Notes: generated by a model not told the origin, from the sequence alone. A stretch of DNA of 64,000 nt from Dehalococcoidia bacterium (GCA_045562535.1 JBJKVP010000006.1:88413-152412), one strand, 5' to 3'; positions 1 through 64,000 are shown, counted from the first letter of the stretch. Program-made: numbers and translations.

Positions 1-20
1 GAGGTCGACGTATATATAAA

Positions 21-1046
21 CTAGACTAAAGATTGGCTTAAATCAGCAAATTCTTGAAGTTTAGATAAGCCTTCACCAGAGTCTAAAATATGCTTTGCTT
101 TTTCCACACCTTCTTGTAGATTTTCGACATTTTCTGCAGCCATCAACGCCGCGGCAGAGTTTATCAAGACGAAATCTCTATAGGGCCCCTTTTCTCCCCT
201 TAAGGTCTCTAATAATATTCTTTTACTTGATTCTATTGTTCCAGATTGGATTTGATCGATGGTTACTAGTTTGAGGCCATAGTCTCGGGGATCAACTTCA
301 ATGATTTTAGTAGGGGTTCCGTCACTATATATACCCATAATAGATGGTCCGCATAGGCTAATTTCATCCATAGGCCCTTCTCCATGAACCACTATGGCTT
401 TTTTTGTTCCTAGATATTGAAGAGCATCTGTTATGACTGGAACGAGGTTAGGGCTAGGGACTCCTACTAATTGATGTCCTGCGTTAGCAGGGTTAGTTAA
501 AGGCCCTACGATATTAAATATGGTTCGTATTCCTATTTCGCGCCGCGCATCGTTTGTTAAACGCATGGCGGGGTGGAATATGAAAGCGTACATAAACCCT
601 ATGCCAATTTTGTTTATACACTCAGCTACCCCTTCCGGCCCTAGATCAATCTTCACTCCCATTGATTCAAGTAAATCACCAGAGCCACATTTCGAAGAAA
701 TGGCTCTCCCACCGTGTTTTGCGACTCTAATTTGGGCTGAAGCTGCAACTATCGCGGAAGCAGTGGAAACGTTAAAGGTTTCGGAGCCATCTCCACCAGT
801 GCCACAAGTGTCTAATAAATTCATTGGATCACTGATTTCAGGAGTTAATGATTTTTCGCGCATGACCATTGCCAAACCAGATATTTCGTCCGAGGTTTCC
901 CCCTTCATTCGAAGTGCTACTAAGAATGATGCTGTCTGTGCATTTGTTGCAGATCCGTTCATTATTGATTCAGCTGCTTCTACCATCTGCTTTTGGCTTA
1001 AAGACTTTCCTTGAAGTAAATGATCAATGCATTCTTTTATTTCCAT
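21..1046 (-). CDS. trpD: anthranilate phosphoribosyltransferase
   Basis: ORF 21..1079 with TrpD signature LLDTCGTGGDGSETFNVSTA and TrpD-like sequence over its full length. Start placed at ATG 1046 (MEIKECIDHL, GAGG 6 nt upstream) rather than the upstream ATG at 1079. Confidence 0.9.
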   Translation of the reverse strand: MEIKECIDHLLQGKSLSQKQMVEAAESIMNGSATNAQTASFLVALRMKGETSDEISGLAMVMREKSLTPEISDPMNLLDTCGTGGDGSETFNVSTASAIVAASAQIRVAKHGGRAISSKCGSGDLLESMGVKIDLGPEGVAECINKIGIGFMYAFIFHPAMRLTNDARREIGIRTIFNIVGPLTNPANAGHQLVGVPSPNLVPVITDALQYLGTKKAIVVHGEGPMDEISLCGPSIMGIYSDGTPTKIIEVDPRDYGLKLVTIDQIQSGTIESSKRILLETLRGEKGPYRDFVLINSAAALMAAENVENLQEGVEKAKHILDSGEGLSKLQEFADLSQSLV

Positions 1047-1166
1047 AACTGACCTCGATTTTCTTCGCCTGTACTCCATCTAATTGGGAATAGAGGATTA
1101 AAAATGGCGTATTTAGTATACTCCGTTTACTCTTCATAAATATGATTTTTTTTAAAGAGGTGAATT

Positions 1167-1970
1167 TTGAAGGTAGGAATTGTTGGTATTGGCTCAATAG
1201 GCGGTAAAGTTGCAAAAGAATTAGATAACGGAAAGATCCCTGGTATTGAACTGGTAGCTCTTTCTGCAAGAAATAAAGATCGCTTAGAAACTTTTTCGAA
1301 AGAACTTAGTAGTCCTGTTGAGATAGGAGATTTAAACAGCTGGGTTACCGGCTGTGATTTGGTTATCGAAGCTTCTGGTGCAGCGACTGTCGATGAGATA
1401 GTTCGCACTTCAATATCTAATGGAAAAGATGTAATGATTTTAAGTGTCGGAGCGTTAATTGAGAACGAACGATTGATGAAAGTAGCTCAAGAAGCTAATA
1501 AACGAATTCATATTCCATCAGGGGCTATAGCTGGGTTAGACGGAATCAAAGCAGCGGCACTAAGCGAGATACAAGAAGTTAAAATAATTAATCGAAAACC
1601 ACCAAGTGCGTTGATGGGAGCTCCAGGGGCAGATATTGCTCCAGTAAACCTAGATTCGATAACCAAACCCTATACATTATTTTCTGGTACCGTTGCTGAA
1701 GGGTACCGATTGTTTCCAGCAAATGTGAATGTCGCCGTAGCTGTCAGCTTAGCTGGCATAGGCGTAGAGAAGACGAAAATGGAGGTAGTTGCTGACCCTG
1801 ATATTAGTGTAAATATACATGAAATCATGCTTGATTCTTCTATAGGCCGCATGCATCTTTACATTGAAGGAAAAGCATCAGATGAAAATCCGCGTACCAG
1901 TGCATCTACGCCCTTTTCAGTTTTATCGTATCTGAGACAGATGGTATCTACTATAAGAGTCGGTACTTAA
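1167..1970 (+). CDS. nadX: L-aspartate dehydrogenase
   Basis: 267 aa, TTG start with AAGAGG upstream. Rossmann N-terminus KVGIVGIGSIGG. Blocks PSGAIAGLDGIKAA, NRKPP, LFPANVNVAVAV and VADPDISVNIHEI match Thermotoga-type NadX as I recall it. Confidence 0.8.
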   Translation: MKVGIVGIGSIGGKVAKELDNGKIPGIELVALSARNKDRLETFSKELSSPVEIGDLNSWVTGCDLVIEASGAATVDEIVRTSISNGKDVMILSVGALIENERLMKVAQEANKRIHIPSGAIAGLDGIKAAALSEIQEVKIINRKPPSALMGAPGADIAPVNLDSITKPYTLFSGTVAEGYRLFPANVNVAVAVSLAGIGVEKTKMEVVADPDISVNIHEIMLDSSIGRMHLYIEGKASDENPRTSASTPFSVLSYLRQMVSTIRVGT

Positions 1971-1995
1971 TAAAATAATATTGCACTTGGTATAT

Positions 1996-3756
1996 TTAAG
2001 GTCTTTTGAGTCTCACATCTATTATTGCTGATATGCCGTTTCGCGTTTGTGATAGACCTCTCTTTATTGCATCCTTGATTTCGTTTGGATCTTCTATGGT
2101 TTCTCCATATGCTCCGGATGCTTTGGCTAAGTCGGCATAGTTGGGTGATGGGGATATATCTAACCCAGGAAAAGTATTTATGCGCTTCGCCGCACTTTCT
2201 GGGTAAAATTTTTGTAAAGACCGCCGAGTAGAAAAGTGCTCACTGTTATTAAAAATTATTGTTAAAAACGGTGTTTGGTATTTCATGGAAGCCCATATAG
2301 CAGAAGTGGGTGCTCCATAAACAAATGCTCCATCGCCGACTAAAGCTATAACATCTTTCTCTGGTGCAGCTAACTTCACTCCTACAGCTGCACCTATTGC
2401 CCATCCAAGACTAGCACCACCACTAACTAGAAAGTCGCCATTTGCGTTTCGTGGCAATATATTATGCACTCGAGGTCTATTAGTGACCGTTTCCTCTAAA
2501 ATAATACTATTCTCTGGTAATTCTTCTGCGATGCACCGTATTAACCATTTTGGGTCGATGGGATTCTCTTCGGATAACTTTATATCTTCCTGTAGAAGAC
2601 GGGTTTGCCTTACTTCGTTATTTCGCTTTGTTTCAGCTTTTCTGACAGTGATTTTCTCCTGGTCATCTTCGTCCATGTTTTTTTGTAAGGATTCTAAGAG
2701 TTGATCCAGAGCTTTTGAAGAATCTGCTTGTAGAACAATATTCGCAGGGAACAATAGGAGGGGCATCGATTCTTTGACTGGCTCGATATCTATAGAAGCA
2801 ATATAAGCCTCATCTTTGGGATGAGCCTCTGCAGGTATCCAAGGTACGTCACAGTCTATTATTAGGATCATATCAGCGTTTTCTATGTGTTGTTCTGAGC
2901 TCATCCCTACCCAGGCTGGATGATCACTAGGAAAACCAAAACTTGTTGGAGTTGTTGTAACTTGAACGCCACAAATATCTGCGATTTTCTCTAATGAAGA
3001 GACTGAAACTTTGTTTCGTCCCGACCGACCCACGATAATAAGTGGGGAATCTGCTTCGAGCATTTTTCGAGCTATTTTGTCGATCGATTCTTGATCAGCT
3101 TGAGGAGTTATAGACATAGGATGTTTATTGGGTGATGGGAATTTTACACTACTAATTTTTTGCATCAAAGATTCTCTTGGTACAACTAAGTATACTGGCC
3201 CCGCAGGTTCGTTAGTTGCAACCTGCAAAGCTCGATTTATAACCACGCCCGTTGTTTCTGCGTTCCGTAGTTCATAATCCCATTTCGTGAAGGTTCTCAC
3301 TATTCCAGCTTGATCTCTTTGCTCTTGTATCCAGTGTATGGGGAGGTCTCGCCCTCCAGGAACTTCGTTAAGGAAAGTTAGAGGAGATCTCCCCGCTACT
3401 ATTAACATGGCAGCGCGCGATCGTTGCGCATTGTGTAGGGCACCACCTAATTGAGCTGTTCCAGCATCAACGTGAACTAGCACGGCTTGTGGTTTACCGG
3501 TAATTTGATAATATCCATGTGCTGCTGAAAGCCCCATAGATTCGTCAAGACACAAAATAACTTCCGGTACTTTTTCTCCACTCTCAATTTTTCTTGCTAG
3601 TGCTTCTTGAACAGGGAATGTGTCAGTACCAGAATTGATGAATATATATTCGACCCCGTACATTATCAGTGCTTCAACAAAGGCATCTGCGCCTTCATCT
3701 ACATGAACATCTATATAAGTTGAAGAAATGCTTTTCTTATCATCCATATTAACCAA
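1996..3756 (-). CDS. thiamine-diphosphate-dependent enzyme, acetolactate-synthase large-subunit-like (specific reaction unknown)
   Basis: 586 aa with a three-domain TPP-enzyme layout. C-terminal TPP motif GGASLGWAIGAAVGVKLAAPEKDVIALVGDGAFVYG...NN. No small-subunit gene is adjacent. Confidence 0.7.
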   Translation of the reverse strand: MVNMDDKKSISSTYIDVHVDEGADAFVEALIMYGVEYIFINSGTDTFPVQEALARKIESGEKVPEVILCLDESMGLSAAHGYYQITGKPQAVLVHVDAGTAQLGGALHNAQRSRAAMLIVAGRSPLTFLNEVPGGRDLPIHWIQEQRDQAGIVRTFTKWDYELRNAETTGVVINRALQVATNEPAGPVYLVVPRESLMQKISSVKFPSPNKHPMSITPQADQESIDKIARKMLEADSPLIIVGRSGRNKVSVSSLEKIADICGVQVTTTPTSFGFPSDHPAWVGMSSEQHIENADMILIIDCDVPWIPAEAHPKDEAYIASIDIEPVKESMPLLLFPANIVLQADSSKALDQLLESLQKNMDEDDQEKITVRKAETKRNNEVRQTRLLQEDIKLSEENPIDPKWLIRCIAEELPENSIILEETVTNRPRVHNILPRNANGDFLVSGGASLGWAIGAAVGVKLAAPEKDVIALVGDGAFVYGAPTSAIWASMKYQTPFLTIIFNNSEHFSTRRSLQKFYPESAAKRINTFPGLDISPSPNYADLAKASGAYGETIEDPNEIKDAIKRGLSQTRNGISAIIDVRLKRP

Positions 3757-3814
3757 CTCCTATAAAATCGAACCTGTAAACATCATACCATTCGCTACAA
3801 TCCGTCAATTAATA

Positions 3815-3891
<77 letters not shown>

Positions 3892-3991
3892 ACATTGGTT
3901 ATATTAAACCTATAATTGGGTAATTCCTATTGGTACTTATATTATCTATGCCCCAGATGTTCCATGTACCTTATCGATGTTAAGAGCTCTT

Positions 3992-4762
3992 TTATAAGAC
4001 TCCTTGAATTATCAGGCGTGATCCCATCACCAGAAAAGCAACCAAAAGAATTTTACGGAATGTATCTTGTGGTACCTTCTTTCGTATTAATTCTCCTATT
4101 CTGAATCCTATTAGTGTAATTATTAAACCTATTAGTGACTGTAGAGCTGTCTCAATGTTTAAAATGCCCGATATAAATAACCCGAGTGCTAAAGGTAAAG
4201 ACCCTGATAAAAATAAGAAACCCGTGATACTAATAAATTCATCTCTCGAATAGTTCTTGCTTATCAAATACATGACTACAGGCGGAGCCCAAATTGAACT
4301 TAACCCTCCTAGTATTCCTGCGCTTAAACCAAGGGGAACATGCCATTTATAACTGCTACCTACGGGCATTTTTATGCCAAACATTGTTTGTAACGAGAAA
4401 ATTACCATGGCAAATCCTATTGTCATGGTTAATAAAGATTGGGGGTACGAGGTTATAAACATTGAAGTAATTAAAATACTTATCATTATTGATAGCGAAA
4501 AATACTTATACGTAATCGCGACCCTTAAGGGGTTTGGGGATCGAATATATTGGGCAAAATTTGTCACGAAGATTGGGATTGTTAGTAAAGGTATTGCGGC
4601 TGTAGGTTCCATTACTAGTGTGAGTAGAGCCATTACAGTTGTTGGTAACCCCATACCAAGGAATCCTTTTATGATTCCTGCGACTAGAAACGTTGATATT
4701 AAAAAGACGAGTATTACAGGGTTTGCAGTGGGCAAGAATAGGTTTAGATATTCCATGTCCAA
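3992..4762 (-). CDS. TauE/SafE (TSUP, DUF81) family anion/sulfite-type permease
   Basis: 256 aa, about 8 TM segments, Gly-rich helices (GIIKGFLGMGLP, GILGGLSSIWAPP) typical of the TSUP family. TTG start with GGAGAG upstream. Confidence 0.7.
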   Translation of the reverse strand: MDMEYLNLFLPTANPVILVFLISTFLVAGIIKGFLGMGLPTTVMALLTLVMEPTAAIPLLTIPIFVTNFAQYIRSPNPLRVAITYKYFSLSIMISILITSMFITSYPQSLLTMTIGFAMVIFSLQTMFGIKMPVGSSYKWHVPLGLSAGILGGLSSIWAPPVVMYLISKNYSRDEFISITGFLFLSGSLPLALGLFISGILNIETALQSLIGLIITLIGFRIGELIRKKVPQDTFRKILLVAFLVMGSRLIIQGVL

Positions 4763-4790
4763 TTTATCTCTCCAAAACTAAAATATCGAA

Positions 4791-4829
4791 TCCGAAGACC
4801 GATGCTCTAAACCGCTGAGCTACGGGGGC
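4791..4829 (-). pseudogene. tRNA-Arg 5'-half fragment (positions 1 to end of anticodon loop only)
   Basis: Reverse complement is GCCCCCGTAGCTCAGCGGTTTAGAGCATCGGTCTTCGGA, 37/39 identical to 3853-3891. The following sequence (TTCGATATTTTAG...) has no anticodon-stem partner or T-arm. Confidence 0.75.
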
Positions 4830-4951
4830 CCCGATTTCTGCTTAATTATCCTATAATGTTTTTGACGTGATGAACAATATTTATCCGTAGCTTTTTTCGT
4901 AGCTATTGATATCAGGTGCAATATTTTTGGCAAATCTTAGATGGAGGGGAA

Positions 4952-5938
4952 ATGGCCATTTTAGTGACCGGTGGGACCGGATTTATAGGTAGCAACATTA
5001 TAAAAACTCTTGCTAGAAAAGGCCATAGCATTGTTTCTTTTGATCTGGTTTCTCCAGACCAACTGATGCAGAGCTATCTTGAACCTTGGCAAGATCAGAT
5101 CCAATATGTTCAAGGCGATATTCTAAAAGAGCAAGACCTTGAAAAAATAACAGACTTGGGTATTACTAAGATTGTGCATGCAGCTGTATTCACTGGAATC
5201 CTCCCTAAAATTGAAAGTGCTCAGGCTCGTTCAATCGTAAATATTAATGTTTTAGGGACCACTAATTTACTTGAACTAGCTCGAAAGATATCTCTGGAAA
5301 GGTTTTTATATATTAGCTCGGGAGCGGTATATGGAACAGGCAGGTCACCGGATGAGATTTTACATGAGGAGAGCCAGGTAAACCCTGATAATCTTTACTC
5401 TATGACTAAGTATGCGAGTGAACTACTTACAAAAAGGTATAGCGAACTTTTCGACTTTAATAGTGTGAGTGTTCGGCTAAGTGGACCATACGGACCTATG
5501 GAAAAAATTACTGGGCATAGAGTGAATCAATCTCTGATCAAAAATTGGGTTGGCCAGGCATTAAGAGGGGAACCTATAGAAATAGATGATCAATCCATAA
5601 AGTATGAAGCGACGTATGTTATGGATATTGCTGAAGGTATTGCTGCAATATTAGATTCTCCCTCACTTTCTTATGATGTTTATAACAATGCTTCAGGAAA
5701 ACAAAGTACATTTGGGGAAATACTAATGGTGCTGAAGGAATTATGCCCTGGATTAGAGGTAAAAGAAGTTTTGTTTGCTGAAGAACTTCATGCTATGCCA
5801 AAAGGGAGAGATAATTTGACTGATATAACTAGACTTAAGGAAGATGTGGGGTTTGTACCCCAATTTGGGCTTAACGAGGGAATAGCAGATTATCTTGAAT
5901 GGCACCGAACTTATAAAATAGCGGGAACTACTTTTTAA
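4952..5938 (+). CDS. NAD-dependent epimerase/dehydratase (extended SDR)
   Basis: ILVTGGTGFIGSNI Rossmann motif and catalytic YSMTK (YxxxK). Start moved to ATG 4952 (GGAGGGG upstream) within ORF 4916..5938. Confidence 0.8.
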   Translation: MAILVTGGTGFIGSNIIKTLARKGHSIVSFDLVSPDQLMQSYLEPWQDQIQYVQGDILKEQDLEKITDLGITKIVHAAVFTGILPKIESAQARSIVNINVLGTTNLLELARKISLERFLYISSGAVYGTGRSPDEILHEESQVNPDNLYSMTKYASELLTKRYSELFDFNSVSVRLSGPYGPMEKITGHRVNQSLIKNWVGQALRGEPIEIDDQSIKYEATYVMDIAEGIAAILDSPSLSYDVYNNASGKQSTFGEILMVLKELCPGLEVKEVLFAEELHAMPKGRDNLTDITRLKEDVGFVPQFGLNEGIADYLEWHRTYKIAGTTF

Positions 5939-5948
5939 GTTACATATT

Positions 5949-6434
5949 TTAGTTCTTGATTAACTTGGTTATGGAAACAGCATCTGGTTGTGCTCCTGTT
6001 TGTCGCCATAATTCATTTCCTTTCTCATCAAAGACTAAAACTGCAGGGACAAGTTGGATTTCATAATCCTCTCTAATTTTTCTGCCAGACTCAGTATTGA
6101 TGTCTACTCGAATAAACTGAGCTTTAGACTCCAGTTCTTTTTCTAGCCGGTCCAAGAGCGGCTTGGCTGAAAGGCATCCTAGTCAACGATTTGAATAAAA
6201 TGAAACTACCACCTTATCGCCCCCTCCAACGAGGGTTTCAAAATCTTGGGATTTTTGTAGGGAACTACTGTTGCTGCTTAAACTGATTTGAAGAAAACTT
6301 AAGCTTACTATAGCAATCAATAGGATGCCCCATTTCCAAATACTTCCTCCATCTAATTTCAACAATACAATAACGATGAACGCGATAATGAAACCAGAAA
6401 CTATCAGGAACGAATTTTCGTTAAGCGTATTCAT
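5949..6434 (-). CDS. membrane-anchored thioredoxin-fold protein with in-frame TGA (6183-6185) at the first position of the CxxC motif; candidate selenoprotein (U-L-G-C), or a pseudogene
   Basis: ORF fragments 6183..6434 and 5949..6155 are in the same frame, separated by TGA plus 9 sense codons. The joined protein has 2 TM helices followed by VVVSFYSNR-[TGA]-LGCLSAKPLL...FIRVDI...QLVPAVLVFDEKG. That is a thioredoxin/TlpA-like layout with a cis-Pro motif. The downstream fragment has only a TTG 'start' and no SD. Confidence 0.55.
6152..6166 (-). promoter_or_regulatory. hairpin CCAAG-CCGCU-CUUGG beginning 16 nt after the in-frame UGA (possible bacterial SECIS upper stem)
   Basis: Perfect 5-bp inverted repeat with a 5-nt loop containing G. 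The loop G lies 26 nt from the U of UGA. The stem is short, so this is weak evidence on its own. Confidence 0.3.
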
Positions 6435-6448
6435 AATGAATTTGGATT

Positions 6449-6691
6449 TTATCGATTATTACTGTTGTTATTTTCAGCAATGACATCGAGTAAAGCTAGA
6501 GCAGCGGCTTGAATTTGTGCCTCCATCTCAACATGTGTATCCCCATGCTCTTCTCTTCCATGACGATCTCGAGCATGAGCGAAAGGATCATATGTAGGGC
6601 TCTGAGGTTCTAAACGTTGCTGGTTTGCCTGTGTTTGTGCAAAGAGAAATTCCTTAAACTTTAGTTCTAATTCTTTTCTGGATAATGTCAT
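6449..6691 (-). CDS. hypothetical small protein (80 aa, His/Glu-rich centre HARDRHGREEHGDTHVEME)
   Basis: ORF lies directly upstream of, and on the same strand as, the thioredoxin-fold gene. I recognise no family. Confidence 0.4.
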   Translation of the reverse strand: MTLSRKELELKFKEFLFAQTQANQQRLEPQSPTYDPFAHARDRHGREEHGDTHVEMEAQIQAAALALLDVIAENNNSNNR

Positions 6692-6751
6692 AAGTGCTCT
6701 CCTTTTTACATTTATATTTGTTGTGTATAAAAAAGTTTTAATTCAAAAGGG

Positions 6752-6827
6752 GGTGGGCGATGGGATTCGAACCCACGATCACCAGAGCCACAATCTGGAG
6801 CCTTAAACCAGCTTGGCCACGCCCACC
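6752..6827 (-). tRNA. tRNA-His (anticodon GUG) with encoded G-1, no encoded CCA
   Basis: Reverse complement is G-GTGGGCGTGGCCAAGCTGGTTTAAGGCTCCAGATTGTGGCTCTGGTGATCGTGGGTTCGAATCCCATCGCCCAC-C. Anticodon loop TTGTGGC. Confidence 0.9.
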
Positions 6828-6942
6828 GCGATATAATTACATAGACGTAAGGCGTTTCTCAGTCTAACAATGGTTTAAATAGGGAGCAACAGTAAATTTT
6901 TTTTAACCATGCCCTTATAATCAAAACAACCAACAGTTCAGA

Positions 6943-8040
6943 ATGTTTTTGAATAAACAGGGGGTTAACTTGGTAGAATCCACAAATGGTAGATTAACAA
7001 ACGCATTAAACATTATAAAAGATAAGGATATTCAATCGGGTGTTCTAATCCTATCTGGGGTAGAACCTTTCCAAGTAGACCCAAGAGTTTCAACCTATAT
7101 CGAGTTGCCGCTTACACATAACAACACGGAACACGTTATGAGTCGATATCCAACGCAATGGAGGATACAGCTCTTGAATGGCAAGGAAATCAAACAAGAT
7201 CATTTAACGAGAGAAACACTTAATACTAATAAATGGGATTTTATTCATATCCCAGCAGTTTCATGGGAAGACAACTACAAGGATATGCGTACTTTGATCG
7301 AAGTTATCAGAAAACTGCGTGCACCTGATGGCTGTCCATGGGATAGGTCTCAGACCCATGAAACCTTGGCACCTTATCTGTTGGAAGAGACGTACGAAGT
7401 ATTAGAAGAAATCGACAATGATAATTCTAAAGGGATTAAAGAAGAACTCGGAGATATATTGTTACAAGTTGTTTTACATTCTGATATCGCAGAGGAGTCT
7501 GGAAACTTTGATATTTTTGACGTCATAGACTCTTTGATAAAAAAACTTGTTTTTCGTCATCCACATGTTTTTGGTAATGACGATGTAGAAACACCTTCGG
7601 ATGCAGAAGAGAAATGGGAGTCAATAAAAAGTAAAGAAAGACAAGGAGCATCCATAATGGAGGGTCTTCCAAGAGAATTACCGGCCTTATTATATGCTCA
7701 GCGAATGCAAAATCGAGCATCTAATGTTGGATTTGATTGGGAAACGGTAACCGGAGTTTTGGATAAATTAGTAGAAGAAGTAGAGGAATACAGGCAAGCT
7801 ACCTCAGATGTCGATAAGACAAAAGAGTTTGGAGATATTATTTTTACGTTGGTTAATTTAGGGCGTCACTTGAAGATTGATGTAGAGAAATCCCTTAGAT
7901 CTTCAAACAACCGTTTTCTTGAAAGATTCAAATTAATGGAAGGGTTACTGGAACGCGATGGTCTTAGTATTCATGATACAGATGGGCGAAAATTAGAGGA
8001 ATATTGGGAGATCAGCAAAGGTATTCTAAATGAACCATAG
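6943..8040 (+). CDS. mazG: MazG nucleoside-triphosphate pyrophosphohydrolase (YabN-like, N-terminal domain truncated)
   Basis: Two MazG repeats (LRAPDGCPWDRSQTHETL..EETYEVLEEID..ELGDILLQVVLH and a second EEVEE..EFGDIIFTLVNL). The ~110-aa N-terminal extension resembles only the distal part of the methylase-like domain of Bacillus YabN. Start is uncertain. Confidence 0.8.
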   Translation: MFLNKQGVNLVESTNGRLTNALNIIKDKDIQSGVLILSGVEPFQVDPRVSTYIELPLTHNNTEHVMSRYPTQWRIQLLNGKEIKQDHLTRETLNTNKWDFIHIPAVSWEDNYKDMRTLIEVIRKLRAPDGCPWDRSQTHETLAPYLLEETYEVLEEIDNDNSKGIKEELGDILLQVVLHSDIAEESGNFDIFDVIDSLIKKLVFRHPHVFGNDDVETPSDAEEKWESIKSKERQGASIMEGLPRELPALLYAQRMQNRASNVGFDWETVTGVLDKLVEEVEEYRQATSDVDKTKEFGDIIFTLVNLGRHLKIDVEKSLRSSNNRFLERFKLMEGLLERDGLSIHDTDGRKLEEYWEISKGILNEP

Positions 8041-8154
8041 TTTCCTAATGGAATGATCAAGCGATTGTTTAGGAATTTACAAGTGTTCATTATTTAGTGT
8101 TAGAATGACTGGTCGCAAGTTTTACATTAATTTTTCTTTGAGTACTAATATCAT

Positions 8155-9417
8155 ATGACCTCCAATATCGAGTCGTCCGCTGAAGAAAGCCCCAAGGTAG
8201 GTGCATTCGAATCATTTAAGTCGTGGAACTATACTTATTTTTGGCTCGCTTCCTTATTGTCCATAACATCATTTTTTATGTTGATGATCGCAAGAGGCTG
8301 GCTTGTATTCGATATGACGGGATCTGCGAGTATGGTCGGCTATGTTTCAGCAGTCGCGCAGACTCCCTCTCTCGTTTTGTCGGTTTTTGGAGGGGTAATC
8401 GCTGACAGATTTGATCGCAAAAAAGTCCTATTATTGAATGAAGCCATTAATTTCACAATACTTCTAATTTTGGCCATTTTGGTGGCTACTGATGTCGTAG
8501 AGGTTTGGCATTTGATGCTACTTGGACTAATTAATGGTATTACTTTCTCTCTTGCTTTCCCTGCTCGCGCTGCCATTGTTCCAAGTTTAGTTCCACCCCG
8601 AAATATAGCTAATGCCGTCGCTTTATCTTCGATCATGTTTAGCGGAGCTCAGCTTATAGGTCCACCTATAGCAGGGTGGCTTATATTAGTTTCTCCTGCC
8701 ACAGCATTTTTTGCAGCATCAGGATTTGTTGGTGTAGGGATTCCTCTCTTTATGCTTCTTAAGGTTCGACAAAGCAATAATGGGTACTCCGCCGCAGATG
8801 CATCTGTATTGGAGAATATAAGAGAAGGGGTTAAATTTATAAGAGGTAATTCTCTTATATTAGGACTGATGGCACTTGGATTTTTTGTTGTTGTTTTTGG
8901 GTTACCCTATCAAACATTTCTCCCAGTTTTTGCTGAAGATATATTAAAAGTAGGCCCTGCCGGCCTAGGTTACCTAGCAGGTGCAGGAGGTATTGGAGCA
9001 ATAGCGGGGTCTCTATTAATAGCGGCCTATAATACAGTTAATCAGATGAAGGCGTTTCTTGTCGCTGGAGCAATAGGTTTAGGCGTATTCATTATTGGCT
9101 TTTCACTTTCTGTATCATTTGCTTTGTCCATGGTCCTATCCCTTCTAGCTGGATTGTTTTTCCAACTAGTGATGACAGGAAACTTTTCGTTAATCCAAGT
9201 TTTGGTCCCAGATCAATTACGAGGCAGAGTACTTAGCGTTCGGTTCATTGTGTTTGGTATGACTCCAGGTGGAATATTAGCAGTCGGTGTTGCGTCTGAA
9301 CAAATTGGTACTGCGTACGCAACAGCTGCTACCGGAATGATATGCCTTGCTGGAGTGATCCTGTGCTTATTGATTTTCCCTTCTTTATACAAAAAAGAAC
9401 GGAATATAATCGAGTAA
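8155..9417 (+). CDS. MFS transporter
   Basis: 420 aa, about 12 TM, loop motif GGVIADRFDRKKVLL. Confidence 0.8.
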   Translation: MTSNIESSAEESPKVGAFESFKSWNYTYFWLASLLSITSFFMLMIARGWLVFDMTGSASMVGYVSAVAQTPSLVLSVFGGVIADRFDRKKVLLLNEAINFTILLILAILVATDVVEVWHLMLLGLINGITFSLAFPARAAIVPSLVPPRNIANAVALSSIMFSGAQLIGPPIAGWLILVSPATAFFAASGFVGVGIPLFMLLKVRQSNNGYSAADASVLENIREGVKFIRGNSLILGLMALGFFVVVFGLPYQTFLPVFAEDILKVGPAGLGYLAGAGGIGAIAGSLLIAAYNTVNQMKAFLVAGAIGLGVFIIGFSLSVSFALSMVLSLLAGLFFQLVMTGNFSLIQVLVPDQLRGRVLSVRFIVFGMTPGGILAVGVASEQIGTAYATAATGMICLAGVILCLLIFPSLYKKERNIIE

Positions 9418-10677
9418 TTATTTCGGCATTTCTTGCGTTTGGGAAGTTAGCAGTATCACTTTAGGCAAAATTATTACTAAGACTGCTCCGATTGCACTTA
9501 ACACCCCAAATATCGCAAATCCCGGCGATAGATTATCATTGAAGAACGATGCTATCCATGTGAGCACTATAGGGGCTAACGAAAAAGCGAAGGAAGTCGC
9601 TGTCCATAATATTCCTTGGATTGCCCCGAAAGAGCGGCGCCCAAAGTACCCTGCTAATAGAGCCGGTTGTAACACTGTAATGGCACCAAACCCTGGTGCA
9701 AATGCGACTAAGAATATGATTAAAAGCCAGCCTAGATCCGGAGTCACAAAAGCAAAGATAATAATGCCCAACGCTTGTAGACTCAAAGCGAGAGTCGTTG
9801 CTTTACGTGGATCAATGGTATCTGCTAGCCATCCACCTCCAATGCGCCCTACTACTGTGATTATTGCCATAATCCCCACTGTGGATGCAGCAACAGATCT
9901 CGTAAATCCTACTGATTCCATAAAAGGGGACTGATAGATTTGTAGAGAGCCTATTGGCCAAAACGCCAACGAGAAAATACCAGCAATTGCCCAGAAAGTT
10001 TTTGATTTCATAGCTTGCAAGAAAAACAACCCCTCAACCTCTTCTTCAGTATCGGTTTTTCCTTGTATCCCGTCTTCGAACATACCGTAATCTTCAGGAC
10101 GACGCCTTAATATCATTGTTAGAGGTAAAATTATGATCCAAATAGCTATGGCCATTAATAGAAACGTGCTTCGCCATCCAAATTGGTTTATTAATATTAG
10201 AGATGGAGTTGTAAGTAACCCTCCTAACCCCAAACCTGCAGTGGTGATTCCTATAGCTCTTCCGCGAAATACGTTAAACCAGTTTGCTACGGAAGGGATG
10301 GCTCCACCCCATATAACGATAGGGCCTATACCTGCTAACGAAAGACCCAAGTAGAAGTGCCATATTTCTTGCATAAAACCCATGAGAGCAAATCCAAGTC
10401 CGCCGCAAATCATGCCAACGCCGACCACAAGTTTAGGTCCTCGTTTATCAAAAATATTTCCTGAAATTGGAGCAAGGATTGCTCCTACTATTCCAGCGAT
10501 AAGGAATGCTGGTCCGATATGATTTTCAATGGAGGCGATTTCGGCTTGCATGGGGGTAACAAATAATGTGAATGCCCAAAAGTAGAATCCGCTGTAGATG
10601 AAAGACATAACGAAAGCAGCTGCAACAATCCACCAACCATAAAATAAGCCAGTTTGGTTTTTCGCTCTATTTATCAA
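9418..10677 (-). CDS. MFS transporter (monocarboxylate/oxalate-formate-antiporter-like)
   Basis: 419 aa, 12 TM, N-terminus LFYGWWIVAAAF and motif GNIFDKRGPK. Paralogue of the next gene. Confidence 0.8.
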   Translation of the reverse strand: MINRAKNQTGLFYGWWIVAAAFVMSFIYSGFYFWAFTLFVTPMQAEIASIENHIGPAFLIAGIVGAILAPISGNIFDKRGPKLVVGVGMICGGLGFALMGFMQEIWHFYLGLSLAGIGPIVIWGGAIPSVANWFNVFRGRAIGITTAGLGLGGLLTTPSLILINQFGWRSTFLLMAIAIWIIILPLTMILRRRPEDYGMFEDGIQGKTDTEEEVEGLFFLQAMKSKTFWAIAGIFSLAFWPIGSLQIYQSPFMESVGFTRSVAASTVGIMAIITVVGRIGGGWLADTIDPRKATTLALSLQALGIIIFAFVTPDLGWLLIIFLVAFAPGFGAITVLQPALLAGYFGRRSFGAIQGILWTATSFAFSLAPIVLTWIASFFNDNLSPGFAIFGVLSAIGAVLVIILPKVILLTSQTQEMPK

Positions 10678-10718
10678 AATTTCATACCTCTCTTACTGTT
10701 GGATATAGGTTAATTAGG

Positions 10719-12020
10719 CTATTTACTTGTCAATATAGGTTGTGGTCTTTTGATTAGCATCGTGATTGGAGCTGCTAATAAAGTTAGGGCCGCAAATCCG
10801 AAGAAAAGCGGACTGTAAGATCCCGTAAGATCGAATACGATACTAGCGATTAAAGGGCTAAATGCAAAGCCAGCTTCACTAGACATGGAAAATAGCCCTT
10901 GTAGTGTTCCAAAAGAATATCTTCCAAATAAATATCCTTGAAGTGCTAACCTTGTCACTATCGTTCCACCAAACCCAATACTCCAAAAACATAAAAACAA
11001 CACCAATATCCATGGTTTATCTGCAGATATCATTGCCAGTATTAAAATTGCGATTGATTGGAGAACAAAAGCGACACTCGCTATAAGTTTCTTATTAAAT
11101 TTATCTGCTAGAAATCCAAAAAGGATTCTCCCAATTACTGTGCTAAGCGGCATGGCAGGCAGTAGCAAGGCGGCTGCCTGTCTCGAATATCCTACGTCTT
11201 CGAGGTATGGGGCCCAGTGGACTTGGAGAGCTGCGATAGTAAGGAATGCCAAGCTAGATCCTATTGCCATAAGCCAAAAAGCTTGTGTTCTTATAGCTTG
11301 AGAAGGGCTTAAATTCAGCTCGCCTTCGTCGTCGTGTTCCATGTCTGCATTACCCACCTGTAAAGGAGGGCTGTCAGACCCATCTGGATATAAACCATAA
11401 TTCTCCGGCCTATGGCGAATGAAAAACATGGCAAACGGGATAAGTATCCAAGCTATGACTCCTACATACATGAAAGCGGTACGCCATCCTACTTCTTGTA
11501 CTAGCCAGAAAAAAGGAGGAGACATTATCCCTGAAAGAGCGAACCCTAGACTGTAGAGACCTAGTGCCCGACCTTGTTTTTTTACAAACCAGTTTGCCAC
11601 TGCCGGTCCACTAGAAGACCATATGCAGACGGAACCAAGATTAGCTAAAGTGAAAGCAGCATAAAATGTTGGCAGCGTTGTTACGTTTGAAACTAAAACC
11701 AAACCAGCTCCCATTGCCGTCAGACCTACTGCAATTATCGGGCGAGGACCAACTCTGTCAAAAATATTTCCTAAGAAAGGTGCAAGAATTCCAGCTAGTA
11801 TTCCAATTATTGGGAAAACGCCTGTTACAACGGTTCTGCTCCAACCTGTTTCTTCGGTTAAAGGTAATATAACAACGGTGAAACCGTAGAATAAGACCCC
11901 CCCTTGAAACAGATTCAGCAAAACTGCTGCTATCGCAACCCACCATCCAAAGAAAATTTTATTGTTCGTCGTGGGATTATTGCCAATCATACTTGGAGTG
12001 CCAGTTTTCTCTGGAGCCAT
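10719..12020 (-). CDS. MFS transporter (paralogue of 9418..10677)
   Basis: 433 aa, IFFGWWVAIAAV, GNIFDRVGPR, RHRPENYGLYPDG (compare RRRPEDYGMFEDG in the neighbour). Confidence 0.8.
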   Translation of the reverse strand: MAPEKTGTPSMIGNNPTTNNKIFFGWWVAIAAVLLNLFQGGVLFYGFTVVILPLTEETGWSRTVVTGVFPIIGILAGILAPFLGNIFDRVGPRPIIAVGLTAMGAGLVLVSNVTTLPTFYAAFTLANLGSVCIWSSSGPAVANWFVKKQGRALGLYSLGFALSGIMSPPFFWLVQEVGWRTAFMYVGVIAWILIPFAMFFIRHRPENYGLYPDGSDSPPLQVGNADMEHDDEGELNLSPSQAIRTQAFWLMAIGSSLAFLTIAALQVHWAPYLEDVGYSRQAAALLLPAMPLSTVIGRILFGFLADKFNKKLIASVAFVLQSIAILILAMISADKPWILVLFLCFWSIGFGGTIVTRLALQGYLFGRYSFGTLQGLFSMSSEAGFAFSPLIASIVFDLTGSYSPLFFGFAALTLLAAPITMLIKRPQPILTSK

Positions 12021-12078
12021 CTATGAGCCCAGGTAGAGACTAGAAATATGTTGATACATTTAATAATCTAACGTTCTA

Positions 12079-12180
12079 CTAATTTTTCTTATCCGAGCCA
12101 TCTTTGTTTGATGCCATAAGCAACAAACCGCCTAAAACGCTTAGGATGATCCAGATAAATATTTTTAACCCTCTTGCCAT
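12079..12180 (-). CDS. possible 33-aa single-TM peptide (MARGLKIFIWIILSVLGGLLLMASNKDGSDKKN)
   Basis: ATG preceded by GGAGAG at 4 nt, with a hydrophobic core. Not in the ORF track because it is under 60 aa. Speculative. Confidence 0.25.
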   Translation of the reverse strand: MARGLKIFIWIILSVLGGLLLMASNKDGSDKKN

Positions 12181-12213
12181 TAGGCTCTCCTGTTCCTCGT
12201 TTCGTTTTATTAT

Positions 12214-12495
12214 TTAAGATCCACCGGCGATCGCGGGGATAATGATTAATTCATCCCCTTCAGATAAAGTCGTTTCCAATCCATCTATATATTGTATGTC
12301 ATTATCGTTTAAGAAAATCGAGATAAATGGATGAACATCCCCTGATTCATCATCTAATATACGCTCTTTAAATCCTGGGTATTGTAAATCTAGTATATCA
12401 AGTGCTTGGGTAACCGTTCCTTCAGGAATTTCGAGAGTCTCTTTGCCATCAGTTACCCGCCGGAGCGCAGTCGGGACTTTCATTAATACAGCCAT
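12214..12495 (-). CDS. MoaD/ThiS-family sulfur-carrier protein, CysO-like; C-terminus ...PAIAGG-S
   Basis: 93 aa, beta-grasp-like. Similar along its length to the mycobacterial CysO pattern (..TLEIPEGTV..L...YPGFKERILD....HPFISIFLNDNDI......L.EGDELIIIPAIAGG) as recalled. Confidence 0.7.
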   Translation of the reverse strand: MAVLMKVPTALRRVTDGKETLEIPEGTVTQALDILDLQYPGFKERILDDESGDVHPFISIFLNDNDIQYIDGLETTLSEGDELIIIPAIAGGS

Positions 12496-12503
12496 GATTT
12501 TCT

Positions 12504-12911
12504 CTAATCAGATTTCTTCAGGTCCAAAGACGCTGAATTTATGCAATAGCGTAGCCCGGTAGGTTGAGGCCCATCAGGAAATACATGCCCTAGGTGCGCA
12601 CCGCAATTCTTACAACTGATTTCTGTACGTTCCATTCCGAAAGATGTATCGGTTTCGGTTTCTATTGATTCTGAATCAATAGGCTTCCAAAAACTTGGCC
12701 ATCCACTACCAGAATCATATTTGGTATCTGATTTAAAAAGAGGGATTTCACAACATATGCAGTTATATACTCCGTCAGTTTTGGAGTCCCAGTAAATTCC
12801 AGTAAAAGGGGGTTCGGTCGCTTTTAACCTGGTTACTTGATACTGTTCCGGTGTAAGATTGGATTGATAATAACTGTCATCTTTTTCTAGCATTAAAGCC
12901 TCGTTTCTCAT
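12504..12911 (-). CDS. msrB: peptide-methionine (R)-S-oxide reductase
   Basis: GWPSF, two CxxC zinc pairs ([17 protein letters not shown]), catalytic RYCINS. Confidence 0.9.
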
Positions 12912-13056
12912 CCTACATTTATTGTGAAATGGTCTTCATCGGTAATAGGCGTTTACATAGAATACACTATATTTATGAAGCTCTACAAAAGTAATTCTAC
13001 AATATAATGGAATCCCATTCCATCGCTTGTAAAGCTGCCCTGTAAATAGAGAATCC

Positions 13057-14280
13057 TTAATAAATTTGTGGAAGTGGGGCCATCGATCTAATCCCTTGGA
13101 TCATTGATGTTCTTAGGAGGTAATCTCTTGTAAGGGCGTTATCTTTTGCCATTGCACGCATCTCGCCCTGTTTTTCCTCTCTTATTACGGGGTCTTTTTG
13201 CCGGATATTTTCTTCATTTTGAGCTGTCTGTGCTCGTATGAAATTTAAAGCTATTTTTCTTCTTTCTTCTGCGTAATGTTCCAGCAAGGGTTCATTAAGA
13301 GCATTTTTCCAGGACAAAGCTAATGCGTTACCTAGATAGAATGCGTCTTGAAGGCCTCCATTTAGCCCCATGCCTCCCAAGGGATTATTAACGTGAGCAG
13401 CATCTCCGGCAATGAAAACTCTTCCACTTCTGTAAGATGCTGCGACTCTCTGATGTACCCTGTATATATTTCGCCAAGTTATTGGATAAGGTACTTCTGT
13501 TTGATGTATTTTCTGATAGCGCTTTTGAGCAATTTCATCTAAAACAGCCGGATCTGGATCTGTATCAAAGATTGTTTCCTCTGGTTTAGTTGGGAATAAA
13601 ACACGCCAAAGGCCCGGCGATCGAAGTAGTACAAACCATTCTTCAGGATCGGAGACATAGTTTACATAAGCTAAATCTGGCATTATCTCTCTAAATTCGA
13701 AAGTAGTGAACGTAACTAAGTATCTTTCGGGATATGTCATGCCATCGAATGGAATGTTGACACTTGTTCTCACGGCACTTCGTGCTCCATCCGCCCCAAC
13801 AAGGTAGTCACAAATGACAGTATCTTCACCTTCAAGGTTGCGAAATTTTATTTCTACTTCGCCCTCTTTTGGATTTGCCGAGATCACTTCGTGGTTAAAA
13901 AGTATTTGGCAGTTGGGAAAAGATTTTAAACTGTCAAAAAGTAAAAGCACTAGAGCATATTGCTCGATTTGGAGTCTATATGGGAATGCGGTATCTTTTT
14001 TTAGGGCCTCCATATCGAATTCTGCAATTATTCCTTTTTCCTTATCACGAAGTTGGAATTTATCGGCTACTAACGCTTTTTTTGCTAGTTTCTCGGCTAT
14101 TCCTACTTCCCCAAGCATTTCTATTGTTGGAGGATGGAACGTCGAAGCTCTATATTCTTCGACTAAAGTAGGGGCGGATTCAAAAACAGTCACTGGCACA
14201 CCTTGTTGGGCAATTCGTAGTGCTGTCATTAGCCCGACAGCTCCGCCTCCTGCCACAACAATGCCTTCTATTTTACGCAT
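13057..14280 (-). CDS. FAD-dependent aromatic-ring/UbiH-type monooxygenase
   Basis: IVVAGGGAVGLMTALRIAQQG (GxGxxG), GADGARS, GDAAHVNNPLGGMGLNGGLQDA. Start moved to ATG 14280 (GGGGG upstream), which removes the overlap with the upstream gene. Confidence 0.8.
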   Translation of the reverse strand: MRKIEGIVVAGGGAVGLMTALRIAQQGVPVTVFESAPTLVEEYRASTFHPPTIEMLGEVGIAEKLAKKALVADKFQLRDKEKGIIAEFDMEALKKDTAFPYRLQIEQYALVLLLFDSLKSFPNCQILFNHEVISANPKEGEVEIKFRNLEGEDTVICDYLVGADGARSAVRTSVNIPFDGMTYPERYLVTFTTFEFREIMPDLAYVNYVSDPEEWFVLLRSPGLWRVLFPTKPEETIFDTDPDPAVLDEIAQKRYQKIHQTEVPYPITWRNIYRVHQRVAASYRSGRVFIAGDAAHVNNPLGGMGLNGGLQDAFYLGNALALSWKNALNEPLLEHYAEERRKIALNFIRAQTAQNEENIRQKDPVIREEKQGEMRAMAKDNALTRDYLLRTSMIQGIRSMAPLPQIY

Positions 14281-14302
14281 AACATGCCCCCAGTTGCTCT
14301 TT

Positions 14303-14698
14303 TTATTTTGATTGTTTTCTAGATTCCCAGTCCGCAAAGCATTCTTTCGCAACTTTGAATCCAGCGATGGCTCTTGGATGGCCTCCATATGGTGCGACTT
14401 GCATTATGGTTTCTATGATTTCCTCTTCTGTTATACCTTGAGTAAGAGCCCCTTTTATATGTAACCCTAGAGTGTACTCAATGCCTAAAGCTGCTAAAGT
14501 GCCTACGGTTACCAGCGTTCTTGTTTTAAGATCAAGCCCTGGGCGCGACCACAATTCTCCAAATACATACTCATCCGCATAACGAAAAAATGCTGGTGCG
14601 ACATCTTCAAATCCACTACGGATGCTTTCTGAGTATTCTCCGAATATTTCCTCTATTTTTTTTTGCCCACGCTCATATCTTTCGTCTGAAGTGGTCAT
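14303..14698 (-). CDS. carboxymuconolactone decarboxylase (CMD/AhpD-like) family protein
   Basis: 131 aa with FGELWSRPGLDLKTRTLVTVGTLAALG...EEEIIETIMQVAPYGGHPRA, typical of the PcaC-like CMD family. Confidence 0.8.
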   Translation of the reverse strand: MTTSDERYERGQKKIEEIFGEYSESIRSGFEDVAPAFFRYADEYVFGELWSRPGLDLKTRTLVTVGTLAALGIEYTLGLHIKGALTQGITEEEIIETIMQVAPYGGHPRAIAGFKVAKECFADWESRKQSK

Positions 14699-14752
14699 TA
14701 TTCCCTCCTATTTAAATATTACAATCAAATAATACAATTCTTTCAAATTATA

Positions 14753-15973
14753 TTATATGATAGCTCCTTCTTCTTTAAATTGGCCGATTTGTTCCCATGA
14801 GTAACCTGCTTGCAGGAGTTTTTCCTCAGTGTGTTGCCCGAGGATTGGCGCACCGGAGACTGGGTCGATGTCTTCCCCTGATATTTTAAATGGAACCTTG
14901 ATGATTTCTACTTCTTTTTCGTAGGAATTCTCAATAATAGAAGTATAATCGTTTGCTTTTATTTGCGGATCTATTATTGATTCATCAAGGGTTTGAACAG
15001 GTGCCCATATACAACCCTCTTCATCTAATTTAGCTCCCCATTCCGCTAATGATTTTGATAAGAATATTTCTGTAAGCTCTTGTATCAATTCAGTACTGTT
15101 TTTAGCTCTACCCATGGCAGTTGCGGAGCCAAACCGGGCACCCAAATTTTCTATACCAAGGGCATTACAAAAACCCGGCCAAAAACGGTCGGAATCAAAC
15201 ATGACTAATTGTATCCATTTGAGATCTTTTGTCCTATAAAAATTCGATAGTGGATTGTTAGTATGTTTCGGTGAGTGCTTTTTAACTGCCTTTTTATGCC
15301 TCATAGCTGCCGCGAAATCTAATCCAAGAACCCATAATCCTGAATGTAAAAGAGAGCACTCTATTTTCCTGCCTTTACCTGTTCGTTCTTTGTCTAATAA
15401 AGCCAAAGATATACTTGTGGTCAATGCTAGAGAAGTTACTTGATCTCCCATACCAGGCCTTTGTTGTGCAGGTGATTCTCCCTCGTTACCGATAGAACCC
15501 ATTATTCCTGACCTTGCCCAGAAAGCAGCATAATCAAATCCTAAACGATCTCTCTCTTCTCCTTTGGTTCCATAACCGGTTAGAGCCACATAGATTATTT
15601 GTGGATTTGCAGTCAAACAATCCTCGTAGGTTAGGTTGTATTTTGCCTGTCTTTCAGGAACCAGATTGGTTACTACTATATCTACGTCCTCAACTAATTT
15701 ACGAACTATTTCTTGTCCATAAGTGTTACCCAGATTTATACCAACGCTTTTTTTTCCTCTGTTCAGCTGTTCGAAAGATGTATTCTCATCGTCTGACTCA
15801 CTCGTTATGATCCCATCAGGCGTCACGTCTATGCTTCTCACAGGATCCCCAGTCTCTGGATGCTCAATCTTTGTAACCTCAGCACCAAGGTCCGCAAGAA
15901 TTGAACATGCTGATGGAGCAGCTACCCAGTTTGCGATTTCCAAAACTTTAATGCCTTTTAGCAGTTCTGACAT
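14753..15973 (-). CDS. family III CoA-transferase (CaiB/BaiF/Frc type)
   Basis: 406 aa with GIKVLEIANWVAAPSACSILADLGAEVTKIE. Catalytic-Asp region RPGMGDQVTS. Confidence 0.85.
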   Translation of the reverse strand: MSELLKGIKVLEIANWVAAPSACSILADLGAEVTKIEHPETGDPVRSIDVTPDGIITSESDDENTSFEQLNRGKKSVGINLGNTYGQEIVRKLVEDVDIVVTNLVPERQAKYNLTYEDCLTANPQIIYVALTGYGTKGEERDRLGFDYAAFWARSGIMGSIGNEGESPAQQRPGMGDQVTSLALTTSISLALLDKERTGKGRKIECSLLHSGLWVLGLDFAAAMRHKKAVKKHSPKHTNNPLSNFYRTKDLKWIQLVMFDSDRFWPGFCNALGIENLGARFGSATAMGRAKNSTELIQELTEIFLSKSLAEWGAKLDEEGCIWAPVQTLDESIIDPQIKANDYTSIIENSYEKEVEIIKVPFKISGEDIDPVSGAPILGQHTEEKLLQAGYSWEQIGQFKEEGAII

Positions 15974-16123
15974 ATAGCCCCCTATTTATTTATAACCCAT
16001 TCTGACACGCAAGTGTCCCATGCTTGAACCAAAAATCCTATTTTGGATAGTTTGTTCATAATAGCTCATCATTGTCATTATAATTAAAGAAACGATCACA
16101 CTAAAAGGGGTGTCGTATTTGAA

Positions 16124-17197
16124 ATGAAAGATAAGTTCGCTGGTACCTCCCAAGTATTCCCTGGGTATAACTTAATCATACCGAATGGTCCTATTCAAAG
16201 CATGGGTAGAAATGGGCTAGATAACAACGCTTATCTTATAGATATGCACGGTGAAGTTCGCCACAAATGGGAGGTTAGCTCAGGCCTAAAGTATGGAATG
16301 CTGCTACCTAATGGTAATTTATTGGCTAGAACCAGGGCTCCTAAACAGTTGTCAATGGGGATACCACCGCTTGCTGGGTCGAGTGCATCAATTATAGAAA
16401 TTGACTGGGATAGTAATCTTATATGGAACTACGAGCATAATTCACTGCACCATGATTTTTCCCGAATAAAAAATGGTAATACGATAGCCCTTTTATGGGA
16501 GCAAATTCCAGTTCATCTTGTATCAAATATAAAAGGCGGGGTACAGCCTGATAAAAAAAGCGAATTCATGTTTGGTGATGTCTTGAGAGAAATAGATTCT
16601 AAAGGCGAAATTGTTTGGGAATGGAGATCTTGGGAGCATTTAGATTTTGATAACCAGGTTATTTGTGAAATGGAAAAAAGAGATGAGTGGACACATGCAA
16701 ATTCGGTATTTGTAATGCCAGATAACAACATATTAGTGAGTCTCAGAAACACTAATACCATCATCATTATAGATAAGGTTACTGGAGATATAGTTTGGGA
16801 ATGGGGAAGCGATGTCTTGCAGCACCAACACGATGCTACTTTATTGGATGAAACAAAGATTTTGGTTCTTGATAATGCTACACATAAGAATCAAGGTGCC
16901 AGGGTTATGATTGTCGATATTTTGACCCGTAAGGTGATTTGGGAATACTCTGGACCAAAAGACCGACCATTTAAAGCACCTTACGCAGGATCAGTAGAAA
17001 GACTTCCAAATGGCAATTGGTTTATATGCCAAGGTTCCGAAGGTAAAATATTTGAAAGCGATGGATCGGGGAGCATATTATGGGAATATACTAACCCGTA
17101 TTTTATACCAAACCAGTCAGGACAGCTGAACAATGGGTTATTTAGAGTACATCGATACCCTGTAGACCATCCCATATTTCGAGATAAGAATTTGTAG
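16124..17197 (+). CDS. beta-propeller protein, arylsulfotransferase (ASST)-like (tentative)
   Basis: 357 aa, no signal peptide. Recurring blade motif hWE(W/Y) (LIWNYEH, IVWEWRSWEH, IVWEWGSD, VIWEYSG, ILWEYTNP). Family assignment is from memory of ASST-like repeats only. Confidence 0.4.
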   Translation: MKDKFAGTSQVFPGYNLIIPNGPIQSMGRNGLDNNAYLIDMHGEVRHKWEVSSGLKYGMLLPNGNLLARTRAPKQLSMGIPPLAGSSASIIEIDWDSNLIWNYEHNSLHHDFSRIKNGNTIALLWEQIPVHLVSNIKGGVQPDKKSEFMFGDVLREIDSKGEIVWEWRSWEHLDFDNQVICEMEKRDEWTHANSVFVMPDNNILVSLRNTNTIIIIDKVTGDIVWEWGSDVLQHQHDATLLDETKILVLDNATHKNQGARVMIVDILTRKVIWEYSGPKDRPFKAPYAGSVERLPNGNWFICQGSEGKIFESDGSGSILWEYTNPYFIPNQSGQLNNGLFRVHRYPVDHPIFRDKNL

Positions 17198-17252
17198 TAT
17201 CCCTGTCAACTTGTGGTTCGTTAAAGAAATCTTTTTTTCTGTAAAACCAGCG

Positions 17253-19688
17253 CTAACTAAGAGCTCCTTTCTTTTTTAAATTAGCAGTAGTTTTTTTTGA
17301 GAATCCTAATACTTCTTCAAACACGTATTGGTTATGTTCTCCCATTGCGGGGGCTGGATTGGTTGATGTCCCAGGGGTTTCTGATAAATGAACGTTCAGG
17401 CCTTGATGTTCTGTAAAGCCGAATTCTGGGTGGTCTATCTGAACAATTCCTTCGGCCCTAGATCGTAAATGCACGTCGTGATAAAGATCTTCTGCGTTCA
17501 TTACGGCGCTGGCGGGGACTCCTGCTTTTTGAAGGATCCTTGCTACGGTTGTTGCTGTGAACTGGTTTGTCCATTCATTTAATCGTTGATCTAGTGCCTC
17601 TTTATTAGCGACTCTGCTATCTATATTTGAATACTCCGTTTGTTCTGCCCAGCTGGGTGAACCGATAGCGGTCTTTAGATTTTCCCATTGTTCTTGATTT
17701 TGTATTGAGATTGCGCACCATGAGTCGTAGCCTACACAAGAATAAACATCATGAGGAGCAGCTTCGCTTGAGTTGTTGCCAACAGGTTTCGGAGGCCGCT
17801 GATTGTGAGTATAGTCAATTATTCCGACGCCCAGGAAATGCGCCATCGCTTCCAGTTGGGCTATTTCAATAAGTTGGCCACTACCTGTCCGATCTCGATA
17901 TTCCAATGCTCCAACGACTGACATGGCGCCCAATATCGCGGCAACGTAATCTGGGAATGGCATTTTCACCCTTGTGTCCAGCGGGCTACTTTCTGCACCC
18001 CAGAGGTGAGTGAGTCCGGTCATGCCCATTACTTGCTGTCCATAAGATCGGTATTCATGGATAGGACCAGAAGATCCCATTCCTGGCATTGATAGCATGA
18101 TAATATCTTCTTTATATTTTTTTACTTCGGAGTAACTAATCCCTAGTTTCTCCATAACTCCTGGCCTAAAATGCTCTATAATCACGTCACTCTTTTTAAC
18201 CAATTGGAAGAAAGTCTCTTTCCCCTCTTTGGTCCTGATGTCGATGGTGACACTGAGTTTATTTCTGTTCATATCAGTGTAATTAGTCCCCATTGTTCTT
18301 GGGTTCTCTAATCCTTCGGATTCTATTTTTATTACCTCTGCGCCAAAGAATCCTAGATACATTGCTCCAATAAATCCTGCATGCGCTCTTGTTAGATCTA
18401 TCACTCTTATACCTGTTAGAGGAGAATCTAAGGATGTTATGGGCGGTGTTTTTTTAGCTGATGCCGGTGTTTTTTTAATGGAAGCTTTTCCTCTTAACTG
18501 CTCTTTTATTTCTTTGGTATGTTCACCAATGGTTGGAGCTGGGCGTGACGCTTGCCACTTAGACTTTTCGTAGATTACAGGGGGTCCTGGTCTCTTAAAT
18601 TTTCCGATTACCGGATGATCTTCTTCGACTATGAACCCTCTTTCTTCTACGTGAGGGTGCTTAACAAACTCTTCCATTTTTAGTAGAGGGACTATAGGAA
18701 TTCCGCCTTTTTGCCCTTTTTCTACAAGTTCATCCCTGTTAACCTGTATCGCGAATTCTTGAACGAAAGAATCAATCATTTCTCTATTCTCAGTTCGAAC
18801 CTCTCGTTTTTGCCAAAGCGGGTCTGACAGAATGGGATGGTCAAGAACGTTTCGGGCGAGTCTTCCAAAATGCTCGTCTGAATAAACTGAGATATTTACG
18901 TATCCAGAATCGGCTGTGTGATAAGTGTTGACCGCACCAAAAGCAGTGTGAGAACCTTCCCTTCTAGTGATCATATCTAGATACTGGTATCTGGATATAT
19001 AGCTATTTTGAAGCCATAAAACAACCTCTTGCCTAGATACGTCTATGTGTTGTCCATTACCCGCAAGAATTGATTTTGCCCTAATAGCTAAGAGTGCTCC
19101 AAATGCTCCATGAATTGAGGCAAATTGAGACAAAAGCTCGAATGGGGCCATGCAGGGAGCAGCATTATCGTCACCGTTCGCATACATTATTCCCCCTGCT
19201 GCTGCTGCTATCAGTTCTCCGCCTACCCAACTTGCTTTTGGGCCAGACTGCCCGAAAGGAGTAATCGATATATATATTAGATTTGGGTTAAGATCGTGTA
19301 TGGTTTCATAATCTAACCCTAAAGTTTTCAGAAACCCTGGCTGAAAATCTTCGACTAGAATATCGGCTTGCTGAATCAAGTCGACCAAGACACTCCGGTC
19401 TTCATCCGAAGATGTGAAATCTAAAACAATACTCCTCTTACTTCTGTTTGCATTGATAAATGATAAGCTCCGTTCAGGGCCAGCAATATCTTCAGCAAAA
19501 GGGCCAATTGACCTTGAGGGGTCGCCCCCTGAAGGCTCTACCTTTATCACATCTGCGCCTAGATCACCTAAAGTCCTTGCGCACATTTGCGACAGGTGAC
19601 TAGTTAAATCTATAACGCTATATCCGTCCAGTATGGAAGTAGCGGTATTGGACTGCTGATCAATAGCCATGGTTATCTCATTTTCCAT
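17253..19688 (-). CDS. tandem-fused double family III CoA-transferase (two CaiB/BaiF modules in one 811-aa chain)
   Basis: Module 1: YSVIDLTSHLSQMCARTLGDLGADVIKVEP. K/P/T-rich linker: KKTPASAKKTPPITS. Module 2: IRVIDLTRAHAGFIGAMYLGFFGAEVIKIES. Its start overlaps the upstream gene's end by 16 nt. Confidence 0.8.
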   Translation of the reverse strand: MENEITMAIDQQSNTATSILDGYSVIDLTSHLSQMCARTLGDLGADVIKVEPSGGDPSRSIGPFAEDIAGPERSLSFINANRSKRSIVLDFTSSDEDRSVLVDLIQQADILVEDFQPGFLKTLGLDYETIHDLNPNLIYISITPFGQSGPKASWVGGELIAAAAGGIMYANGDDNAAPCMAPFELLSQFASIHGAFGALLAIRAKSILAGNGQHIDVSRQEVVLWLQNSYISRYQYLDMITRREGSHTAFGAVNTYHTADSGYVNISVYSDEHFGRLARNVLDHPILSDPLWQKREVRTENREMIDSFVQEFAIQVNRDELVEKGQKGGIPIVPLLKMEEFVKHPHVEERGFIVEEDHPVIGKFKRPGPPVIYEKSKWQASRPAPTIGEHTKEIKEQLRGKASIKKTPASAKKTPPITSLDSPLTGIRVIDLTRAHAGFIGAMYLGFFGAEVIKIESEGLENPRTMGTNYTDMNRNKLSVTIDIRTKEGKETFFQLVKKSDVIIEHFRPGVMEKLGISYSEVKKYKEDIIMLSMPGMGSSGPIHEYRSYGQQVMGMTGLTHLWGAESSPLDTRVKMPFPDYVAAILGAMSVVGALEYRDRTGSGQLIEIAQLEAMAHFLGVGIIDYTHNQRPPKPVGNNSSEAAPHDVYSCVGYDSWCAISIQNQEQWENLKTAIGSPSWAEQTEYSNIDSRVANKEALDQRLNEWTNQFTATTVARILQKAGVPASAVMNAEDLYHDVHLRSRAEGIVQIDHPEFGFTEHQGLNVHLSETPGTSTNPAPAMGEHNQYVFEEVLGFSKKTTANLKKKGALS

Positions 19689-20467
19689 TGAGGAGATCGT
19701 CGCTCCGTGAAAGCTAACGGCCCTTCTTTAGCATCTTCGCTGCCTAAAACTTTGGCAGATAATTCTTTAGAGAAGCGTTGTGAATTTTCAGGCGACATAC
19801 TTTTGCCCGTGTAAGCTATTTCTTTGATCGCCTGGACCGCAAGAGGTGCGCAGCTTTTTATTTGTTCAGCAATCCGCAAGCACGCTGCCATGACTTCCTC
19901 TCTATCTTCGACCACCTCTTGTATTAAACCTGATCGAAGCGCGTCTTCTGATGAGACTCTTTCCCCTGTCAACATTATTTTTAGTGCATCTCCTAGTGGC
20001 ATCATACGGGTCAGATAATGTAGTCCGTAACCTGGCATTATGCTCCACCTTGGCTCCGGCAGCCCAAACTGGGATTTTTTGCTAGCAACCCTTATGTCAC
20101 ATTGCATTGCTAATTCCAATCCTCCGGCTACACAAAACCCGTCGATGGCGGCTATTATTGGTTTCCATACACCTAAATCAGGAATATATTGGGACCCTAA
20201 GCTTGCTTCTGCAAAAGCTGATAACCCCTCTTCCTGCCTTTCGTTGACTTCCTTTAAGTCAGCTCCTGCTGAGAAGGCTTTTCCTCCTGCTCCAGTAACT
20301 ATGGCTACAAAAACTTCTGGGTCATTTTTGATTTCAATCCATGCATTATAAAGGCCTTCATTTACTGAGCTATTTAATGCGTTTAAAGCTTCGGGACGAT
20401 TAATGGTCACATACGCGATGTTGTCCTTCTTCTCATAGATTACGGTGTTATTTGTTGAGTTCGCCAT
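19673..20467 (-). CDS. enoyl-CoA hydratase/isomerase (crotonase) family
   Basis: 264 aa with VIYEKKDNIAYVTINRPEALNAL, GAGGKAFSAGADLKE, DGFCVAGGLELAMQCD. Confidence 0.85.
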   Translation of the reverse strand: MANSTNNTVIYEKKDNIAYVTINRPEALNALNSSVNEGLYNAWIEIKNDPEVFVAIVTGAGGKAFSAGADLKEVNERQEEGLSAFAEASLGSQYIPDLGVWKPIIAAIDGFCVAGGLELAMQCDIRVASKKSQFGLPEPRWSIMPGYGLHYLTRMMPLGDALKIMLTGERVSSEDALRSGLIQEVVEDREEVMAACLRIAEQIKSCAPLAVQAIKEIAYTGKSMSPENSQRFSKELSAKVLGSEDAKEGPLAFTERRSPQWKMR

Positions 20468-20509
20468 GATCTCCTCCTAATAATTTCCTTGCTATTCTAG
20501 TTCTTTCCA

Positions 20510-20586
20510 TGGTCGGGGCGCCCAGATTTGAACTGGGGACCTCCGCGTCCCGAACGCGGCGCGCTGCCGAACTGCGCTACGCCCCG
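20510..20586 (-). tRNA. tRNA-Pro (anticodon CGG), CCA encoded
   Basis: Reverse complement is CGGGGCGTAGCGCAGTTCGGCAGCGCGCCGCGTTCGGGACGCGGAGGTCCCCAGTTCAAATCTGGGCGCCCCGACCA. Anticodon loop TTCGGGA. Confidence 0.9.
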
Positions 20587-20782
20587 ATGATATATCAAAT
20601 GTAATGTAAATCTATAAGAACTTAGGCATTTCCTTCCAATAAGTTTTTACCATATCATACGAATAATATATATTTATTAAGTACGAAATCGTTTTTACGT
20701 AAGTTTAGAATAGAATACAGTAATAAAAGCTTTTACTCTAAATTGTTAAATATGTAATTAAAATATCTAAAGTTGGTAGTAG

Positions 20783-23700
20783 ATGGTAGATAATAATAGA
20801 CCTAAAACTCTCTCAACCCTGATTGGTGAACGCATTCTGGTATTGGATGGCGCAATGGGGACTACTATACAAGATTTGTCACTGACCCCCGAAGATTTTG
20901 GAGGCAGCGAGTATGAAGGATGCAACGAATTCTTGAACGTAACTCGACCAGAACTTATTCGCGGCATCCATAACAAATTTCTGGAAGCTGGAGCCGATAT
21001 AATTGAGACAAATAGTTTTGGAAGTACCCCTTTAGTTTTAGCCGAATATTCCCTTCAAGACCGCGCCGAAGAGATCAGCATGCTCGCAGCTAGTAATGCA
21101 GTTGAAGAAGCAAAGCAATTTTCTACAGTTGATAAGCCTCGGTTTGTAGCCGGCTCTATGGGGCCAACTACAAAAGCAATATCAGTCACAGGTGGCGTCT
21201 CTTGGGACGAATTAGTTGAGAGTTACCGAGTTCAAGCAAGAGGGCTTATAAGTGGAGGAGTAGATTTACTTTTATTGGAAACTTCGCAAGATACCCTCAA
21301 TGTGAAAGCGGGACTGGAAGGAATTGACAGAGCTTCAGCAGATACGTCCATTGATTTGCCTGTCGCTATTCAGTGCACTATAGAAACTATGGGCACTACT
21401 CTAGGAGGCCAAGATATTGAAGCGTTTTATACTTCAATATCTCACCGTAATTTGATCTGGGTTGGTTTAAATTGTGCAACTGGCCCAGAGTTTATGCGTG
21501 ATCACGTTAGGAGCCTAGCAGAGATTTCAAAATTCCCAGTTTCAGTAATTCCAAATGCAGGACTACCAGACGAGGATGGGGTTTATCATGAGACTCCCCA
21601 GAAGATGTCTGAAATCCTTGATTCTTTTCTTAAAGAAGGGTTGGTTAATATTGTTGGTGGATGCTGTGGGACAGGAACCAGCCATATTGATCAGATGTGC
21701 TTGTTGGTAAATAAGTATCATCCAAGAAGAATAAATTTTACGCCTGAGTCAAAGCTTTCAGGATTGGAAGCCGTCGTAGTTAATGATGATTCCAAACCAA
21801 TTCTTATAGGTGAGCGAACAAATGTGTTAGGTAGCAGAAAGTTTAAAAGGTTAATTTTAGAAGGTAAAATCGATGAAGCCTCTGAGATAGGACGCCACCA
21901 ACTACGGGGTGGGGCGCACTTGTTAGATGTATGCTTACAGGATCCTGACCGTGAAGAAACACAAGACATGATCGATTTCTTAGATGCGCTCACAAAGAAA
22001 ATAAAAGCCCCATTGGTGATTGATTCTACTAGTTCAGAGGTTATAGAAGAAGCACTAAAGCGAACCCCCGGAAAATCTTTGATAAATTCAGTAAATTTGG
22101 AAAACGGGGAAGAGCGCTTCGAACAAGTAGTCCCCTTAGCTAAGAGGTATGGAGCGGCGTTGGTTGTTGGGTGCATAGATGACGATCCAGACCAAGCGCA
22201 GGCAATAACTAAGGAGCGTAAACTGGAAATAGCAACACGTTCTTATACGCTACTCACTGAAAAATATGGGGTTTTACCAGAAGATATCTATTTTGACCCA
22301 TTAGTTTTCCCAATTGGAACAGGAGATAAAAATTATATTGGATCGGCAATTGAGACGATCGAAGCTATTAAAAACATAAAACAAGCTCTCCCTTTAGCAA
22401 AGACTATTCTAGGTATATCCAACGTATCCTTTGGGCTTCCTTCAGCAGGTCGCGAAATACTCAACGCTGTTATGCTTTATCACTGCGTTTCATCTGGACT
22501 TGATACAGCAATAGTGAATACTGAAAGCACCGAACGATATGCATCTATATCGGATGAAGAACGTAAACTTGCAGAGAATCTGATTTGGTGGGAAGGCGAT
22601 GATCCTATAGCAGAATTCGCCGATCATTTTAGAGAGCGAAAAGTTAAAATTGCCCCATCAGCTAATAAAAACCTAACCTTAGACGAGCGAATATCTGGAT
22701 GTATTATTGAAGGAACTAAAGAAGGACTTATACAAGACTTAGATGAGGCTCTTAAAAAATCATCGGCGTTGAATATTATCAATGGCCCTCTAATGGATGG
22801 AATGGACGAAGTCGGCAGACTATTCGCTGGGAATGAACTAATAGTGGCCGAAGTTTTACAATCCGCTGAGGTTATGAAAGCCGCGGTTGCCCACTTGGAA
22901 CCGTTTATGGAATCTGGTGAGTCAAATATAAGAGGAAGTGTGCTTTTAGCGACAGTAAAAGGGGATGTTCATGATATTGGGAAAAACCTTGTGGACATTA
23001 TGCTTTCAAATAACGGTTATAAAGTAATCAATCTTGGGATAAAAGTTTTGCCTCAGGAGCTAGTAAAGGCTTCTAAGGAAAATAACCCCGATATTATTGG
23101 TTTATCAGGGCTCTTAGTAAAATCAGCTCAAATGATGGTAGAGACAGTTAAAGATCTTAAAGAAGCCGGCATTGAGGTACCAGTATTGGTTGGCGGAGCT
23201 GCTTTGAGTAACAGATTTACCCGTCTTCGAATTGCACCTAACTATGGAGGCTTAGTTGCATACGCTCCAGATGCTATGGCAGGGCTTAGGATTGCTGGTG
23301 AAATACAGGATGAAGAGAAGAGAAAACAATTAGTAGTGCAAATAGATAAAGAGGCCGAGGAATTAGCTAAGCGCGCCCAGAGAGATGCGGAGCGTCGTAG
23401 CTCAGGCTTGGTAACAGAAAATAATAAAGGCTCTTCGGTAAAAGTACTTAGCCAAGTACCTGTCCCGCCAGATTTAAAGGGGCACACTATTAACGACTAC
23501 GATTTGAACAAGATTTTTTCTTATATAAACCCAACGATGCTTTACGTCCGGCACTTGGGGTTCAGAGGAAAATTTACGGAAAGATTAAACGAGGGAGACG
23601 CTAAAGCTTTAGAGCTTGCAGCTAAGGTATCAGCGGTCCAAGAAATAATGTTAAAAAGAGATGATATCCAAGCCAAAGCGGTCTATAAATTTTTTCCTGC

Positions 23701-24292
23701 AGAAGCGGCGGGCAATGATGTTAAGTTATTCACAAGTGATGGAACTAGCTCGACATTCAAATTTGGAAGACAAACGGCAGGAGACCATTTATGTTTATCT
23801 GATTATGTGTTGCCGCAACTATCAGATAAAACTGATTACACTGCTTTATTTGTTACCAATATTGGACCTGGTGTTCGAAATTTAGCAGAGGAATGGAATG
23901 AAAAAGGTGATTATTTAGCATCACATATATTGCAAGTGCTAGCATTAGAAGGTGCAGAAGCCTTTGCCGAGTTGCTACATCAGCAGATAAGAAGAATGTG
24001 GGGAATCTCAGATCCTGAGGACATCACTAAAGAGCAACTTTTTAAAGCGCAGTATCATGGGAAGAGATTCTCTTTTGGATATCCTGCATGTCCCAGGCTT
24101 GAAGATCAATTATTACTTTGGGAGTTATTAAATCCTACTGATAATATCGGCGTTCAGTTGACCGATGAATACATGATGGATCCTGAGGCATCTGTAAGTG
24201 CGATGGTATTTCATCACCCGGATGCAAAATATTTCAATTTAGGAGCGCAAGATATTGAGCTCCTTGAAAACAGGATAAAAGGAGAGAATTAG
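20783..24292 (+). CDS. metH: cobalamin-dependent methionine synthase
   Basis: 1169 aa with Hcy-binding, pterin-binding, B12-binding (GDVHDIGKN, DxHxxG) and AdoMet-activation modules in order. Confidence 0.95.
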   Translation: MVDNNRPKTLSTLIGERILVLDGAMGTTIQDLSLTPEDFGGSEYEGCNEFLNVTRPELIRGIHNKFLEAGADIIETNSFGSTPLVLAEYSLQDRAEEISMLAASNAVEEAKQFSTVDKPRFVAGSMGPTTKAISVTGGVSWDELVESYRVQARGLISGGVDLLLLETSQDTLNVKAGLEGIDRASADTSIDLPVAIQCTIETMGTTLGGQDIEAFYTSISHRNLIWVGLNCATGPEFMRDHVRSLAEISKFPVSVIPNAGLPDEDGVYHETPQKMSEILDSFLKEGLVNIVGGCCGTGTSHIDQMCLLVNKYHPRRINFTPESKLSGLEAVVVNDDSKPILIGERTNVLGSRKFKRLILEGKIDEASEIGRHQLRGGAHLLDVCLQDPDREETQDMIDFLDALTKKIKAPLVIDSTSSEVIEEALKRTPGKSLINSVNLENGEERFEQVVPLAKRYGAALVVGCIDDDPDQAQAITKERKLEIATRSYTLLTEKYGVLPEDIYFDPLVFPIGTGDKNYIGSAIETIEAIKNIKQALPLAKTILGISNVSFGLPSAGREILNAVMLYHCVSSGLDTAIVNTESTERYASISDEERKLAENLIWWEGDDPIAEFADHFRERKVKIAPSANKNLTLDERISGCIIEGTKEGLIQDLDEALKKSSALNIINGPLMDGMDEVGRLFAGNELIVAEVLQSAEVMKAAVAHLEPFMESGESNIRGSVLLATVKGDVHDIGKNLVDIMLSNNGYKVINLGIKVLPQELVKASKENNPDIIGLSGLLVKSAQMMVETVKDLKEAGIEVPVLVGGAALSNRFTRLRIAPNYGGLVAYAPDAMAGLRIAGEIQDEEKRKQLVVQIDKEAEELAKRAQRDAERRSSGLVTENNKGSSVKVLSQVPVPPDLKGHTINDYDLNKIFSYINPTMLYVRHLGFRGKFTERLNEGDAKALELAAKVSAVQEIMLKRDDIQAKAVYKFFPAEAAGNDVKLFTSDGTSSTFKFGRQTAGDHLCLSDYVLPQLSDKTDYTALFVTNIGPGVRNLAEEWNEKGDYLASHILQVLALEGAEAFAELLHQQIRRMWGISDPEDITKEQLFKAQYHGKRFSFGYPACPRLEDQLLLWELLNPTDNIGVQLTDEYMMDPEASVSAMVFHHPDAKYFNLGAQDIELLENRIKGEN

Positions 24293-24299
24293 ATATAGT

Positions 24300-25223
24300 A
24301 TGGGACAAAGTTACTACTATTACGAGGGAGTAAAGACATTTACCTCAAACCTGGATAAAAACCAGGTGGTGTACGGAGGTGTGCTTCCTATGGCGAAAAT
24401 GGCTACAGGGGATTGGGTTCGCCTTGTAATCTTCCCATTGATTTTGGACCAGGAAATAAAATCTTCTGGTAAATCAGTAAAAACAAAATACATTTTCTTG
24501 GTACCTGATTGGGATACTGATGAAGTACAGATTTTAGGATCGAATCGATTTTATTTGAAACCACATGGGAGAATATATAAATATCAATTAGATCCTGAAG
24601 GGTGTCATGAAAATAGATCGGATCACTGGGAATCTATTTTTCTAGAAGACGTTGCCGCCGCTACTGAAGGGCTTGAGAAAATTAACATAGAGTTAATTAG
24701 AGCTTCCTCACTATTATCTGAAACTTCGTTTTTAGATTTATTAAGGATAGCCTTGAATCAACCTGAGTCTATTATTGAACTGGCAGAGAAAATATTCGGC
24801 CCCAATGATTCTTCTAGAGAACCCTCTAGTTTGGCGGGCCCTGTTTGCAGAGAGTGTAAATATTCTGTAGGTGAAATGGAATATATTAAGGACTGGGATA
24901 GGATTCAATATTCCTGTTCGAGGTGTGGCAATGTTCAAGAAGCGGACATATCTGAGCAAGAGTATTGGGTACAATCCGAAGTTTTGGAATCAGCAGCTCT
25001 AGCGGTCATTGATCCAACACTAAAGATAATTAGAGAGAACGACGAATATTTAAATAGAGATTCAGTGATTGAGGGATTTATTGATAGCAATAATAAAGGC
25101 TGGTCAGATGACTTGGATAAAATGGTAGTCCCATTTGTCGATAGTGAAAGAGGTGGGCATAGCATCAAAGATTTGATGGAATTTGCTCGTGAGTGGGATA
25201 AACCTCATGCTGAACTAGCATAG
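24300..25223 (+). CDS. hypothetical protein with central CxxC...CxxC zinc-ribbon (CRECKYSV...CSRCGN)
   Basis: 307-aa ORF starting 8 nt after the metH stop. I recognise no family. Confidence 0.5.
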   Translation: MGQSYYYYEGVKTFTSNLDKNQVVYGGVLPMAKMATGDWVRLVIFPLILDQEIKSSGKSVKTKYIFLVPDWDTDEVQILGSNRFYLKPHGRIYKYQLDPEGCHENRSDHWESIFLEDVAAATEGLEKINIELIRASSLLSETSFLDLLRIALNQPESIIELAEKIFGPNDSSREPSSLAGPVCRECKYSVGEMEYIKDWDRIQYSCSRCGNVQEADISEQEYWVQSEVLESAALAVIDPTLKIIRENDEYLNRDSVIEGFIDSNNKGWSDDLDKMVVPFVDSERGGHSIKDLMEFAREWDKPHAELA

Positions 25224-25294
25224 AATTAATTGAGAATTGGAGTGGTATCAACTGCTACAATAGTCATGAAAATAAATCAATTATGGAGCGATAA

Positions 25295-27499
25295 ATGAAC
25301 GATGTTTCTCCAGAGATCCTTGCCGAACTATCTTTGACACAAGATGAGTACAAATTAATCCTGAAAAGTTTACAACGGACTCCAAATGAGCTTGAGTTAG
25401 GAATGTTTGGGATATTGTGGAGTGAACATTGTGGTTATAAACATTCAAAAAACCTACTTAGAACTTTCCCTAATACATCTCCAAGGGTTTTAATTGGCCC
25501 TGGTGAAGAGAATGCAGGCGCAGTTTCTATAGGAGACGGTCTGGCGGTAGTTATGAAAATCGAATCTCATAATCATCCGTCTGCTATCGAGCCGTATGAA
25601 GGAGCTGCTACGGGCGTTGGTGGGATTGTCAGAGATATTTTTAGTATGGGTGCGCGTCCTATTGCTTTGCTTAACGCTCTATTTTTTGGCCCACTTAATG
25701 AAAGCCCACGTAATGTTTTTCTTTTTGATGGAGTGGTTGCTGGTATTGGTGGATATGGGAATTGTATTGGCATACCCGATATAGGAGGTCAAGTCACCTT
25801 TGAACGCCCATATAATGGTAATCCATTGGTTAACGCAATGTGTGTTGGAATAGCACCAGAAGATGAACTTGTTAGAGCACAAACTGGGGGCAAAGGAAAC
25901 AGTTTGTTGCTTGTTGGAGCAGATACCGGTAGGGATGGGATACATGGCGCAACCTTTGCTTCCGTGGACTTAACTGCGGAATCCGAAGAACGGAAAACAG
26001 CGGTACAGGTCGGGAACCCTTTCTTGGAAAAAGTTTTGCTGGAAGCGTGCCTCGAGATAGCAAGTGAAGGTGCTTTGATTGGTATGCAAGATCTTGGAGC
26101 AGGAGGCCTGACAAGCGCAGTCATTGAGAGCGCAGCCAGTTCAGGTAGTGGGATTGATATTGATGTGGCACTTGTGCCAAGGAGCGAAGAAGGGATGACT
26201 CCCTACGAGATTATGTTATCTGAATCCCAAGAGCGCATGTTAATCGTTGTAAATGATGACCAATATCAATCCGCTAAAAAGATTTTTGAGAAATGGGATC
26301 TATCGTGCGTGAAGATCGGAACTGTAATCGATGGAGACACTGCAATAATTAGAGACTCTGGAGTTATTGTTGGTGAATTACCAATCAGCTCACTGGTGAA
26401 TGCTCCTGCCTACGACATTCAAGGACAAGAGGATACAAAAATCATAAATTTAAGGAATGAATCTTTAGAGACTTTAGATGAGCCAACCGATAGGAACCGT
26501 ACCCTATTGAAAATGCTAGATTATGGCAATATTGCGAGCAAGAAATCAGTTTACCGTCAATATGATCACCAGGTGGGCAATAATACCCTTATTGCCCCAG
26601 GAGCAGGAGATGCTGCTGTCATGAGGATAAAAGGCACGAAAAAGGGAATAGCGTTAACCGTAGATGTTAACCCTCTAGCCTGCTATTTAGACCCATATGT
26701 TGGCGGGGCTTTGGCAGTAATAGAGGCCGCTCGTAATATTTCATGCGTTGGTGCTACTCCCTTGGCTATCACCGACTGTTTAAATTTTGGAAACCCCGAA
26801 CGCCCAGAGATTGCTTATCAATTGACAGAAGCAATAAGAGGAATGGCAGATGCCTGTCGTGAATTGGAACTTCCAGTTATAAGCGGAAATGTTAGTTTAT
26901 ATAACGAATCGCAGGATGGAGCAATTTATCCAACCCCTACTGTAGGGATGGTTGGTTTGTTGGAAGATGTGGAACATAGAAACGGAGCTGGGTTTGTCTC
27001 AGAAGGAGATCAGATTTTCTTGCTCGGTAGGGAGAATTTGGAATCCCAAATACAAGATTTAGGTGGGTCTAGTTATTTATCTGTGATACATGGGAAAATA
27101 AGTGGTGCTCCACAATTAGATTTCAGTCTTGAGAAAAATGTCCAAGGATTTATTCGAGATGCGAGTAATAAAAATTTAATCAATTCAGCCCACGATGTTT
27201 CTGAAGGAGGTCTTATTGTTGCGATTGCTGAATCTTGCATAATGGGTAATATGGGAGCCTCAATCAGTGAACCCCTACCCAAAGAAGCTTCTTTGGATTC
27301 CTGCCTATTCGCTGAAACTCCTGGTAGGATCGTTGTTTCAGTTTCCCAAACTGTTGCCAATGAGTTCAAATCGCTTGCAATGGAGTCACAAATACCTATA
27401 TATTCTTTGGGTGTCGTAAGTGGGGACAAGCTCAAATGGGCTGGCACAATCGACGTTTCTCTCGAGAGCCTAAGGGAAGCTTGGGAAGAAGCACTTTAA
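25295..27499 (+). CDS. purL: phosphoribosylformylglycinamidine synthase subunit II
   Basis: 734 aa with LGMFGILWSEHCGYKHSK, ESHNHPSAIEPYEGAATGVGG and duplicated AIR-synthase-like domains. Confidence 0.95.
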   Translation: MNDVSPEILAELSLTQDEYKLILKSLQRTPNELELGMFGILWSEHCGYKHSKNLLRTFPNTSPRVLIGPGEENAGAVSIGDGLAVVMKIESHNHPSAIEPYEGAATGVGGIVRDIFSMGARPIALLNALFFGPLNESPRNVFLFDGVVAGIGGYGNCIGIPDIGGQVTFERPYNGNPLVNAMCVGIAPEDELVRAQTGGKGNSLLLVGADTGRDGIHGATFASVDLTAESEERKTAVQVGNPFLEKVLLEACLEIASEGALIGMQDLGAGGLTSAVIESAASSGSGIDIDVALVPRSEEGMTPYEIMLSESQERMLIVVNDDQYQSAKKIFEKWDLSCVKIGTVIDGDTAIIRDSGVIVGELPISSLVNAPAYDIQGQEDTKIINLRNESLETLDEPTDRNRTLLKMLDYGNIASKKSVYRQYDHQVGNNTLIAPGAGDAAVMRIKGTKKGIALTVDVNPLACYLDPYVGGALAVIEAARNISCVGATPLAITDCLNFGNPERPEIAYQLTEAIRGMADACRELELPVISGNVSLYNESQDGAIYPTPTVGMVGLLEDVEHRNGAGFVSEGDQIFLLGRENLESQIQDLGGSSYLSVIHGKISGAPQLDFSLEKNVQGFIRDASNKNLINSAHDVSEGGLIVAIAESCIMGNMGASISEPLPKEASLDSCLFAETPGRIVVSVSQTVANEFKSLAMESQIPIYSLGVVSGDKLKWAGTIDVSLESLREAWEEAL

Positions 27500-27564
27500 A
27501 AAAATATATTTAAACTCTATAATCATTTATTCCGTGAGCAGCAATTTAGGAGGCAGCAATAACG

Positions 27565-28248
27565 ATGAAGGTTGTTTTAATTCAAGAAGTAGAAAACCTG
27601 GGCATAGCCGGAGATATTAAAGATGTCAAAAGTGGATATGCACGGAACTACTTGTTGCCGGAAGAATTAGCAGTATTGGCGACGCCCCAAGAACTGGCAG
27701 CGGCAGGCGCCCGAAGAGAGCGTGAACTTGTACGGAGACAACAATTAAATGAAGAGATGGAATCAGTAGCGGCTTCTTTGATAGATCAATTATTAATGCC
27801 TGTTAAAGTCGGTGGAGCTGGTCAACTGTATGGCAGTGTTAGTGTGGCTGATATAGCTGAATCTATAAGCAATTTAGTAGGTGCAGATATTGATCGGAAA
27901 GCTATTAATCTTTCAGGTCCCATTCGAGAGCAAGGGCACCATGAAATTAGTGTGCGCTTTGCCCCAGATGTATTTGCGGAAATAACGGTAACGGTATTTG
28001 ATGATTCAATGGATCCGGTTCCGGGCCTTGACTTTAAATTTGAAGACGAGGAAGAAGAAGAAGAACCTACTTTCCAAGGAGCCATTGCGCAGATTGAAGC
28101 TGAAGAGAACGAAGCTGAAGAAAGCGAAACACCATCTGAAAACTTGCCCGACCAAATTGTTGATGATGAAACTATAAAAAGCGAATCAGAAGAAGACTCT
28201 GAAGACGAGTCTAACAGTACAGACGAAACAGAAGAATCAGAAAATTAA
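27565..28248 (+). CDS. rplI: 50S ribosomal protein L9 with ~80-aa acidic C-terminal extension
   Basis: MKVVLIQEVENLGIAGDIKDVKSGYARNYLLP is the canonical bL9 N-domain, with AGGAGG SD. The tail is EDEEEEEEP...SEEDSEDESNSTDETEESEN. Confidence 0.85.
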   Translation: MKVVLIQEVENLGIAGDIKDVKSGYARNYLLPEELAVLATPQELAAAGARRERELVRRQQLNEEMESVAASLIDQLLMPVKVGGAGQLYGSVSVADIAESISNLVGADIDRKAINLSGPIREQGHHEISVRFAPDVFAEITVTVFDDSMDPVPGLDFKFEDEEEEEEPTFQGAIAQIEAEENEAEESETPSENLPDQIVDDETIKSESEEDSEDESNSTDETEESEN

Positions 28249-28269
28249 GTTTCGGCACGAGGGTTAAGA

Positions 28270-29667
28270 TTGTATACAGAACAATTACCTCCTCATGATG
28301 ATCAAGCAGAAGAAGCTGTATTAGGCTCCTTGGTAATCGATAGTGAGTCCGTTCCAAGAGTTGCTGCAACACTAGTTCCGTCTGATTTTTTTCGACAAAA
28401 ACACTCCTGGATATTTGAAGCTTGCTTAGCCTTATTTTCTCGCAATGAACCTGTAAACCAGATTAGTTTGGCGGATGAATTAGCGAGGCAAAAAAGATTA
28501 GAGGAAATTGGAGGCTTGCAATTCCTCAGTTATTTAGTTACTAGTGTGCCAACCTCAGTTTACGTTGAACATTACGGGCAAGTTGTGAAAAGACTCTCGA
28601 TTATGCGGCAATTAATAAATGCCGGAGGCAAAATTGTAGATATTGGTTATAAAGCAGAAACCGACGAGGAAGATGCTCTGAGGAAAGCAGAAGACTTTAT
28701 CTATGAATTAAGAATGGGTCGGTCTGAGCGTGATCTAGTTTCCCTCCACCAAGCTTTAGATAAATATCTTGAGGATGATTTAAATAAGCAAGACGAGAAC
28801 ACCGCAGGCGTTACAACTGGCTTTGTTGATTTGGATCGATTATTGGGAGGATTTCAGCCTTCGGATTTAATAATACTTGCGGCACGACCTGGAGTAGGGA
28901 AGAGCGCCCTGGCTCTTAACATCGCGAAAGCCATTACTTCACAGAGGAACCCTGATGGGAAAAGAGGAGTGGTGGCTTTCTTCAGTATTGAGATGGCAAC
29001 AGAACAAATAGTTGAGAGATTATTAGCAGGAGAGTCAGGCATAGATACGAGACGTTTGCGCCAGTCTAAAGAATGGTCGGAGCAAGACGAAGCGAAAATA
29101 ATGGAAGCCGTTGGCCAATTAGCGGACCTCCCACTTTACTTAGATGACTCGCCCTTATTAGGTCTTGTTGAGCTACGATCAAAAGCCCGCCGTCTTTATT
29201 TAGAAGAGGGATTAGATTTGGTTGTTGTTGATTATTTGCAATTAATGAGCGGCAGTGGTGGATTCGGTGGCAATAGAGTTCAAGAAATCAGCGAGATTTC
29301 TAGATCACTGAAAGCACTGGCTCGGGATTTGAATGTCCCTGTTCTGGCCCTGTCACAGCTTTCTAGAGCTGTTGAAGGGAGACCTGGACATGAACCACTT
29401 CTTTCCGACCTTAGAGATAGTGGAAGCATTGAGCAAGATGCCGATGTAGTTATGTTTTTATATAGACCGGATGTTTATTTCACCGAAGAAGAATGGGAAA
29501 GACAGCACCCTGGTGAAGATTATCCAAGGGGAGTCGCTGACCTCATTGTAGCTAAACATAGAAATGGTCCATTGGGTAGACCACAGTTGGTTTTTCGAGA
29601 ACGAACTACTACTTTCGTTGATGCCGCCTTGCGAGACGGGCCTGCTCCGAACGTAGGAATGTTTTAA
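28270..29667 (+). CDS. dnaB: replicative DNA helicase
   Basis: 465 aa with PPHDDQAEEAVLGSLV, Walker A ARPGVGKSALALN, VVDYLQLM, LSQLSRAVE, SGSIEQDADVV. Confidence 0.95.
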   Translation: MYTEQLPPHDDQAEEAVLGSLVIDSESVPRVAATLVPSDFFRQKHSWIFEACLALFSRNEPVNQISLADELARQKRLEEIGGLQFLSYLVTSVPTSVYVEHYGQVVKRLSIMRQLINAGGKIVDIGYKAETDEEDALRKAEDFIYELRMGRSERDLVSLHQALDKYLEDDLNKQDENTAGVTTGFVDLDRLLGGFQPSDLIILAARPGVGKSALALNIAKAITSQRNPDGKRGVVAFFSIEMATEQIVERLLAGESGIDTRRLRQSKEWSEQDEAKIMEAVGQLADLPLYLDDSPLLGLVELRSKARRLYLEEGLDLVVVDYLQLMSGSGGFGGNRVQEISEISRSLKALARDLNVPVLALSQLSRAVEGRPGHEPLLSDLRDSGSIEQDADVVMFLYRPDVYFTEEEWERQHPGEDYPRGVADLIVAKHRNGPLGRPQLVFRERTTTFVDAALRDGPAPNVGMF

Positions 29668-29681
29668 TAGGTGAGCTATTT

Positions 29682-30383
29682 ATGAAAAAATCGAGACATA
29701 TACCTCAGCAGGGTGACCGTTTAGAAATCCCGGAACGGTTTTTTTCAGAAGTTCTTCCAACCACAACTAATATTCTAGAGCTAAAAACTAGCCTTATAAT
29801 TTTGAATGAAATTGGAATACGACAAAAAGAGAACCAATTTTTAACCTATGGGGATATAAAAAAATTAGAACAATTAGGGTCGCTTCAAACCACTGAAAAT
29901 CAGACTCTAATACAATTAATTGATATAACTCTAAAAAATTTAATCCAGTTGGGTGTGATATTCTCAAGGTTATCGGAGGTTGCAAAAGCAGATTCCGAAG
30001 AAATATATTTCTTAGATGATTTGGAAGGCCGCAAACTTTCTGACAATCTTAATTTTGGTATTGTCTCTCCAAAAGCAACAATAGATAATCCAAAGAGAAG
30101 CACTACAATATTTGACCTTTATGAAAACGTTATTGGAATGATCCCGGGAGCGCAAATAGCACAAGAATTAATGGAAGCTGAAAAAACTTATCCAGCTCAA
30201 TGGCTACAAGATGCATTTGATGAGGCAGTGACTCAGGATGTAAGAAGGTGGGCCTATATAAGAGCCATATTAGCAAGCTGGAGCAATGGGGGTAGAGGGA
30301 ATTACGATGGAAAGACTGGGGGACGCAATTCAGAGAGCAGGTATCAATCCGGGAAATACGGGAAAATCGTCAGGTCAAAATGA
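29682..30383 (+). CDS. DnaD-domain replication initiation/helicase-loading protein
   Basis: 233 aa. C-terminal DnaD/DnaB_2-like block WLQDAFDEAVTQDVRRWAYIRAILASW. Lies between dnaB and the loader ATPase. Confidence 0.6.
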   Translation: MKKSRHIPQQGDRLEIPERFFSEVLPTTTNILELKTSLIILNEIGIRQKENQFLTYGDIKKLEQLGSLQTTENQTLIQLIDITLKNLIQLGVIFSRLSEVAKADSEEIYFLDDLEGRKLSDNLNFGIVSPKATIDNPKRSTTIFDLYENVIGMIPGAQIAQELMEAEKTYPAQWLQDAFDEAVTQDVRRWAYIRAILASWSNGGRGNYDGKTGGRNSESRYQSGKYGKIVRSK

Positions 30384-31692
30384 TCAGCGATCTTTTTTAA
30401 AAGATTCAGGTTCTCAAAAACCAGAATGTGATATTTGTAACGACACTGGGTGGGTACGCTACTCCGCAGAAGTAGATGCGCAAGAATTTGGTAAAATCTA
30501 TCCTTGTGAGCATCGCCGTGATGAAATCAAAAAAGCAAATTTCGAGCGGCTAGAGAAATATAGTAACCTTTCGCAATTTAAAGGGCTTACCTTTGAATTG
30601 ACTAAGGAAATTGGTGTTCGAGAAGACGCAACTAGCAAAGAAATGTTCCAGACGGCCTTTGAAGAGGCGAAGAAATTCGCTGAACAACCGGAAGGCTGGA
30701 TAGTTTTTGCTGGCCCTTCGGGAAGTGGTAAAACACATCTTGGTGCTGTTATTGCCCACGAGAGACTTAGTAGGGATTTCCCAGCTCTTTTTGTATTCAT
30801 TCCAGATTTCCTAGACCATTTAAGAGCTGCGTATGCTCCGGATTCAGAAGTTCAATATGATTCGCTTTTTCAACAAATCAAAGAAGCCCCTTTCTTGGTT
30901 CTTGACGACCTAGGCGCTCAATCTTCTACCACTTGGGCCCAAGAAAAACTTTTCCAAATATTGAACCACCGTTTCGTTTCAAAGATGCCCACAGTGATAA
31001 CTTTAGCAAAACCTCTAGGTGACCTTGAGCAACGGATTCAGAGTCGAGTGATGGATGTTAGTCATTCTCAATACTTACCGCTTGGAGTCGAAGACGGGAA
31101 ATGGAGTGGAAATGATGCTCTGGACCTCCCACTATTCAAAGAAATGACAGTAGCCTCGTTTGACCCAGCCCGACAAGGATCAGCCGAATTATCTTCTCCT
31201 CAAAAAGCAAGTTTAAAAATGGCTTATACCCTTGCTAAAAACTATGGTGAAACTCCAGAAGGTTGGCTAGTATTAATGGGCGAAAATGGTGTTGGCAAAA
31301 CACACCTAGCAGCTTCTATAGCTCACAGGGCTCGTTCAGATGGCCGTAGTGTTTTGTTTTTGGTAGTTCCTGATTTACTTGACCATTTGAGGTACACTTT
31401 TCGCCCGGATAGCGATGTTACTTATGATGAATTATTCGAAGAAATAAAACACGTGGACATGTTGGTTCTGGATGATTTAGGTGCACATGGCACTACATCG
31501 TGGGCCAAAGAGAAACTCTATCAGATAATTAACTACAGATATGTTGCACGGCTTCCTCTTGTAGTAACCACAAATTTGTCTTTAGATGAACTTGAAAGAT
31601 CAGAGCCAAGGATCGCTTCACGTTTGGCAGATACAAGATTTAGCGTACCTTTTCACATAGATGCCCCAAACTATGGGGTGACTCTAAGATAA
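30307..31692 (+). CDS. DnaC/DnaI-like helicase loader with internally duplicated AAA+ module
   Basis: N-terminal Cys/His cluster CDICNDTGWV...YPCEH, then two IstB/DnaC-like modules. Module 1: FAGPSGSGKTHLGAVIAHE...LVLDDLGAQSSTTWAQEKLFQILNHRF. Module 2: LMGENGVGKTHLAASIAHR...LVLDDLGAHGTTSWAKEKLYQIINYRY. Start at ATG 30307 (AGAGGGA upstream). Overlaps the previous gene by 77 nt. Confidence 0.7.
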   Translation: MERLGDAIQRAGINPGNTGKSSGQNDQRSFLKDSGSQKPECDICNDTGWVRYSAEVDAQEFGKIYPCEHRRDEIKKANFERLEKYSNLSQFKGLTFELTKEIGVREDATSKEMFQTAFEEAKKFAEQPEGWIVFAGPSGSGKTHLGAVIAHERLSRDFPALFVFIPDFLDHLRAAYAPDSEVQYDSLFQQIKEAPFLVLDDLGAQSSTTWAQEKLFQILNHRFVSKMPTVITLAKPLGDLEQRIQSRVMDVSHSQYLPLGVEDGKWSGNDALDLPLFKEMTVASFDPARQGSAELSSPQKASLKMAYTLAKNYGETPEGWLVLMGENGVGKTHLAASIAHRARSDGRSVLFLVVPDLLDHLRYTFRPDSDVTYDELFEEIKHVDMLVLDDLGAHGTTSWAKEKLYQIINYRYVARLPLVVTTNLSLDELERSEPRIASRLADTRFSVPFHIDAPNYGVTLR

Positions 31693-31715
31693 TTATGATC
31701 GTATGGTGAACAGTA

Positions 31716-32060
31716 ATGACACAAGAAAATGATCTTCAGCATTGTATTTTTTGCGAAATCATTGCCGGGAGGGAGCCCGCTGATGTGTGGTATCAAGACG
31801 AAGAATTTATTGTTTTCCGTAATCAGTTAAGATGGCTACCAGTCCAGCTTTTGCTGGTTCCTAAAAAACATATGACGCAGTCAGAACTATGGTCTGATAT
31901 TGGGAGAGCTGCGGAACTTGCCAACTCTCTTGGTAAAGAGTTCGCTCCTAATGGGTACAGACTACTGTCTAATTTTGGGCAAGATGGCATGCAATCCCAG
32001 CCCCACGCACATATTCACGTATTAGGAGGAACCCAACTTGGCATGTATGTTGGTGGCTAA
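31716..32060 (+). CDS. HIT-family nucleotide hydrolase/transferase
   Basis: 114 aa with CIFCEII and histidine triad QPHAHIHVLGG. Confidence 0.85.
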   Translation: MTQENDLQHCIFCEIIAGREPADVWYQDEEFIVFRNQLRWLPVQLLLVPKKHMTQSELWSDIGRAAELANSLGKEFAPNGYRLLSNFGQDGMQSQPHAHIHVLGGTQLGMYVGG

Positions 32061-32137
32061 TAGTTGGTAATGAGCCAATTAATGATCCAATAGGGATTGA
32101 CAGCTCTATAGATAGCAAGTAATCTTTCGTAAGGCTA

Positions 32138-32170
32138 CTGGTAAACACGAAAATTACCGGAGCTTTTTTT
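32138..32170 (+). terminator. putative Rho-independent terminator after the HIT gene
   Basis: CTGGTAA-(9 nt)-TTACCGG stem (7 bp including one G-U) followed by AGCTTTTTTT. Confidence 0.5.
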
Positions 32171-32207
32171 CTTGGTTGGATACTTTAATTTATTAGAGGT
32201 ATTAGTA

Positions 32208-32507
32208 GTGAACGAGGTAGATCCATCGGCTCTCACGGCAGCAGACTGGGACCAGGTGACCGTAACCTTATCGTTCATATGGGCCTTTTTTGGAGCACAA
32301 GTATCTGCTGCCCTTAATTTCGTGATGGCCCATGCGTTTATTCCCTCTCTAGTTACAACAGGCCACATTCCTAAATCTGCTAATAAAATCAGACCATTTT
32401 TTTATGGCGCTACAATTGCTTTCGGCATGGGTGCTGTTTGGTCTATGGTTAATGTAATAAATTCCTCTGAAGTACTAAGAAATATATATCCCCGTGTTTG
32501 GGTTTAG
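32208..32507 (+). CDS. small 2-TM membrane protein upstream of the ACIII cluster
   Basis: GTG at 32208 with AGAGGT upstream, inside ORF 32172..32507. Two hydrophobic helices. I recognise no family. Confidence 0.4.
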   Translation: MNEVDPSALTAADWDQVTVTLSFIWAFFGAQVSAALNFVMAHAFIPSLVTTGHIPKSANKIRPFFYGATIAFGMGAVWSMVNVINSSEVLRNIYPRVWV

Positions 32508-32528
32508 AACAGTAGAGTGTAAGAAAAA

Positions 32529-33062
32529 GTGAAAAAAAACCTAAAACCAATAATAGCTATAGCAGTTCTGCTTGGCGTCGTTGGTGTTTTACTTACCGTA
32601 GTTGCACCTAAGGCCGTCGCTTTTGTGTATCCGTTACCTGAAAACGAAGTAGTTTTCCCGCATGATTTTCATGCCGGTACTCTGGCCCTTGAATGCCAAT
32701 TCTGTCACACAGGTGCCGAGAACACTCGAGGGGCTAATGTGCCCGCTCTAGAACAGTGTATGTTTTGTCACAAGGTGGCGGGTTTGGAGAATCCAGAGGC
32801 AAAGAAGGTAAGAGTAGCTTGGGAATCTCAGGAACCCTTGAATTGGATTAGACAACACCGTTTACCTGACCATACTCATTTTAGGCATGAACCTCATATC
32901 ACCGCAGGATTTGAATGTTCTACGTGTCATGGAGACGTTGCGGCGATGAAACAAGTTGTCCAGGTGAAAACTGAAAAAGCTGGAGACCTCAAAATGGGAG
33001 ATTGCGTAGCTTGTCATAAGGAGAACGGAGCACCTCTTCAGTGTTCTACATGTCATAATTAG
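32529..33062 (+). CDS. actA: Alternative Complex III pentahaem cytochrome c subunit
   Basis: N-terminal TM anchor plus five CxxCH motifs (CQFCH, CMFCH, CSTCH, CVACH, CSTCH). First gene of the cluster. Confidence 0.8.
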   Translation: MKKNLKPIIAIAVLLGVVGVLLTVVAPKAVAFVYPLPENEVVFPHDFHAGTLALECQFCHTGAENTRGANVPALEQCMFCHKVAGLENPEAKKVRVAWESQEPLNWIRQHRLPDHTHFRHEPHITAGFECSTCHGDVAAMKQVVQVKTEKAGDLKMGDCVACHKENGAPLQCSTCHN

Positions 33063-33096
33063 ATAGTTAATATTTGTAAGGATTGGAAGGAATAAG

Positions 33097-35373
33097 ATGG
33101 ATCTCACTCGGCGAGACTTTTTGAGAGTAGCTGGAGCATCATCTGTTGCTGGCATATTGTTTGCGGGCTGTGCTATTCCTGAAAGAGAACTTATAAAACA
33201 AAGCCCAAGAGATATGCCTGAAGATTTAGCTACAGGTACAGAAGATTGGTACGCGACTCAATGCGGTATCTGCAATGAGCATCATGGAATCATCGTCCGA
33301 GTTTTAGAAGGACGAGCAAAGAAGATTGAAGGGAACCCAGATCACCCCACCAACCGAGGTCGACTATTGCCGACTTGCTTGAGTGGGGTTCAATCACTTT
33401 ACCATCCTGATCGGCTTACAACTCCTATGGCAGGGGATACTCCTATCAGTTGGGATGATGGAATGAAGAGGGTCGTCGATGCTTTTAATAGTAATAACTC
33501 TAAGAGGACACTTCTTATAACAGGCGCTGACACCACGCTTTTATCTCATGTGGTAGATGAATTTGTAGACGCTTCTGGAATCGAGCATATGGTTCTTGAA
33601 GATCTTGAAGATACTGTACTACGCAATGCCGTCAGCGATATTTTTGGCGAAGACGGGATTCCTCATTTTGATATCCAGAACGCTAAGACCGTTTTATCTA
33701 TAGGAGCAGACTTTTTAGAGTCATGGGTTGCACCCCTACAATACAGCAGAGCATATGGAGAATTTCGAAGCTCTGAAAATAGTGGGACAGGTGTCCGCGG
33801 CCACTTGATATATGCGGGCCCCAGATTTTCGATGACAGCTGCAAATGCCGATCAGTGGCTTCCTATTGCTCCAGGTCAGGAAAGTAATTTCGCTTTAAGC
33901 GTTGCCTACGTACTAATACGAGATAATTTAGCAGATGCATCAGTAGTGGATAAGATGACTAATGGCCGAGGGGCGACTGCGCTAGCTGCGTTTGCTCCAG
34001 AGACTATAGCTCCCCTCATAGGCGCTACCGAAGGTGTAATTTCGCCTAAGGATATCGAAGATGTAGCTAAGCATTTATCAGAAGAATCGCCCGGACTTGT
34101 TTTAGCAGGTGGCTCTGCGTCGGCTCAACAAAATGGTAACTTGAATATTAAGGCATCACTTTTAATTAATGCCCTACTTGGCAACATTGGAAAACAAGGT
34201 GGGATTCAATGGACCACAGACTCCCCTCTTAGAGAGCTGAATAATTTTAAAGCACCTAATACTTTTGCTGATTGGAAATCTGTAACTCAAAGGATGGACC
34301 AAGGCGAATTTGATTTAGTTTTAATTCATGGAGCCAACCCGGTGCACAATTTAGAAGTTCTTGATTTCAAAGATAAGCTATCTAAAGTTGGGTCAATTAT
34401 ATCTTTCTCTCCGATTATGGATGAAAGTGCAGAGCTGGCAAATTTGGTTCTACCTGATCAAAATTATTTGGAGACTTGGAATATTGGCGTTCCGAACCCA
34501 AACCCTGGGTACCCTGTATTGACACTTCAGCAACCGGTGGTTCCCGCATTACTTAATGAAGAAAATGAGATTGTCTACGATAATCGCCCATTTGGCGATA
34601 TTTTGACACACGTTGGTCAAGAACTTGGTTACAAATCGATCGCCTGGGAAAATATGGAAGATCTTGTGAAAACTAAAATGTCAGAGGTGCACAGGCGAAA
34701 TAGAGGAAGAGGCTCGATTCAAGGGGCGACTTTTGAGGCGTTTTGGGCAGGAGTGCTCCAGCGAGGTGGCTGGTGGGATACGAAAGCTCAGCAAACCAAT
34801 CTTGGGCCTGTTATAGCATCATTATCTGACACGGAACTTACTGTACAAAACAGCCCGACCGAAGCTGAGGATAGCGGTGTTTATCACCTTGTTCCTTTTG
34901 TTAGCGTGGGACTTGGTTCGGGGTCACAAAGCTATTTGCCGTGGCCGCAATCGACTCCCGACCCTGTGACTTCGGTAGTATGGGAGACTTGGGTAGAGGT
35001 TAATGCTCGTGAGGCGAAAAGACTTGGTTTGCGAGATGGGGACATAGTGAACGTTGAATCAGTAACTACTGGGGAGGAATCTTCAGTCATTCAGGCACCG
35101 GTTTATATACACCCTGGGATACCTCCTAATGTAGTGGGCATCCCTATGGGTAGAGGGCATACTGCATCAGGCAGATATGCAAAAGACTTTGGAACGAATG
35201 TAAGAAAACTTTTGTCCATCAGTGAAGTCGAAGGCACAGGAGCCCAGGCTTGGGGAGTTAGCAAGGTGACAATTAGTGGTACGGGCCAAAGGCTTCGATT
35301 ACCTCGTATGGAGGGTGGAATAACTGGTATGCAACTCGAAGGAACACATATTATTCAAGTTACGGGAAGTTAG
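33097..35373 (+). CDS. actB1: ACIII molybdopterin-oxidoreductase-like subunit (ActB, B1 part), Tat signal
   Basis: RRDFLRVAG twin-arginine motif followed by LFAGC. 758-aa Mo-bisPGD-enzyme-like fold. The N-terminal FeS motif is degenerate (CGICNEHH). Confidence 0.8.
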   Translation: MDLTRRDFLRVAGASSVAGILFAGCAIPERELIKQSPRDMPEDLATGTEDWYATQCGICNEHHGIIVRVLEGRAKKIEGNPDHPTNRGRLLPTCLSGVQSLYHPDRLTTPMAGDTPISWDDGMKRVVDAFNSNNSKRTLLITGADTTLLSHVVDEFVDASGIEHMVLEDLEDTVLRNAVSDIFGEDGIPHFDIQNAKTVLSIGADFLESWVAPLQYSRAYGEFRSSENSGTGVRGHLIYAGPRFSMTAANADQWLPIAPGQESNFALSVAYVLIRDNLADASVVDKMTNGRGATALAAFAPETIAPLIGATEGVISPKDIEDVAKHLSEESPGLVLAGGSASAQQNGNLNIKASLLINALLGNIGKQGGIQWTTDSPLRELNNFKAPNTFADWKSVTQRMDQGEFDLVLIHGANPVHNLEVLDFKDKLSKVGSIISFSPIMDESAELANLVLPDQNYLETWNIGVPNPNPGYPVLTLQQPVVPALLNEENEIVYDNRPFGDILTHVGQELGYKSIAWENMEDLVKTKMSEVHRRNRGRGSIQGATFEAFWAGVLQRGGWWDTKAQQTNLGPVIASLSDTELTVQNSPTEAEDSGVYHLVPFVSVGLGSGSQSYLPWPQSTPDPVTSVVWETWVEVNAREAKRLGLRDGDIVNVESVTTGEESSVIQAPVYIHPGIPPNVVGIPMGRGHTASGRYAKDFGTNVRKLLSISEVEGTGAQAWGVSKVTISGTGQRLRLPRMEGGITGMQLEGTHIIQVTGS

Positions 35374-35399
35374 ATAATTATGAATGGAGTGAGTGACAG

Positions 35400-36119
35400 A
35401 TGTCAGATGTAAAATGGGGAATGGTCGTCGATGTTGATAAATGCTCGGGATGCCAGGCATGTGTTATAGCCTGTATGGCAGAAAATAATATTCCAATTAA
35501 TTTAGACCGTGATTTTAAAGAGAATCGGTCGATTGCATGGATTCGCATAGAAAGATATTGGGAAGGCGAATATCCAGATGTAAAAGCAAGATTTTTACCG
35601 GTTTTGTGCCAGCATTGCGGGAATGCTCCTTGCGAGCCCGTTTGCCCAGTCTATGCAACATTCCATAATGATCAAGGTATGAACATCCAGGTTTATAATC
35701 GTTGTGTCGGCACCCGGTATTGCGCAAATAATTGCCCTTACCATGCTAGATATTTTAATTATCGTCGTCCCACTTGGCCAGAAACATACAATAACTACCT
35801 AAATCCAGATGTCACTGTCCGAGATCGAGGCATAATGGAAAAATGTAGTTTTTGTGTTCAAAGAATTAATGCTGCGACCCGAATTGCAAAACGAGATGGG
35901 AATGAAGATGCTATTGCAGGACTTCAGACCGCCTGTGCACAGGCGTGCCCAACCGATGCTCTGGTTTTTGGTAATCTTAATAATCCAGATAGCCAAGTAT
36001 CTCAGCTATACGATGACGAAAGGTCATACGTACTACAGGAATCCATAGGAACTCAGCCTAATATAAGGTATCTAAAGAAAATTGATGAACATGCTGCTGA
36101 AAAGGCACATGCTCACTAG
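35400..36119 (+). CDS. actB2: ACIII iron-sulfur subunit (ActB, B2 part)
   Basis: Ferredoxin-type Cys clusters CSGCQACVIAC, CQHCGNAPCEPVCP, CVGTRYCANNCP, CSFCVQRI, CAQACP. Confidence 0.85.
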   Translation: MSDVKWGMVVDVDKCSGCQACVIACMAENNIPINLDRDFKENRSIAWIRIERYWEGEYPDVKARFLPVLCQHCGNAPCEPVCPVYATFHNDQGMNIQVYNRCVGTRYCANNCPYHARYFNYRRPTWPETYNNYLNPDVTVRDRGIMEKCSFCVQRINAATRIAKRDGNEDAIAGLQTACAQACPTDALVFGNLNNPDSQVSQLYDDERSYVLQESIGTQPNIRYLKKIDEHAAEKAHAH

Positions 36120-36145
36120 AAAAAAAGGACGGAAAGAATACAAGA

Positions 36146-37549
36146 ATGCAAAATACTGATGGAAATGAAGTGGTAAATCCTGGGGCACCTGCGACCCAGG
36201 AAGATCTTACTCAAGAACTGCTCCATGACTCTCTTCAGACAGGATCTAGGATGCGCAAAGCATTGCTGATCTCTGGTGTGTTATCGATTCTTGGATTCGT
36301 AGGCCTTTTTATGCATTTTGCTAGCGGAACTAGCGACCATACAACCTGGAATTTTTATGCTGTTGTATATTTTTATGTATTTTCTGTGACCATGGGGATA
36401 CCTATGGCGAGCATTGGGCTGAGGATGGCGCGTGCGCAGTGGCGGCGCCCTACTAGTAGATCTGCGGAGCTATTTGCAATAGCTGGGCCAATTAATTTGA
36501 TATTCTTCATACCAATTTTATTGGTTGCTCCTCCAATTGAAGGAAGAAATAGCTTATGGATGGATTGGGCCCTTGCGCCGTGGTTCCCAGATATAATAAT
36601 GATGGTGTTATTAGTGGTGACAGGGTTAGCATTTTTGTATGTTTCGCTGCTTCCTGATTTAGCTAGCGTTAGAGATCATGGGACCGGGAGAGCCCAGAGG
36701 GTAGCAAAAACCTTGTCTAGAGACTGGAATGGAACGAAATCTCAGTGGTCGATTCATAAGTCGGCGTTAGGTATTTTAGGAGCGTTCTACATAACAGCAT
36801 ATGCTATGACTCATCTGGTTTTATCTACTGATTTTGCCATGACTTTGGTTCCTGGATGGAAGGACCCTATTTTCCCGGCATTTCATGCTGTTACAGGGAT
36901 CCAGATGGGTGCAGCCTTACTAATAGTTACTATGTACTTATTACGCCGTTTAGGTGGCCTCGGGAGATACTTCGAGCTAGAACAATTCTGGGGGTATAGT
37001 CGTTTACTACTTGCACTTAGTTTGTTTTATTTCTACTTCTGGTGGTGTGCTTTTATTTTATTCTGGTATGCTCGCTTACCACATGAGCAATCTGTAGTGG
37101 CATTGTTTATTTCCGGAGACTATGCTGATCCAAATGTTTTTACTAGGCCTCAGTTCTTAATGTTTGTGGGAGCCATAGGATTTTCCTTCATTCTCCCATT
37201 CCTTTTACTGATGTGGAATATTCTACGGCGTAGCATAGTTGCCCCTACGATTGTGGGTGTAATTGTGCTTATAGGTGGATTTTTCGATCGTATGAGATTA
37301 TACGCTAACTCTTGGTCTGTTGATCAGGTAGGCGGGCATGGGCTACATCACATACCAGAGGTGAATGCCCCGACAATTCCTGACCTTTTTGTATTGATTG
37401 GCATGGTGTCTTCTATACTATTCTTATACTTACTGGTTTCAAGAGTAGTTGGATTTGTGTCCTTATGGGAGACCAGACAAGCATTACTCTTAAGATTTGT
37501 TAAACCATGGGGCGTTGGCCACGCAAGCGTGGTAATTAAACCGGAATAA
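36146..37549 (+). CDS. NrfD/PsrC-like integral membrane subunit, divergent (ActF-like?)
   Basis: 467 aa, polytopic, with the NrfD-type region MARAQWRRPTSRSAELFAIAG. More divergent than the next gene. Confidence 0.65.
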   Translation: MQNTDGNEVVNPGAPATQEDLTQELLHDSLQTGSRMRKALLISGVLSILGFVGLFMHFASGTSDHTTWNFYAVVYFYVFSVTMGIPMASIGLRMARAQWRRPTSRSAELFAIAGPINLIFFIPILLVAPPIEGRNSLWMDWALAPWFPDIIMMVLLVVTGLAFLYVSLLPDLASVRDHGTGRAQRVAKTLSRDWNGTKSQWSIHKSALGILGAFYITAYAMTHLVLSTDFAMTLVPGWKDPIFPAFHAVTGIQMGAALLIVTMYLLRRLGGLGRYFELEQFWGYSRLLLALSLFYFYFWWCAFILFWYARLPHEQSVVALFISGDYADPNVFTRPQFLMFVGAIGFSFILPFLLLMWNILRRSIVAPTIVGVIVLIGGFFDRMRLYANSWSVDQVGGHGLHHIPEVNAPTIPDLFVLIGMVSSILFLYLLVSRVVGFVSLWETRQALLLRFVKPWGVGHASVVIKPE

Positions 37550-37614
37550 GGATTGGAGTGCAGAATTGATTTTGAATATTAATGGGGATTTAGAGGAGAT
37601 AGAAAGAGCGTAAC

Positions 37615-39006
37615 ATGCAAGATCGACCCACATTAACGCCTACACAGATCAACGACGAGTTACTGTGGCCTGTTTTCTCCTTTAGAAAACGGCACGCGGT
37701 AGCATTCATTCCGCCGATGATATTGTTAATGGGTGGCGTAGCAGCTGTTACTATCCTTATCTATCAAGGACTTTGGGTTACCGGACTGCAGAGGCCCGCC
37801 TTTTGGGGATTTTTCATTGTTAATTTCGTTTTCTGGATTGGGGTGAGCCACGCGGGGACTATGATTTCCGCAATATTGCGTTTGACCCAAGCAGAATGGA
37901 AGAGACCTATTACAAGAGCAGCTGAGGTCATGACAATATTTTCTTTGGTGACTTCATTATTACACCCTGTTATTCACGCCGGTAGACCTTGGCGGATTAT
38001 ATATTGGTTACTACCTTACGATTTTTCGAGAGGTATATGGCCTGACGTTCGGTCTCCTCTCGTTTGGGACCCAATAGCAATAACAACCTATTTAACAGGT
38101 AGCGTATTGTTCGTTTTCACAGCGTTGATACCAGATTTTGCATTGATTCGTGATCAGAGTACCGGACTTAGGAAGAAAATTTATGGGAGTTTGGCTTTCG
38201 GTTGGAGAGGGACTCCCAGACAATGGAAATTGCAAGGAATATTTGGAATATTGATGTCAGCACTGATTCTTCCAGTTTTCGTTTCGGTTCATAGTATAGT
38301 TTCTTGGGATTTCGCGGTCTCAGTCGTTCCTGCGTGGCACGTTACCGTTTATGCGCCATATTTTGTTATCGGTGCTGTTCATTCGGGAGTCTCCATGGTT
38401 TTGACATTGATGGCTCTTATGAGATGGATATTCAAATTAGAGAATTATATCTGGGAAGATCATTTTGACGCAGTTGGGAGACTTTTAATAGTAATCGCCA
38501 CCTTGTGGTTATTTTTCTTTTTCCTTGATTTTGCGTTCTCATTTTATACGAGAGAAGAGCAAGAGTTGGCAGTGATGGAAAGACGTCTTTTCGAATGGCC
38601 CTTTAATGCTATTACGGTGATCATGGTGTTCACTTCATATGTTATTCCTATACCATTGTGGTTAAGTAGGAGAGTACGAAGGAATATTCCATTGATGTTC
38701 TGGACATCTATACTTGTCAATATTGGTATGTGGCTAGAGAGATATTTCCTGATAATACCTGCGATCGAGCGCAAAAATGAGCTTACCTTCCTTTGGTCTA
38801 ATTATGTTCCGAGTTTGATTGAGAGCTTGGTAGTGTTGGCGTCCTTTGGTATGGTTGGCTTCTTGTTATTACTTTTTGCGAAAGTTGTTCCTTTGGTTCC
38901 TGCTTGGGAAGCGAAGGAGGGAGTAGTATTCAGAGAAGATGTCCAATTCGGAGAAGTAGTACTTCCCGGAATTATTAAAGAAACAGAAGAGGAAAATGTT
39001 TGGTAG
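37615..39006 (+). CDS. actC: NrfD/PsrC-like quinol-interacting membrane subunit (ActC-like)
   Basis: 463 aa with FWGFFIVNFVFWIGVSHAGTMISAILRLTQAEWKRPITRAAEVMTIF, typical of the NrfD family. Confidence 0.75.
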   Translation: MQDRPTLTPTQINDELLWPVFSFRKRHAVAFIPPMILLMGGVAAVTILIYQGLWVTGLQRPAFWGFFIVNFVFWIGVSHAGTMISAILRLTQAEWKRPITRAAEVMTIFSLVTSLLHPVIHAGRPWRIIYWLLPYDFSRGIWPDVRSPLVWDPIAITTYLTGSVLFVFTALIPDFALIRDQSTGLRKKIYGSLAFGWRGTPRQWKLQGIFGILMSALILPVFVSVHSIVSWDFAVSVVPAWHVTVYAPYFVIGAVHSGVSMVLTLMALMRWIFKLENYIWEDHFDAVGRLLIVIATLWLFFFFLDFAFSFYTREEQELAVMERRLFEWPFNAITVIMVFTSYVIPIPLWLSRRVRRNIPLMFWTSILVNIGMWLERYFLIIPAIERKNELTFLWSNYVPSLIESLVVLASFGMVGFLLLLFAKVVPLVPAWEAKEGVVFREDVQFGEVVLPGIIKETEEENVW

Positions 39007-39030
39007 TGGTCGTTGTTAAGGAGCTTCGAA

Positions 39031-39552
39031 ATGGCGGATAATAAAGATTTAATGGGTGTTTTTGCAGATACAGATACTGCGGCAGAGGGCGCTCGCCAAT
39101 TAAAGAGTGCTGGGTTTGTACAGGATGATTATGATGTTCTTACTGGCAACCCTTACCCCGAGGGAGCCTTTGGTGAGCATGTAAAACCGAATCGTCTGTT
39201 TGTCTTTGCTTTAGCGGGGGGCTTTGTTGGCTTTGCTATAGCATTCTTATTTACTGCAGCAACCCAAACTGCTTGGCCGTTAGTTACTGGCGGAAAACCA
39301 ATTCTGGCACTACCGGCAATGATGATAATTATGTATGAAATGACTTTGTTGTTTGCCATGATTTTCACCGTTACTGGTGTGATTTTTGAAAGTAGATTGC
39401 CTAGGCTTGGTGGCGAAGGACCTGTATACGACACAAGAATTACTTTGGGGTATATAGGTTTAATAGTCACTACTACTGAAGATCGCTTAGAAAAGGCAGA
39501 GGAAGCTTTTAAGGCGGCCGGTGCTGAGGATATAGTGAGGGAGTCATCCTAG
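39031..39552 (+). CDS. actD: ACIII subunit ActD (DUF3341-like)
   Basis: MADNKDLMGVFADTDTAAEGARQLKSAGF soluble head plus 2 TM. Start at ATG 39031 (AAGGAG upstream). Confidence 0.7.
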   Translation: MADNKDLMGVFADTDTAAEGARQLKSAGFVQDDYDVLTGNPYPEGAFGEHVKPNRLFVFALAGGFVGFAIAFLFTAATQTAWPLVTGGKPILALPAMMIIMYEMTLLFAMIFTVTGVIFESRLPRLGGEGPVYDTRITLGYIGLIVTTTEDRLEKAEEAFKAAGAEDIVRESS

Positions 39553-39554
39553 AA

Positions 39555-40232
39555 GTGAAACTACTTAATCAGCTGATGCAAAAACAGCGTTCAAATAAAC
39601 TATCCGTTGCTGGGAAAAAACGAGTGATGGCAGTATCTGCCGTGTTATTTTTTCTTCTAAGCGGGTGTTCTGTAGGAGCTTATCCGGTCGATAACTTCCA
39701 AGAGATGCATTATTCACAGGCAATTCGGAGACAAGAAATGCCTGTTATGTCAGCACCTAGCAATTCTATTGGATATCAAGGAGCTGGAGGTCCTGCTGCC
39801 GAAGTCAGCGTACCCCCGGCGTATGATTTGATGAAACAAGAAGATTTGATTTTAGTCACGGCTAACCCTGTTGTTTTGAACGACCTTGTGCGCGATGAAG
39901 GAGAACAATTATTTATCCGTAATTGCGCGGTTTGCCACGGTATGGAAGGGGATTTGCAAGGTGGTGCTGGTCCAGCACTCTTGGCGGCTTCTTTTGAAGC
40001 GGCAGGGGTTAACCCTCCTTTAGATTTAACCTTAGGCGAAACGAAAAATAGAACGGATGGAGATATCTTTGGAATACTGACTCATGGTCAAGGCTCTATA
40101 CCGGCGCCGTCTGATGCTGTTGATCCTGAGGTATGGTCTACATTGACGAGCATGCCCTCGTTTTCAAAATTACTTACAACTGAACAACGGTGGGCAATTG
40201 TTCACCACTTGAGAAAACTGCAAGGCTCTTAA
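39555..40232 (+). CDS. actE: ACIII monohaem cytochrome c subunit ActE, probable lipoprotein
   Basis: Lipobox FLLSGC. Single CAVCHG haem motif with distal TSMPSF Met candidate. Start ambiguous (GTG 39555 or ATG 39576). Confidence 0.7.
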   Translation: MKLLNQLMQKQRSNKLSVAGKKRVMAVSAVLFFLLSGCSVGAYPVDNFQEMHYSQAIRRQEMPVMSAPSNSIGYQGAGGPAAEVSVPPAYDLMKQEDLILVTANPVVLNDLVRDEGEQLFIRNCAVCHGMEGDLQGGAGPALLAASFEAAGVNPPLDLTLGETKNRTDGDIFGILTHGQGSIPAPSDAVDPEVWSTLTSMPSFSKLLTTEQRWAIVHHLRKLQGS

Positions 40233-41644
40233 ATAGCCTCAATGTTTTCAATTTGGTTAAGAGTATCTTCTTGTAATTTTACTAGTGCCGTACTCTGTTC
40301 CACAGGATAAATTTCTGGTGTATCAAGAGATTTATATGCATGGGTAATAGCTGAGAATTGATTCAAAAAATGTTGATTTAAATTTTCAAGAGTTGGATGA
40401 GGTCGCGTTAAATGTCCGTTTTCAAGTACTGTTTCAAGAAGAGGATGACTGCCCAAGTACTGAGTTTTATCCTCATCGTCTAAAGCAAGAGTGTCTTTCT
40501 TGTAGGCACCATTGTCTTGAGTAAATCTAAAAACCTGTTTTCTTCCTGCTAAGGTCTCTTTACCTTTGCTTAATTTCATCACAGGTTTATTTTCATATTC
40601 AACTAATTTATAGACGCAATCGATTGCAGGAGAGTCACTAGAGGTCGCCATCTTCGTCCCAATACCAAAACTGTCTATAGGTGCATTGGATTCCACAAGT
40701 TTGTTAATCATATATTCGTCGATATCTCCGCTAACAATGATTTTTACCTCGTGTAGCCCCGCGTCGTCTAACATCTTGCGGACTTCTTTTGAGATTAATC
40801 CGAAATCCCCACTATCGAGCCGTACCCCGTTAAGACTGTGGCCATTTTCCAGCATTTCCTTCGCAACTTTTATAGCATTTTGGGTTCCCTGTTCGGTATC
40901 AAAAGTATCAACTAAGAAAACACTTGTGTCAGGAAATGAACGGGCAAATGCCCTAAAAGCTTCTAATTCTGAGTCGAAACTAGTTATGAATGAGTGAGCC
41001 ATTGTGCCAGATATTTTTTGTGAATGTTTTGCCGCCCCATGGACATTCCCGGTACTTTGTATTCCCACTATTTTCCCGATACGAACAAGGGAATCAGCAG
41101 AATCAATACCGTGGGATCGCCTCGATCCAACTTCACTGATGGTACGACCTTTAGCGGCGTATATGGATCTCGCGGCTTTTGTCGCCAGCACTGTTTCTAG
41201 GTTAACTCTGTTTAGTAAGTAATTTTCGATTATTTGAGCTTCAATCAAGGGAGCTGTAATTTCAAGAACGGGTTCATTTGGAAAAAATACAGTCCCCTCT
41301 TGGATCGACCGTACTTGTCCAGTGAATTTTAATTCGCTGAGGTAATCCAAAAATTCCTTTTCAAAATGATTTAGCGAGGTGAGATAATCAATATCAGTAG
41401 AGTTAAATCCAAAATTTTGTAAATGATCTAATATATCTTCTAACCCGGCGAATACCATATAGCCCCTTGTAGGTGGGAATCTACGTATGAAAAGGCTGAA
41501 AGTTGACTGACCAATTCTGTCATTTTGCCAATAGGCTTGAGCCATAGTTAGTTGGTAAAAAGCTGCGAACAAACTTTTTGAAAATGTACCCTGATTGTTT
41601 TCCATTGCAGATATCTTCTTGTCCCAAACCTTGTGCAGTTTCAT
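40229..41644 (-). CDS. pncB: nicotinate phosphoribosyltransferase
   Basis: 471 aa with FYQLTMAQAYW, GTMAHSFI, RLDSGD, and a C-terminal domain typical of NAPRTase. Confidence 0.85.
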   Translation of the reverse strand: MKLHKVWDKKISAMENNQGTFSKSLFAAFYQLTMAQAYWQNDRIGQSTFSLFIRRFPPTRGYMVFAGLEDILDHLQNFGFNSTDIDYLTSLNHFEKEFLDYLSELKFTGQVRSIQEGTVFFPNEPVLEITAPLIEAQIIENYLLNRVNLETVLATKAARSIYAAKGRTISEVGSRRSHGIDSADSLVRIGKIVGIQSTGNVHGAAKHSQKISGTMAHSFITSFDSELEAFRAFARSFPDTSVFLVDTFDTEQGTQNAIKVAKEMLENGHSLNGVRLDSGDFGLISKEVRKMLDDAGLHEVKIIVSGDIDEYMINKLVESNAPIDSFGIGTKMATSSDSPAIDCVYKLVEYENKPVMKLSKGKETLAGRKQVFRFTQDNGAYKKDTLALDDEDKTQYLGSHPLLETVLENGHLTRPHPTLENLNQHFLNQFSAITHAYKSLDTPEIYPVEQSTALVKLQEDTLNQIENIEAI

Positions 41645-41736
41645 GTTTTTAAAAAGAAAAATTAGTGTTGCTTATAAAGAATTATAATTGCTCTTACTTG
41701 GGTAATGCAAAAAAGGTATTACCTAAGGTATGTTTA

Positions 41737-41982
41737 TTAGCTCGACTCGTTTAGTGAGCCTATGTATACCAAGGCGTTAAATGTTGTGAGAATGGTAAGG
41801 CCAATTAACACGCCTCCTATGATATCCATTCTTAAGTCCAGGCTTGAATATAGATAATTTCGTAACCACGCAGTTATTATTATTGAGTCAACTAGTATTA
41901 AAAAATCGAATATGGCAAGCCGAATTTTGGTTCCTGGGTTTCGGATAAATACCGCGTACAAAAATTCAAATGGATTACTCAT
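41737..41982 (-). CDS. small membrane protein (81 aa, 2-3 TM)
   Basis: ORF with hydrophobic helices. I recognise no family. Confidence 0.35.
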   Translation of the reverse strand: MSNPFEFLYAVFIRNPGTKIRLAIFDFLILVDSIIITAWLRNYLYSSLDLRMDIIGGVLIGLTILTTFNALVYIGSLNESS

Positions 41983-42076
41983 TAATTACCCTATTCAGTT
42001 TATATTTGAATGTATCCTATATATCCTCTATCTACAAGTCAAGTAACTAGTGGGTTTTGCCTGCAGGCCGATGGTG

Positions 42077-43069
42077 TTATAGAGAATCAGGATTCATGAC
42101 ATTCATAGGTGCACCTTTTAAATACGCTTGGATATTTGCGACAGATTCCCCGTAAAAAATATTGTAATTTTCTTTAGTTACATATCCCAGATGAGGTGTT
42201 AGTAATGTATTTTCCAAAGTTAGAAAAGGGTGGTTTCTCTCTAAAGGTTCTTCGTCAAACACGTCTAGTGCCGCTCCAGCTATCATTTGAGTTTGCAGTG
42301 CTTCTATAAGAGCATTTTCGTTAACAATGGGGCCCCTAGAAGTATTGATTAAGTACGCATTACTTTTCATAAGAGAGATTTCTTTTTTTTGTATGATGCC
42401 TTTTGAAGACGCATTTAGGGGGATATGAATACTAATAATATCTGAGTCACTAAAAAGAGTATCCTTAGATACCGATTTTGCTTGATATTCGTCTGCTCTT
42501 TTCTGCGTCATGTTAGGAGACCAAACTAATAGCTCCATGTCGAACAAAGGTGCGACTTTTGCAACGTCTTTTCCAACTCTTCCCAGCCCTATGAGCCCTA
42601 GTTTTTTCCCATCTAGACCAACCCCTATGCTCGTTTGCCATATACCTTCTCTTAATTTCTTGTCCTCAAGCGCTATGCTTCTTGTTAAGCTCAATATAAG
42701 ACCCCAAGTTAACTCGGCTGTAGAATGACCAGGAGCTCCGGTGTTACAAATCGTTATCCCCAGATTGGTTGCGGCCGCCATGTCTATATTAGATTGTCTG
42801 CCTCCAGTTGCTGCTATAAGGCGTAAGTTTGTAAGTTTTTCTAAAGTTGATTTAGTTAACCAGGTTCTTTCTCGCATAGTAACTAATATCTGAAAAGGTA
42901 GTAATTTACTAACTAACTCAGATTCACCTTCTATTCCGCTGTTAAATACGGTAACAGTTGTATTAGAAGGGAGATCTGACCAACCTCCAAAATCCAAACC
43001 AACATTTTGGTAATCGTCTAAAATTGCTATATTAATTTTATCTTCGCCTATATTGCCTTTTTGATGCAT
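42077..43069 (-). CDS. D-isomer-specific 2-hydroxyacid dehydrogenase
   Basis: 330 aa with KKLGLIGLGRVGKDVA NAD motif, NTSRGPIV, ALDVFDEEP, TPHLGY. Confidence 0.85.
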   Translation of the reverse strand: MHQKGNIGEDKINIAILDDYQNVGLDFGGWSDLPSNTTVTVFNSGIEGESELVSKLLPFQILVTMRERTWLTKSTLEKLTNLRLIAATGGRQSNIDMAAATNLGITICNTGAPGHSTAELTWGLILSLTRSIALEDKKLREGIWQTSIGVGLDGKKLGLIGLGRVGKDVAKVAPLFDMELLVWSPNMTQKRADEYQAKSVSKDTLFSDSDIISIHIPLNASSKGIIQKKEISLMKSNAYLINTSRGPIVNENALIEALQTQMIAGAALDVFDEEPLERNHPFLTLENTLLTPHLGYVTKENYNIFYGESVANIQAYLKGAPMNVMNPDSL

Positions 43070-43088
43070 GGTGCTAAAATCTCCAACT

Positions 43089-44000
43089 CTATAACGAATT
43101 TTTGAACCTAAAATACCTTAAAGTATTATATAACCGACGGTTTCTTCTTAGAAGGAATCTACGGTTTCGTAGAATTCTTTGATTTTGGATTACTTCTGAT
43201 TCTTGTATTTGGGTGTCTACTCCTAGCGCCGCATACGACGCTGCTATGAATCCTTTTCCTGAAAAAATTCTTCTGACAGAACCGATTGCAAAGGTAATCA
43301 GGCTTATAAGAAGAGTTAGCCTTAGAAGATCAATAAATGAAAAATCTGTTGGCATAGTTGAATCCACAATCGCGACTAGGAATTGAGCAGTAACTGATGA
43401 AGCTAATATTCCTGCACCAATCAATGCAAGCGCTAGGAAAGGGACGTTTCGGTTCCAAGAGAGGATGGCTGCAGATGTAACAACAGTTTGTACCACTAAT
43501 ATCAGGATTCGGACTATTTCTATGGGAATAGAAAAAGCTTGCTCTACTTGTCTTAATACTATCGGCAACCCTATGGTGGTACCCATTACGTATAGTAGTA
43601 CGAAAATGAAGGCATCACTCCATTGATTTTTTGCTATTGCGCCAGATATAATCGCCGTCAGTAGAGGCCCGAATATTGCTAAAGCTACTGTAGCGTTAGA
43701 ACTACTATCACTTATGTCTTTCGGCAATGTGTTTACAAGCAGAGCCTGTGTTGCGACGATGCCGAGTGCGATCCACGTATAACTCCATCTAGGAGCTCCT
43801 CGAGTTCCTAGGAAAAATGCAACCAAAAATAGTAACACATTTGCAATAATATAAGGTGGAGAGGACATGAGATCACTTTTAGTAGCTATCGACCATATAG
43901 ATCCTAAGAAGATGCCAGAAAATAAAATTAATATAGGAGCAAGTTCTCTTGTGATTGACTGTACTAGTGATCTTTGACGGTGATCGGAGCCCATTCTCAT
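43089..44000 (-). CDS. polytopic membrane protein with very basic C-terminal tail
   Basis: 303 aa, about 8 TM. The tail is RILRNRRFLLRRNRRLYNTLRYFRFKNSL. I recognise no family. Confidence 0.5.
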   Translation of the reverse strand: MRMGSDHRQRSLVQSITRELAPILILFSGIFLGSIWSIATKSDLMSSPPYIIANVLLFLVAFFLGTRGAPRWSYTWIALGIVATQALLVNTLPKDISDSSSNATVALAIFGPLLTAIISGAIAKNQWSDAFIFVLLYVMGTTIGLPIVLRQVEQAFSIPIEIVRILILVVQTVVTSAAILSWNRNVPFLALALIGAGILASSVTAQFLVAIVDSTMPTDFSFIDLLRLTLLISLITFAIGSVRRIFSGKGFIAASYAALGVDTQIQESEVIQNQRILRNRRFLLRRNRRLYNTLRYFRFKNSL

Positions 44001-44075
44001 TATTGAGATTCCTCCAGCATCCTATAATATTTACATATAATCATACATTAGAATTAGTAACAGGATGGTATTTAT

Positions 44076-45311
44076 TTGATTCAGTTAAAAATTATTCCGG
44101 CTTTACTTACAAATCAATCTCTTATATTTTTGTCTATCACTACTGCACTTATGACTACCGGGCAAGGCATAGCAGTGCCTATGGTCCCTCTTTTTGCAGA
44201 TACTTTTGGTATAACAGCAGCACAGATCGGTCTTGCTGTTAGCGCTTTTGGGTTTGCAAGGTTTATTACTAATATTCCCGCAGCCTTTGTTTCAGACCGA
44301 ATGGGAAGACGTTCTGTATTGATAGGTGGGGCTCTGATCGCAGCTGTTGGTAATGTGTTGTCGGGCTATGCACCATCCTTATTGCCGTTACTATTTTTTC
44401 GCTTTATTGCAGGAATTGGTTCTGCATCATTTATCACAGGTGGCATAGCGTTTATATCCGACGTCAGCAAAGTAGAAAATAGAGCTCGCATGATGAGTGT
44501 CTTCCAAGTAAGTTTTTTGGTTGGCATTAGTATAGGACCGGTACTGGGAGGCGTCATCGCTGAGATTTTTGGAATTAGAGCTCCTTTTTTGGCAATTGGA
44601 GTGGTTTCTATTCTCAGTGCTTTATGCACTTTTTTTCTAGTACCAGAAACAAAGAATTCAATTATATCTGAGGCCTCAATAGCATCAGAAGATACGCATA
44701 GAGGTACACTTAACTTTCTAAAAGGGTATGGTTTTCTTCTTAAGAAAGACTTATTACTCATCAGTCTGGCGTTCGCAGGGACCTTTTTCACCCGTGGAGG
44801 CGCATTTTTTACGCTTTTGCCATTAAAAGGGTCTCGTATACTCAAGATGTCTGAGGGACAAATTGGAGGTTTTTTAACACTGCCTTCTGTCTTTTCTTTA
44901 TTCATGCTTCCATTTGTGGGTATTTTTTCAGATAAACACGGACGTAAAACAGTTATAGTTCCGGGAATTGCACTTTTTGCAGTGTCTCTTTTTGTACTTG
45001 GCATAAGTAAAGAATGGATATTTTTTGGCGTTGGTGTGATTCTTTATGGTATTGCTCAAGGGCTAGAGGGACCTGCTCCAGTAGCATACGTGTCGGATGT
45101 TTCTAGTGAGGATAAGCAGGCAGTGGCGCAAAGTTTCGTTAGATCTATGGGTGATTTTTCTTTATTTTGTGCGCCGCCTATTATGGGATTTTTAACAGAC
45201 TTATTTGGCATTAACATAACTTTGTATGTTAACGCCAGTATAATGTTGTTTGTGGCTATAGTGTTTCTTGTTTTTGCGAGAGAACCAGTGCAGAAACGGG
45301 TTACAGGATAA
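44076..45311 (+). CDS. MFS transporter (drug/H+ antiporter-like)
   Basis: 411 aa, 12 TM, motif SDRMGRRSVLIGG. Confidence 0.8.
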   Translation: MIQLKIIPALLTNQSLIFLSITTALMTTGQGIAVPMVPLFADTFGITAAQIGLAVSAFGFARFITNIPAAFVSDRMGRRSVLIGGALIAAVGNVLSGYAPSLLPLLFFRFIAGIGSASFITGGIAFISDVSKVENRARMMSVFQVSFLVGISIGPVLGGVIAEIFGIRAPFLAIGVVSILSALCTFFLVPETKNSIISEASIASEDTHRGTLNFLKGYGFLLKKDLLLISLAFAGTFFTRGGAFFTLLPLKGSRILKMSEGQIGGFLTLPSVFSLFMLPFVGIFSDKHGRKTVIVPGIALFAVSLFVLGISKEWIFFGVGVILYGIAQGLEGPAPVAYVSDVSSEDKQAVAQSFVRSMGDFSLFCAPPIMGFLTDLFGINITLYVNASIMLFVAIVFLVFAREPVQKRVTG

Positions 45312-45367
45312 CTTATAACGTACCAGGATAAATACTGGAGGATGTAATAAATATGAGTAATGGTGGG

Positions 45368-45441
45368 TGGGGCATCCTGGATTCGAACCAGGGACCTCAG
45401 TCTTATCAGGACTGCGCTCTAACCAACTGAGCTAATGCCCC
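45368..45441 (-). tRNA. tRNA-Ile (anticodon GAU), stand-alone
   Basis: Reverse complement is GGGGCATTAGCTCAGTTGGTTAGAGCGCAGTCCTGATAAGACTGAGGTCCCTGGTTCGAATCCAGGATGCCCCA. Anticodon loop CTGATAA. Confidence 0.9.
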
Positions 45442-45500
45442 CTAGGAAACACGATCATCAGTGTATATTAAATAGTATATGAGTTAAATAGGACGGTTAA

Positions 45501-45533
45501 TATAGGCAGAATAGTGGTTCCGATAAAGTTGTT
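45501..45533. repeat. 33-bp direct repeat, copy 1 (TATAGGCAGAATAGTGGTTCCGATAAAGTTGTT)
   Basis: 32/33 identical to 46151-46183, in the same orientation, 650 bp apart. Confidence 0.9.
45509..45520. promoter_or_regulatory. degenerate Cheo/SOS-box-like site GAAT-AGTG-GTTC
   Basis: One mismatch from GAAC-N4-GTTC. Lies inside repeat copy 1, about 90 nt upstream of the small basic ORF. Confidence 0.3.
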
Positions 45534-45609
45534 ATTTTTAGATGTCTCCATGTTTTGGTATAAAAACACTCAGAAAATAGATGTATAAAATATAGAAAGG
45601 GAGGATTCG

Positions 45610-45675
45610 ATGAGTAAAGGTCGTGATGCAAAAAAAGCAGTCAAAAAACCTAAACAAGATAAGAAAAAAAAATAA
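45610..45675 (+). CDS. possible 21-aa Lys-rich peptide (MSKGRDAKKAVKKPKQDKKKK)
   Basis: ATG preceded by AAGGGAGG at optimal spacing. Too short for the ORF track. Function unknown. Confidence 0.3.
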   Translation: MSKGRDAKKAVKKPKQDKKKK

Positions 45676-45747
45676 TCGTGGGGACATTCGGATACTCAGT
45701 TATTTATAACTTCAGGCATATGCTCTAATGATGTCGATTAAGAGAGA

Positions 45748-46134
45748 GTGAGAATTGGAAAACTGATGGAAGAAGAAGAGAAGAGGAAAACCATACAGGA
45801 AATTGAAGAATTGATTGCTTCAGGTAAGTTAAGTGACTCTACCGGAAGAGATAGGTTTGGGGTTGCTAGCCTTCTGGTTGATGAGTTTTTGATGGACTTT
45901 ATTCAAGGAACCAATTCTGGAGAGTTTTCTGTAGATGAAATATTTAACGATTTGAACTTAAGTAAAGATTATTACGAAAAATTATGTGGCGAGATAAATG
46001 AAAAGGTTAATCCATTTGGTGACCCAAAACAGCTGGGTCATAATGCTACTAAGAAAATCATTTATAAAGCAATACTCACGATGGTATGGGAACAAGAGCT
46101 GCCAGATGGGAATGATCTTGAGGAGTTAAGGTAA
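45748..46134 (+). CDS. hypothetical acidic protein (122-128 aa)
   Basis: ORF between the two 33-bp repeats. Start is GTG 45748 or ATG 45766 (MEEEEKRK...). I recognise no family. Confidence 0.45.
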
Positions 46135-46150
46135 CAAGGGGATACATTAC

Positions 46151-46183
46151 TATAGGCAGAACAGTGGTTCCGATAAAGTTGTT
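46151..46183. repeat. 33-bp direct repeat, copy 2 (TATAGGCAGAACAGTGGTTCCGATAAAGTTGTT)
   Basis: See copy 1. Ends 50 nt before the uvrA ATG. Confidence 0.9.
46159..46170. promoter_or_regulatory. candidate LexA operator (Cheo box) GAAC-AGTG-GTTC upstream of uvrA
   Basis: Perfect GAAC-N4-GTTC palindrome 64-75 nt upstream of the uvrA start. uvrA is a classical SOS-regulon gene. Confidence 0.5.
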
Positions 46184-46233
46184 CCATGGTATTGTTGTAT
46201 GAGGGTAAGCTATATATTGGGGGATTTCTAAAA

Positions 46234-49146
46234 ATGCCGACACGGGCTATAAAAGTAAAAGGTGCTCGGGAGAATAACCTAAAAAATATCGATGTTGAAA
46301 TTCCGAGAGATCGCCTAGTAGTCATTACGGGGGTTTCAGGGTCTGGGAAAAGCTCTTTAGCTTTCGATACAATATATGCCGAAGGTCAAAGACGGTATGT
46401 AGAATCATTGTCTGCGTATGCACGGCAATTTTTGGGGCGTATGGAAAAACCTAATGTTGAATATATAGAAGGGCTATCTCCCGCAATATCCATTGACCAA
46501 AAGGGAGTTTCGCACAATCCTAGGTCCACTGTTGGCACTGTTACAGAAGTCTACGATTACCTTAGGCTTTTATTTGCAAGAATTGGTATACCGCATTGCC
46601 CTAACTGTGGGACAAAAATAGAAAGCCAAACTGTTCAACAGATAGCCGACGCAATACTATCTGTTCCCCAGGAAACTCGTTTAGTCTTGATGTCACCGAT
46701 GGTAACGAGGCGAAAAGGTGAACATCAAACTATATTTGACGAAGCAAAAAGGTCTGGGTTTGTTAGAGTCAGAGTGAATGGTGACATTTTGGATCTTTCA
46801 GACGAAATTAAGCTTAATAAACAGAAATGGCACACAATTGAGGTCGTAGTTGACCGCCTTGTCATTAATGACCAAATTGACGAGTTACGCTCTCGGCTGA
46901 CTGATTCTTTAGAGACCGCTCTCAAACTTGGAAATGGACTTATAAAAGTTCTTGATTCCGAAACGGGTGAGGAAAGTTTATTCAGCGAACATTTTGCGTG
47001 TGTAGAATGTGGTTATTCGATAGATGAAATCGAACCTCGGACATTTTCCTTTAACAATCCGCAAGGAGCTTGTTCGGATTGTACCGGATTAGGTTATAAA
47101 CTTGAGATAGAGCCCGACCTAGTAATACCCGATACAAATCTTAGTCTTGAAGAAGGGGCGATTTTGCCTTGGAAACGTTCTGGCACAATGGCTCCTTGGT
47201 ATTCGTCGATCTTGAGAGCCGCCTCTACTGCGTTTGACATAGATATAAAAACACCGTTATCAGAATTTAATGATGCCCAGATGGGCTGGCTTCTTTATGG
47301 CCAAGGTCTTGTCCGTGAGAATACTAAACTTGAAGTTAGGCATCGAACTCGAAGAGGCAGAGAAATTAAGTTCGATACTAATTTTGAAGGAGTGATTCCG
47401 AATTTAGCACGACGCCATAGGGAAACCTCATCGGATCATCAACGTAAAGAGATAGAGCGATTCATGGCGAAGAAGCCGTGTTTATCTTGTGGAGGCAAAC
47501 GCTTAAGCCCCGGAGCACTCGCAGTAACAATAGGAACAAATAATATTAATGAAATCACTGCACTTTCTATAGATTCGGCTAAATATTGGGTGGATGAATT
47601 ACAGACAAGCGACGGGTTTTTGTCTAGCCGGGAAGCCTTGATCGCCGCCCAAATTCTTAAAGAAATATCTTCACGATTACAATTTCTCACTAATGTTGGC
47701 CTTGAGTACTTAACGTTAGATCGTACGGCATCAACTTTATCTGGAGGGGAAGCCCAGAGAATACGCTTAGCAACTCAAATAGGCTCAGGTCTTGTGGGCG
47801 TATTATATATATGTGATGAGCCTTCTATTGGATTGCATCCTGTAGACAATTCTCGCCTGATAGAAACTTTGAAAACCCTACGTGATTTAGGTAATACCGT
47901 TATTGTCGTCGAACATGATGAAGCTCTTATGAGAGCAGCAGATCATATAATTGATATTGGTCCTGGAGCCGGAGAACATGGAGGTCAACTTGTTGCTCAG
48001 GGGAGAATTGAAAACATAACTAAATCGAAAGATTCCGTAACAGGTGCATACTTGAGTGGTGCCAGAAGTATCCCCACTCCTTCTTCACGGCGTACTCCAA
48101 AAACTGGCTATGAAATCAGTATAATCAATGCCCGTGAAAATAATTTAAAAAACATTAATGTTGATATTCCGCTTGGTCTTCTAACATGCGTGACAGGCGT
48201 GTCGGGATCTGGAAAGTCGAGTTTGGTATATGAAGTTTTGCATAAGAGGATGGCACAGAAATTATATAATGCTAAAGAGCTACCTGGCCTTTCTGATGGC
48301 ATCAATGGAATTGAACATGTCGACAAAGTTATAAATATAGATCAAGCTCCTATTGGGCGTACCCCTAGATCAAATCCTGCTACGTATACAGGGGCGTTTA
48401 CTCCGATTAGAGAATTATTTGCGTCAGTTCAGGAATCAAGAATTAGAGGATATAAACCGGGGCGTTTTTCTTTTAATGTCAAAGGTGGTAGATGTGAAAC
48501 GTGTCGAGGAGAAGGTTACCAAACTATAGAAATGCAATTCTTGCCCGACGTTACAGTACCTTGTGAAGTTTGTTCAGGGGCTCGGTATAATCGTGAGGCT
48601 TTGGAAATTAAATTCAAAGACCTATCCATCGCGAATGTCTTGGATTTGAGTGTTGACGAGGCTCTTCCAGTTTTCGAATCGATACCGAAAGTGTTCAATC
48701 GTTTGAAAACTATGGCGGATGTGGGACTAGGCTATATGCGTCTTGGGCAACCGGCTACAACACTTTCGGGAGGCGAAGCTCAAAGAGTAAAATTGGCTAC
48801 TGAGCTATCAAAAAGGGCTACAGGTAAGACATTATATATTTTAGATGAACCTACAACAGGGCTCTCTTTCTCGGACGCACACGCGTTGTTGGACGTTTTG
48901 CATCGACTAGTAGATCGAGGCAATACCGTTGTTCTTATAGAGCACCATTTAGATTTGATTAAAAATGCTGATTGGATTATTGATTTAGGTCCCGGGCCTG
49001 GAGATAGAGGTGGAGAAATAGTTGCTGAAGGACCTCCGGAGCTTATTATGGAAATTGGTAGCAGCTATACGGGTAAATACTTAAACGATGTTATAAAAAA
49101 GCAGGAAGAACCTGAAAGAAGTCAAGAGGTAGCACTTGCCGATTGA
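46234..49146 (+). CDS. uvrA: excinuclease ABC subunit A
   Basis: [46 protein letters not shown], with two ABC modules and zinc-finger Cys clusters. Start moved to ATG 46234 within ORF 46186..49146. Confidence 0.95.
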
Positions 49147-49210
49147 AAAACCCCAATGATTAGAATTGTTTATATGTTTTTATAATATAACAGGGACCAG
49201 GTGAGGTTGA

Positions 49211-49882
49211 TTGGTGTCACAGAACGACGGGATTTTCCAGGCACAAGAAATGGTGGGGGCTATAGATCTTGGTGCTTTACTCAATTTAACTATCGACCCT
49301 GTATTTGGTTATGTATTCATCTTGATTGGAATAGCCTTATGTCTTATTGGGTATATTTTATACCGATTTATGATTGCATTAACCGTAGCTGTAGCATCAG
49401 GGACGGCCTTTTTTATTTTTGGCCCGACTTTCGGATTGGAATCTGGGCCTTTATGGATGGCTGCAATCGGAGTCTTTTTAATGTTATTAATAGTAGGTTG
49501 GCTGCTATACCACACTGCGGTTTTTATTATAGGCCTCGCCGCAGGAGCGTCCGTAGGGGTCTGGTTTTGGTTATTAGGTGCGGGTGAATTTTCTCTAGTT
49601 CAAACAATTACAGATTTATCTATAAGAAGAAGTGATATGTTTGCTTTGATAGCTACTGCAGCTGTTCCAGGTATTGCGATAGGGATTGTCGCTGTATCCT
49701 GGGAGCGTCGTTTGATTACTCTCATTGCTGTCATATTAGGGGGGACATTTATTTCCTTTGGAATAAGACATAGCCAAATTGGCGACCCTATTTCTCAATG
49801 GGCCCCTATTATAGCTGGTTTAACTATGGGGCTCGGCTTGTTCCTAAATGGGCGCAGTAGAGAAAAGGGAAACGCTCAATGA
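49211..49882 (+). CDS. polytopic membrane protein (6-7 TM), function unknown
   Basis: 223-aa hydrophobic ORF. The alternative-frame ORF 49201..49587 is rejected. Confidence 0.5.
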   Translation: MVSQNDGIFQAQEMVGAIDLGALLNLTIDPVFGYVFILIGIALCLIGYILYRFMIALTVAVASGTAFFIFGPTFGLESGPLWMAAIGVFLMLLIVGWLLYHTAVFIIGLAAGASVGVWFWLLGAGEFSLVQTITDLSIRRSDMFALIATAAVPGIAIGIVAVSWERRLITLIAVILGGTFISFGIRHSQIGDPISQWAPIIAGLTMGLGLFLNGRSREKGNAQ

Positions 49883-49903
49883 TGTATTTGATAAAATCGA
49901 ATT

Positions 49904-50554
49904 ATGCGTAGCGATGAGAAGGTACCACTTTTTATTGGAACATTGAATCCAGCTAAAAGAGAGAGGCTTGCTGGATGCTTTTCTTCTTGGCAATTCCATT
50001 TAGACTTTCCTAGAGGTATTAAACTACACGAGATTCCAGAAGAAACAGGAGACACCCATAAATCTAATGCTGTGGAGAAAGCCAAACATTGGTCTTCTTG
50101 GGCAAGCGGACACGCGGTGTCCAGTGATGGAGGCTTACAAATTCCGATATTGAACAATAATTGGGACAGTGTGTATACTCATCGGTTTGCAGGCCCTGAT
50201 GCAAATGACCAAGATCGTATAGATGCTTTGCTCGAACGGATGTCTGAGTATAGTGATGATGAGCGTTCTGCTTATTGGGAAGAGTCGGTCGCGCTAGGAT
50301 ATAAGGGCCGATTAATCAAGGAATGGTCAGTAAAGAGTAAACTAGGAAGAATAGCTTTGAAGCCATCTGAAATTAAAATCCACGGGTTTTGGGCTGCAAG
50401 CATTTGGGTATTCCCAGATATTGGTAAATCTTATACTGAGCTAAATCAAAAGGAACTTCAAAAGATTGGGGATCCTTGGGTTAATATTAAGAATAAGATA
50501 AAAATGTGGATGGACAATGATGGATGGGATAGTACTGTACTTAGACTACGGTAA
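49904..50554 (+). CDS. divergent Ham1/RdgB (ITPase)-like protein
   Basis: Collinear with RdgB blocks as recalled: FIGTLNPAKRERL (ATGNxGKxxE), EETGDTHKSNAVEKAK (EETGxTFxENAxxKA), SSDGGLQIP (ADDSGL), AGPDANDQDRIDALLERM. The C-terminal FGYDPIF and SHR motifs are not conserved (FWAASIWVF, GDPW). Confidence 0.5.
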   Translation: MRSDEKVPLFIGTLNPAKRERLAGCFSSWQFHLDFPRGIKLHEIPEETGDTHKSNAVEKAKHWSSWASGHAVSSDGGLQIPILNNNWDSVYTHRFAGPDANDQDRIDALLERMSEYSDDERSAYWEESVALGYKGRLIKEWSVKSKLGRIALKPSEIKIHGFWAASIWVFPDIGKSYTELNQKELQKIGDPWVNIKNKIKMWMDNDGWDSTVLRLR

Positions 50555-51451
50555 GGAAGCCATACCTTTTTCTTTTTCGATCAGACCGTCTTTTACTAAA
50601 GTATTAATCAGTTTTTCAAACCATATTTTATCTGTATGGGCAGAATAATCGGGTTTTATTAGGGAACCTAGTTTATCAATTTCAATAGGATCAATACGGC
50701 CCCGGAGTTCTTCGACAATTCTACCTCTGTAAAATCGGTTCGAGCCAACAAAAGTAGGATTTGTTTTCTTAGAAGATGGTGTGCCCATCTTGGTATTGTT
50801 TTTCGTAAAAACAAATCTTATCGAGGCTGAACAATTCAGTACTATGGGGCATGATTCACAGCTAGGTTTTCGGGATGTGCAAACGGTTGCACCTAAATCC
50901 ATTAAGGCTTGATGCCAATCTGGCGTTTTTGTTTTTTCTGGGAGGTACTTGGTTGCAGTATCCCATGCTAATTTATCAGTATCAAAAGATGATCCGTGGT
51001 CGACCCTGCCGATAACGCGTTTGATATTTATGTCTACCACCGGGACTCTTAGTTTAAAAGCGAAATTAGCTATTGCTGAAGCCGTATAACGACCAATACC
51101 TGGAAGCGCAACTAGGGATTCGAGTGATTTGGGGACTTGCCCATTATGATTTTGAACAATGATTTGAGCAGTTCTATGTAGGTTAACTGCGCGTTTGTTA
51201 TATCCCATTCCAGACCACTCTCTAATCACTGTACTCTTCGAAGCTTGTGCTAAGGAATACACATCTGGGAACTGTCGAATAAAAGAATCGTATTTATCGA
51301 TAACTCTACTAACTTGTGTTTGCTGTAGCATGATTTCCGAGACTAATATTTTGTAAGGGTCGTTAGTTTCTCTCCAAGGCAATTTGCGTCCAACATCTTT
51401 GTACCAAGAAAGTAATTGTTTGTGGAAGTATGTGTGATTTTGTTCGGACAT
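50546..51451 (-). CDS. mutY: HhH-GPD adenine glycosylase, MutY-like (short form without obvious NUDIX-like domain)
   Basis: LLSWYKDVGRKLPWR, ILVSEIMLQQTQV, LPGIGRYTASAIANFAF, FeS loop CTSRKPSCESCPIVLNC. Confidence 0.75.
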   Translation of the reverse strand: MSEQNHTYFHKQLLSWYKDVGRKLPWRETNDPYKILVSEIMLQQTQVSRVIDKYDSFIRQFPDVYSLAQASKSTVIREWSGMGYNKRAVNLHRTAQIIVQNHNGQVPKSLESLVALPGIGRYTASAIANFAFKLRVPVVDINIKRVIGRVDHGSSFDTDKLAWDTATKYLPEKTKTPDWHQALMDLGATVCTSRKPSCESCPIVLNCSASIRFVFTKNNTKMGTPSSKKTNPTFVGSNRFYRGRIVEELRGRIDPIEIDKLGSLIKPDYSAHTDKIWFEKLINTLVKDGLIEKEKGMASLP

Positions 51452-51618
51452 AATTAATATTCATTATGCGAATTATGAAACAGATGATCAATAGGATAAA
51501 TTGAACAACTTAATATATATGGAAATTCGTATAAATAGGTTGACGTCTGAATATAGGGTTAAGTAGAATTACCGGGTTGGGGGATAATTGATCTTATTCT
51601 TCACAGAAGGAGAATTCA

Positions 51619-52794
51619 ATGACAGGGACATTAAAAGGAAAAGCGGCTTTGGTAGGGGTTGGTTGGACTCCTGCTCGTAGAAAATGGCCGGATAAAACAC
51701 AAAAAGGTATGCAGGCAGACGTTGCCGCGATGGCAATCAAGGATGCAGGATTGCGCCCAGAGGACATCGATGGTCTGGTTACAGAAGCACCCGGAGGGGA
51801 AGACGCCAACAACTGGCCAGCTATAATGTCCGATTATTTAGGAATTAAGCCTAATATGGCCAGCGGAGTCAACAATATGGGCGCTACCGGTACTACCGGA
51901 ATAGTTCTTGCGTCTACTTGGGTTTCCAGCGGTCTTGCTGAGACAGTTCTACTCGTTTTTGGAGGTAATCAAGGGACCCAACCCAGAGTTGCTCCTAGGC
52001 CTAATCCATTTGTGGATCCATATGGCCCAGTTGTTGCTGCAAACGGTTGGTATGCTCAGGTCGCACGTCGACACGCTTTCGAGTATGGAACTACAGACGA
52101 AATGAGATTTAAAGTAGCAGCTGATCAGAGATTTAACTCACAAGTGACCCCAGGATCTGCTTTTCTTGAGCAGCCGATTACGGTACAGGACGTTGCTGAT
52201 TCTCGATATGTTGCAGACCCTCTCAGATTGCTCGAATGTGTTATGCCTTGTGCCGGAGGTGGGGCAATGATTGTCACAACACCGGAAAAAGCTCGAGCGA
52301 TGAAAAACAAACCAGTTTACATGCTTGGAGCTGGCCATCATACAGATCATAATGATTTGAGTTGGGCAGACCGAATTACAAGGACACCAGCCGTTGTTTC
52401 TGCTCCTAGAGCGTTCAACATGGCAGGGCTCAGTCCGAAAGATATGGATTTCGCTCAGATCTATGATTGCTATACCATAACGGTTATGGTGACTCTCGAA
52501 GACGCTGGGTTTATGCCTAAAGGTGAGTCAGGACCTTGGTACCAAGAGACTGATACTACCTATAAGGGAGATTTCCCAGTTAATACGCACGGTGGCCAGT
52601 TGTCTTACGGACAGCAGGCAGGAAACACCGGCGGCTTCTCACAGCCTATGGAAGCAACTCTCCAATTAATGGGGCGTGGTGGCGAAAGACAAGTTAAGGA
52701 TGCAACAACAGGATTCGTGAATGGTTGAGGCGGCATTTTGAGCAAGTTTTGCTCAATAGTTCTTACCAATGATGAGTCTTTGGCTAATTCTTAG
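51619..52794 (+). CDS. thiolase-superfamily protein (SCP2/Ltp2-like, DUF35 partner) with in-frame TGA at 52726-52728; the conventional model ends at 52728
   Basis: 369-aa ORF with YDCY (HDCF-like) and NTHGGQLS motifs. Gly sits at the usual nucleophile position (NNMGATG). After the TGA the same frame continues GGILSKFCSIVLTNDESLANS-TAG, which looks like the normal thiolase C-terminal strand. The SD of the next gene follows. Confidence 0.6.
52738..52756 (+). promoter_or_regulatory. perfect 7-bp hairpin TTGAGCA-AGTTT-TGCTCAA starting 9 nt after the in-frame UGA (candidate bacterial SECIS)
   Basis: All seven pairs are Watson-Crick. The 5-nt loop AGUUU has G at loop position 2, 20 nt from the U of UGA. 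No U-tract follows, so it is not a typical terminator. Confidence 0.45.
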
Positions 52795-52821
52795 AATATA
52801 AGTTATTAAAGGAGTTTAATC

Positions 52822-53253
52822 ATGGCAGAACAAAAAGCACCTCAGAAGCCAGTTCCAATTGCTGACGCGGTTACCGCGCCTTTTTGGGAGGCTACTAAAG
52901 AAGGTAAATTGATGGTCCAGAGGGATATCGACAGCGGAAAGGTGTTCTTTTATCCAAGAGAGCGAAGCCCTTATACGCTATCAGATCGTCTTGAGTGGGT
53001 TGAAGTTAGTGGTAAAGCACGGATATATAGTTTTATCGTGGTGAGGCAGCCGGGCAACCCAGCTTTCACTCCAGATGTTCCTTATATCTATGCGATAATC
53101 CAGCTGGATGAAGGCCCTAGGATGAATGGTAATGTTAATGGTATTGACATAGAGGATGTTGAGATCGATATGCAAGTCGAAGTTTACTTCGAAGAGCGTG
53201 GAGATCAAATGATCCCGCAGTGGAAACCTGTAGGAGCACCAGATCCAAGTTAA
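52822..53253 (+). CDS. DUF35 OB-fold protein (thiolase/aldolase partner), zinc-ribbon cysteines absent
   Basis: 143 aa with APFWEATKEGKLMVQR...FFYPRE...EWVEVSGKARIYSFIVV, the DUF35 layout. The protein contains no Cys at all. AAGGAG SD. Confidence 0.75.
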   Translation: MAEQKAPQKPVPIADAVTAPFWEATKEGKLMVQRDIDSGKVFFYPRERSPYTLSDRLEWVEVSGKARIYSFIVVRQPGNPAFTPDVPYIYAIIQLDEGPRMNGNVNGIDIEDVEIDMQVEVYFEERGDQMIPQWKPVGAPDPS

Positions 53254-53297
53254 CTAATGGTCTATAAGGTGATAATAAACCTATAAGAAACAAAAAT

Positions 53298-53330
53298 TCT
53301 GCTGAGTCACAGTCTCGGCAGAATTTTTTT
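53298..53330 (+). terminator. Rho-independent terminator after the thiolase-like/DUF35 pair
   Basis: TCTGCTGAG-TCACAGT-CTCGGCAGA (9-bp stem including one G-U) followed by ATTTTTTT. Confidence 0.65.
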
Positions 53331-53365
53331 ATGCTTAATTACTTTATGTGTAAAGGAGATTCTAA

Positions 53366-53881
53366 ATGGATAATGTTGAAATTATTAAAACCCTAATGGA
53401 ACATGTGCGCCAATCTTTTCTAGACGTCATGGAAAATGTAGATCAAGAGGTTGCTGATTGGCTTCCCCCGGGAGAAGCTCATCCGATACGAATGAGTAAC
53501 CTGCATTGTTTATGGGCTGAAGATCGTTTTATAAATGTTTTTCTCCAAGAGGCTCCAACAATTTGGAGTGTTATTGGACTTGAGGAAAAAACTGGGTTGA
53601 TACCTGGAAGACTTCCCAGCGCGGAATGGGCCCGTTCTACGCCTATTGATATCAATCAACTTAGAGAAGTCTATATGCCCGCTCTTTTTGAAGGAACTGA
53701 TAAATATTTAGGTAGTTTAAAAGCCGATGATTTAGATAAGCCGGTGAAATCTGATGTTGCAGATTTAAATGGTCTAAAAGCTGGAGAAATATTGATTCGA
53801 TTTGCACTTCATAATGCTAACCATATAGGAGAGATCGCATCTCAAAAAGGGACGCAAGGTCTTAAGGGTTACAGCTTTTAG
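53366..53881 (+). CDS. DinB-family (DinB/YfiT-like four-helix-bundle) protein, copy 1
   Basis: 171 aa. N-terminal helix ...FLDVMENVDQEVADWLPPGEAHPI and C-terminal HNANHIGEIASQKG, typical of the DinB_2 style. Confidence 0.7.
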   Translation: MDNVEIIKTLMEHVRQSFLDVMENVDQEVADWLPPGEAHPIRMSNLHCLWAEDRFINVFLQEAPTIWSVIGLEEKTGLIPGRLPSAEWARSTPIDINQLREVYMPALFEGTDKYLGSLKADDLDKPVKSDVADLNGLKAGEILIRFALHNANHIGEIASQKGTQGLKGYSF

Positions 53882-53891
53882 GAGGACTCAG

Positions 53892-54425
53892 ATGGATGGC
53901 TTACACGTTATAAAAACATTGATCGTAAGGATGCATGAATCTTTTCTAGATGTTATGGAAAATGTGGATCAAGAGGTTGCTGATTGGCTTCCAACTGGAG
54001 AAGCTCATCCGATTCGAACGAGCGCTGCTCATATTTTGTGGGTGGAGGATGCCTTCGTTAACGCGGTGATAAGGGAATCGACTACAGTATGGGCTGACTT
54101 AGGGTTGCAAGAGAAAACAGGGATTCGCCCAGGCCCTATTCCTAATTTGGAATGGGCGCAGACTACCAAAATCGATATCGAAGAATTAAAGAAAGTATAC
54201 GTAAATGAGCTTTTTGAAAATACAGAGGCATATATAGGGAATTTGGACCCAAAAGACTTAAATCGAGATATTGATATTGAAGGGAAAGGCCGGGCTCTCA
54301 AGCGTGTTCTTATTGGAACCAGGGTTTCAGATATATTGCTTACTCTTTCAATTCACAGCGCTAACCATATAGGAGAGATCGCATCTCAAAAAGGGACTCA
54401 AGGTCTTCAAGGGTACAGTTTCTAG
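53892..54425 (+). CDS. DinB-family protein, copy 2 (tandem paralogue)
   Basis: 177 aa. Shares FLDVMENVDQEVADWLP.GEAHPIR and SANHIGEIASQKGTQGL.GYSF with copy 1. Confidence 0.7.
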   Translation: MDGLHVIKTLIVRMHESFLDVMENVDQEVADWLPTGEAHPIRTSAAHILWVEDAFVNAVIRESTTVWADLGLQEKTGIRPGPIPNLEWAQTTKIDIEELKKVYVNELFENTEAYIGNLDPKDLNRDIDIEGKGRALKRVLIGTRVSDILLTLSIHSANHIGEIASQKGTQGLQGYSF

Positions 54426-54493
54426 ATAAACATTTGGAGATAGGTACGGACACTTATAACTAATATAACCCTTATAAAACTGCAGGAGAATGC

Positions 54494-55348
54494 ATGTCAA
54501 GATTTGTACCGATTGATCCTATTCTTGAAAAAGGGTACAACGTACGCCTTTTGGCTGACGATTTTGAAGGCCTCATAAGTACTTGGGCAGCAAGGAGTGA
54601 GAAATTTCGAAGTACAGCTAATAGCTCACTTAACTGTCAATACGATGAAGGTGAAAAAAATAAACTAGATTTATTTCGTTCTGGTAAGCCCAATGCACCA
54701 TTATATGTATTTGTGCATGGTGGGTATTGGCAAGGAGGAGATAAGGCTTTTTATAGTTTCATTGCCGAGCCTTTTGTTAAATCTGGAATTGATGTTGCTA
54801 TAATCGGTTACCAATTATGCCCTGAATCAAGTATGACAGAGATCGTCAACCAAATTCGAACTGCATTAATATGGCTCTGGAAGAATTCTCGCGATTATGC
54901 TATTTCAAAGGATCGTATTAATATTTCTGGTCATTCCGCTGGTGGTCATATTACTGGCATGGTATTGGCTACAGATTGGCAACAAATCTCTTCGGATTTA
55001 CCGAAAAATCTTGTCAAAACAGGTATTCCAATTAGTGGACTATATCAACTAGAACCACTTAGAAAGACTAGCATTGCTGAGGCTCTTGGTTTGGATGACG
55101 CTGAAACGATGGCTTTGAGTCCACATTTTTTGGAACCCATAACCACAGCGCCAATTCTGGTAATTCTTGGCGAAGCCGAAACGCCAGCATTCCATTGGCA
55201 AACTGACCAGTTTATTGAGAAATGGAAACTTAACGAAGCACTCGTTGAATATCATTCCGAGCCTGGCGCTGATCATTTTGAGGTTATAGAGAGATTAGCT
55301 AGGGAAGACACTCAAATTTTTGATAGAATAAAAAGATGGATCTTGTAA
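54494..55348 (+). CDS. alpha/beta hydrolase, arylformamidase (kynurenine formamidase)/esterase-like
   Basis: 284 aa. Oxyanion region VFVHGGYWQGGDK and nucleophile elbow GHSAGGH. Confidence 0.7.
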   Translation: MSRFVPIDPILEKGYNVRLLADDFEGLISTWAARSEKFRSTANSSLNCQYDEGEKNKLDLFRSGKPNAPLYVFVHGGYWQGGDKAFYSFIAEPFVKSGIDVAIIGYQLCPESSMTEIVNQIRTALIWLWKNSRDYAISKDRINISGHSAGGHITGMVLATDWQQISSDLPKNLVKTGIPISGLYQLEPLRKTSIAEALGLDDAETMALSPHFLEPITTAPILVILGEAETPAFHWQTDQFIEKWKLNEALVEYHSEPGADHFEVIERLAREDTQIFDRIKRWIL

Positions 55349-55370
55349 TACATAGTGGTAGGAGAGCTTA

Positions 55371-56903
55371 ATGGTAAAAATTAGGTACTTTTTGGGGATG
55401 ATGGCTATAGCCTCTTTATTTATTTTTGTAGCGTGTGGAGGCGGAGAAACAAGTTCAAGTGAGACGGAGACTGTGAAACCTCAAGAAACGACCTCTACGG
55501 CATCTACAGAGGCACCTGCTCAAAAGGCAGAGGAGCCTAAGAAAGAAGAACCTAAGCCTGAGCCTAAGAAAGAAGAACCTAAGCCAGAACCTAAAAAAGA
55601 GGAGCCTAAGGCAGAACCTAAAAAAGAAGAGCCTAAGGCAGAACCTAAAAAAGAAGAGCCTAAACCAGAGCCCAAGGCAGAACCTAAGAAAGAAGAACCT
55701 AAACCAGATCCAGCTCAATATGCTGGACCAAATTTGGGCTTAAATACCAACAAGGTGTTCCCAATTCATGTACCAGCAGATGCAAGTGCTAAAGCAAGAC
55801 TGGTTAGCCTCGGTATTAACGTGCCCCAGACAGGCTCACTTGAGGAAGCGAATCATGAGTTTATGGCAGGATTAAATGTAGACCCAGGTTATAAAGAGCG
55901 TTGGGTGGAGCATCAGACCAGTATAAATAGCGTATTGGGAGCCTACCCGAACTTTATGATCATAGCTTATGATAAGAGTGGAACAGACGAAGATATTCAA
56001 GCAATTGGAAACCGACTTACCGAACTTCAATGGCCTGGTGACACTAATTCTAGTATGTATGTAGAGAACTGGACCGTTGATGCTCTGAACCAATACAAAA
56101 CGTGTCTTACTTCCGGTGACACAGGGGTAAGGAGAACGTCCACAAGCAACCCGCACAGTATGTGCATTATGGAATACCAAAAGTTTCGTGCCTATCGGTA
56201 CGATGCCGGTCTTCCGACAGCAAAAAATCACGCGCAATTAGCTATCCATGATGCCCATGAATATTTCCATCATTACCAGAAAGCCCATGCTCTGGAACGA
56301 GGGTTAGACCTTGCTTCAGATCCAGACAACCCTGAGACAACGGTACAAGCTCCAAGATGGTGGATAGAAGGAGCAGCGGTTAGTTTTTCCCATGCATGGT
56401 ATAAAGCTAACTGGGAGTCTCTATCATTTATGAAAGATCAAACAGTCATGTGGTATGGCCAAGAATACGATTTAGCGACTGCTAATATAGGTACTGTAGC
56501 CACAGCTCAAGATTTCAAAAACACAAAGAAACTAGTTAGAGGCGAGTTAGAAGGACATGAAATAGGTGCTGGTTGTACTTCAGACTGGAAACTACAAGAG
56601 AGTGAAGAAGACTCTGCAACGGAAACAAGGTGTTTCTCAAGTCTACAGGCTGTTGCTTATATGGCACATCTAACCTCATGGAAAACTGTTTGGATTGACA
56701 TACCCCAAGACTATTACGATCTCGGATTTTGGGGATCTTTTGAAAAGCATATAGGCATGGAAAAACAAGAATTCTATGACGCGTATAATAACCTCATGAC
56801 ATCTGGAGACGTAAACGATGCACCACCTGAAGGATGGACTGTTCCAGAAGGTGCAATATCAGAATATGCTGACTTTTTGAAAATAGTACCTGAGTCGGAT
56901 TGA
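55371..56903 (+). CDS. lipoprotein with KKEEPK(P/A)EP linker and HExxH...E (gluzincin-like) C-terminal domain, paralogue A
   Basis: Signal and lipobox YFLGMMAIASLFIFVAC-GGG, 6 linker repeats, HDAHEYFHH...WWIEGAAVSF. Confidence 0.65.
   Translation: MVKIRYFLGMMAIASLFIFVACGGGETSSSETETVKPQETTSTASTEAPAQKAEEPKKEEPKPEPKKEEPKPEPKKEEPKAEPKKEEPKAEPKKEEPKPEPKAEPKKEEPKPDPAQYAGPNLGLNTNKVFPIHVPADASAKARLVSLGINVPQTGSLEEANHEFMAGLNVDPGYKERWVEHQTSINSVLGAYPNFMIIAYDKSGTDEDIQAIGNRLTELQWPGDTNSSMYVENWTVDALNQYKTCLTSGDTGVRRTSTSNPHSMCIMEYQKFRAYRYDAGLPTAKNHAQLAIHDAHEYFHHYQKAHALERGLDLASDPDNPETTVQAPRWWIEGAAVSFSHAWYKANWESLSFMKDQTVMWYGQEYDLATANIGTVATAQDFKNTKKLVRGELEGHEIGAGCTSDWKLQESEEDSATETRCFSSLQAVAYMAHLTSWKTVWIDIPQDYYDLGFWGSFEKHIGMEKQEFYDAYNNLMTSGDVNDAPPEGWTVPEGAISEYADFLKIVPESD
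55530..55712 (+). repeat. in-frame 27-nt tandem repeat array (about 6 units, KKEEPK[P/A]EP)
   Basis: Direct reading of the sequence. Units are cct aag aaa gaa ga[a/g] cct aag [cc/gc]a ga[a/g]. Confidence 0.9.
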
Positions 56904-56948
56904 GAAATATAATTATGGCTTGAGCAGCCGATAGGAGAGTTAAGTTTA

Positions 56949-58460
56949 ATGGTAAAAGCTAAGTACTTTTTGGGGATGATGGCTATAGCCTCTTTATTTA
57001 TTTTTGTAGCGTGTGGAGGCGGAGAAACAAGTTCTAGTGAGGCGGAGAGTCCGAAACCTCAGGAAACGACCTCTACGGCATCTACAGAGGCACCTGCCCA
57101 AAAGGCAGAGGAGCCAAAGAAAGAAGAACCTAAGCCAGAGCCTAAGAAAGAAGAGCCTAAGCCAGAACCTAAGAAAGAAGAACCTAAGCCAGAGCCTAAG
57201 AAAGAAGAGCCTAAGCCAGAACCTAAGAAAGAAGAACCTAAACCAGAACCGACACCTGCGCCTATTATTCTTCCAAGCGCTGACCTTTTTACTAATTTCT
57301 CGGCATGTGGTTGGGATTCAAGTTATGCGATTGATAACGGCTCGCTGTTTCTTTCATCGACTGAAACCCCAGGGAGTAAATCTGTTGGGAATTTAAATCT
57401 TGATTTCATACCTTCTATGGTTGGGCAGACACATTCTAATCTTAAAAATCAAACGTTAGGTTTTGCTTTCCATGACTATACCAGAACAGAAATAGATATA
57501 AATAAGTCAATACATATGGTAGCTATACCTGCAGGGAAAACGCCATTTAAGTTGGATTTAAACATAGCTGTGTCAGGGAAAGGATCAGATGGTAACTCAT
57601 GTTCGACTACAATAACGGAACAATTTACCCGTAGCGATGATTTTTATCCTAGCGCAGAACTGTCTATACCCAGCAACGCTATACCCGATAAAGACAAATA
57701 TAAGCCATTTTCAATTCCTGCACCTACAGCTCAAGCTTTATTCTTAGCTACATCGCAGAGTAACTACGACGATAATTATGGAAAAGTCCGCGTAAATAAT
57801 ACTGAAGGTTACTTTGTAAAGAAGCCCCCGAGCACTCTAAGAGTGGGTCTTTTTGGAGACGTCAAATCTGATGACTATGAAACAATTCGTGATTATATCG
57901 AAGTCCTCGCAGTGGTAGCTCCTGATTTAGACATAGCTTGGGCAAATAATATTTCAGAAGTCACGTTTCCGATGCATTTGCTTTCATGCACTGAGCTCAT
58001 AAATGAGACTATCGACCAGTATTGCAATACGTCCGGCCCATCTGGCGGATTTTCGGATCAGTGGGGCTCGGGTAATCTCGCGACAGGTTGGGGTTTCATT
58101 CGTGTATCAGATCAGGCTATGGGATCCAGACATACGTTAACCCATGAGTTGGGACATGCTGTGGGTCTTTGGCATTCTGGAGTTGGCAGTAGTAGCATGG
58201 GGCCACCCAATAACCAGGCTGGTCACTGGGCTGCTCATGATTTAATGGTTGTCGCTTTAGTTAATAATTCTGGTGTGGTATCAGGTCAAACCCGTGAAGA
58301 AATTAGAGTTGCATTTAATATAGCGAATGATGAATTACAAGGCTTTATTGACAATCCTGCTACATTGTCAAATGCACCTGATCCTGTTTGGGTTGAGCTT
58401 GGAGATAAGCTTAAGGCCCAATTCAATAGCTCATCAATGGGGAAACGGTTAGGAAGATAA
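56949..58460 (+). CDS. lipoprotein with KKEEPKPEP linker and metzincin-type zinc-protease motif, paralogue B
   Basis: Same leader as A and C, 5 linker repeats. C-terminal HTLTHELGHAVGLWH (HExxHxxGxxH) followed by SSSMGPP. Confidence 0.7.
   Translation: MVKAKYFLGMMAIASLFIFVACGGGETSSSEAESPKPQETTSTASTEAPAQKAEEPKKEEPKPEPKKEEPKPEPKKEEPKPEPKKEEPKPEPKKEEPKPEPTPAPIILPSADLFTNFSACGWDSSYAIDNGSLFLSSTETPGSKSVGNLNLDFIPSMVGQTHSNLKNQTLGFAFHDYTRTEIDINKSIHMVAIPAGKTPFKLDLNIAVSGKGSDGNSCSTTITEQFTRSDDFYPSAELSIPSNAIPDKDKYKPFSIPAPTAQALFLATSQSNYDDNYGKVRVNNTEGYFVKKPPSTLRVGLFGDVKSDDYETIRDYIEVLAVVAPDLDIAWANNISEVTFPMHLLSCTELINETIDQYCNTSGPSGGFSDQWGSGNLATGWGFIRVSDQAMGSRHTLTHELGHAVGLWHSGVGSSSMGPPNNQAGHWAAHDLMVVALVNNSGVVSGQTREEIRVAFNIANDELQGFIDNPATLSNAPDPVWVELGDKLKAQFNSSSMGKRLGR
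57108..57251 (+). repeat. in-frame 27-nt tandem repeat array (5 units, alternating two synonymous variants = 54-nt super-period)
   Basis: Direct reading of the sequence. Confidence 0.9.
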
Positions 58461-58481
58461 ATTCAAAGATAGGAGAGTTAA

Positions 58482-59903
58482 ATGATAACCTCTAGGTACT
58501 TTTTGGGGATGATGGCTATAGCCTCTTTATTTATTTTTGTAGCGTGTGGAGGCGGAGAAACGAGTTCTAGTGAGACTGAGACTGTGAAACCTCAAGAAAC
58601 GACCTCTACGGCATCTACAGAGGCACCTGCCCAAAAGGCAGAGGAGCCTAAGAAAGAAGAGCCTAAGGCAGAACCTAAAAAAGAAGAACCTAAGGCAGAA
58701 CCTAAGAAAGAAGAACCTAAACCAGAACCTAAGAAAGAAGAGCCTAAACCAGAACCAGAACCGCTTGCGCCATATGCGGGACTTGCAGTAACTTGTGAGG
58801 ACAAGACTACTCATACCTATTGCATATCTCCAGACCTAGCGACCCCTCCAGACGGTAAGCCTACCGATCCCTGGGGTACTAAACTTGATTATTCACCTGA
58901 GATATTCTGTGGTTCTGATGTAAGCGACAGGACTTGTCTTTGGTATGCAAAAAGCGTTGTCGCGACATTCCAGGAGTACGGTCTATATGCTCCTACTGAA
59001 TACTGGGTAGTCGGTGCAGATGTTGAAGCAAATCAAGTAGGTCTTGCCGGAGTTTACTGTGATCGTCGTGTAGCGAGAGACCAGGTTTGGGGGAAGAATC
59101 AAGAGCAATGTCTGGCTGATGAAAATGATCCCAATGGCTATAAAATGGAATTTTACAGGAAACTGAGTCACGGAGTTATAAACGAGGGTAATAATGGGAA
59201 CTCTGCAGCTTTGAGCGGTGACGCTCCAAATGGCTATATGAAGTATTACGCATCAGTGTCGCCTGGCTTCCATTTTCTCGATGTGGGCATTCCTATTGGG
59301 CCTGGGACGCGACATGGTGGGATATCAGGAGAAGTTGACCAGAAAATTGTTTTCCATGAGGGCTACCATTCCTTCCAAGGAGGCCACATCTTGACTATGG
59401 ATGACTATAGTACACCAGAAGATGAACGAAGCGCTGTAAGAGGCCCGACCTGGTGGAATGAGGGTTCAGCTGAGTGGATGGCGTATGTTGGAATGTTCTC
59501 AGCGTTGGAAAATCGTAAATTAGACCTTGTAACCACGGAACTGGGTATCGACTCTAAATTTTCTTTCGAAAAGGAAATGTCGGAAAAGATGAGACAAGGT
59601 AAGCTGAATATGGAGCGGAATTGCCCTGGTCAGGGGATCAAAGATCTTAGTTACTCCAATGCATGTTACTCAATGGGTAATCCAGTCGTCTATGAACTCG
59701 GTGCTTGGGCCGTTGCCTACCTACATGACAAGAAAGGTTCAGCCTTTAGCGCGGAATTTTATGCACAACTTGAAGAATTGGGTTGGGAAGGCGCATTTGT
59801 GGCGACCTTCGGAATCTCATCTGAAGACTTCTATGTTGAGTTTGATGAATTTCTTAAGCTACCTCTGAGTGAACAAATGGCTATATTGCCTGATTATGCA
59901 TAA
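58482..59903 (+). CDS. lipoprotein with KKEEPK(A/P)EP linker and HExxH...E (gluzincin-like) domain, paralogue C
   Basis: Same leader, 4 linker repeats, VFHEGYHSF...PTWWNEGSAEWMAY. The C-terminal FG.S.E.FY..F block is shared with A. Confidence 0.65.
   Translation: MITSRYFLGMMAIASLFIFVACGGGETSSSETETVKPQETTSTASTEAPAQKAEEPKKEEPKAEPKKEEPKAEPKKEEPKPEPKKEEPKPEPEPLAPYAGLAVTCEDKTTHTYCISPDLATPPDGKPTDPWGTKLDYSPEIFCGSDVSDRTCLWYAKSVVATFQEYGLYAPTEYWVVGADVEANQVGLAGVYCDRRVARDQVWGKNQEQCLADENDPNGYKMEFYRKLSHGVINEGNNGNSAALSGDAPNGYMKYYASVSPGFHFLDVGIPIGPGTRHGGISGEVDQKIVFHEGYHSFQGGHILTMDDYSTPEDERSAVRGPTWWNEGSAEWMAYVGMFSALENRKLDLVTTELGIDSKFSFEKEMSEKMRQGKLNMERNCPGQGIKDLSYSNACYSMGNPVVYELGAWAVAYLHDKKGSAFSAEFYAQLEELGWEGAFVATFGISSEDFYVEFDEFLKLPLSEQMAILPDYA
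58641..58763 (+). repeat. in-frame 27-nt tandem repeat array (about 4 units)
   Basis: Direct reading of the sequence. Confidence 0.9.
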
Positions 59904-59914
59904 AGGGTGGCTTG

Positions 59915-61264
59915 ATGGAAAGAGAATCGTCGGTCAATAAACTGTATCCTTTTCTTAGTTTTGTTCTACTCACGGTTTTTATTGCTTGTTCAAGTCCTGA
60001 CGTTGCGGATGACGAGAGTTCGCCTACATCAACGATACCAGTAGTAGAAGATAGCGCTAAACAATCTGACGGGGAACGATCAAGAAAAGAAACAGATGGT
60101 TCATCCGGCGACCGTTCGGGAAGATACCCAGAAGTGAAGCCGGCCAACGAATTTGTACCACAGAAGGTAATAGACCGATATCCCGTGTGGGCAGAAAACT
60201 GTACAGGAAGCGGCCCTGTGATGTTTACTAATTCACCGATGAGAATTGAAGATATCAAAAATCTTACTCCCTACGGCCAAGTGGTAGGAGGGCATGTTAC
60301 ACCAATAGATCACATGTATTTTGAACCCAAAGACAGATCTTTAGGAAGAGATGTTTATGAGGTGAGAGCGATTCAAGATGCAATAATCTTTGATCTTTCC
60401 TCAAGAGATTTTAATGAAGCCAACGAAACAAAATTACGTGAATTCCGGGTTGATATGGCACATACATGTACCTTTTCTAGTTATCTTGATCTCCTTACAT
60501 CTCTGACCCCAGAGCTTGAAAAAGAATGGGCTAAGTCTGAAGGGGGTAGAACAGGTCCTTGGAAAGGAATTTCCGTTAAAGCAGGTCAACTAATTGGATA
60601 TATTGGTGCTCAAACTCTGGACTTTGGGGTTTACGATTACGGGATTGAACTTCCTGGCTTCATTAACCCTTCTGCTTACGCAATGAGAGAACCTTGGAAA
60701 ATCCATACAGTAGATCCTTTCCAGTACTTCCCCACAGAAATTCGAGAAGCTTTGCTTAAGAAAATGATTAGAGATGCTGAACCACGGGCGGGGAAAATTG
60801 ATTACGATGTAGACGGTACGATATCCGGCAATTGGTTTCAGCAAGGAACAGATTGGTACAACGGTATTGATCAGCGTAAATATTGGGACGGGCACTTATC
60901 AGTTGCACCCCATGAAATAGATCCTACTTTATGGAGGATTGGGGTGGGCTCCCTGGATACTGAGGATAACAACTTTATTATATTCGGTGACCAAACTCCG
61001 CTTGAAGTTAATGTTAATTTAGAGCCTGTAACTTATGAACTCCGAAGATATTGGGTTAATATACCAGCCAAACCTGACAAGCGATGGTGGCAAGAACCTT
61101 ACGATGAAACAGATGTATATGGGGTATACATTGCTCCAGAAACTGTTGGTTATGTTTTGATCGCATTGGAAGACGAACGATTACTTCGGGCAGAAGTGTT
61201 TTTGGGCAAAGCTAAAGAGGAGATTCTTGGGTTTACTAGCGATGCTCGTTTATACGAAAGATAA
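59915..61264 (+). CDS. lipoprotein, uncharacterised family (PIDHMYF ... AGQLIGYIGAQTLDFGVYDY)
   Basis: Lipobox LLTVFIAC-SS, acidic/Ser-rich spacer. ATG 59915 (AAGGGTGG upstream). Paralogous motifs occur in 62480..63505 and 63516..64000. Confidence 0.55.
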   Translation: MERESSVNKLYPFLSFVLLTVFIACSSPDVADDESSPTSTIPVVEDSAKQSDGERSRKETDGSSGDRSGRYPEVKPANEFVPQKVIDRYPVWAENCTGSGPVMFTNSPMRIEDIKNLTPYGQVVGGHVTPIDHMYFEPKDRSLGRDVYEVRAIQDAIIFDLSSRDFNEANETKLREFRVDMAHTCTFSSYLDLLTSLTPELEKEWAKSEGGRTGPWKGISVKAGQLIGYIGAQTLDFGVYDYGIELPGFINPSAYAMREPWKIHTVDPFQYFPTEIREALLKKMIRDAEPRAGKIDYDVDGTISGNWFQQGTDWYNGIDQRKYWDGHLSVAPHEIDPTLWRIGVGSLDTEDNNFIIFGDQTPLEVNVNLEPVTYELRRYWVNIPAKPDKRWWQEPYDETDVYGVYIAPETVGYVLIALEDERLLRAEVFLGKAKEEILGFTSDARLYER

Positions 61265-62464
61265 ATGGGAACACAGAAATTGAATGCAGATGTGATCGTT
61301 ATCGGTGCTGGCATAGTGGGGTGTTCGGCCGCTCTCCATCTTGCGGAGGCAGGTATTTCTACCTTGGTATTGGAGAAAGGTGAAATCTCTGGTGAAGCTT
61401 CAGGGGTGAACATGGGAGGGCTTGGAGGAGCAGGTTGGGGCAAATCCCCCTCACTCCAAGAACATTTGACAATGGGCAGTTTGGATATTTTTAAAAGGCT
61501 CCAAAACGAGCTGGGATATGATCTTGAGTTTCGTCAGTCTGGCTCTTTTACGGCCGTCCATAATGAGGTGCAATACGCCTACGTTAAAGAACAAATACTG
61601 GAAGGGCAAAACAACGGGTTCAATCTTGAACTAATGAGTTCATATGAAGCGAGAGCACTAGAACCTGAGCTGAGTCCAGATATGCTTGGATATGTATATA
61701 GTCGTTTCAGAGGACAGGCTGATCCTTTAAAAACTACTCGGGCGTTCGGGCAAGCCGCGATTCAGGCGGGCGCGACCATAGAAACGGGTACCGAAGTCAC
61801 GTCGATGAAGCCACAGAACAAGGCGTGGAAATTAGAGACTAACAAGGGTTCCTTCGAGTCTGGATCTGTTATTTTTGCGGCTGGAGCGTGGAGTAAAGTA
61901 CTTGGGAAAATGGTTGGGGTAGAAATCCCAATTGAACCAGTGGTTGGTCAGATGTGGTCTACGGAACCTCTTCCTCCGAGAATTTTTGGAACGATTGGCT
62001 CATTTGAATCGCGGTTCCATTGGAGCAAAAATTTATATGCAGACATAGGAGCGCCTCCTGAACTAACCCATTCAAACGGCCAACGTTTGACAAGACATCT
62101 CTACGGCAGGCAAAGGAAAAGCGGTGAAATTATATTCGGTGGTGATAGAAGAAATGTTGGCTTCAACAAGACCATTGAAAGCTCCGGAATTGACGTCAAC
62201 AAAGGACATGCCACAGAGATACTACCGCTACTTATTGATCTTCCTATCGTGACTACTTGGGCAGGCCTCATGCCATTCTCAATGGATGGGCATCCGATCA
62301 TTGGAAGGGTGCCAAATAATGAAAATTTATTCATCGCAACCGGTTTGGCATCCTCAGGTTTCGGAAGAGGGCCAGGCGCTGGTATGTTAATAGCAGACCT
62401 GGTTGCAAAAGGGATTGCTAATCCTGTTTTACACGAGTCTGATTTGGCCCGATTTGCTGATTGA
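61265..62464 (+). CDS. FAD-dependent oxidoreductase, DAO family (glycine/D-amino-acid/sarcosine-oxidase-like)
   Basis: DVIVIGAGIVGCSAALHLAEAG dinucleotide motif, 399 aa, no signal peptide. Its ATG directly abuts the TAA of the preceding gene. Confidence 0.8.
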   Translation: MGTQKLNADVIVIGAGIVGCSAALHLAEAGISTLVLEKGEISGEASGVNMGGLGGAGWGKSPSLQEHLTMGSLDIFKRLQNELGYDLEFRQSGSFTAVHNEVQYAYVKEQILEGQNNGFNLELMSSYEARALEPELSPDMLGYVYSRFRGQADPLKTTRAFGQAAIQAGATIETGTEVTSMKPQNKAWKLETNKGSFESGSVIFAAGAWSKVLGKMVGVEIPIEPVVGQMWSTEPLPPRIFGTIGSFESRFHWSKNLYADIGAPPELTHSNGQRLTRHLYGRQRKSGEIIFGGDRRNVGFNKTIESSGIDVNKGHATEILPLLIDLPIVTTWAGLMPFSMDGHPIIGRVPNNENLFIATGLASSGFGRGPGAGMLIADLVAKGIANPVLHESDLARFAD

Positions 62465-62479
62465 GTTACGAAGCGCTAC

Positions 62480-63505
62480 TTAATTTTGCTCCACTGTACT
62501 CTTTAAACAGCCCGGAGCTACCATACTTGACTCGTCGTATGCTATCTCTTGTTCATGCACTATTTCATATTTTGCCATCAAATCAACTACGGCTGCTTGT
62601 ATCTGTGACTCAACTGGCTTAGCCAGACTGAGAGTAGGGCAATAACTTACTGTATTAATCGATCTAGTTTCATAATTTTCGATGTATTGAAATAAAGTGA
62701 TTTCAGTACGGCCATTAATTTTTGTACCATTCTCCATCCAGTTTCCTATATAACCAATAGCATCTCCAGCTTTAACCTCGGTACCGATTTCTACGTTGAC
62801 GCCATCGATTTGTAATGATTTATCACAGCGAATCGGGGCAGCTCCTTCCCTATCACAATCAATACTTACGATATGGTCAATGCTTACCCCCCAAGAAGAA
62901 TGTAAGGTAGGAGAGATTATGATCTCCCAATCATCTTGTACATATCCATCTGAAGGTTGCCATGTTAATTGAGTAATTAGTCCATCAATTGGAGCAACTA
63001 CTACCGTCTCTGCCGGGCCTCTGAACTCGAAAGTTGGATTGGCATAATTGTATGATTGCCCGCTCCTACTCATCCGTTTTTGACTCGCTCCAAATTCAAT
63101 AAATATTGGTAATGTTAGGCTGGTATCAAAAAGTAAATCTCCAAAAGTTCCGTCCGCCTCGTTGTAAGGTCCCAGATTCATTATTCCTAGATTATGTAAT
63201 TTAGGCATTTCTGAATTATCATATTTTTGATACTGGCCTTGTGCTTTTGCTGCCTCTGATGTGGCATTTGGCGCACATGCCATCTCTGTGCATACTAAAA
63301 CACCCATATTGGGACTTTCTTCCATACATGTACACTGGTTACAAAAATTAGAGCCTGTGTCGTTACCAGACCATCCGGCTTCTACAACCTCTCCTCCACT
63401 TAAAGTACAATTCTTTGGGGTTTCCTTAACTACTTCTGTACTTGTGCTACAACCCACCACTAGAAGCATTAATCCTGCTAAGAATATATATGTTAGATAT
63501 CTCAT
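62480..63505 (-). CDS. lipoprotein with Cys-rich N-terminal module, same uncharacterised family
   Basis: Start at ATG 63505 (MRYLTYIFLAGLMLLVVGC-STS lipobox). Contains CTLSGGEVVEAGWSGNDTGSNFCNQCTCMEESPNMGVLVCTEMAC, then SIDHIVS and AGDAIGYIG. Confidence 0.55.
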   Translation of the reverse strand: MRYLTYIFLAGLMLLVVGCSTSTEVVKETPKNCTLSGGEVVEAGWSGNDTGSNFCNQCTCMEESPNMGVLVCTEMACAPNATSEAAKAQGQYQKYDNSEMPKLHNLGIMNLGPYNEADGTFGDLLFDTSLTLPIFIEFGASQKRMSRSGQSYNYANPTFEFRGPAETVVVAPIDGLITQLTWQPSDGYVQDDWEIIISPTLHSSWGVSIDHIVSIDCDREGAAPIRCDKSLQIDGVNVEIGTEVKAGDAIGYIGNWMENGTKINGRTEITLFQYIENYETRSINTVSYCPTLSLAKPVESQIQAAVVDLMAKYEIVHEQEIAYDESSMVAPGCLKSTVEQN

Positions 63506-63515
63506 GCGGCTTCCC

Positions 63516-64000
63516 CTAAGATTTTGGTATTTCACAGAAGTCACTGGAACTGACTGCTTTTCCTTCAAGTAGTTTTTGCGTCTCAGCACCGAATAGGTTG
63601 GCCCAACATATTCCGTGGCTAGCTGTTGCAGCGTACTGAGGGAAATCTCTCTCCATTATCTCTGATACATTATTTTTCTCACGCAAATCATAGACCCCGA
63701 AGTCTAAATAAGTATTGGTGGAATGCCCTATGGCGTACCCCAATACCTCTCCCGACTCTACGAAGTATTGGCCATCTGGCATGAAGGTTTCCCTTGAATC
63801 ATTTACTAGCACTGGTACGCTTGCAGTGATTTCGGACCATCGGTCAGTGATTTGGGCAATATGATCTATCATGATTTTTATTCCGCAAGGATGATGAAAA
63901 TGAAGCTTGACCTGCTCTTCATCTGTAGAAGTTTTTCCATGAACGGAGTAGTCCTGCAGCCGACGGCTTGCAGCATATAGACTGAATCCTTCAGCAGGAA
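63516..64000 (-). CDS. partial CDS (N-terminus off-window), paralogue of the two lipoproteins above
   Basis: The frame stays open from 64000 down to the TAG at 63516, and the ORF-track ATG at 63872 is internal. Contains MIDHIAQ and GEVLGYAIGHSTNTYLDFGVYDL. Confidence 0.5.
   Translation of the reverse strand, partial: PAEGFSLYAASRRLQDYSVHGKTSTDEEQVKLHFHHPCGIKIMIDHIAQITDRWSEITASVPVLVNDSRETFMPDGQYFVESGEVLGYAIGHSTNTYLDFGVYDLREKNNVSEIMERDFPQYAATASHGICWANLFGAETQKLLEGKAVSSSDFCEIPKS

Follow-up and report, generated by a model that had tools for sequence, protein, structure and literature searches.

Among described systems, the closest precedents for the locus analysed here are the Erp lipoproteins of Borrelia burgdorferi and the lpl lipoproteins of Staphylococcus aureus. 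In the Erp family (OspE/OspF/Elp), carried on cp32 prophages, many unrelated mature parts follow one conserved leader polypeptide, and the name Elp itself stands for 'OspE/F-like leader peptide' (PMC12242104). The lpl genes are tandem paralogues that recombine homologously at a highly conserved stretch within the open reading frame, with the evolutionary unit offset from the ORF and the two ORF halves following incongruent phylogenies (Tsuru and Kobayashi 2008, PMC2568036). Two further systems bear on the question. Polymorphic toxins, including myxobacterial SitA, combine an N-terminal delivery module (a lipobox, then a disordered region) with swappable C-terminal domains, SitA having folded N-terminal escort domains of ~375 aa and nuclease C-termini paired with immunity genes (PMC8546572; PMC3482391). 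In the replacement flexible genomic islands of aquatic prokaryotes, loci for exposed structures are swapped by homologous recombination between clonal frames (PMC4033161).

Here we analysed a 64,000-nt stretch of DNA (the window) from an uncultured marine Dehalococcoidia (SAR202-like) bacterium, in which three consecutive genes, A, B and C (Table 1), share a 5' leader. As in Erp, one leader precedes unrelated mature parts. In contrast to Erp, where promoter and operator lie within the conserved unit, the cassette of the trio is promoterless, the sequence upstream of the SD being gene-specific; it also includes a linker, its mature parts are predicted metallopeptidases, and several alternative leader types occur on the same trio bodies. 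Erp genes belong to a host-associated spirochaete and sit at allelic positions of multiple prophage plasmids, whereas the trio forms a chromosomal operon in a free-living marine Chloroflexota. Unlike SitA, the trio has an N-terminal module of signal peptide and linker only, C-terminal peptidases and no immunity genes.

The genes lie between an alpha/beta-hydrolase gene and a further lipoprotein gene, D, with spacers of 22, 45, 21 and 8 nt (hydrolase–A, A–B, B–C and C–D, respectively). The hydrolase gene belongs to the same closely spaced + strand run as gene A. No promoter-like or terminator-like + strand sites were found between the genes. Given the short spacers and the lack of such internal sites, the cassette is operon-internal and brings only its SD, and the suggestion of a sequence-only reading of the window that it is promoter-proximal does not hold; A, B and C are probably co-transcribed. 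Lipoprotein D has its own leader, unrelated to that of A, B and C, so that leader sharing is limited to these three genes.

Table 1. Coordinates of the genes, leader elements and candidate catalytic motifs of the locus, counted from the first nucleotide of the window.
Feature	Coordinates	Strand	Remarks
Alpha/beta-hydrolase gene (BD-FAE/Abhydrolase_3)	54494..55348	+	upstream neighbour, 22 nt before gene A
Gene A	55371-56903	+	ORF, 510 aa
K leader of A	55359..55706	+	SD 55359-55366, ATG 55371
A signal peptide	55371-55436	+	lipobox Cys22
A S/T-rich spacer	55437-55535	+	
A six 27-nt KKEEPK(P/A)EP units	55536-55706	+	
Body of A	55707..56903	+	unannotated M9-related gluzincin-like domain
A HEYFH	56256-56270	+	H184/E185/H188
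A WWIEG	56358-56372	+	E221, putative third zinc ligand Glu
Gene B	56949-58460	+	ORF, 503 aa
K leader of B	56932..57251	+	SD 56932-56939, ATG 56949
B signal peptide	56949-57014	+	
B S/T spacer	57015-57113	+	
B five 27-nt units	up to ~57250	+	L003 identity to window stops at 57248
Body of B	57252..58460	+	N-terminal beta-sandwich (FN3-like) and metzincin-like catalytic domain
B HELGHAVGLWH	58143-58175	+	HExxHxxGxxH
B Met-turn candidate Met (M316)	58197-58199	+	within SSMGPP
Gene C	58482-59903	+	ORF, 473 aa
K leader of C	58470..58763	+	SD 58470-58477, ATG 58482
C signal peptide	58482-58547	+	
C S/T spacer	58548-58646	+	
C four 27-nt units	up to ~58763	+	L014 identity to window begins at 58770
Body of C	58764..59903	+	M9-related gluzincin-like domain
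C HEGYH	59355-59369	+	H198/E199/H202
C WWNEG	59451-59465	+	E233, putative third zinc ligand Glu
Lipoprotein D	59912..61264	+	downstream neighbour, starts 8 nt past gene C

The shared module (the K leader) is ~280-335 nt long in the three genes and runs from the SD site through a lipoprotein signal peptide and an S/T spacer to four to six 27-nt repeats encoding KKEEPK(P/A)EP. The ORFs, identical blocks, SD, signal, repeats (6/5/4) and motifs described in the sequence-only reading were all recovered where it had placed them, and the identity profile bears out its observation that the leader is far better conserved than the enzymes: identity is 87-98% per 60-nt bin (52-59 matches/60) along the leader copies, but falls among the bodies to ~25-45% per bin, which is background. 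One 66-nt block (55385-55450, 56963-57028 and 58496-58561) has no differences among the three copies and another, of 35 nt, has exactly three copies (at 55485, 57063 and 58596), while no further block copy with 20 or fewer mismatches was found on either strand of the whole window. The longest exact leader runs are 72 nt (A–B), 69 nt (A–C) and 66 nt (B–C), and the near-identity includes synonymous sites and SD-proximal non-coding bases. The SD, TAGGAGAG, is found at 55359, 56932 and 58470; similarity of the leader copies starts only 12-21 nt 5' of the ATG, and the sequence above the SD is gene-specific.

Lipoprotein signal peptides, by a rule of the PROSITE PS51257 type, combine a positively charged n-region with a hydrophobic h-region and end in a lipobox Cys at position 15-35. 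This arrangement is present in A, B and C, at Cys22 (IFVAC), and in 73 of the 86 homologues with complete N-termini. The linker that follows is ~70-90 aa long and consists of 19-23% Pro, 28% Glu and 19-23% Lys; lipidation at Cys22, surface exposure and a spacer role for the linker would be expected, making the likely products of A, B and C membrane-tethered extracellular zinc peptidases. The repeats have a period of 27 nt with 91-92% matches, and number six in A (one extended by KAEP), five in B and four in C. It had been proposed that these numbers hold each enzyme at a fixed distance from the membrane; for this we find no support, as repeat number is not gene-specific, with one gene type having from 1 to 6 units elsewhere (P0002, P0059, P0055), albeit in short-read assemblies whose repeat counts may be collapsed.

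The bodies of A and C are homologous but distant (pairwise E=3e-8, 21% body identity), and their families align by hhalign at E=1e-30 with a probability of 99.85%. Family alignments show H184/E185/H188/W218/E221/G222 of A to be invariant in 40 sequences and H198/E199/H202/W230/E233/G234 of C in 27, and together with the 20-sequence alignment of B (below) they establish that the HExxH motifs are not there by chance. In an AF2 model of A (pTM 0.83) the two motifs lie on consecutive helices, HExxH within helix 172-195 and WWIEG opening helix 217-238. When this model was compared with the PDB by Foldseek, no fold match was obtained (best E=0.88), an M61 aminopeptidase appeared at rank 8 with a TMq of 0.26, and neither a thermolysin-like nor a collagenase-like fold was recovered; a profile search against PDB sequences likewise found nothing. 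The window A and C proteins themselves have no Pfam or NCBIfam match, while 17 of the 27 members of the C family match Pfam Peptidase_M9, in agreement with the gluzincin-like assignment of the sequence-only reading. A distant C homologue, P0147, scores 27.5 bits against PF01752 (cutoff 26; profile positions 162-287) and is similar to window C at E=1e-36. Since this link to M9 is only transitive (C to P0147 to PF01752), we file A and C as an M9-related unannotated family and not as M9 members. Their motifs and transitive homology suggest a place in clan MA, and both are likely to be active peptidases. Peptidase family M9 itself (bacterial collagenases, clan MA(E) gluzincins) shares with them HExxH and a Glu further downstream, which the A model puts on the following helix and which is a candidate third ligand. 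No more of the M9 profile is matched than its C-terminal half, and collagen-binding and PKD domains are absent.

The body of B is metzincin-like, unrelated to A and C, and of a different fold class. H298/E299/G301/H302/G305/L306/H308 are invariant in the 20-sequence family alignment, as is M316, the putative Met-turn residue 13 residues past the third His, in a segment (residues 312-320) that the model gives a local confidence of less than 50. Pfam scores fall just short of threshold for M57 (20.9 bits, cutoff 21) and below it for M10 (19.9 bits, cutoff 24); among PDB chains, those of serralysin and MMPs align with the zinc motif of B. The structural model is of low confidence (pLDDT 64.5), and with this limit Foldseek matched it to karilysin (4in9_A, E=0.068, probability 0.87, TMt 0.50) and to FN3 domains (probability 0.9-0.99). 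The metzincin assignment had been made earlier from the motif, and the invariant HExxHxxGxxH and Met, the motif alignment and the karilysin match support B as metzincin-like; B, too, is probably a peptidase. HExxHxxGxxH and a conserved downstream Met are common to B and the metzincins (serralysin M10B, MMP/karilysin M10A, M57), from which it differs in having a ~50-residue low-confidence insert ahead of the active-site helix and an additional N-terminal beta-sandwich domain; it also has no RTX or hemopexin domains.

Related contigs, all of them short-read metagenome assemblies and some mosaic or possibly chimeric, show that leaders and bodies are combined in many ways. Besides K there are at least five Pro/Thr-rich leader types (P1-P5), each on two or all three body types: all three body types carry K, P1, P3 and P4, while P2 is found on B and C, and P5 on A and B. 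The K leader is exclusive to the trio. A phmmer search with leader residues 1-55 against 1.84 billion representative proteins matched A-, B- and C-type proteins only, and the other lipoproteins of the same loci have leaders unrelated to the trio leader.

The histories of leader and body are incongruent. The C body and its downstream genes are 99.1-99.8% identical in nucleotide sequence among L013, L014 and L015, where this same body stands behind P2, P1 and K leaders, respectively, and the upstream genes differ too; two C-body clades each contain K, P1 and P2 leaders. Mixed K/P1 arrays also occur, namely A(K)-B'(P1) in L001 and A'(P1)-A(K)-C(P1) in L002/L014. As near-identical repeats can give chimeric paths, it is uncertain in short-read contigs which upstream context belongs with which downstream one. 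Some lineages have the trio genes singly at scattered loci, still with a shared leader: P2 leaders of dispersed B and C genes are 79% identical from 13 nt 5' of the ATG to the linker end and contain a patch of ~110 nt that is almost identical. The P5 leader of L005, ahead of an A body, is 95.9% identical to the leader of the L009 B gene, the identity starting 21 nt 5' of the ATG, and L005 marks the leader/body junction of A, its identity to the window beginning at 55697.

Within the K type, paralogues share variants that orthologues lack. The B and C leaders of L006 have four variants in common (CCT>TCT and three signal-peptide changes), none of which is found in the window copies. The copies are also mosaic, as a patch encoding ETETVKPQ or EAESPKPQ varies independently of the first five codons, which are gene-specific: window A and C carry haplotype 1 and window B haplotype 2, while L001 A carries haplotype 2 and L005 B a C-like haplotype 1. 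Two other contigs independently support the joins between the genes: L005 matches the window at ~100% across the A–B junction, and L003 does so across the B–C junction. A recombination breakpoint relative to L015 lies near 59854 in the C body, and the sequence upstream of A2 in L002 is the A–B spacer of the window. The last case recalls lpl, in that the unit comprises the 3' end of a body, the spacer and the start of the next leader; lpl paralogues, however, are homologous throughout with a central conserved site, whereas in the trio a conserved 5' leader precedes enzymes that are barely or not homologous. Window and L006 are 80% identical upstream and 95% over this locus, a strain-variable pattern like that of flexible islands, although these replace whole gene clusters and the trio exchanges sub-genic modules.

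Paralogue-shared derived variants, mosaic tracts and sharp boundaries at the SD and the linker end are all present, as concerted evolution by gene conversion predicts, and the earlier proposal that a 5' cassette was shuffled onto unrelated peptidases, or is subject to concerted evolution or gene conversion, is strongly supported and extended by the related contigs. We think it probable that leader and body are separate exchangeable modules, the leaders being homogenised by recombination in tracts that end at the junction. The 5' module, from SD to linker end, would supply translation start, Sec export, the Cys22 lipid anchor and a Pro-rich polyampholyte spacer, and would be generic and interchangeable; the 3' module would be the enzyme, an M9-like gluzincin (A/C) or a metzincin-like domain (B). 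Homologous recombination, through short-tract gene conversion and unequal exchange in the 27-nt repeats, would keep the trio leaders near-identical, while the bodies would recombine separately with paralogues and orthologues of their own type. A tract that reaches no further than homology would stop at the leader/body junction, the outcome being sharply bounded cassettes and combinatorial leader-by-body chimeras in the population. For the first joining of a leader to a non-homologous body, homologous recombination alone is insufficient.

Selection may instead be the driving force, with recombination merely the means, if the trio requires a common leader for shared sorting, glycosylation, co-localisation or the envelope thickness of the lineage. 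Leader sharing is specific to the trio and repeated in six leader types, and it is retained with genes at separate loci, for which proximity-driven conversion is a poor fit and which hints at selection for a common leader. Near-identity at synonymous sites and in SD-proximal non-coding bases nevertheless requires recombination in any case, the mixed K/P1 arrays mean that a single leader per genome is not obligatory, and one body apparently functions behind at least three leaders; we regard a selective requirement as possible but on the whole doubtful. A more speculative suggestion, which we consider rather unlikely, is that alternative tethers (charged KKEEPK rods and possibly glycosylated Pro/Thr-rich linkers) are deliberately diversified and shuffled onto a fixed exo-peptidase trio under frequency-dependent selection. 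Drivers could include escape from the recognition of exposed tethers by phages or grazers, or the fitting of different envelope architectures, and the trio might act as one co-localised proteolytic assembly requiring a matching tether. If so, sub-genic cassette exchange, not whole-island replacement, would be the unit of cell-surface variation in an abundant ocean lineage.

Mis-assembly of metagenome repeats could in principle generate repeated leaders or spurious leader-by-body combinations. Contigs L003 (coverage 1.2) and L005 do switch to ~100% window identity midway through a gene body, L003, L004 and L005 terminate within a leader, and repeat-number variants could reflect collapsed repeats. 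Yet the window leader copies have 9-12 private differences per 165 nt with exact runs of just 66-72 nt, the same leader/body pairs recur across independent samples and under different assemblers (JGI, ENA megahit k127/k141, SPAdes, NCBI MAG), some 20 database proteins have the same leader on the same bodies, and L006, a contig of 151 kb, has B and C with K leaders; a leader/body junction should, moreover, need real k-mers, since the sequences differ on one side. An artefact is therefore improbable.

In the Vlp, Vsp and Vsa lipoproteins of mycoplasmas, a conserved 5' region with signal peptide precedes a variable mature region with in-frame repeats that change in number; expression is switched by promoter homopolymer tracts or site-specific inversion, and the products are repetitive antigens. 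The sequence-only reading had likened the trio to these families, and a conserved leader ahead of variable mature parts, in-frame repeat numbers that differ among contigs and a locus that varies between strains all fit phase or antigenic variation, in which the conserved 5' end would enable expression switching and the repeats would vary size. The likeness is one of analogy, there being no sign of an invertible element, a silent cassette or a homopolymer switch. Each of A, B and C is intact, and the three lie closely spaced in one probable transcription unit; the cassette has no promoter, homopolymer tract or inverted-repeat-flanked segment, the 21-45 nt spacers hold no promoter-like site or homopolymer, and every neighbouring gene on L006 is metabolic, none encoding a recombinase. 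Unlike those antigens, the variable parts of the trio are enzymes with invariant active-site motifs, and phase variation is very improbable.

A cis-regulatory RNA (riboswitch, sRNA target or attenuator) is likewise very improbable as the reason for 5' conservation: nucleotide identity does take in the SD region and a small 8-bp hairpin lies within the identical 35-nt block, but the leader RNA cannot be told from shuffled sequences by its folding energy (z=0.09), no Rfam match at E<=1 was found in 54000-61500, and conservation runs ~300 nt into coding sequence and tracks protein module boundaries. Plain tandem duplication of one gene, with the leader as its slowest-evolving part and no recombination, is barely credible and is contradicted by the data: A and C are true homologues, but the catalytic domain of B differs in zinc-binding motif and architecture, the divergence of the A and C bodies predicts saturated synonymous sites in leaders that are nearly identical there, paralogues share lineage-specific variants, and unrelated leaders stand on orthologous bodies, one C body being found behind three.

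The open reading frames of the three tandem putative zinc peptidase lipoprotein genes A, B and C, and the identical leader blocks described in the sequence-only reading, were confirmed (see table): the three leader copies agree at every position of a 66-nt block, a 35-nt block occurs exactly three times, and no extra copy of the leader block with 20 or fewer mismatches is present anywhere in the 64-kb window. In a three-way alignment there are 52-59 matches per 60-nt bin over the first ~300 nt past the start codon, and beyond the leader identity drops sharply to about 25-45%; sharing of this kind cannot be chance. The same Shine-Dalgarno sequence (SD), TAGGAGAG, precedes A, B and C, and the leader of the window type (K) passes a PROSITE-type lipobox rule (predicted lipidated Cys at position 22), a rule also passed by 73 of the 86 homologues in the set with complete N-termini. 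The Cys is followed by an S/T/E-rich stretch and then by the repeat region, in which a 27-nt unit encoding KKEEPK(P/A)EP occurs six times in A (one unit lengthened by KAEP), five times in B and four times in C; over the linker as a whole, Pro makes up 19-23% of the residues, Glu 28% and Lys 19-23%. These parts would serve in export, lipidation and spacing, and the proposal that the 6/5/4 repeats give each gene a tether length of its own was not supported. Composition proved uninformative about a foreign origin of the leader (GC 0.44-0.46, against 0.42-0.46 in the bodies). Three long open reading frames over the KKEEPK repeats were rejected as genes, being out-of-frame or antisense artefacts of the low-complexity repeats. 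Inside the identical 35-nt block lies an 8-bp inverted repeat (ACCTCTAC...GTAGAGGC), whose A and C copies were flagged on the minus strand by a terminator scan; neither that scan nor RNA folding gave an indication of function.

Window coordinates of the features discussed in the text
Feature	Coordinates	Strand	Description
Gene A	55371-56903	+	ORF 510 aa
Gene B	56949-58460	+	ORF 503 aa
Gene C	58482-59903	+	ORF 473 aa
Gene D	59912-61264	+	lipoprotein, leader unrelated to K
Lipoprotein gene	62480-63589	-	leader unrelated to K
Lipoprotein gene	63516-63872	-	leader unrelated to K
FAD enzyme gene	61265-62464		glycine/sarcosine-oxidase-like
Terminator	53292-53328		strong, upstream of gene run
DinB_2-like gene	53366-53881		tandem pair, first
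DinB_2-like gene	53892-54425		tandem pair, second
Inverted repeat, A copy	55491-55513		within 35-nt block
Inverted repeat, C copy	58602-58624		within 35-nt block
Rejected ORF	55455-55718	-	over KKEEPK repeats
Rejected ORF	57013-57396	+	over KKEEPK repeats
Rejected ORF	58527-58814	-	over KKEEPK repeats
ORF	33097-35373	+	758 aa

Behind this leader lie the bodies of putative peptidases. Those of A and C are 21% identical in pairwise comparison (E=3e-8), and their family profiles match with a probability of 99.85% (E=1e-30), which places both in a common superfamily. Neither family shows any variation in HExxH or in the Glu of WWxEG, in keeping with the earlier view of A and C as gluzincin-like. 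Neither window A nor window C matches any Pfam or NCBIfam model. Within the C family, 17 of 27 members individually matched Pfam Peptidase_M9, and the C-family protein P0147 scores above the curated threshold of that model, over its HExxH/Glu-helix half. AF2 modelling of A (pTM 0.83) placed the two motifs on consecutive helices; a Foldseek search of the PDB with the resulting model gave no significant fold match, and the A profile found nothing among PDB sequences. Taking the motifs, the profile match, the Pfam results and the structural outcome together, we call A and C a putative, unannotated family of collagenase-related, gluzincin-like enzymes that are not members of M9. The A/C family extends past Chloroflexota, since it has members on a contig bearing the name Candidatus Poseidoniia archaeon and in a Planctomycetaceae MAG: the latter is a distant C homologue, and the former is one of several A-type domains joined to MORN repeats in place of the lipoprotein linker. 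Another A-type domain has TPR repeats as its fusion partner; the A-family proteins concerned are P0013-P0015, P0027, P0047 and P0036.

Body B is not related to A or C. HExxHxxGxxH is invariant in its family, as is a downstream Met, and the zinc motif aligns with those of serralysins and MMPs, which bears out the suggestion that B is metzincin-like. Its scores against Pfam M57 and M10 fall slightly under threshold, and a low-confidence model (pLDDT 64.5) gives a weak karilysin-like fold match, with a likewise weakly matched FN3-like domain N-terminal to it. Two unannotated metallopeptidase families are thereby defined, one an M9-related gluzincin and the other metzincin-like, as candidate SAR202-type surface proteases.

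Related contigs, which carry the labels Dehalococcoidia or SAR202, allow the history of the leader to be followed separately from that of the bodies. In the 151-kb contig L006, which is in synteny with the window and in which B and C carry K leaders and gene A is missing, the B and C leaders have four nucleotide variants in common that are missing in all three window copies, the pattern classically left by conversion that postdates lineage divergence. The central leader patch occurs as two haplotypes, ETETVKPQ (hap1; window A and C) and EAESPKPQ (hap2; window B), which assort independently of the gene-specific codons 1-5: the A gene of contig L001 has hap2, and the B gene of L005 a C-like hap1. 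Since both the upstream sequence and codons 1-5 are gene-specific, most tracts start near codon 6 and stop at the last repeat.

Searches with the bodies yielded about 47 A-type, 42 C-type and 29 B-type proteins, almost all of them lipoproteins with long linkers, Pro/Thr-rich in most. Every recognisable leader type, as assigned by inspection of the listed sequences because single-linkage clustering of signal peptides at 62% identity had merged K, P1 and P2 via their common xACGGG(D/E) core, occurs on more than one body type (see table).

Leader types and the bodies on which they occur (P1-P5, Pro/Thr-rich or PT types)
Leader	Sequence	Bodies
K	MVK.(R/K)YFLGMMAIASLFIFVACGGGE	A, B, C
P1	MSLSRKLLTITLSLTLFG...	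A, B, C
P2	MKLxNYLIL...	B, C
P3	...LIALLSxSLWIVGCSSES	A, B, C
P4	MIRY...LLLTxSCSG	A, B, C
P5	MKKINLYKAFLLLISLS	A, B

The P5 leader of the L005 A gene is 95.9% identical, starting 21 nt before the ATG, to the one carried by a B gene from a different locus (L009), and the identity of L005 to the window A body starts at 55697, the leader/body junction. Between B and C genes that stand alone at separate loci, the P2 leaders show 79% identity over the stretch from the SD through the end of the linker, and a ~110-nt patch within it is nearly identical. Three contigs (L013-L015), which carry K, P1 and P2 leaders and differ in their upstream genes, share a single C body and the genes downstream of it at 99.1-99.8% identity, and in all three the identity begins at the leader/body junction. 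These combinations of leader and body, together with the shared L006 variants and the haplotype patchwork, show the central interpretation offered previously (concerted evolution, conversion or cassette shuffling) to be right. The leader itself is divisible, as the B-type protein P0155 joins a K-type signal peptide (MVKPRYLLGMMAIATLFIFVACGGGG) to a PT-type Pro/Thr/Ala-rich linker with PKAEP; judged by its sequence, this leader may be an intermediate or a K/PT recombinant. At the 3' end, a breakpoint of the C body lies at window ~59854, 50 nt upstream of the C stop codon (against L015), and the near-identical C bodies are followed by D in the window and L006, by a PALP enzyme and a luciferase-like gene in L013-L015, and by a Mur-ligase-like gene in L007.

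Leader sharing is specific to the A-, B- and C-type genes (the trio) rather than a genome-wide property of lipoproteins, since a phmmer search of 1.84 billion representative proteins, queried with residues 1-55 of the leader, found no proteins other than those of types A, B and C and one junk repeat, and the leaders of other lipoproteins predicted in the window and at related loci are unrelated to it. No fourth body type with a K leader was found among the 1.84 billion representatives, in a full-length A search or among neighbouring lipoproteins.

All of the population evidence comes from short-read assemblies, and mis-assembly may scramble the linkage of upstream to downstream contexts, as L003 and L005 change to ~100% identity with the window within a gene body. 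Because of such switches we discounted a figure of 96% identity to the A body behind a different leader for P0003, on a contig, recombinant or chimeric, whose body is 93% identical in its 5' half and 100% in its 3' half. An assembly artefact cannot, however, create the leaders or the junctions, which recur in multiple samples and assemblers, and the window leader copies have exact runs of only 66-72 nt in common. Plain duplication of one ancestral gene cannot explain the pattern either: it fails for B, for the near-identical synonymous sites and for the lineage-specific variants in common.

The cassette had been proposed to be promoter-proximal, which is not supported. The gaps between the esterase gene, A, B, C and D are 22, 45, 21 and 8 nt, too short for this, no promoter-like or terminator-like sites were found between these genes on the plus strand, and a strong terminator lies upstream of the gene run; the cassette is thus operon-internal, and supplies a ribosome-binding site without a promoter. 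A mycoplasma-type expression switch is likewise unsupported, as promoter, homopolymer tract, invertible segment and recombinase are all absent at the locus and its neighbours, and a structured RNA element in the leader finds no support in folding (z=0.09) or in Rfam, which gave no match.

The simplest account is one of two overlapping homology networks. Leaders would recombine with leaders of other trio genes, and bodies with bodies of the same type, either paralogues or alleles of other strains; a conversion or crossover tract could reach only through homologous DNA and would halt at the junction, so that sharply bounded cassettes would arise without site-specific machinery. Where leaders or bodies of tandem arrays are exchanged unequally, gene content would come to vary, the arrays being esterase-A-B-C in the window, esterase-B-C in L006, esterase-A(K)-B'(P1) in L001 and A'(P1)-A(K)-C(P1) in L002 and L014. 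Arrays also terminate differently between lineages, as in L001 a strong hairpin and T-run terminator (3376-3400) follows the P1-leader B' gene and there is no C gene. This account does not explain the first joining of a leader to a non-homologous body, nor the sharing of leaders among dispersed trio genes. The latter allows for selection acting on a shared tether; a diversification of surface tethers driven by selection we regard as improbable.

The process is best classed as one already known, leader-cassette concerted evolution in lipoprotein gene families, of which the present case is a variant. The closest functional precedent is the Borrelia Erp family, in which one promoter/leader/sorting sequence has been joined by recombination to many unrelated mature parts (PMC10016077; PMC12242104), and the closest mechanistic one is the S. 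aureus lpl cluster, where a conserved intragenic stretch is the recombination site, moving the unit of evolution off the ORF (PMC2568036); SitA and other polymorphic toxins follow the same logic of a conserved N-terminal module with swappable C-terminal modules (PMC8546572). In contrast to these, the present cassette has no promoter, contains a long linker, serves enzymes from two unrelated metallopeptidase clans and sits within an operon on the chromosome of a free-living marine Chloroflexota, and several alternative leader types circulate on near-identical bodies. The literature searched contained no description of this case, and nothing linking SAR202 to such lipoprotein peptidases. It is a clean natural example of a sub-genic module, not the gene, as the unit of evolution, with a single leader homogenised over non-homologous enzymes and, reciprocally, a single body behind several unrelated leaders, in an abundant, uncultured, free-living ocean lineage distant from the pathogens in which leader cassettes first came to light. 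Repeats of this kind break or scramble short-read assemblies, and full-length orthology calls or trees of the trio genes will mislead. The interchangeable signal-plus-linker modules are also on offer for Chloroflexota surface display.

The whole locus looks recombinogenic. Identity between the window and L006 is 80.5% over 46612-53881 and ~95% over 54360-63509, a step at ~54360 that points to homologous exchange, in the recent past, of about 9 kb, esterase and peptidase array included, and that recalls the replacement flexible islands of aquatic prokaryotes (PMC4033161). Two tandem DinB_2-like genes in the window, where L006 has a single one, are a lineage-specific tandem duplication located at this step. 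Gene D, which matched no family in Pfam or NCBIfam, and the two lipoprotein genes beyond it have a weak M23-like motif in common, V(K/E)AGxxIGY...LDFGVYD, and the locus looks like a surface-hydrolase cluster adjoining the FAD enzyme gene. Elsewhere in the window, the 758-aa ORF encodes a twin-arginine-like signal (RRDFLR) with a lipobox Cys after it, and its product may be a Tat-exported lipoprotein oxidoreductase.
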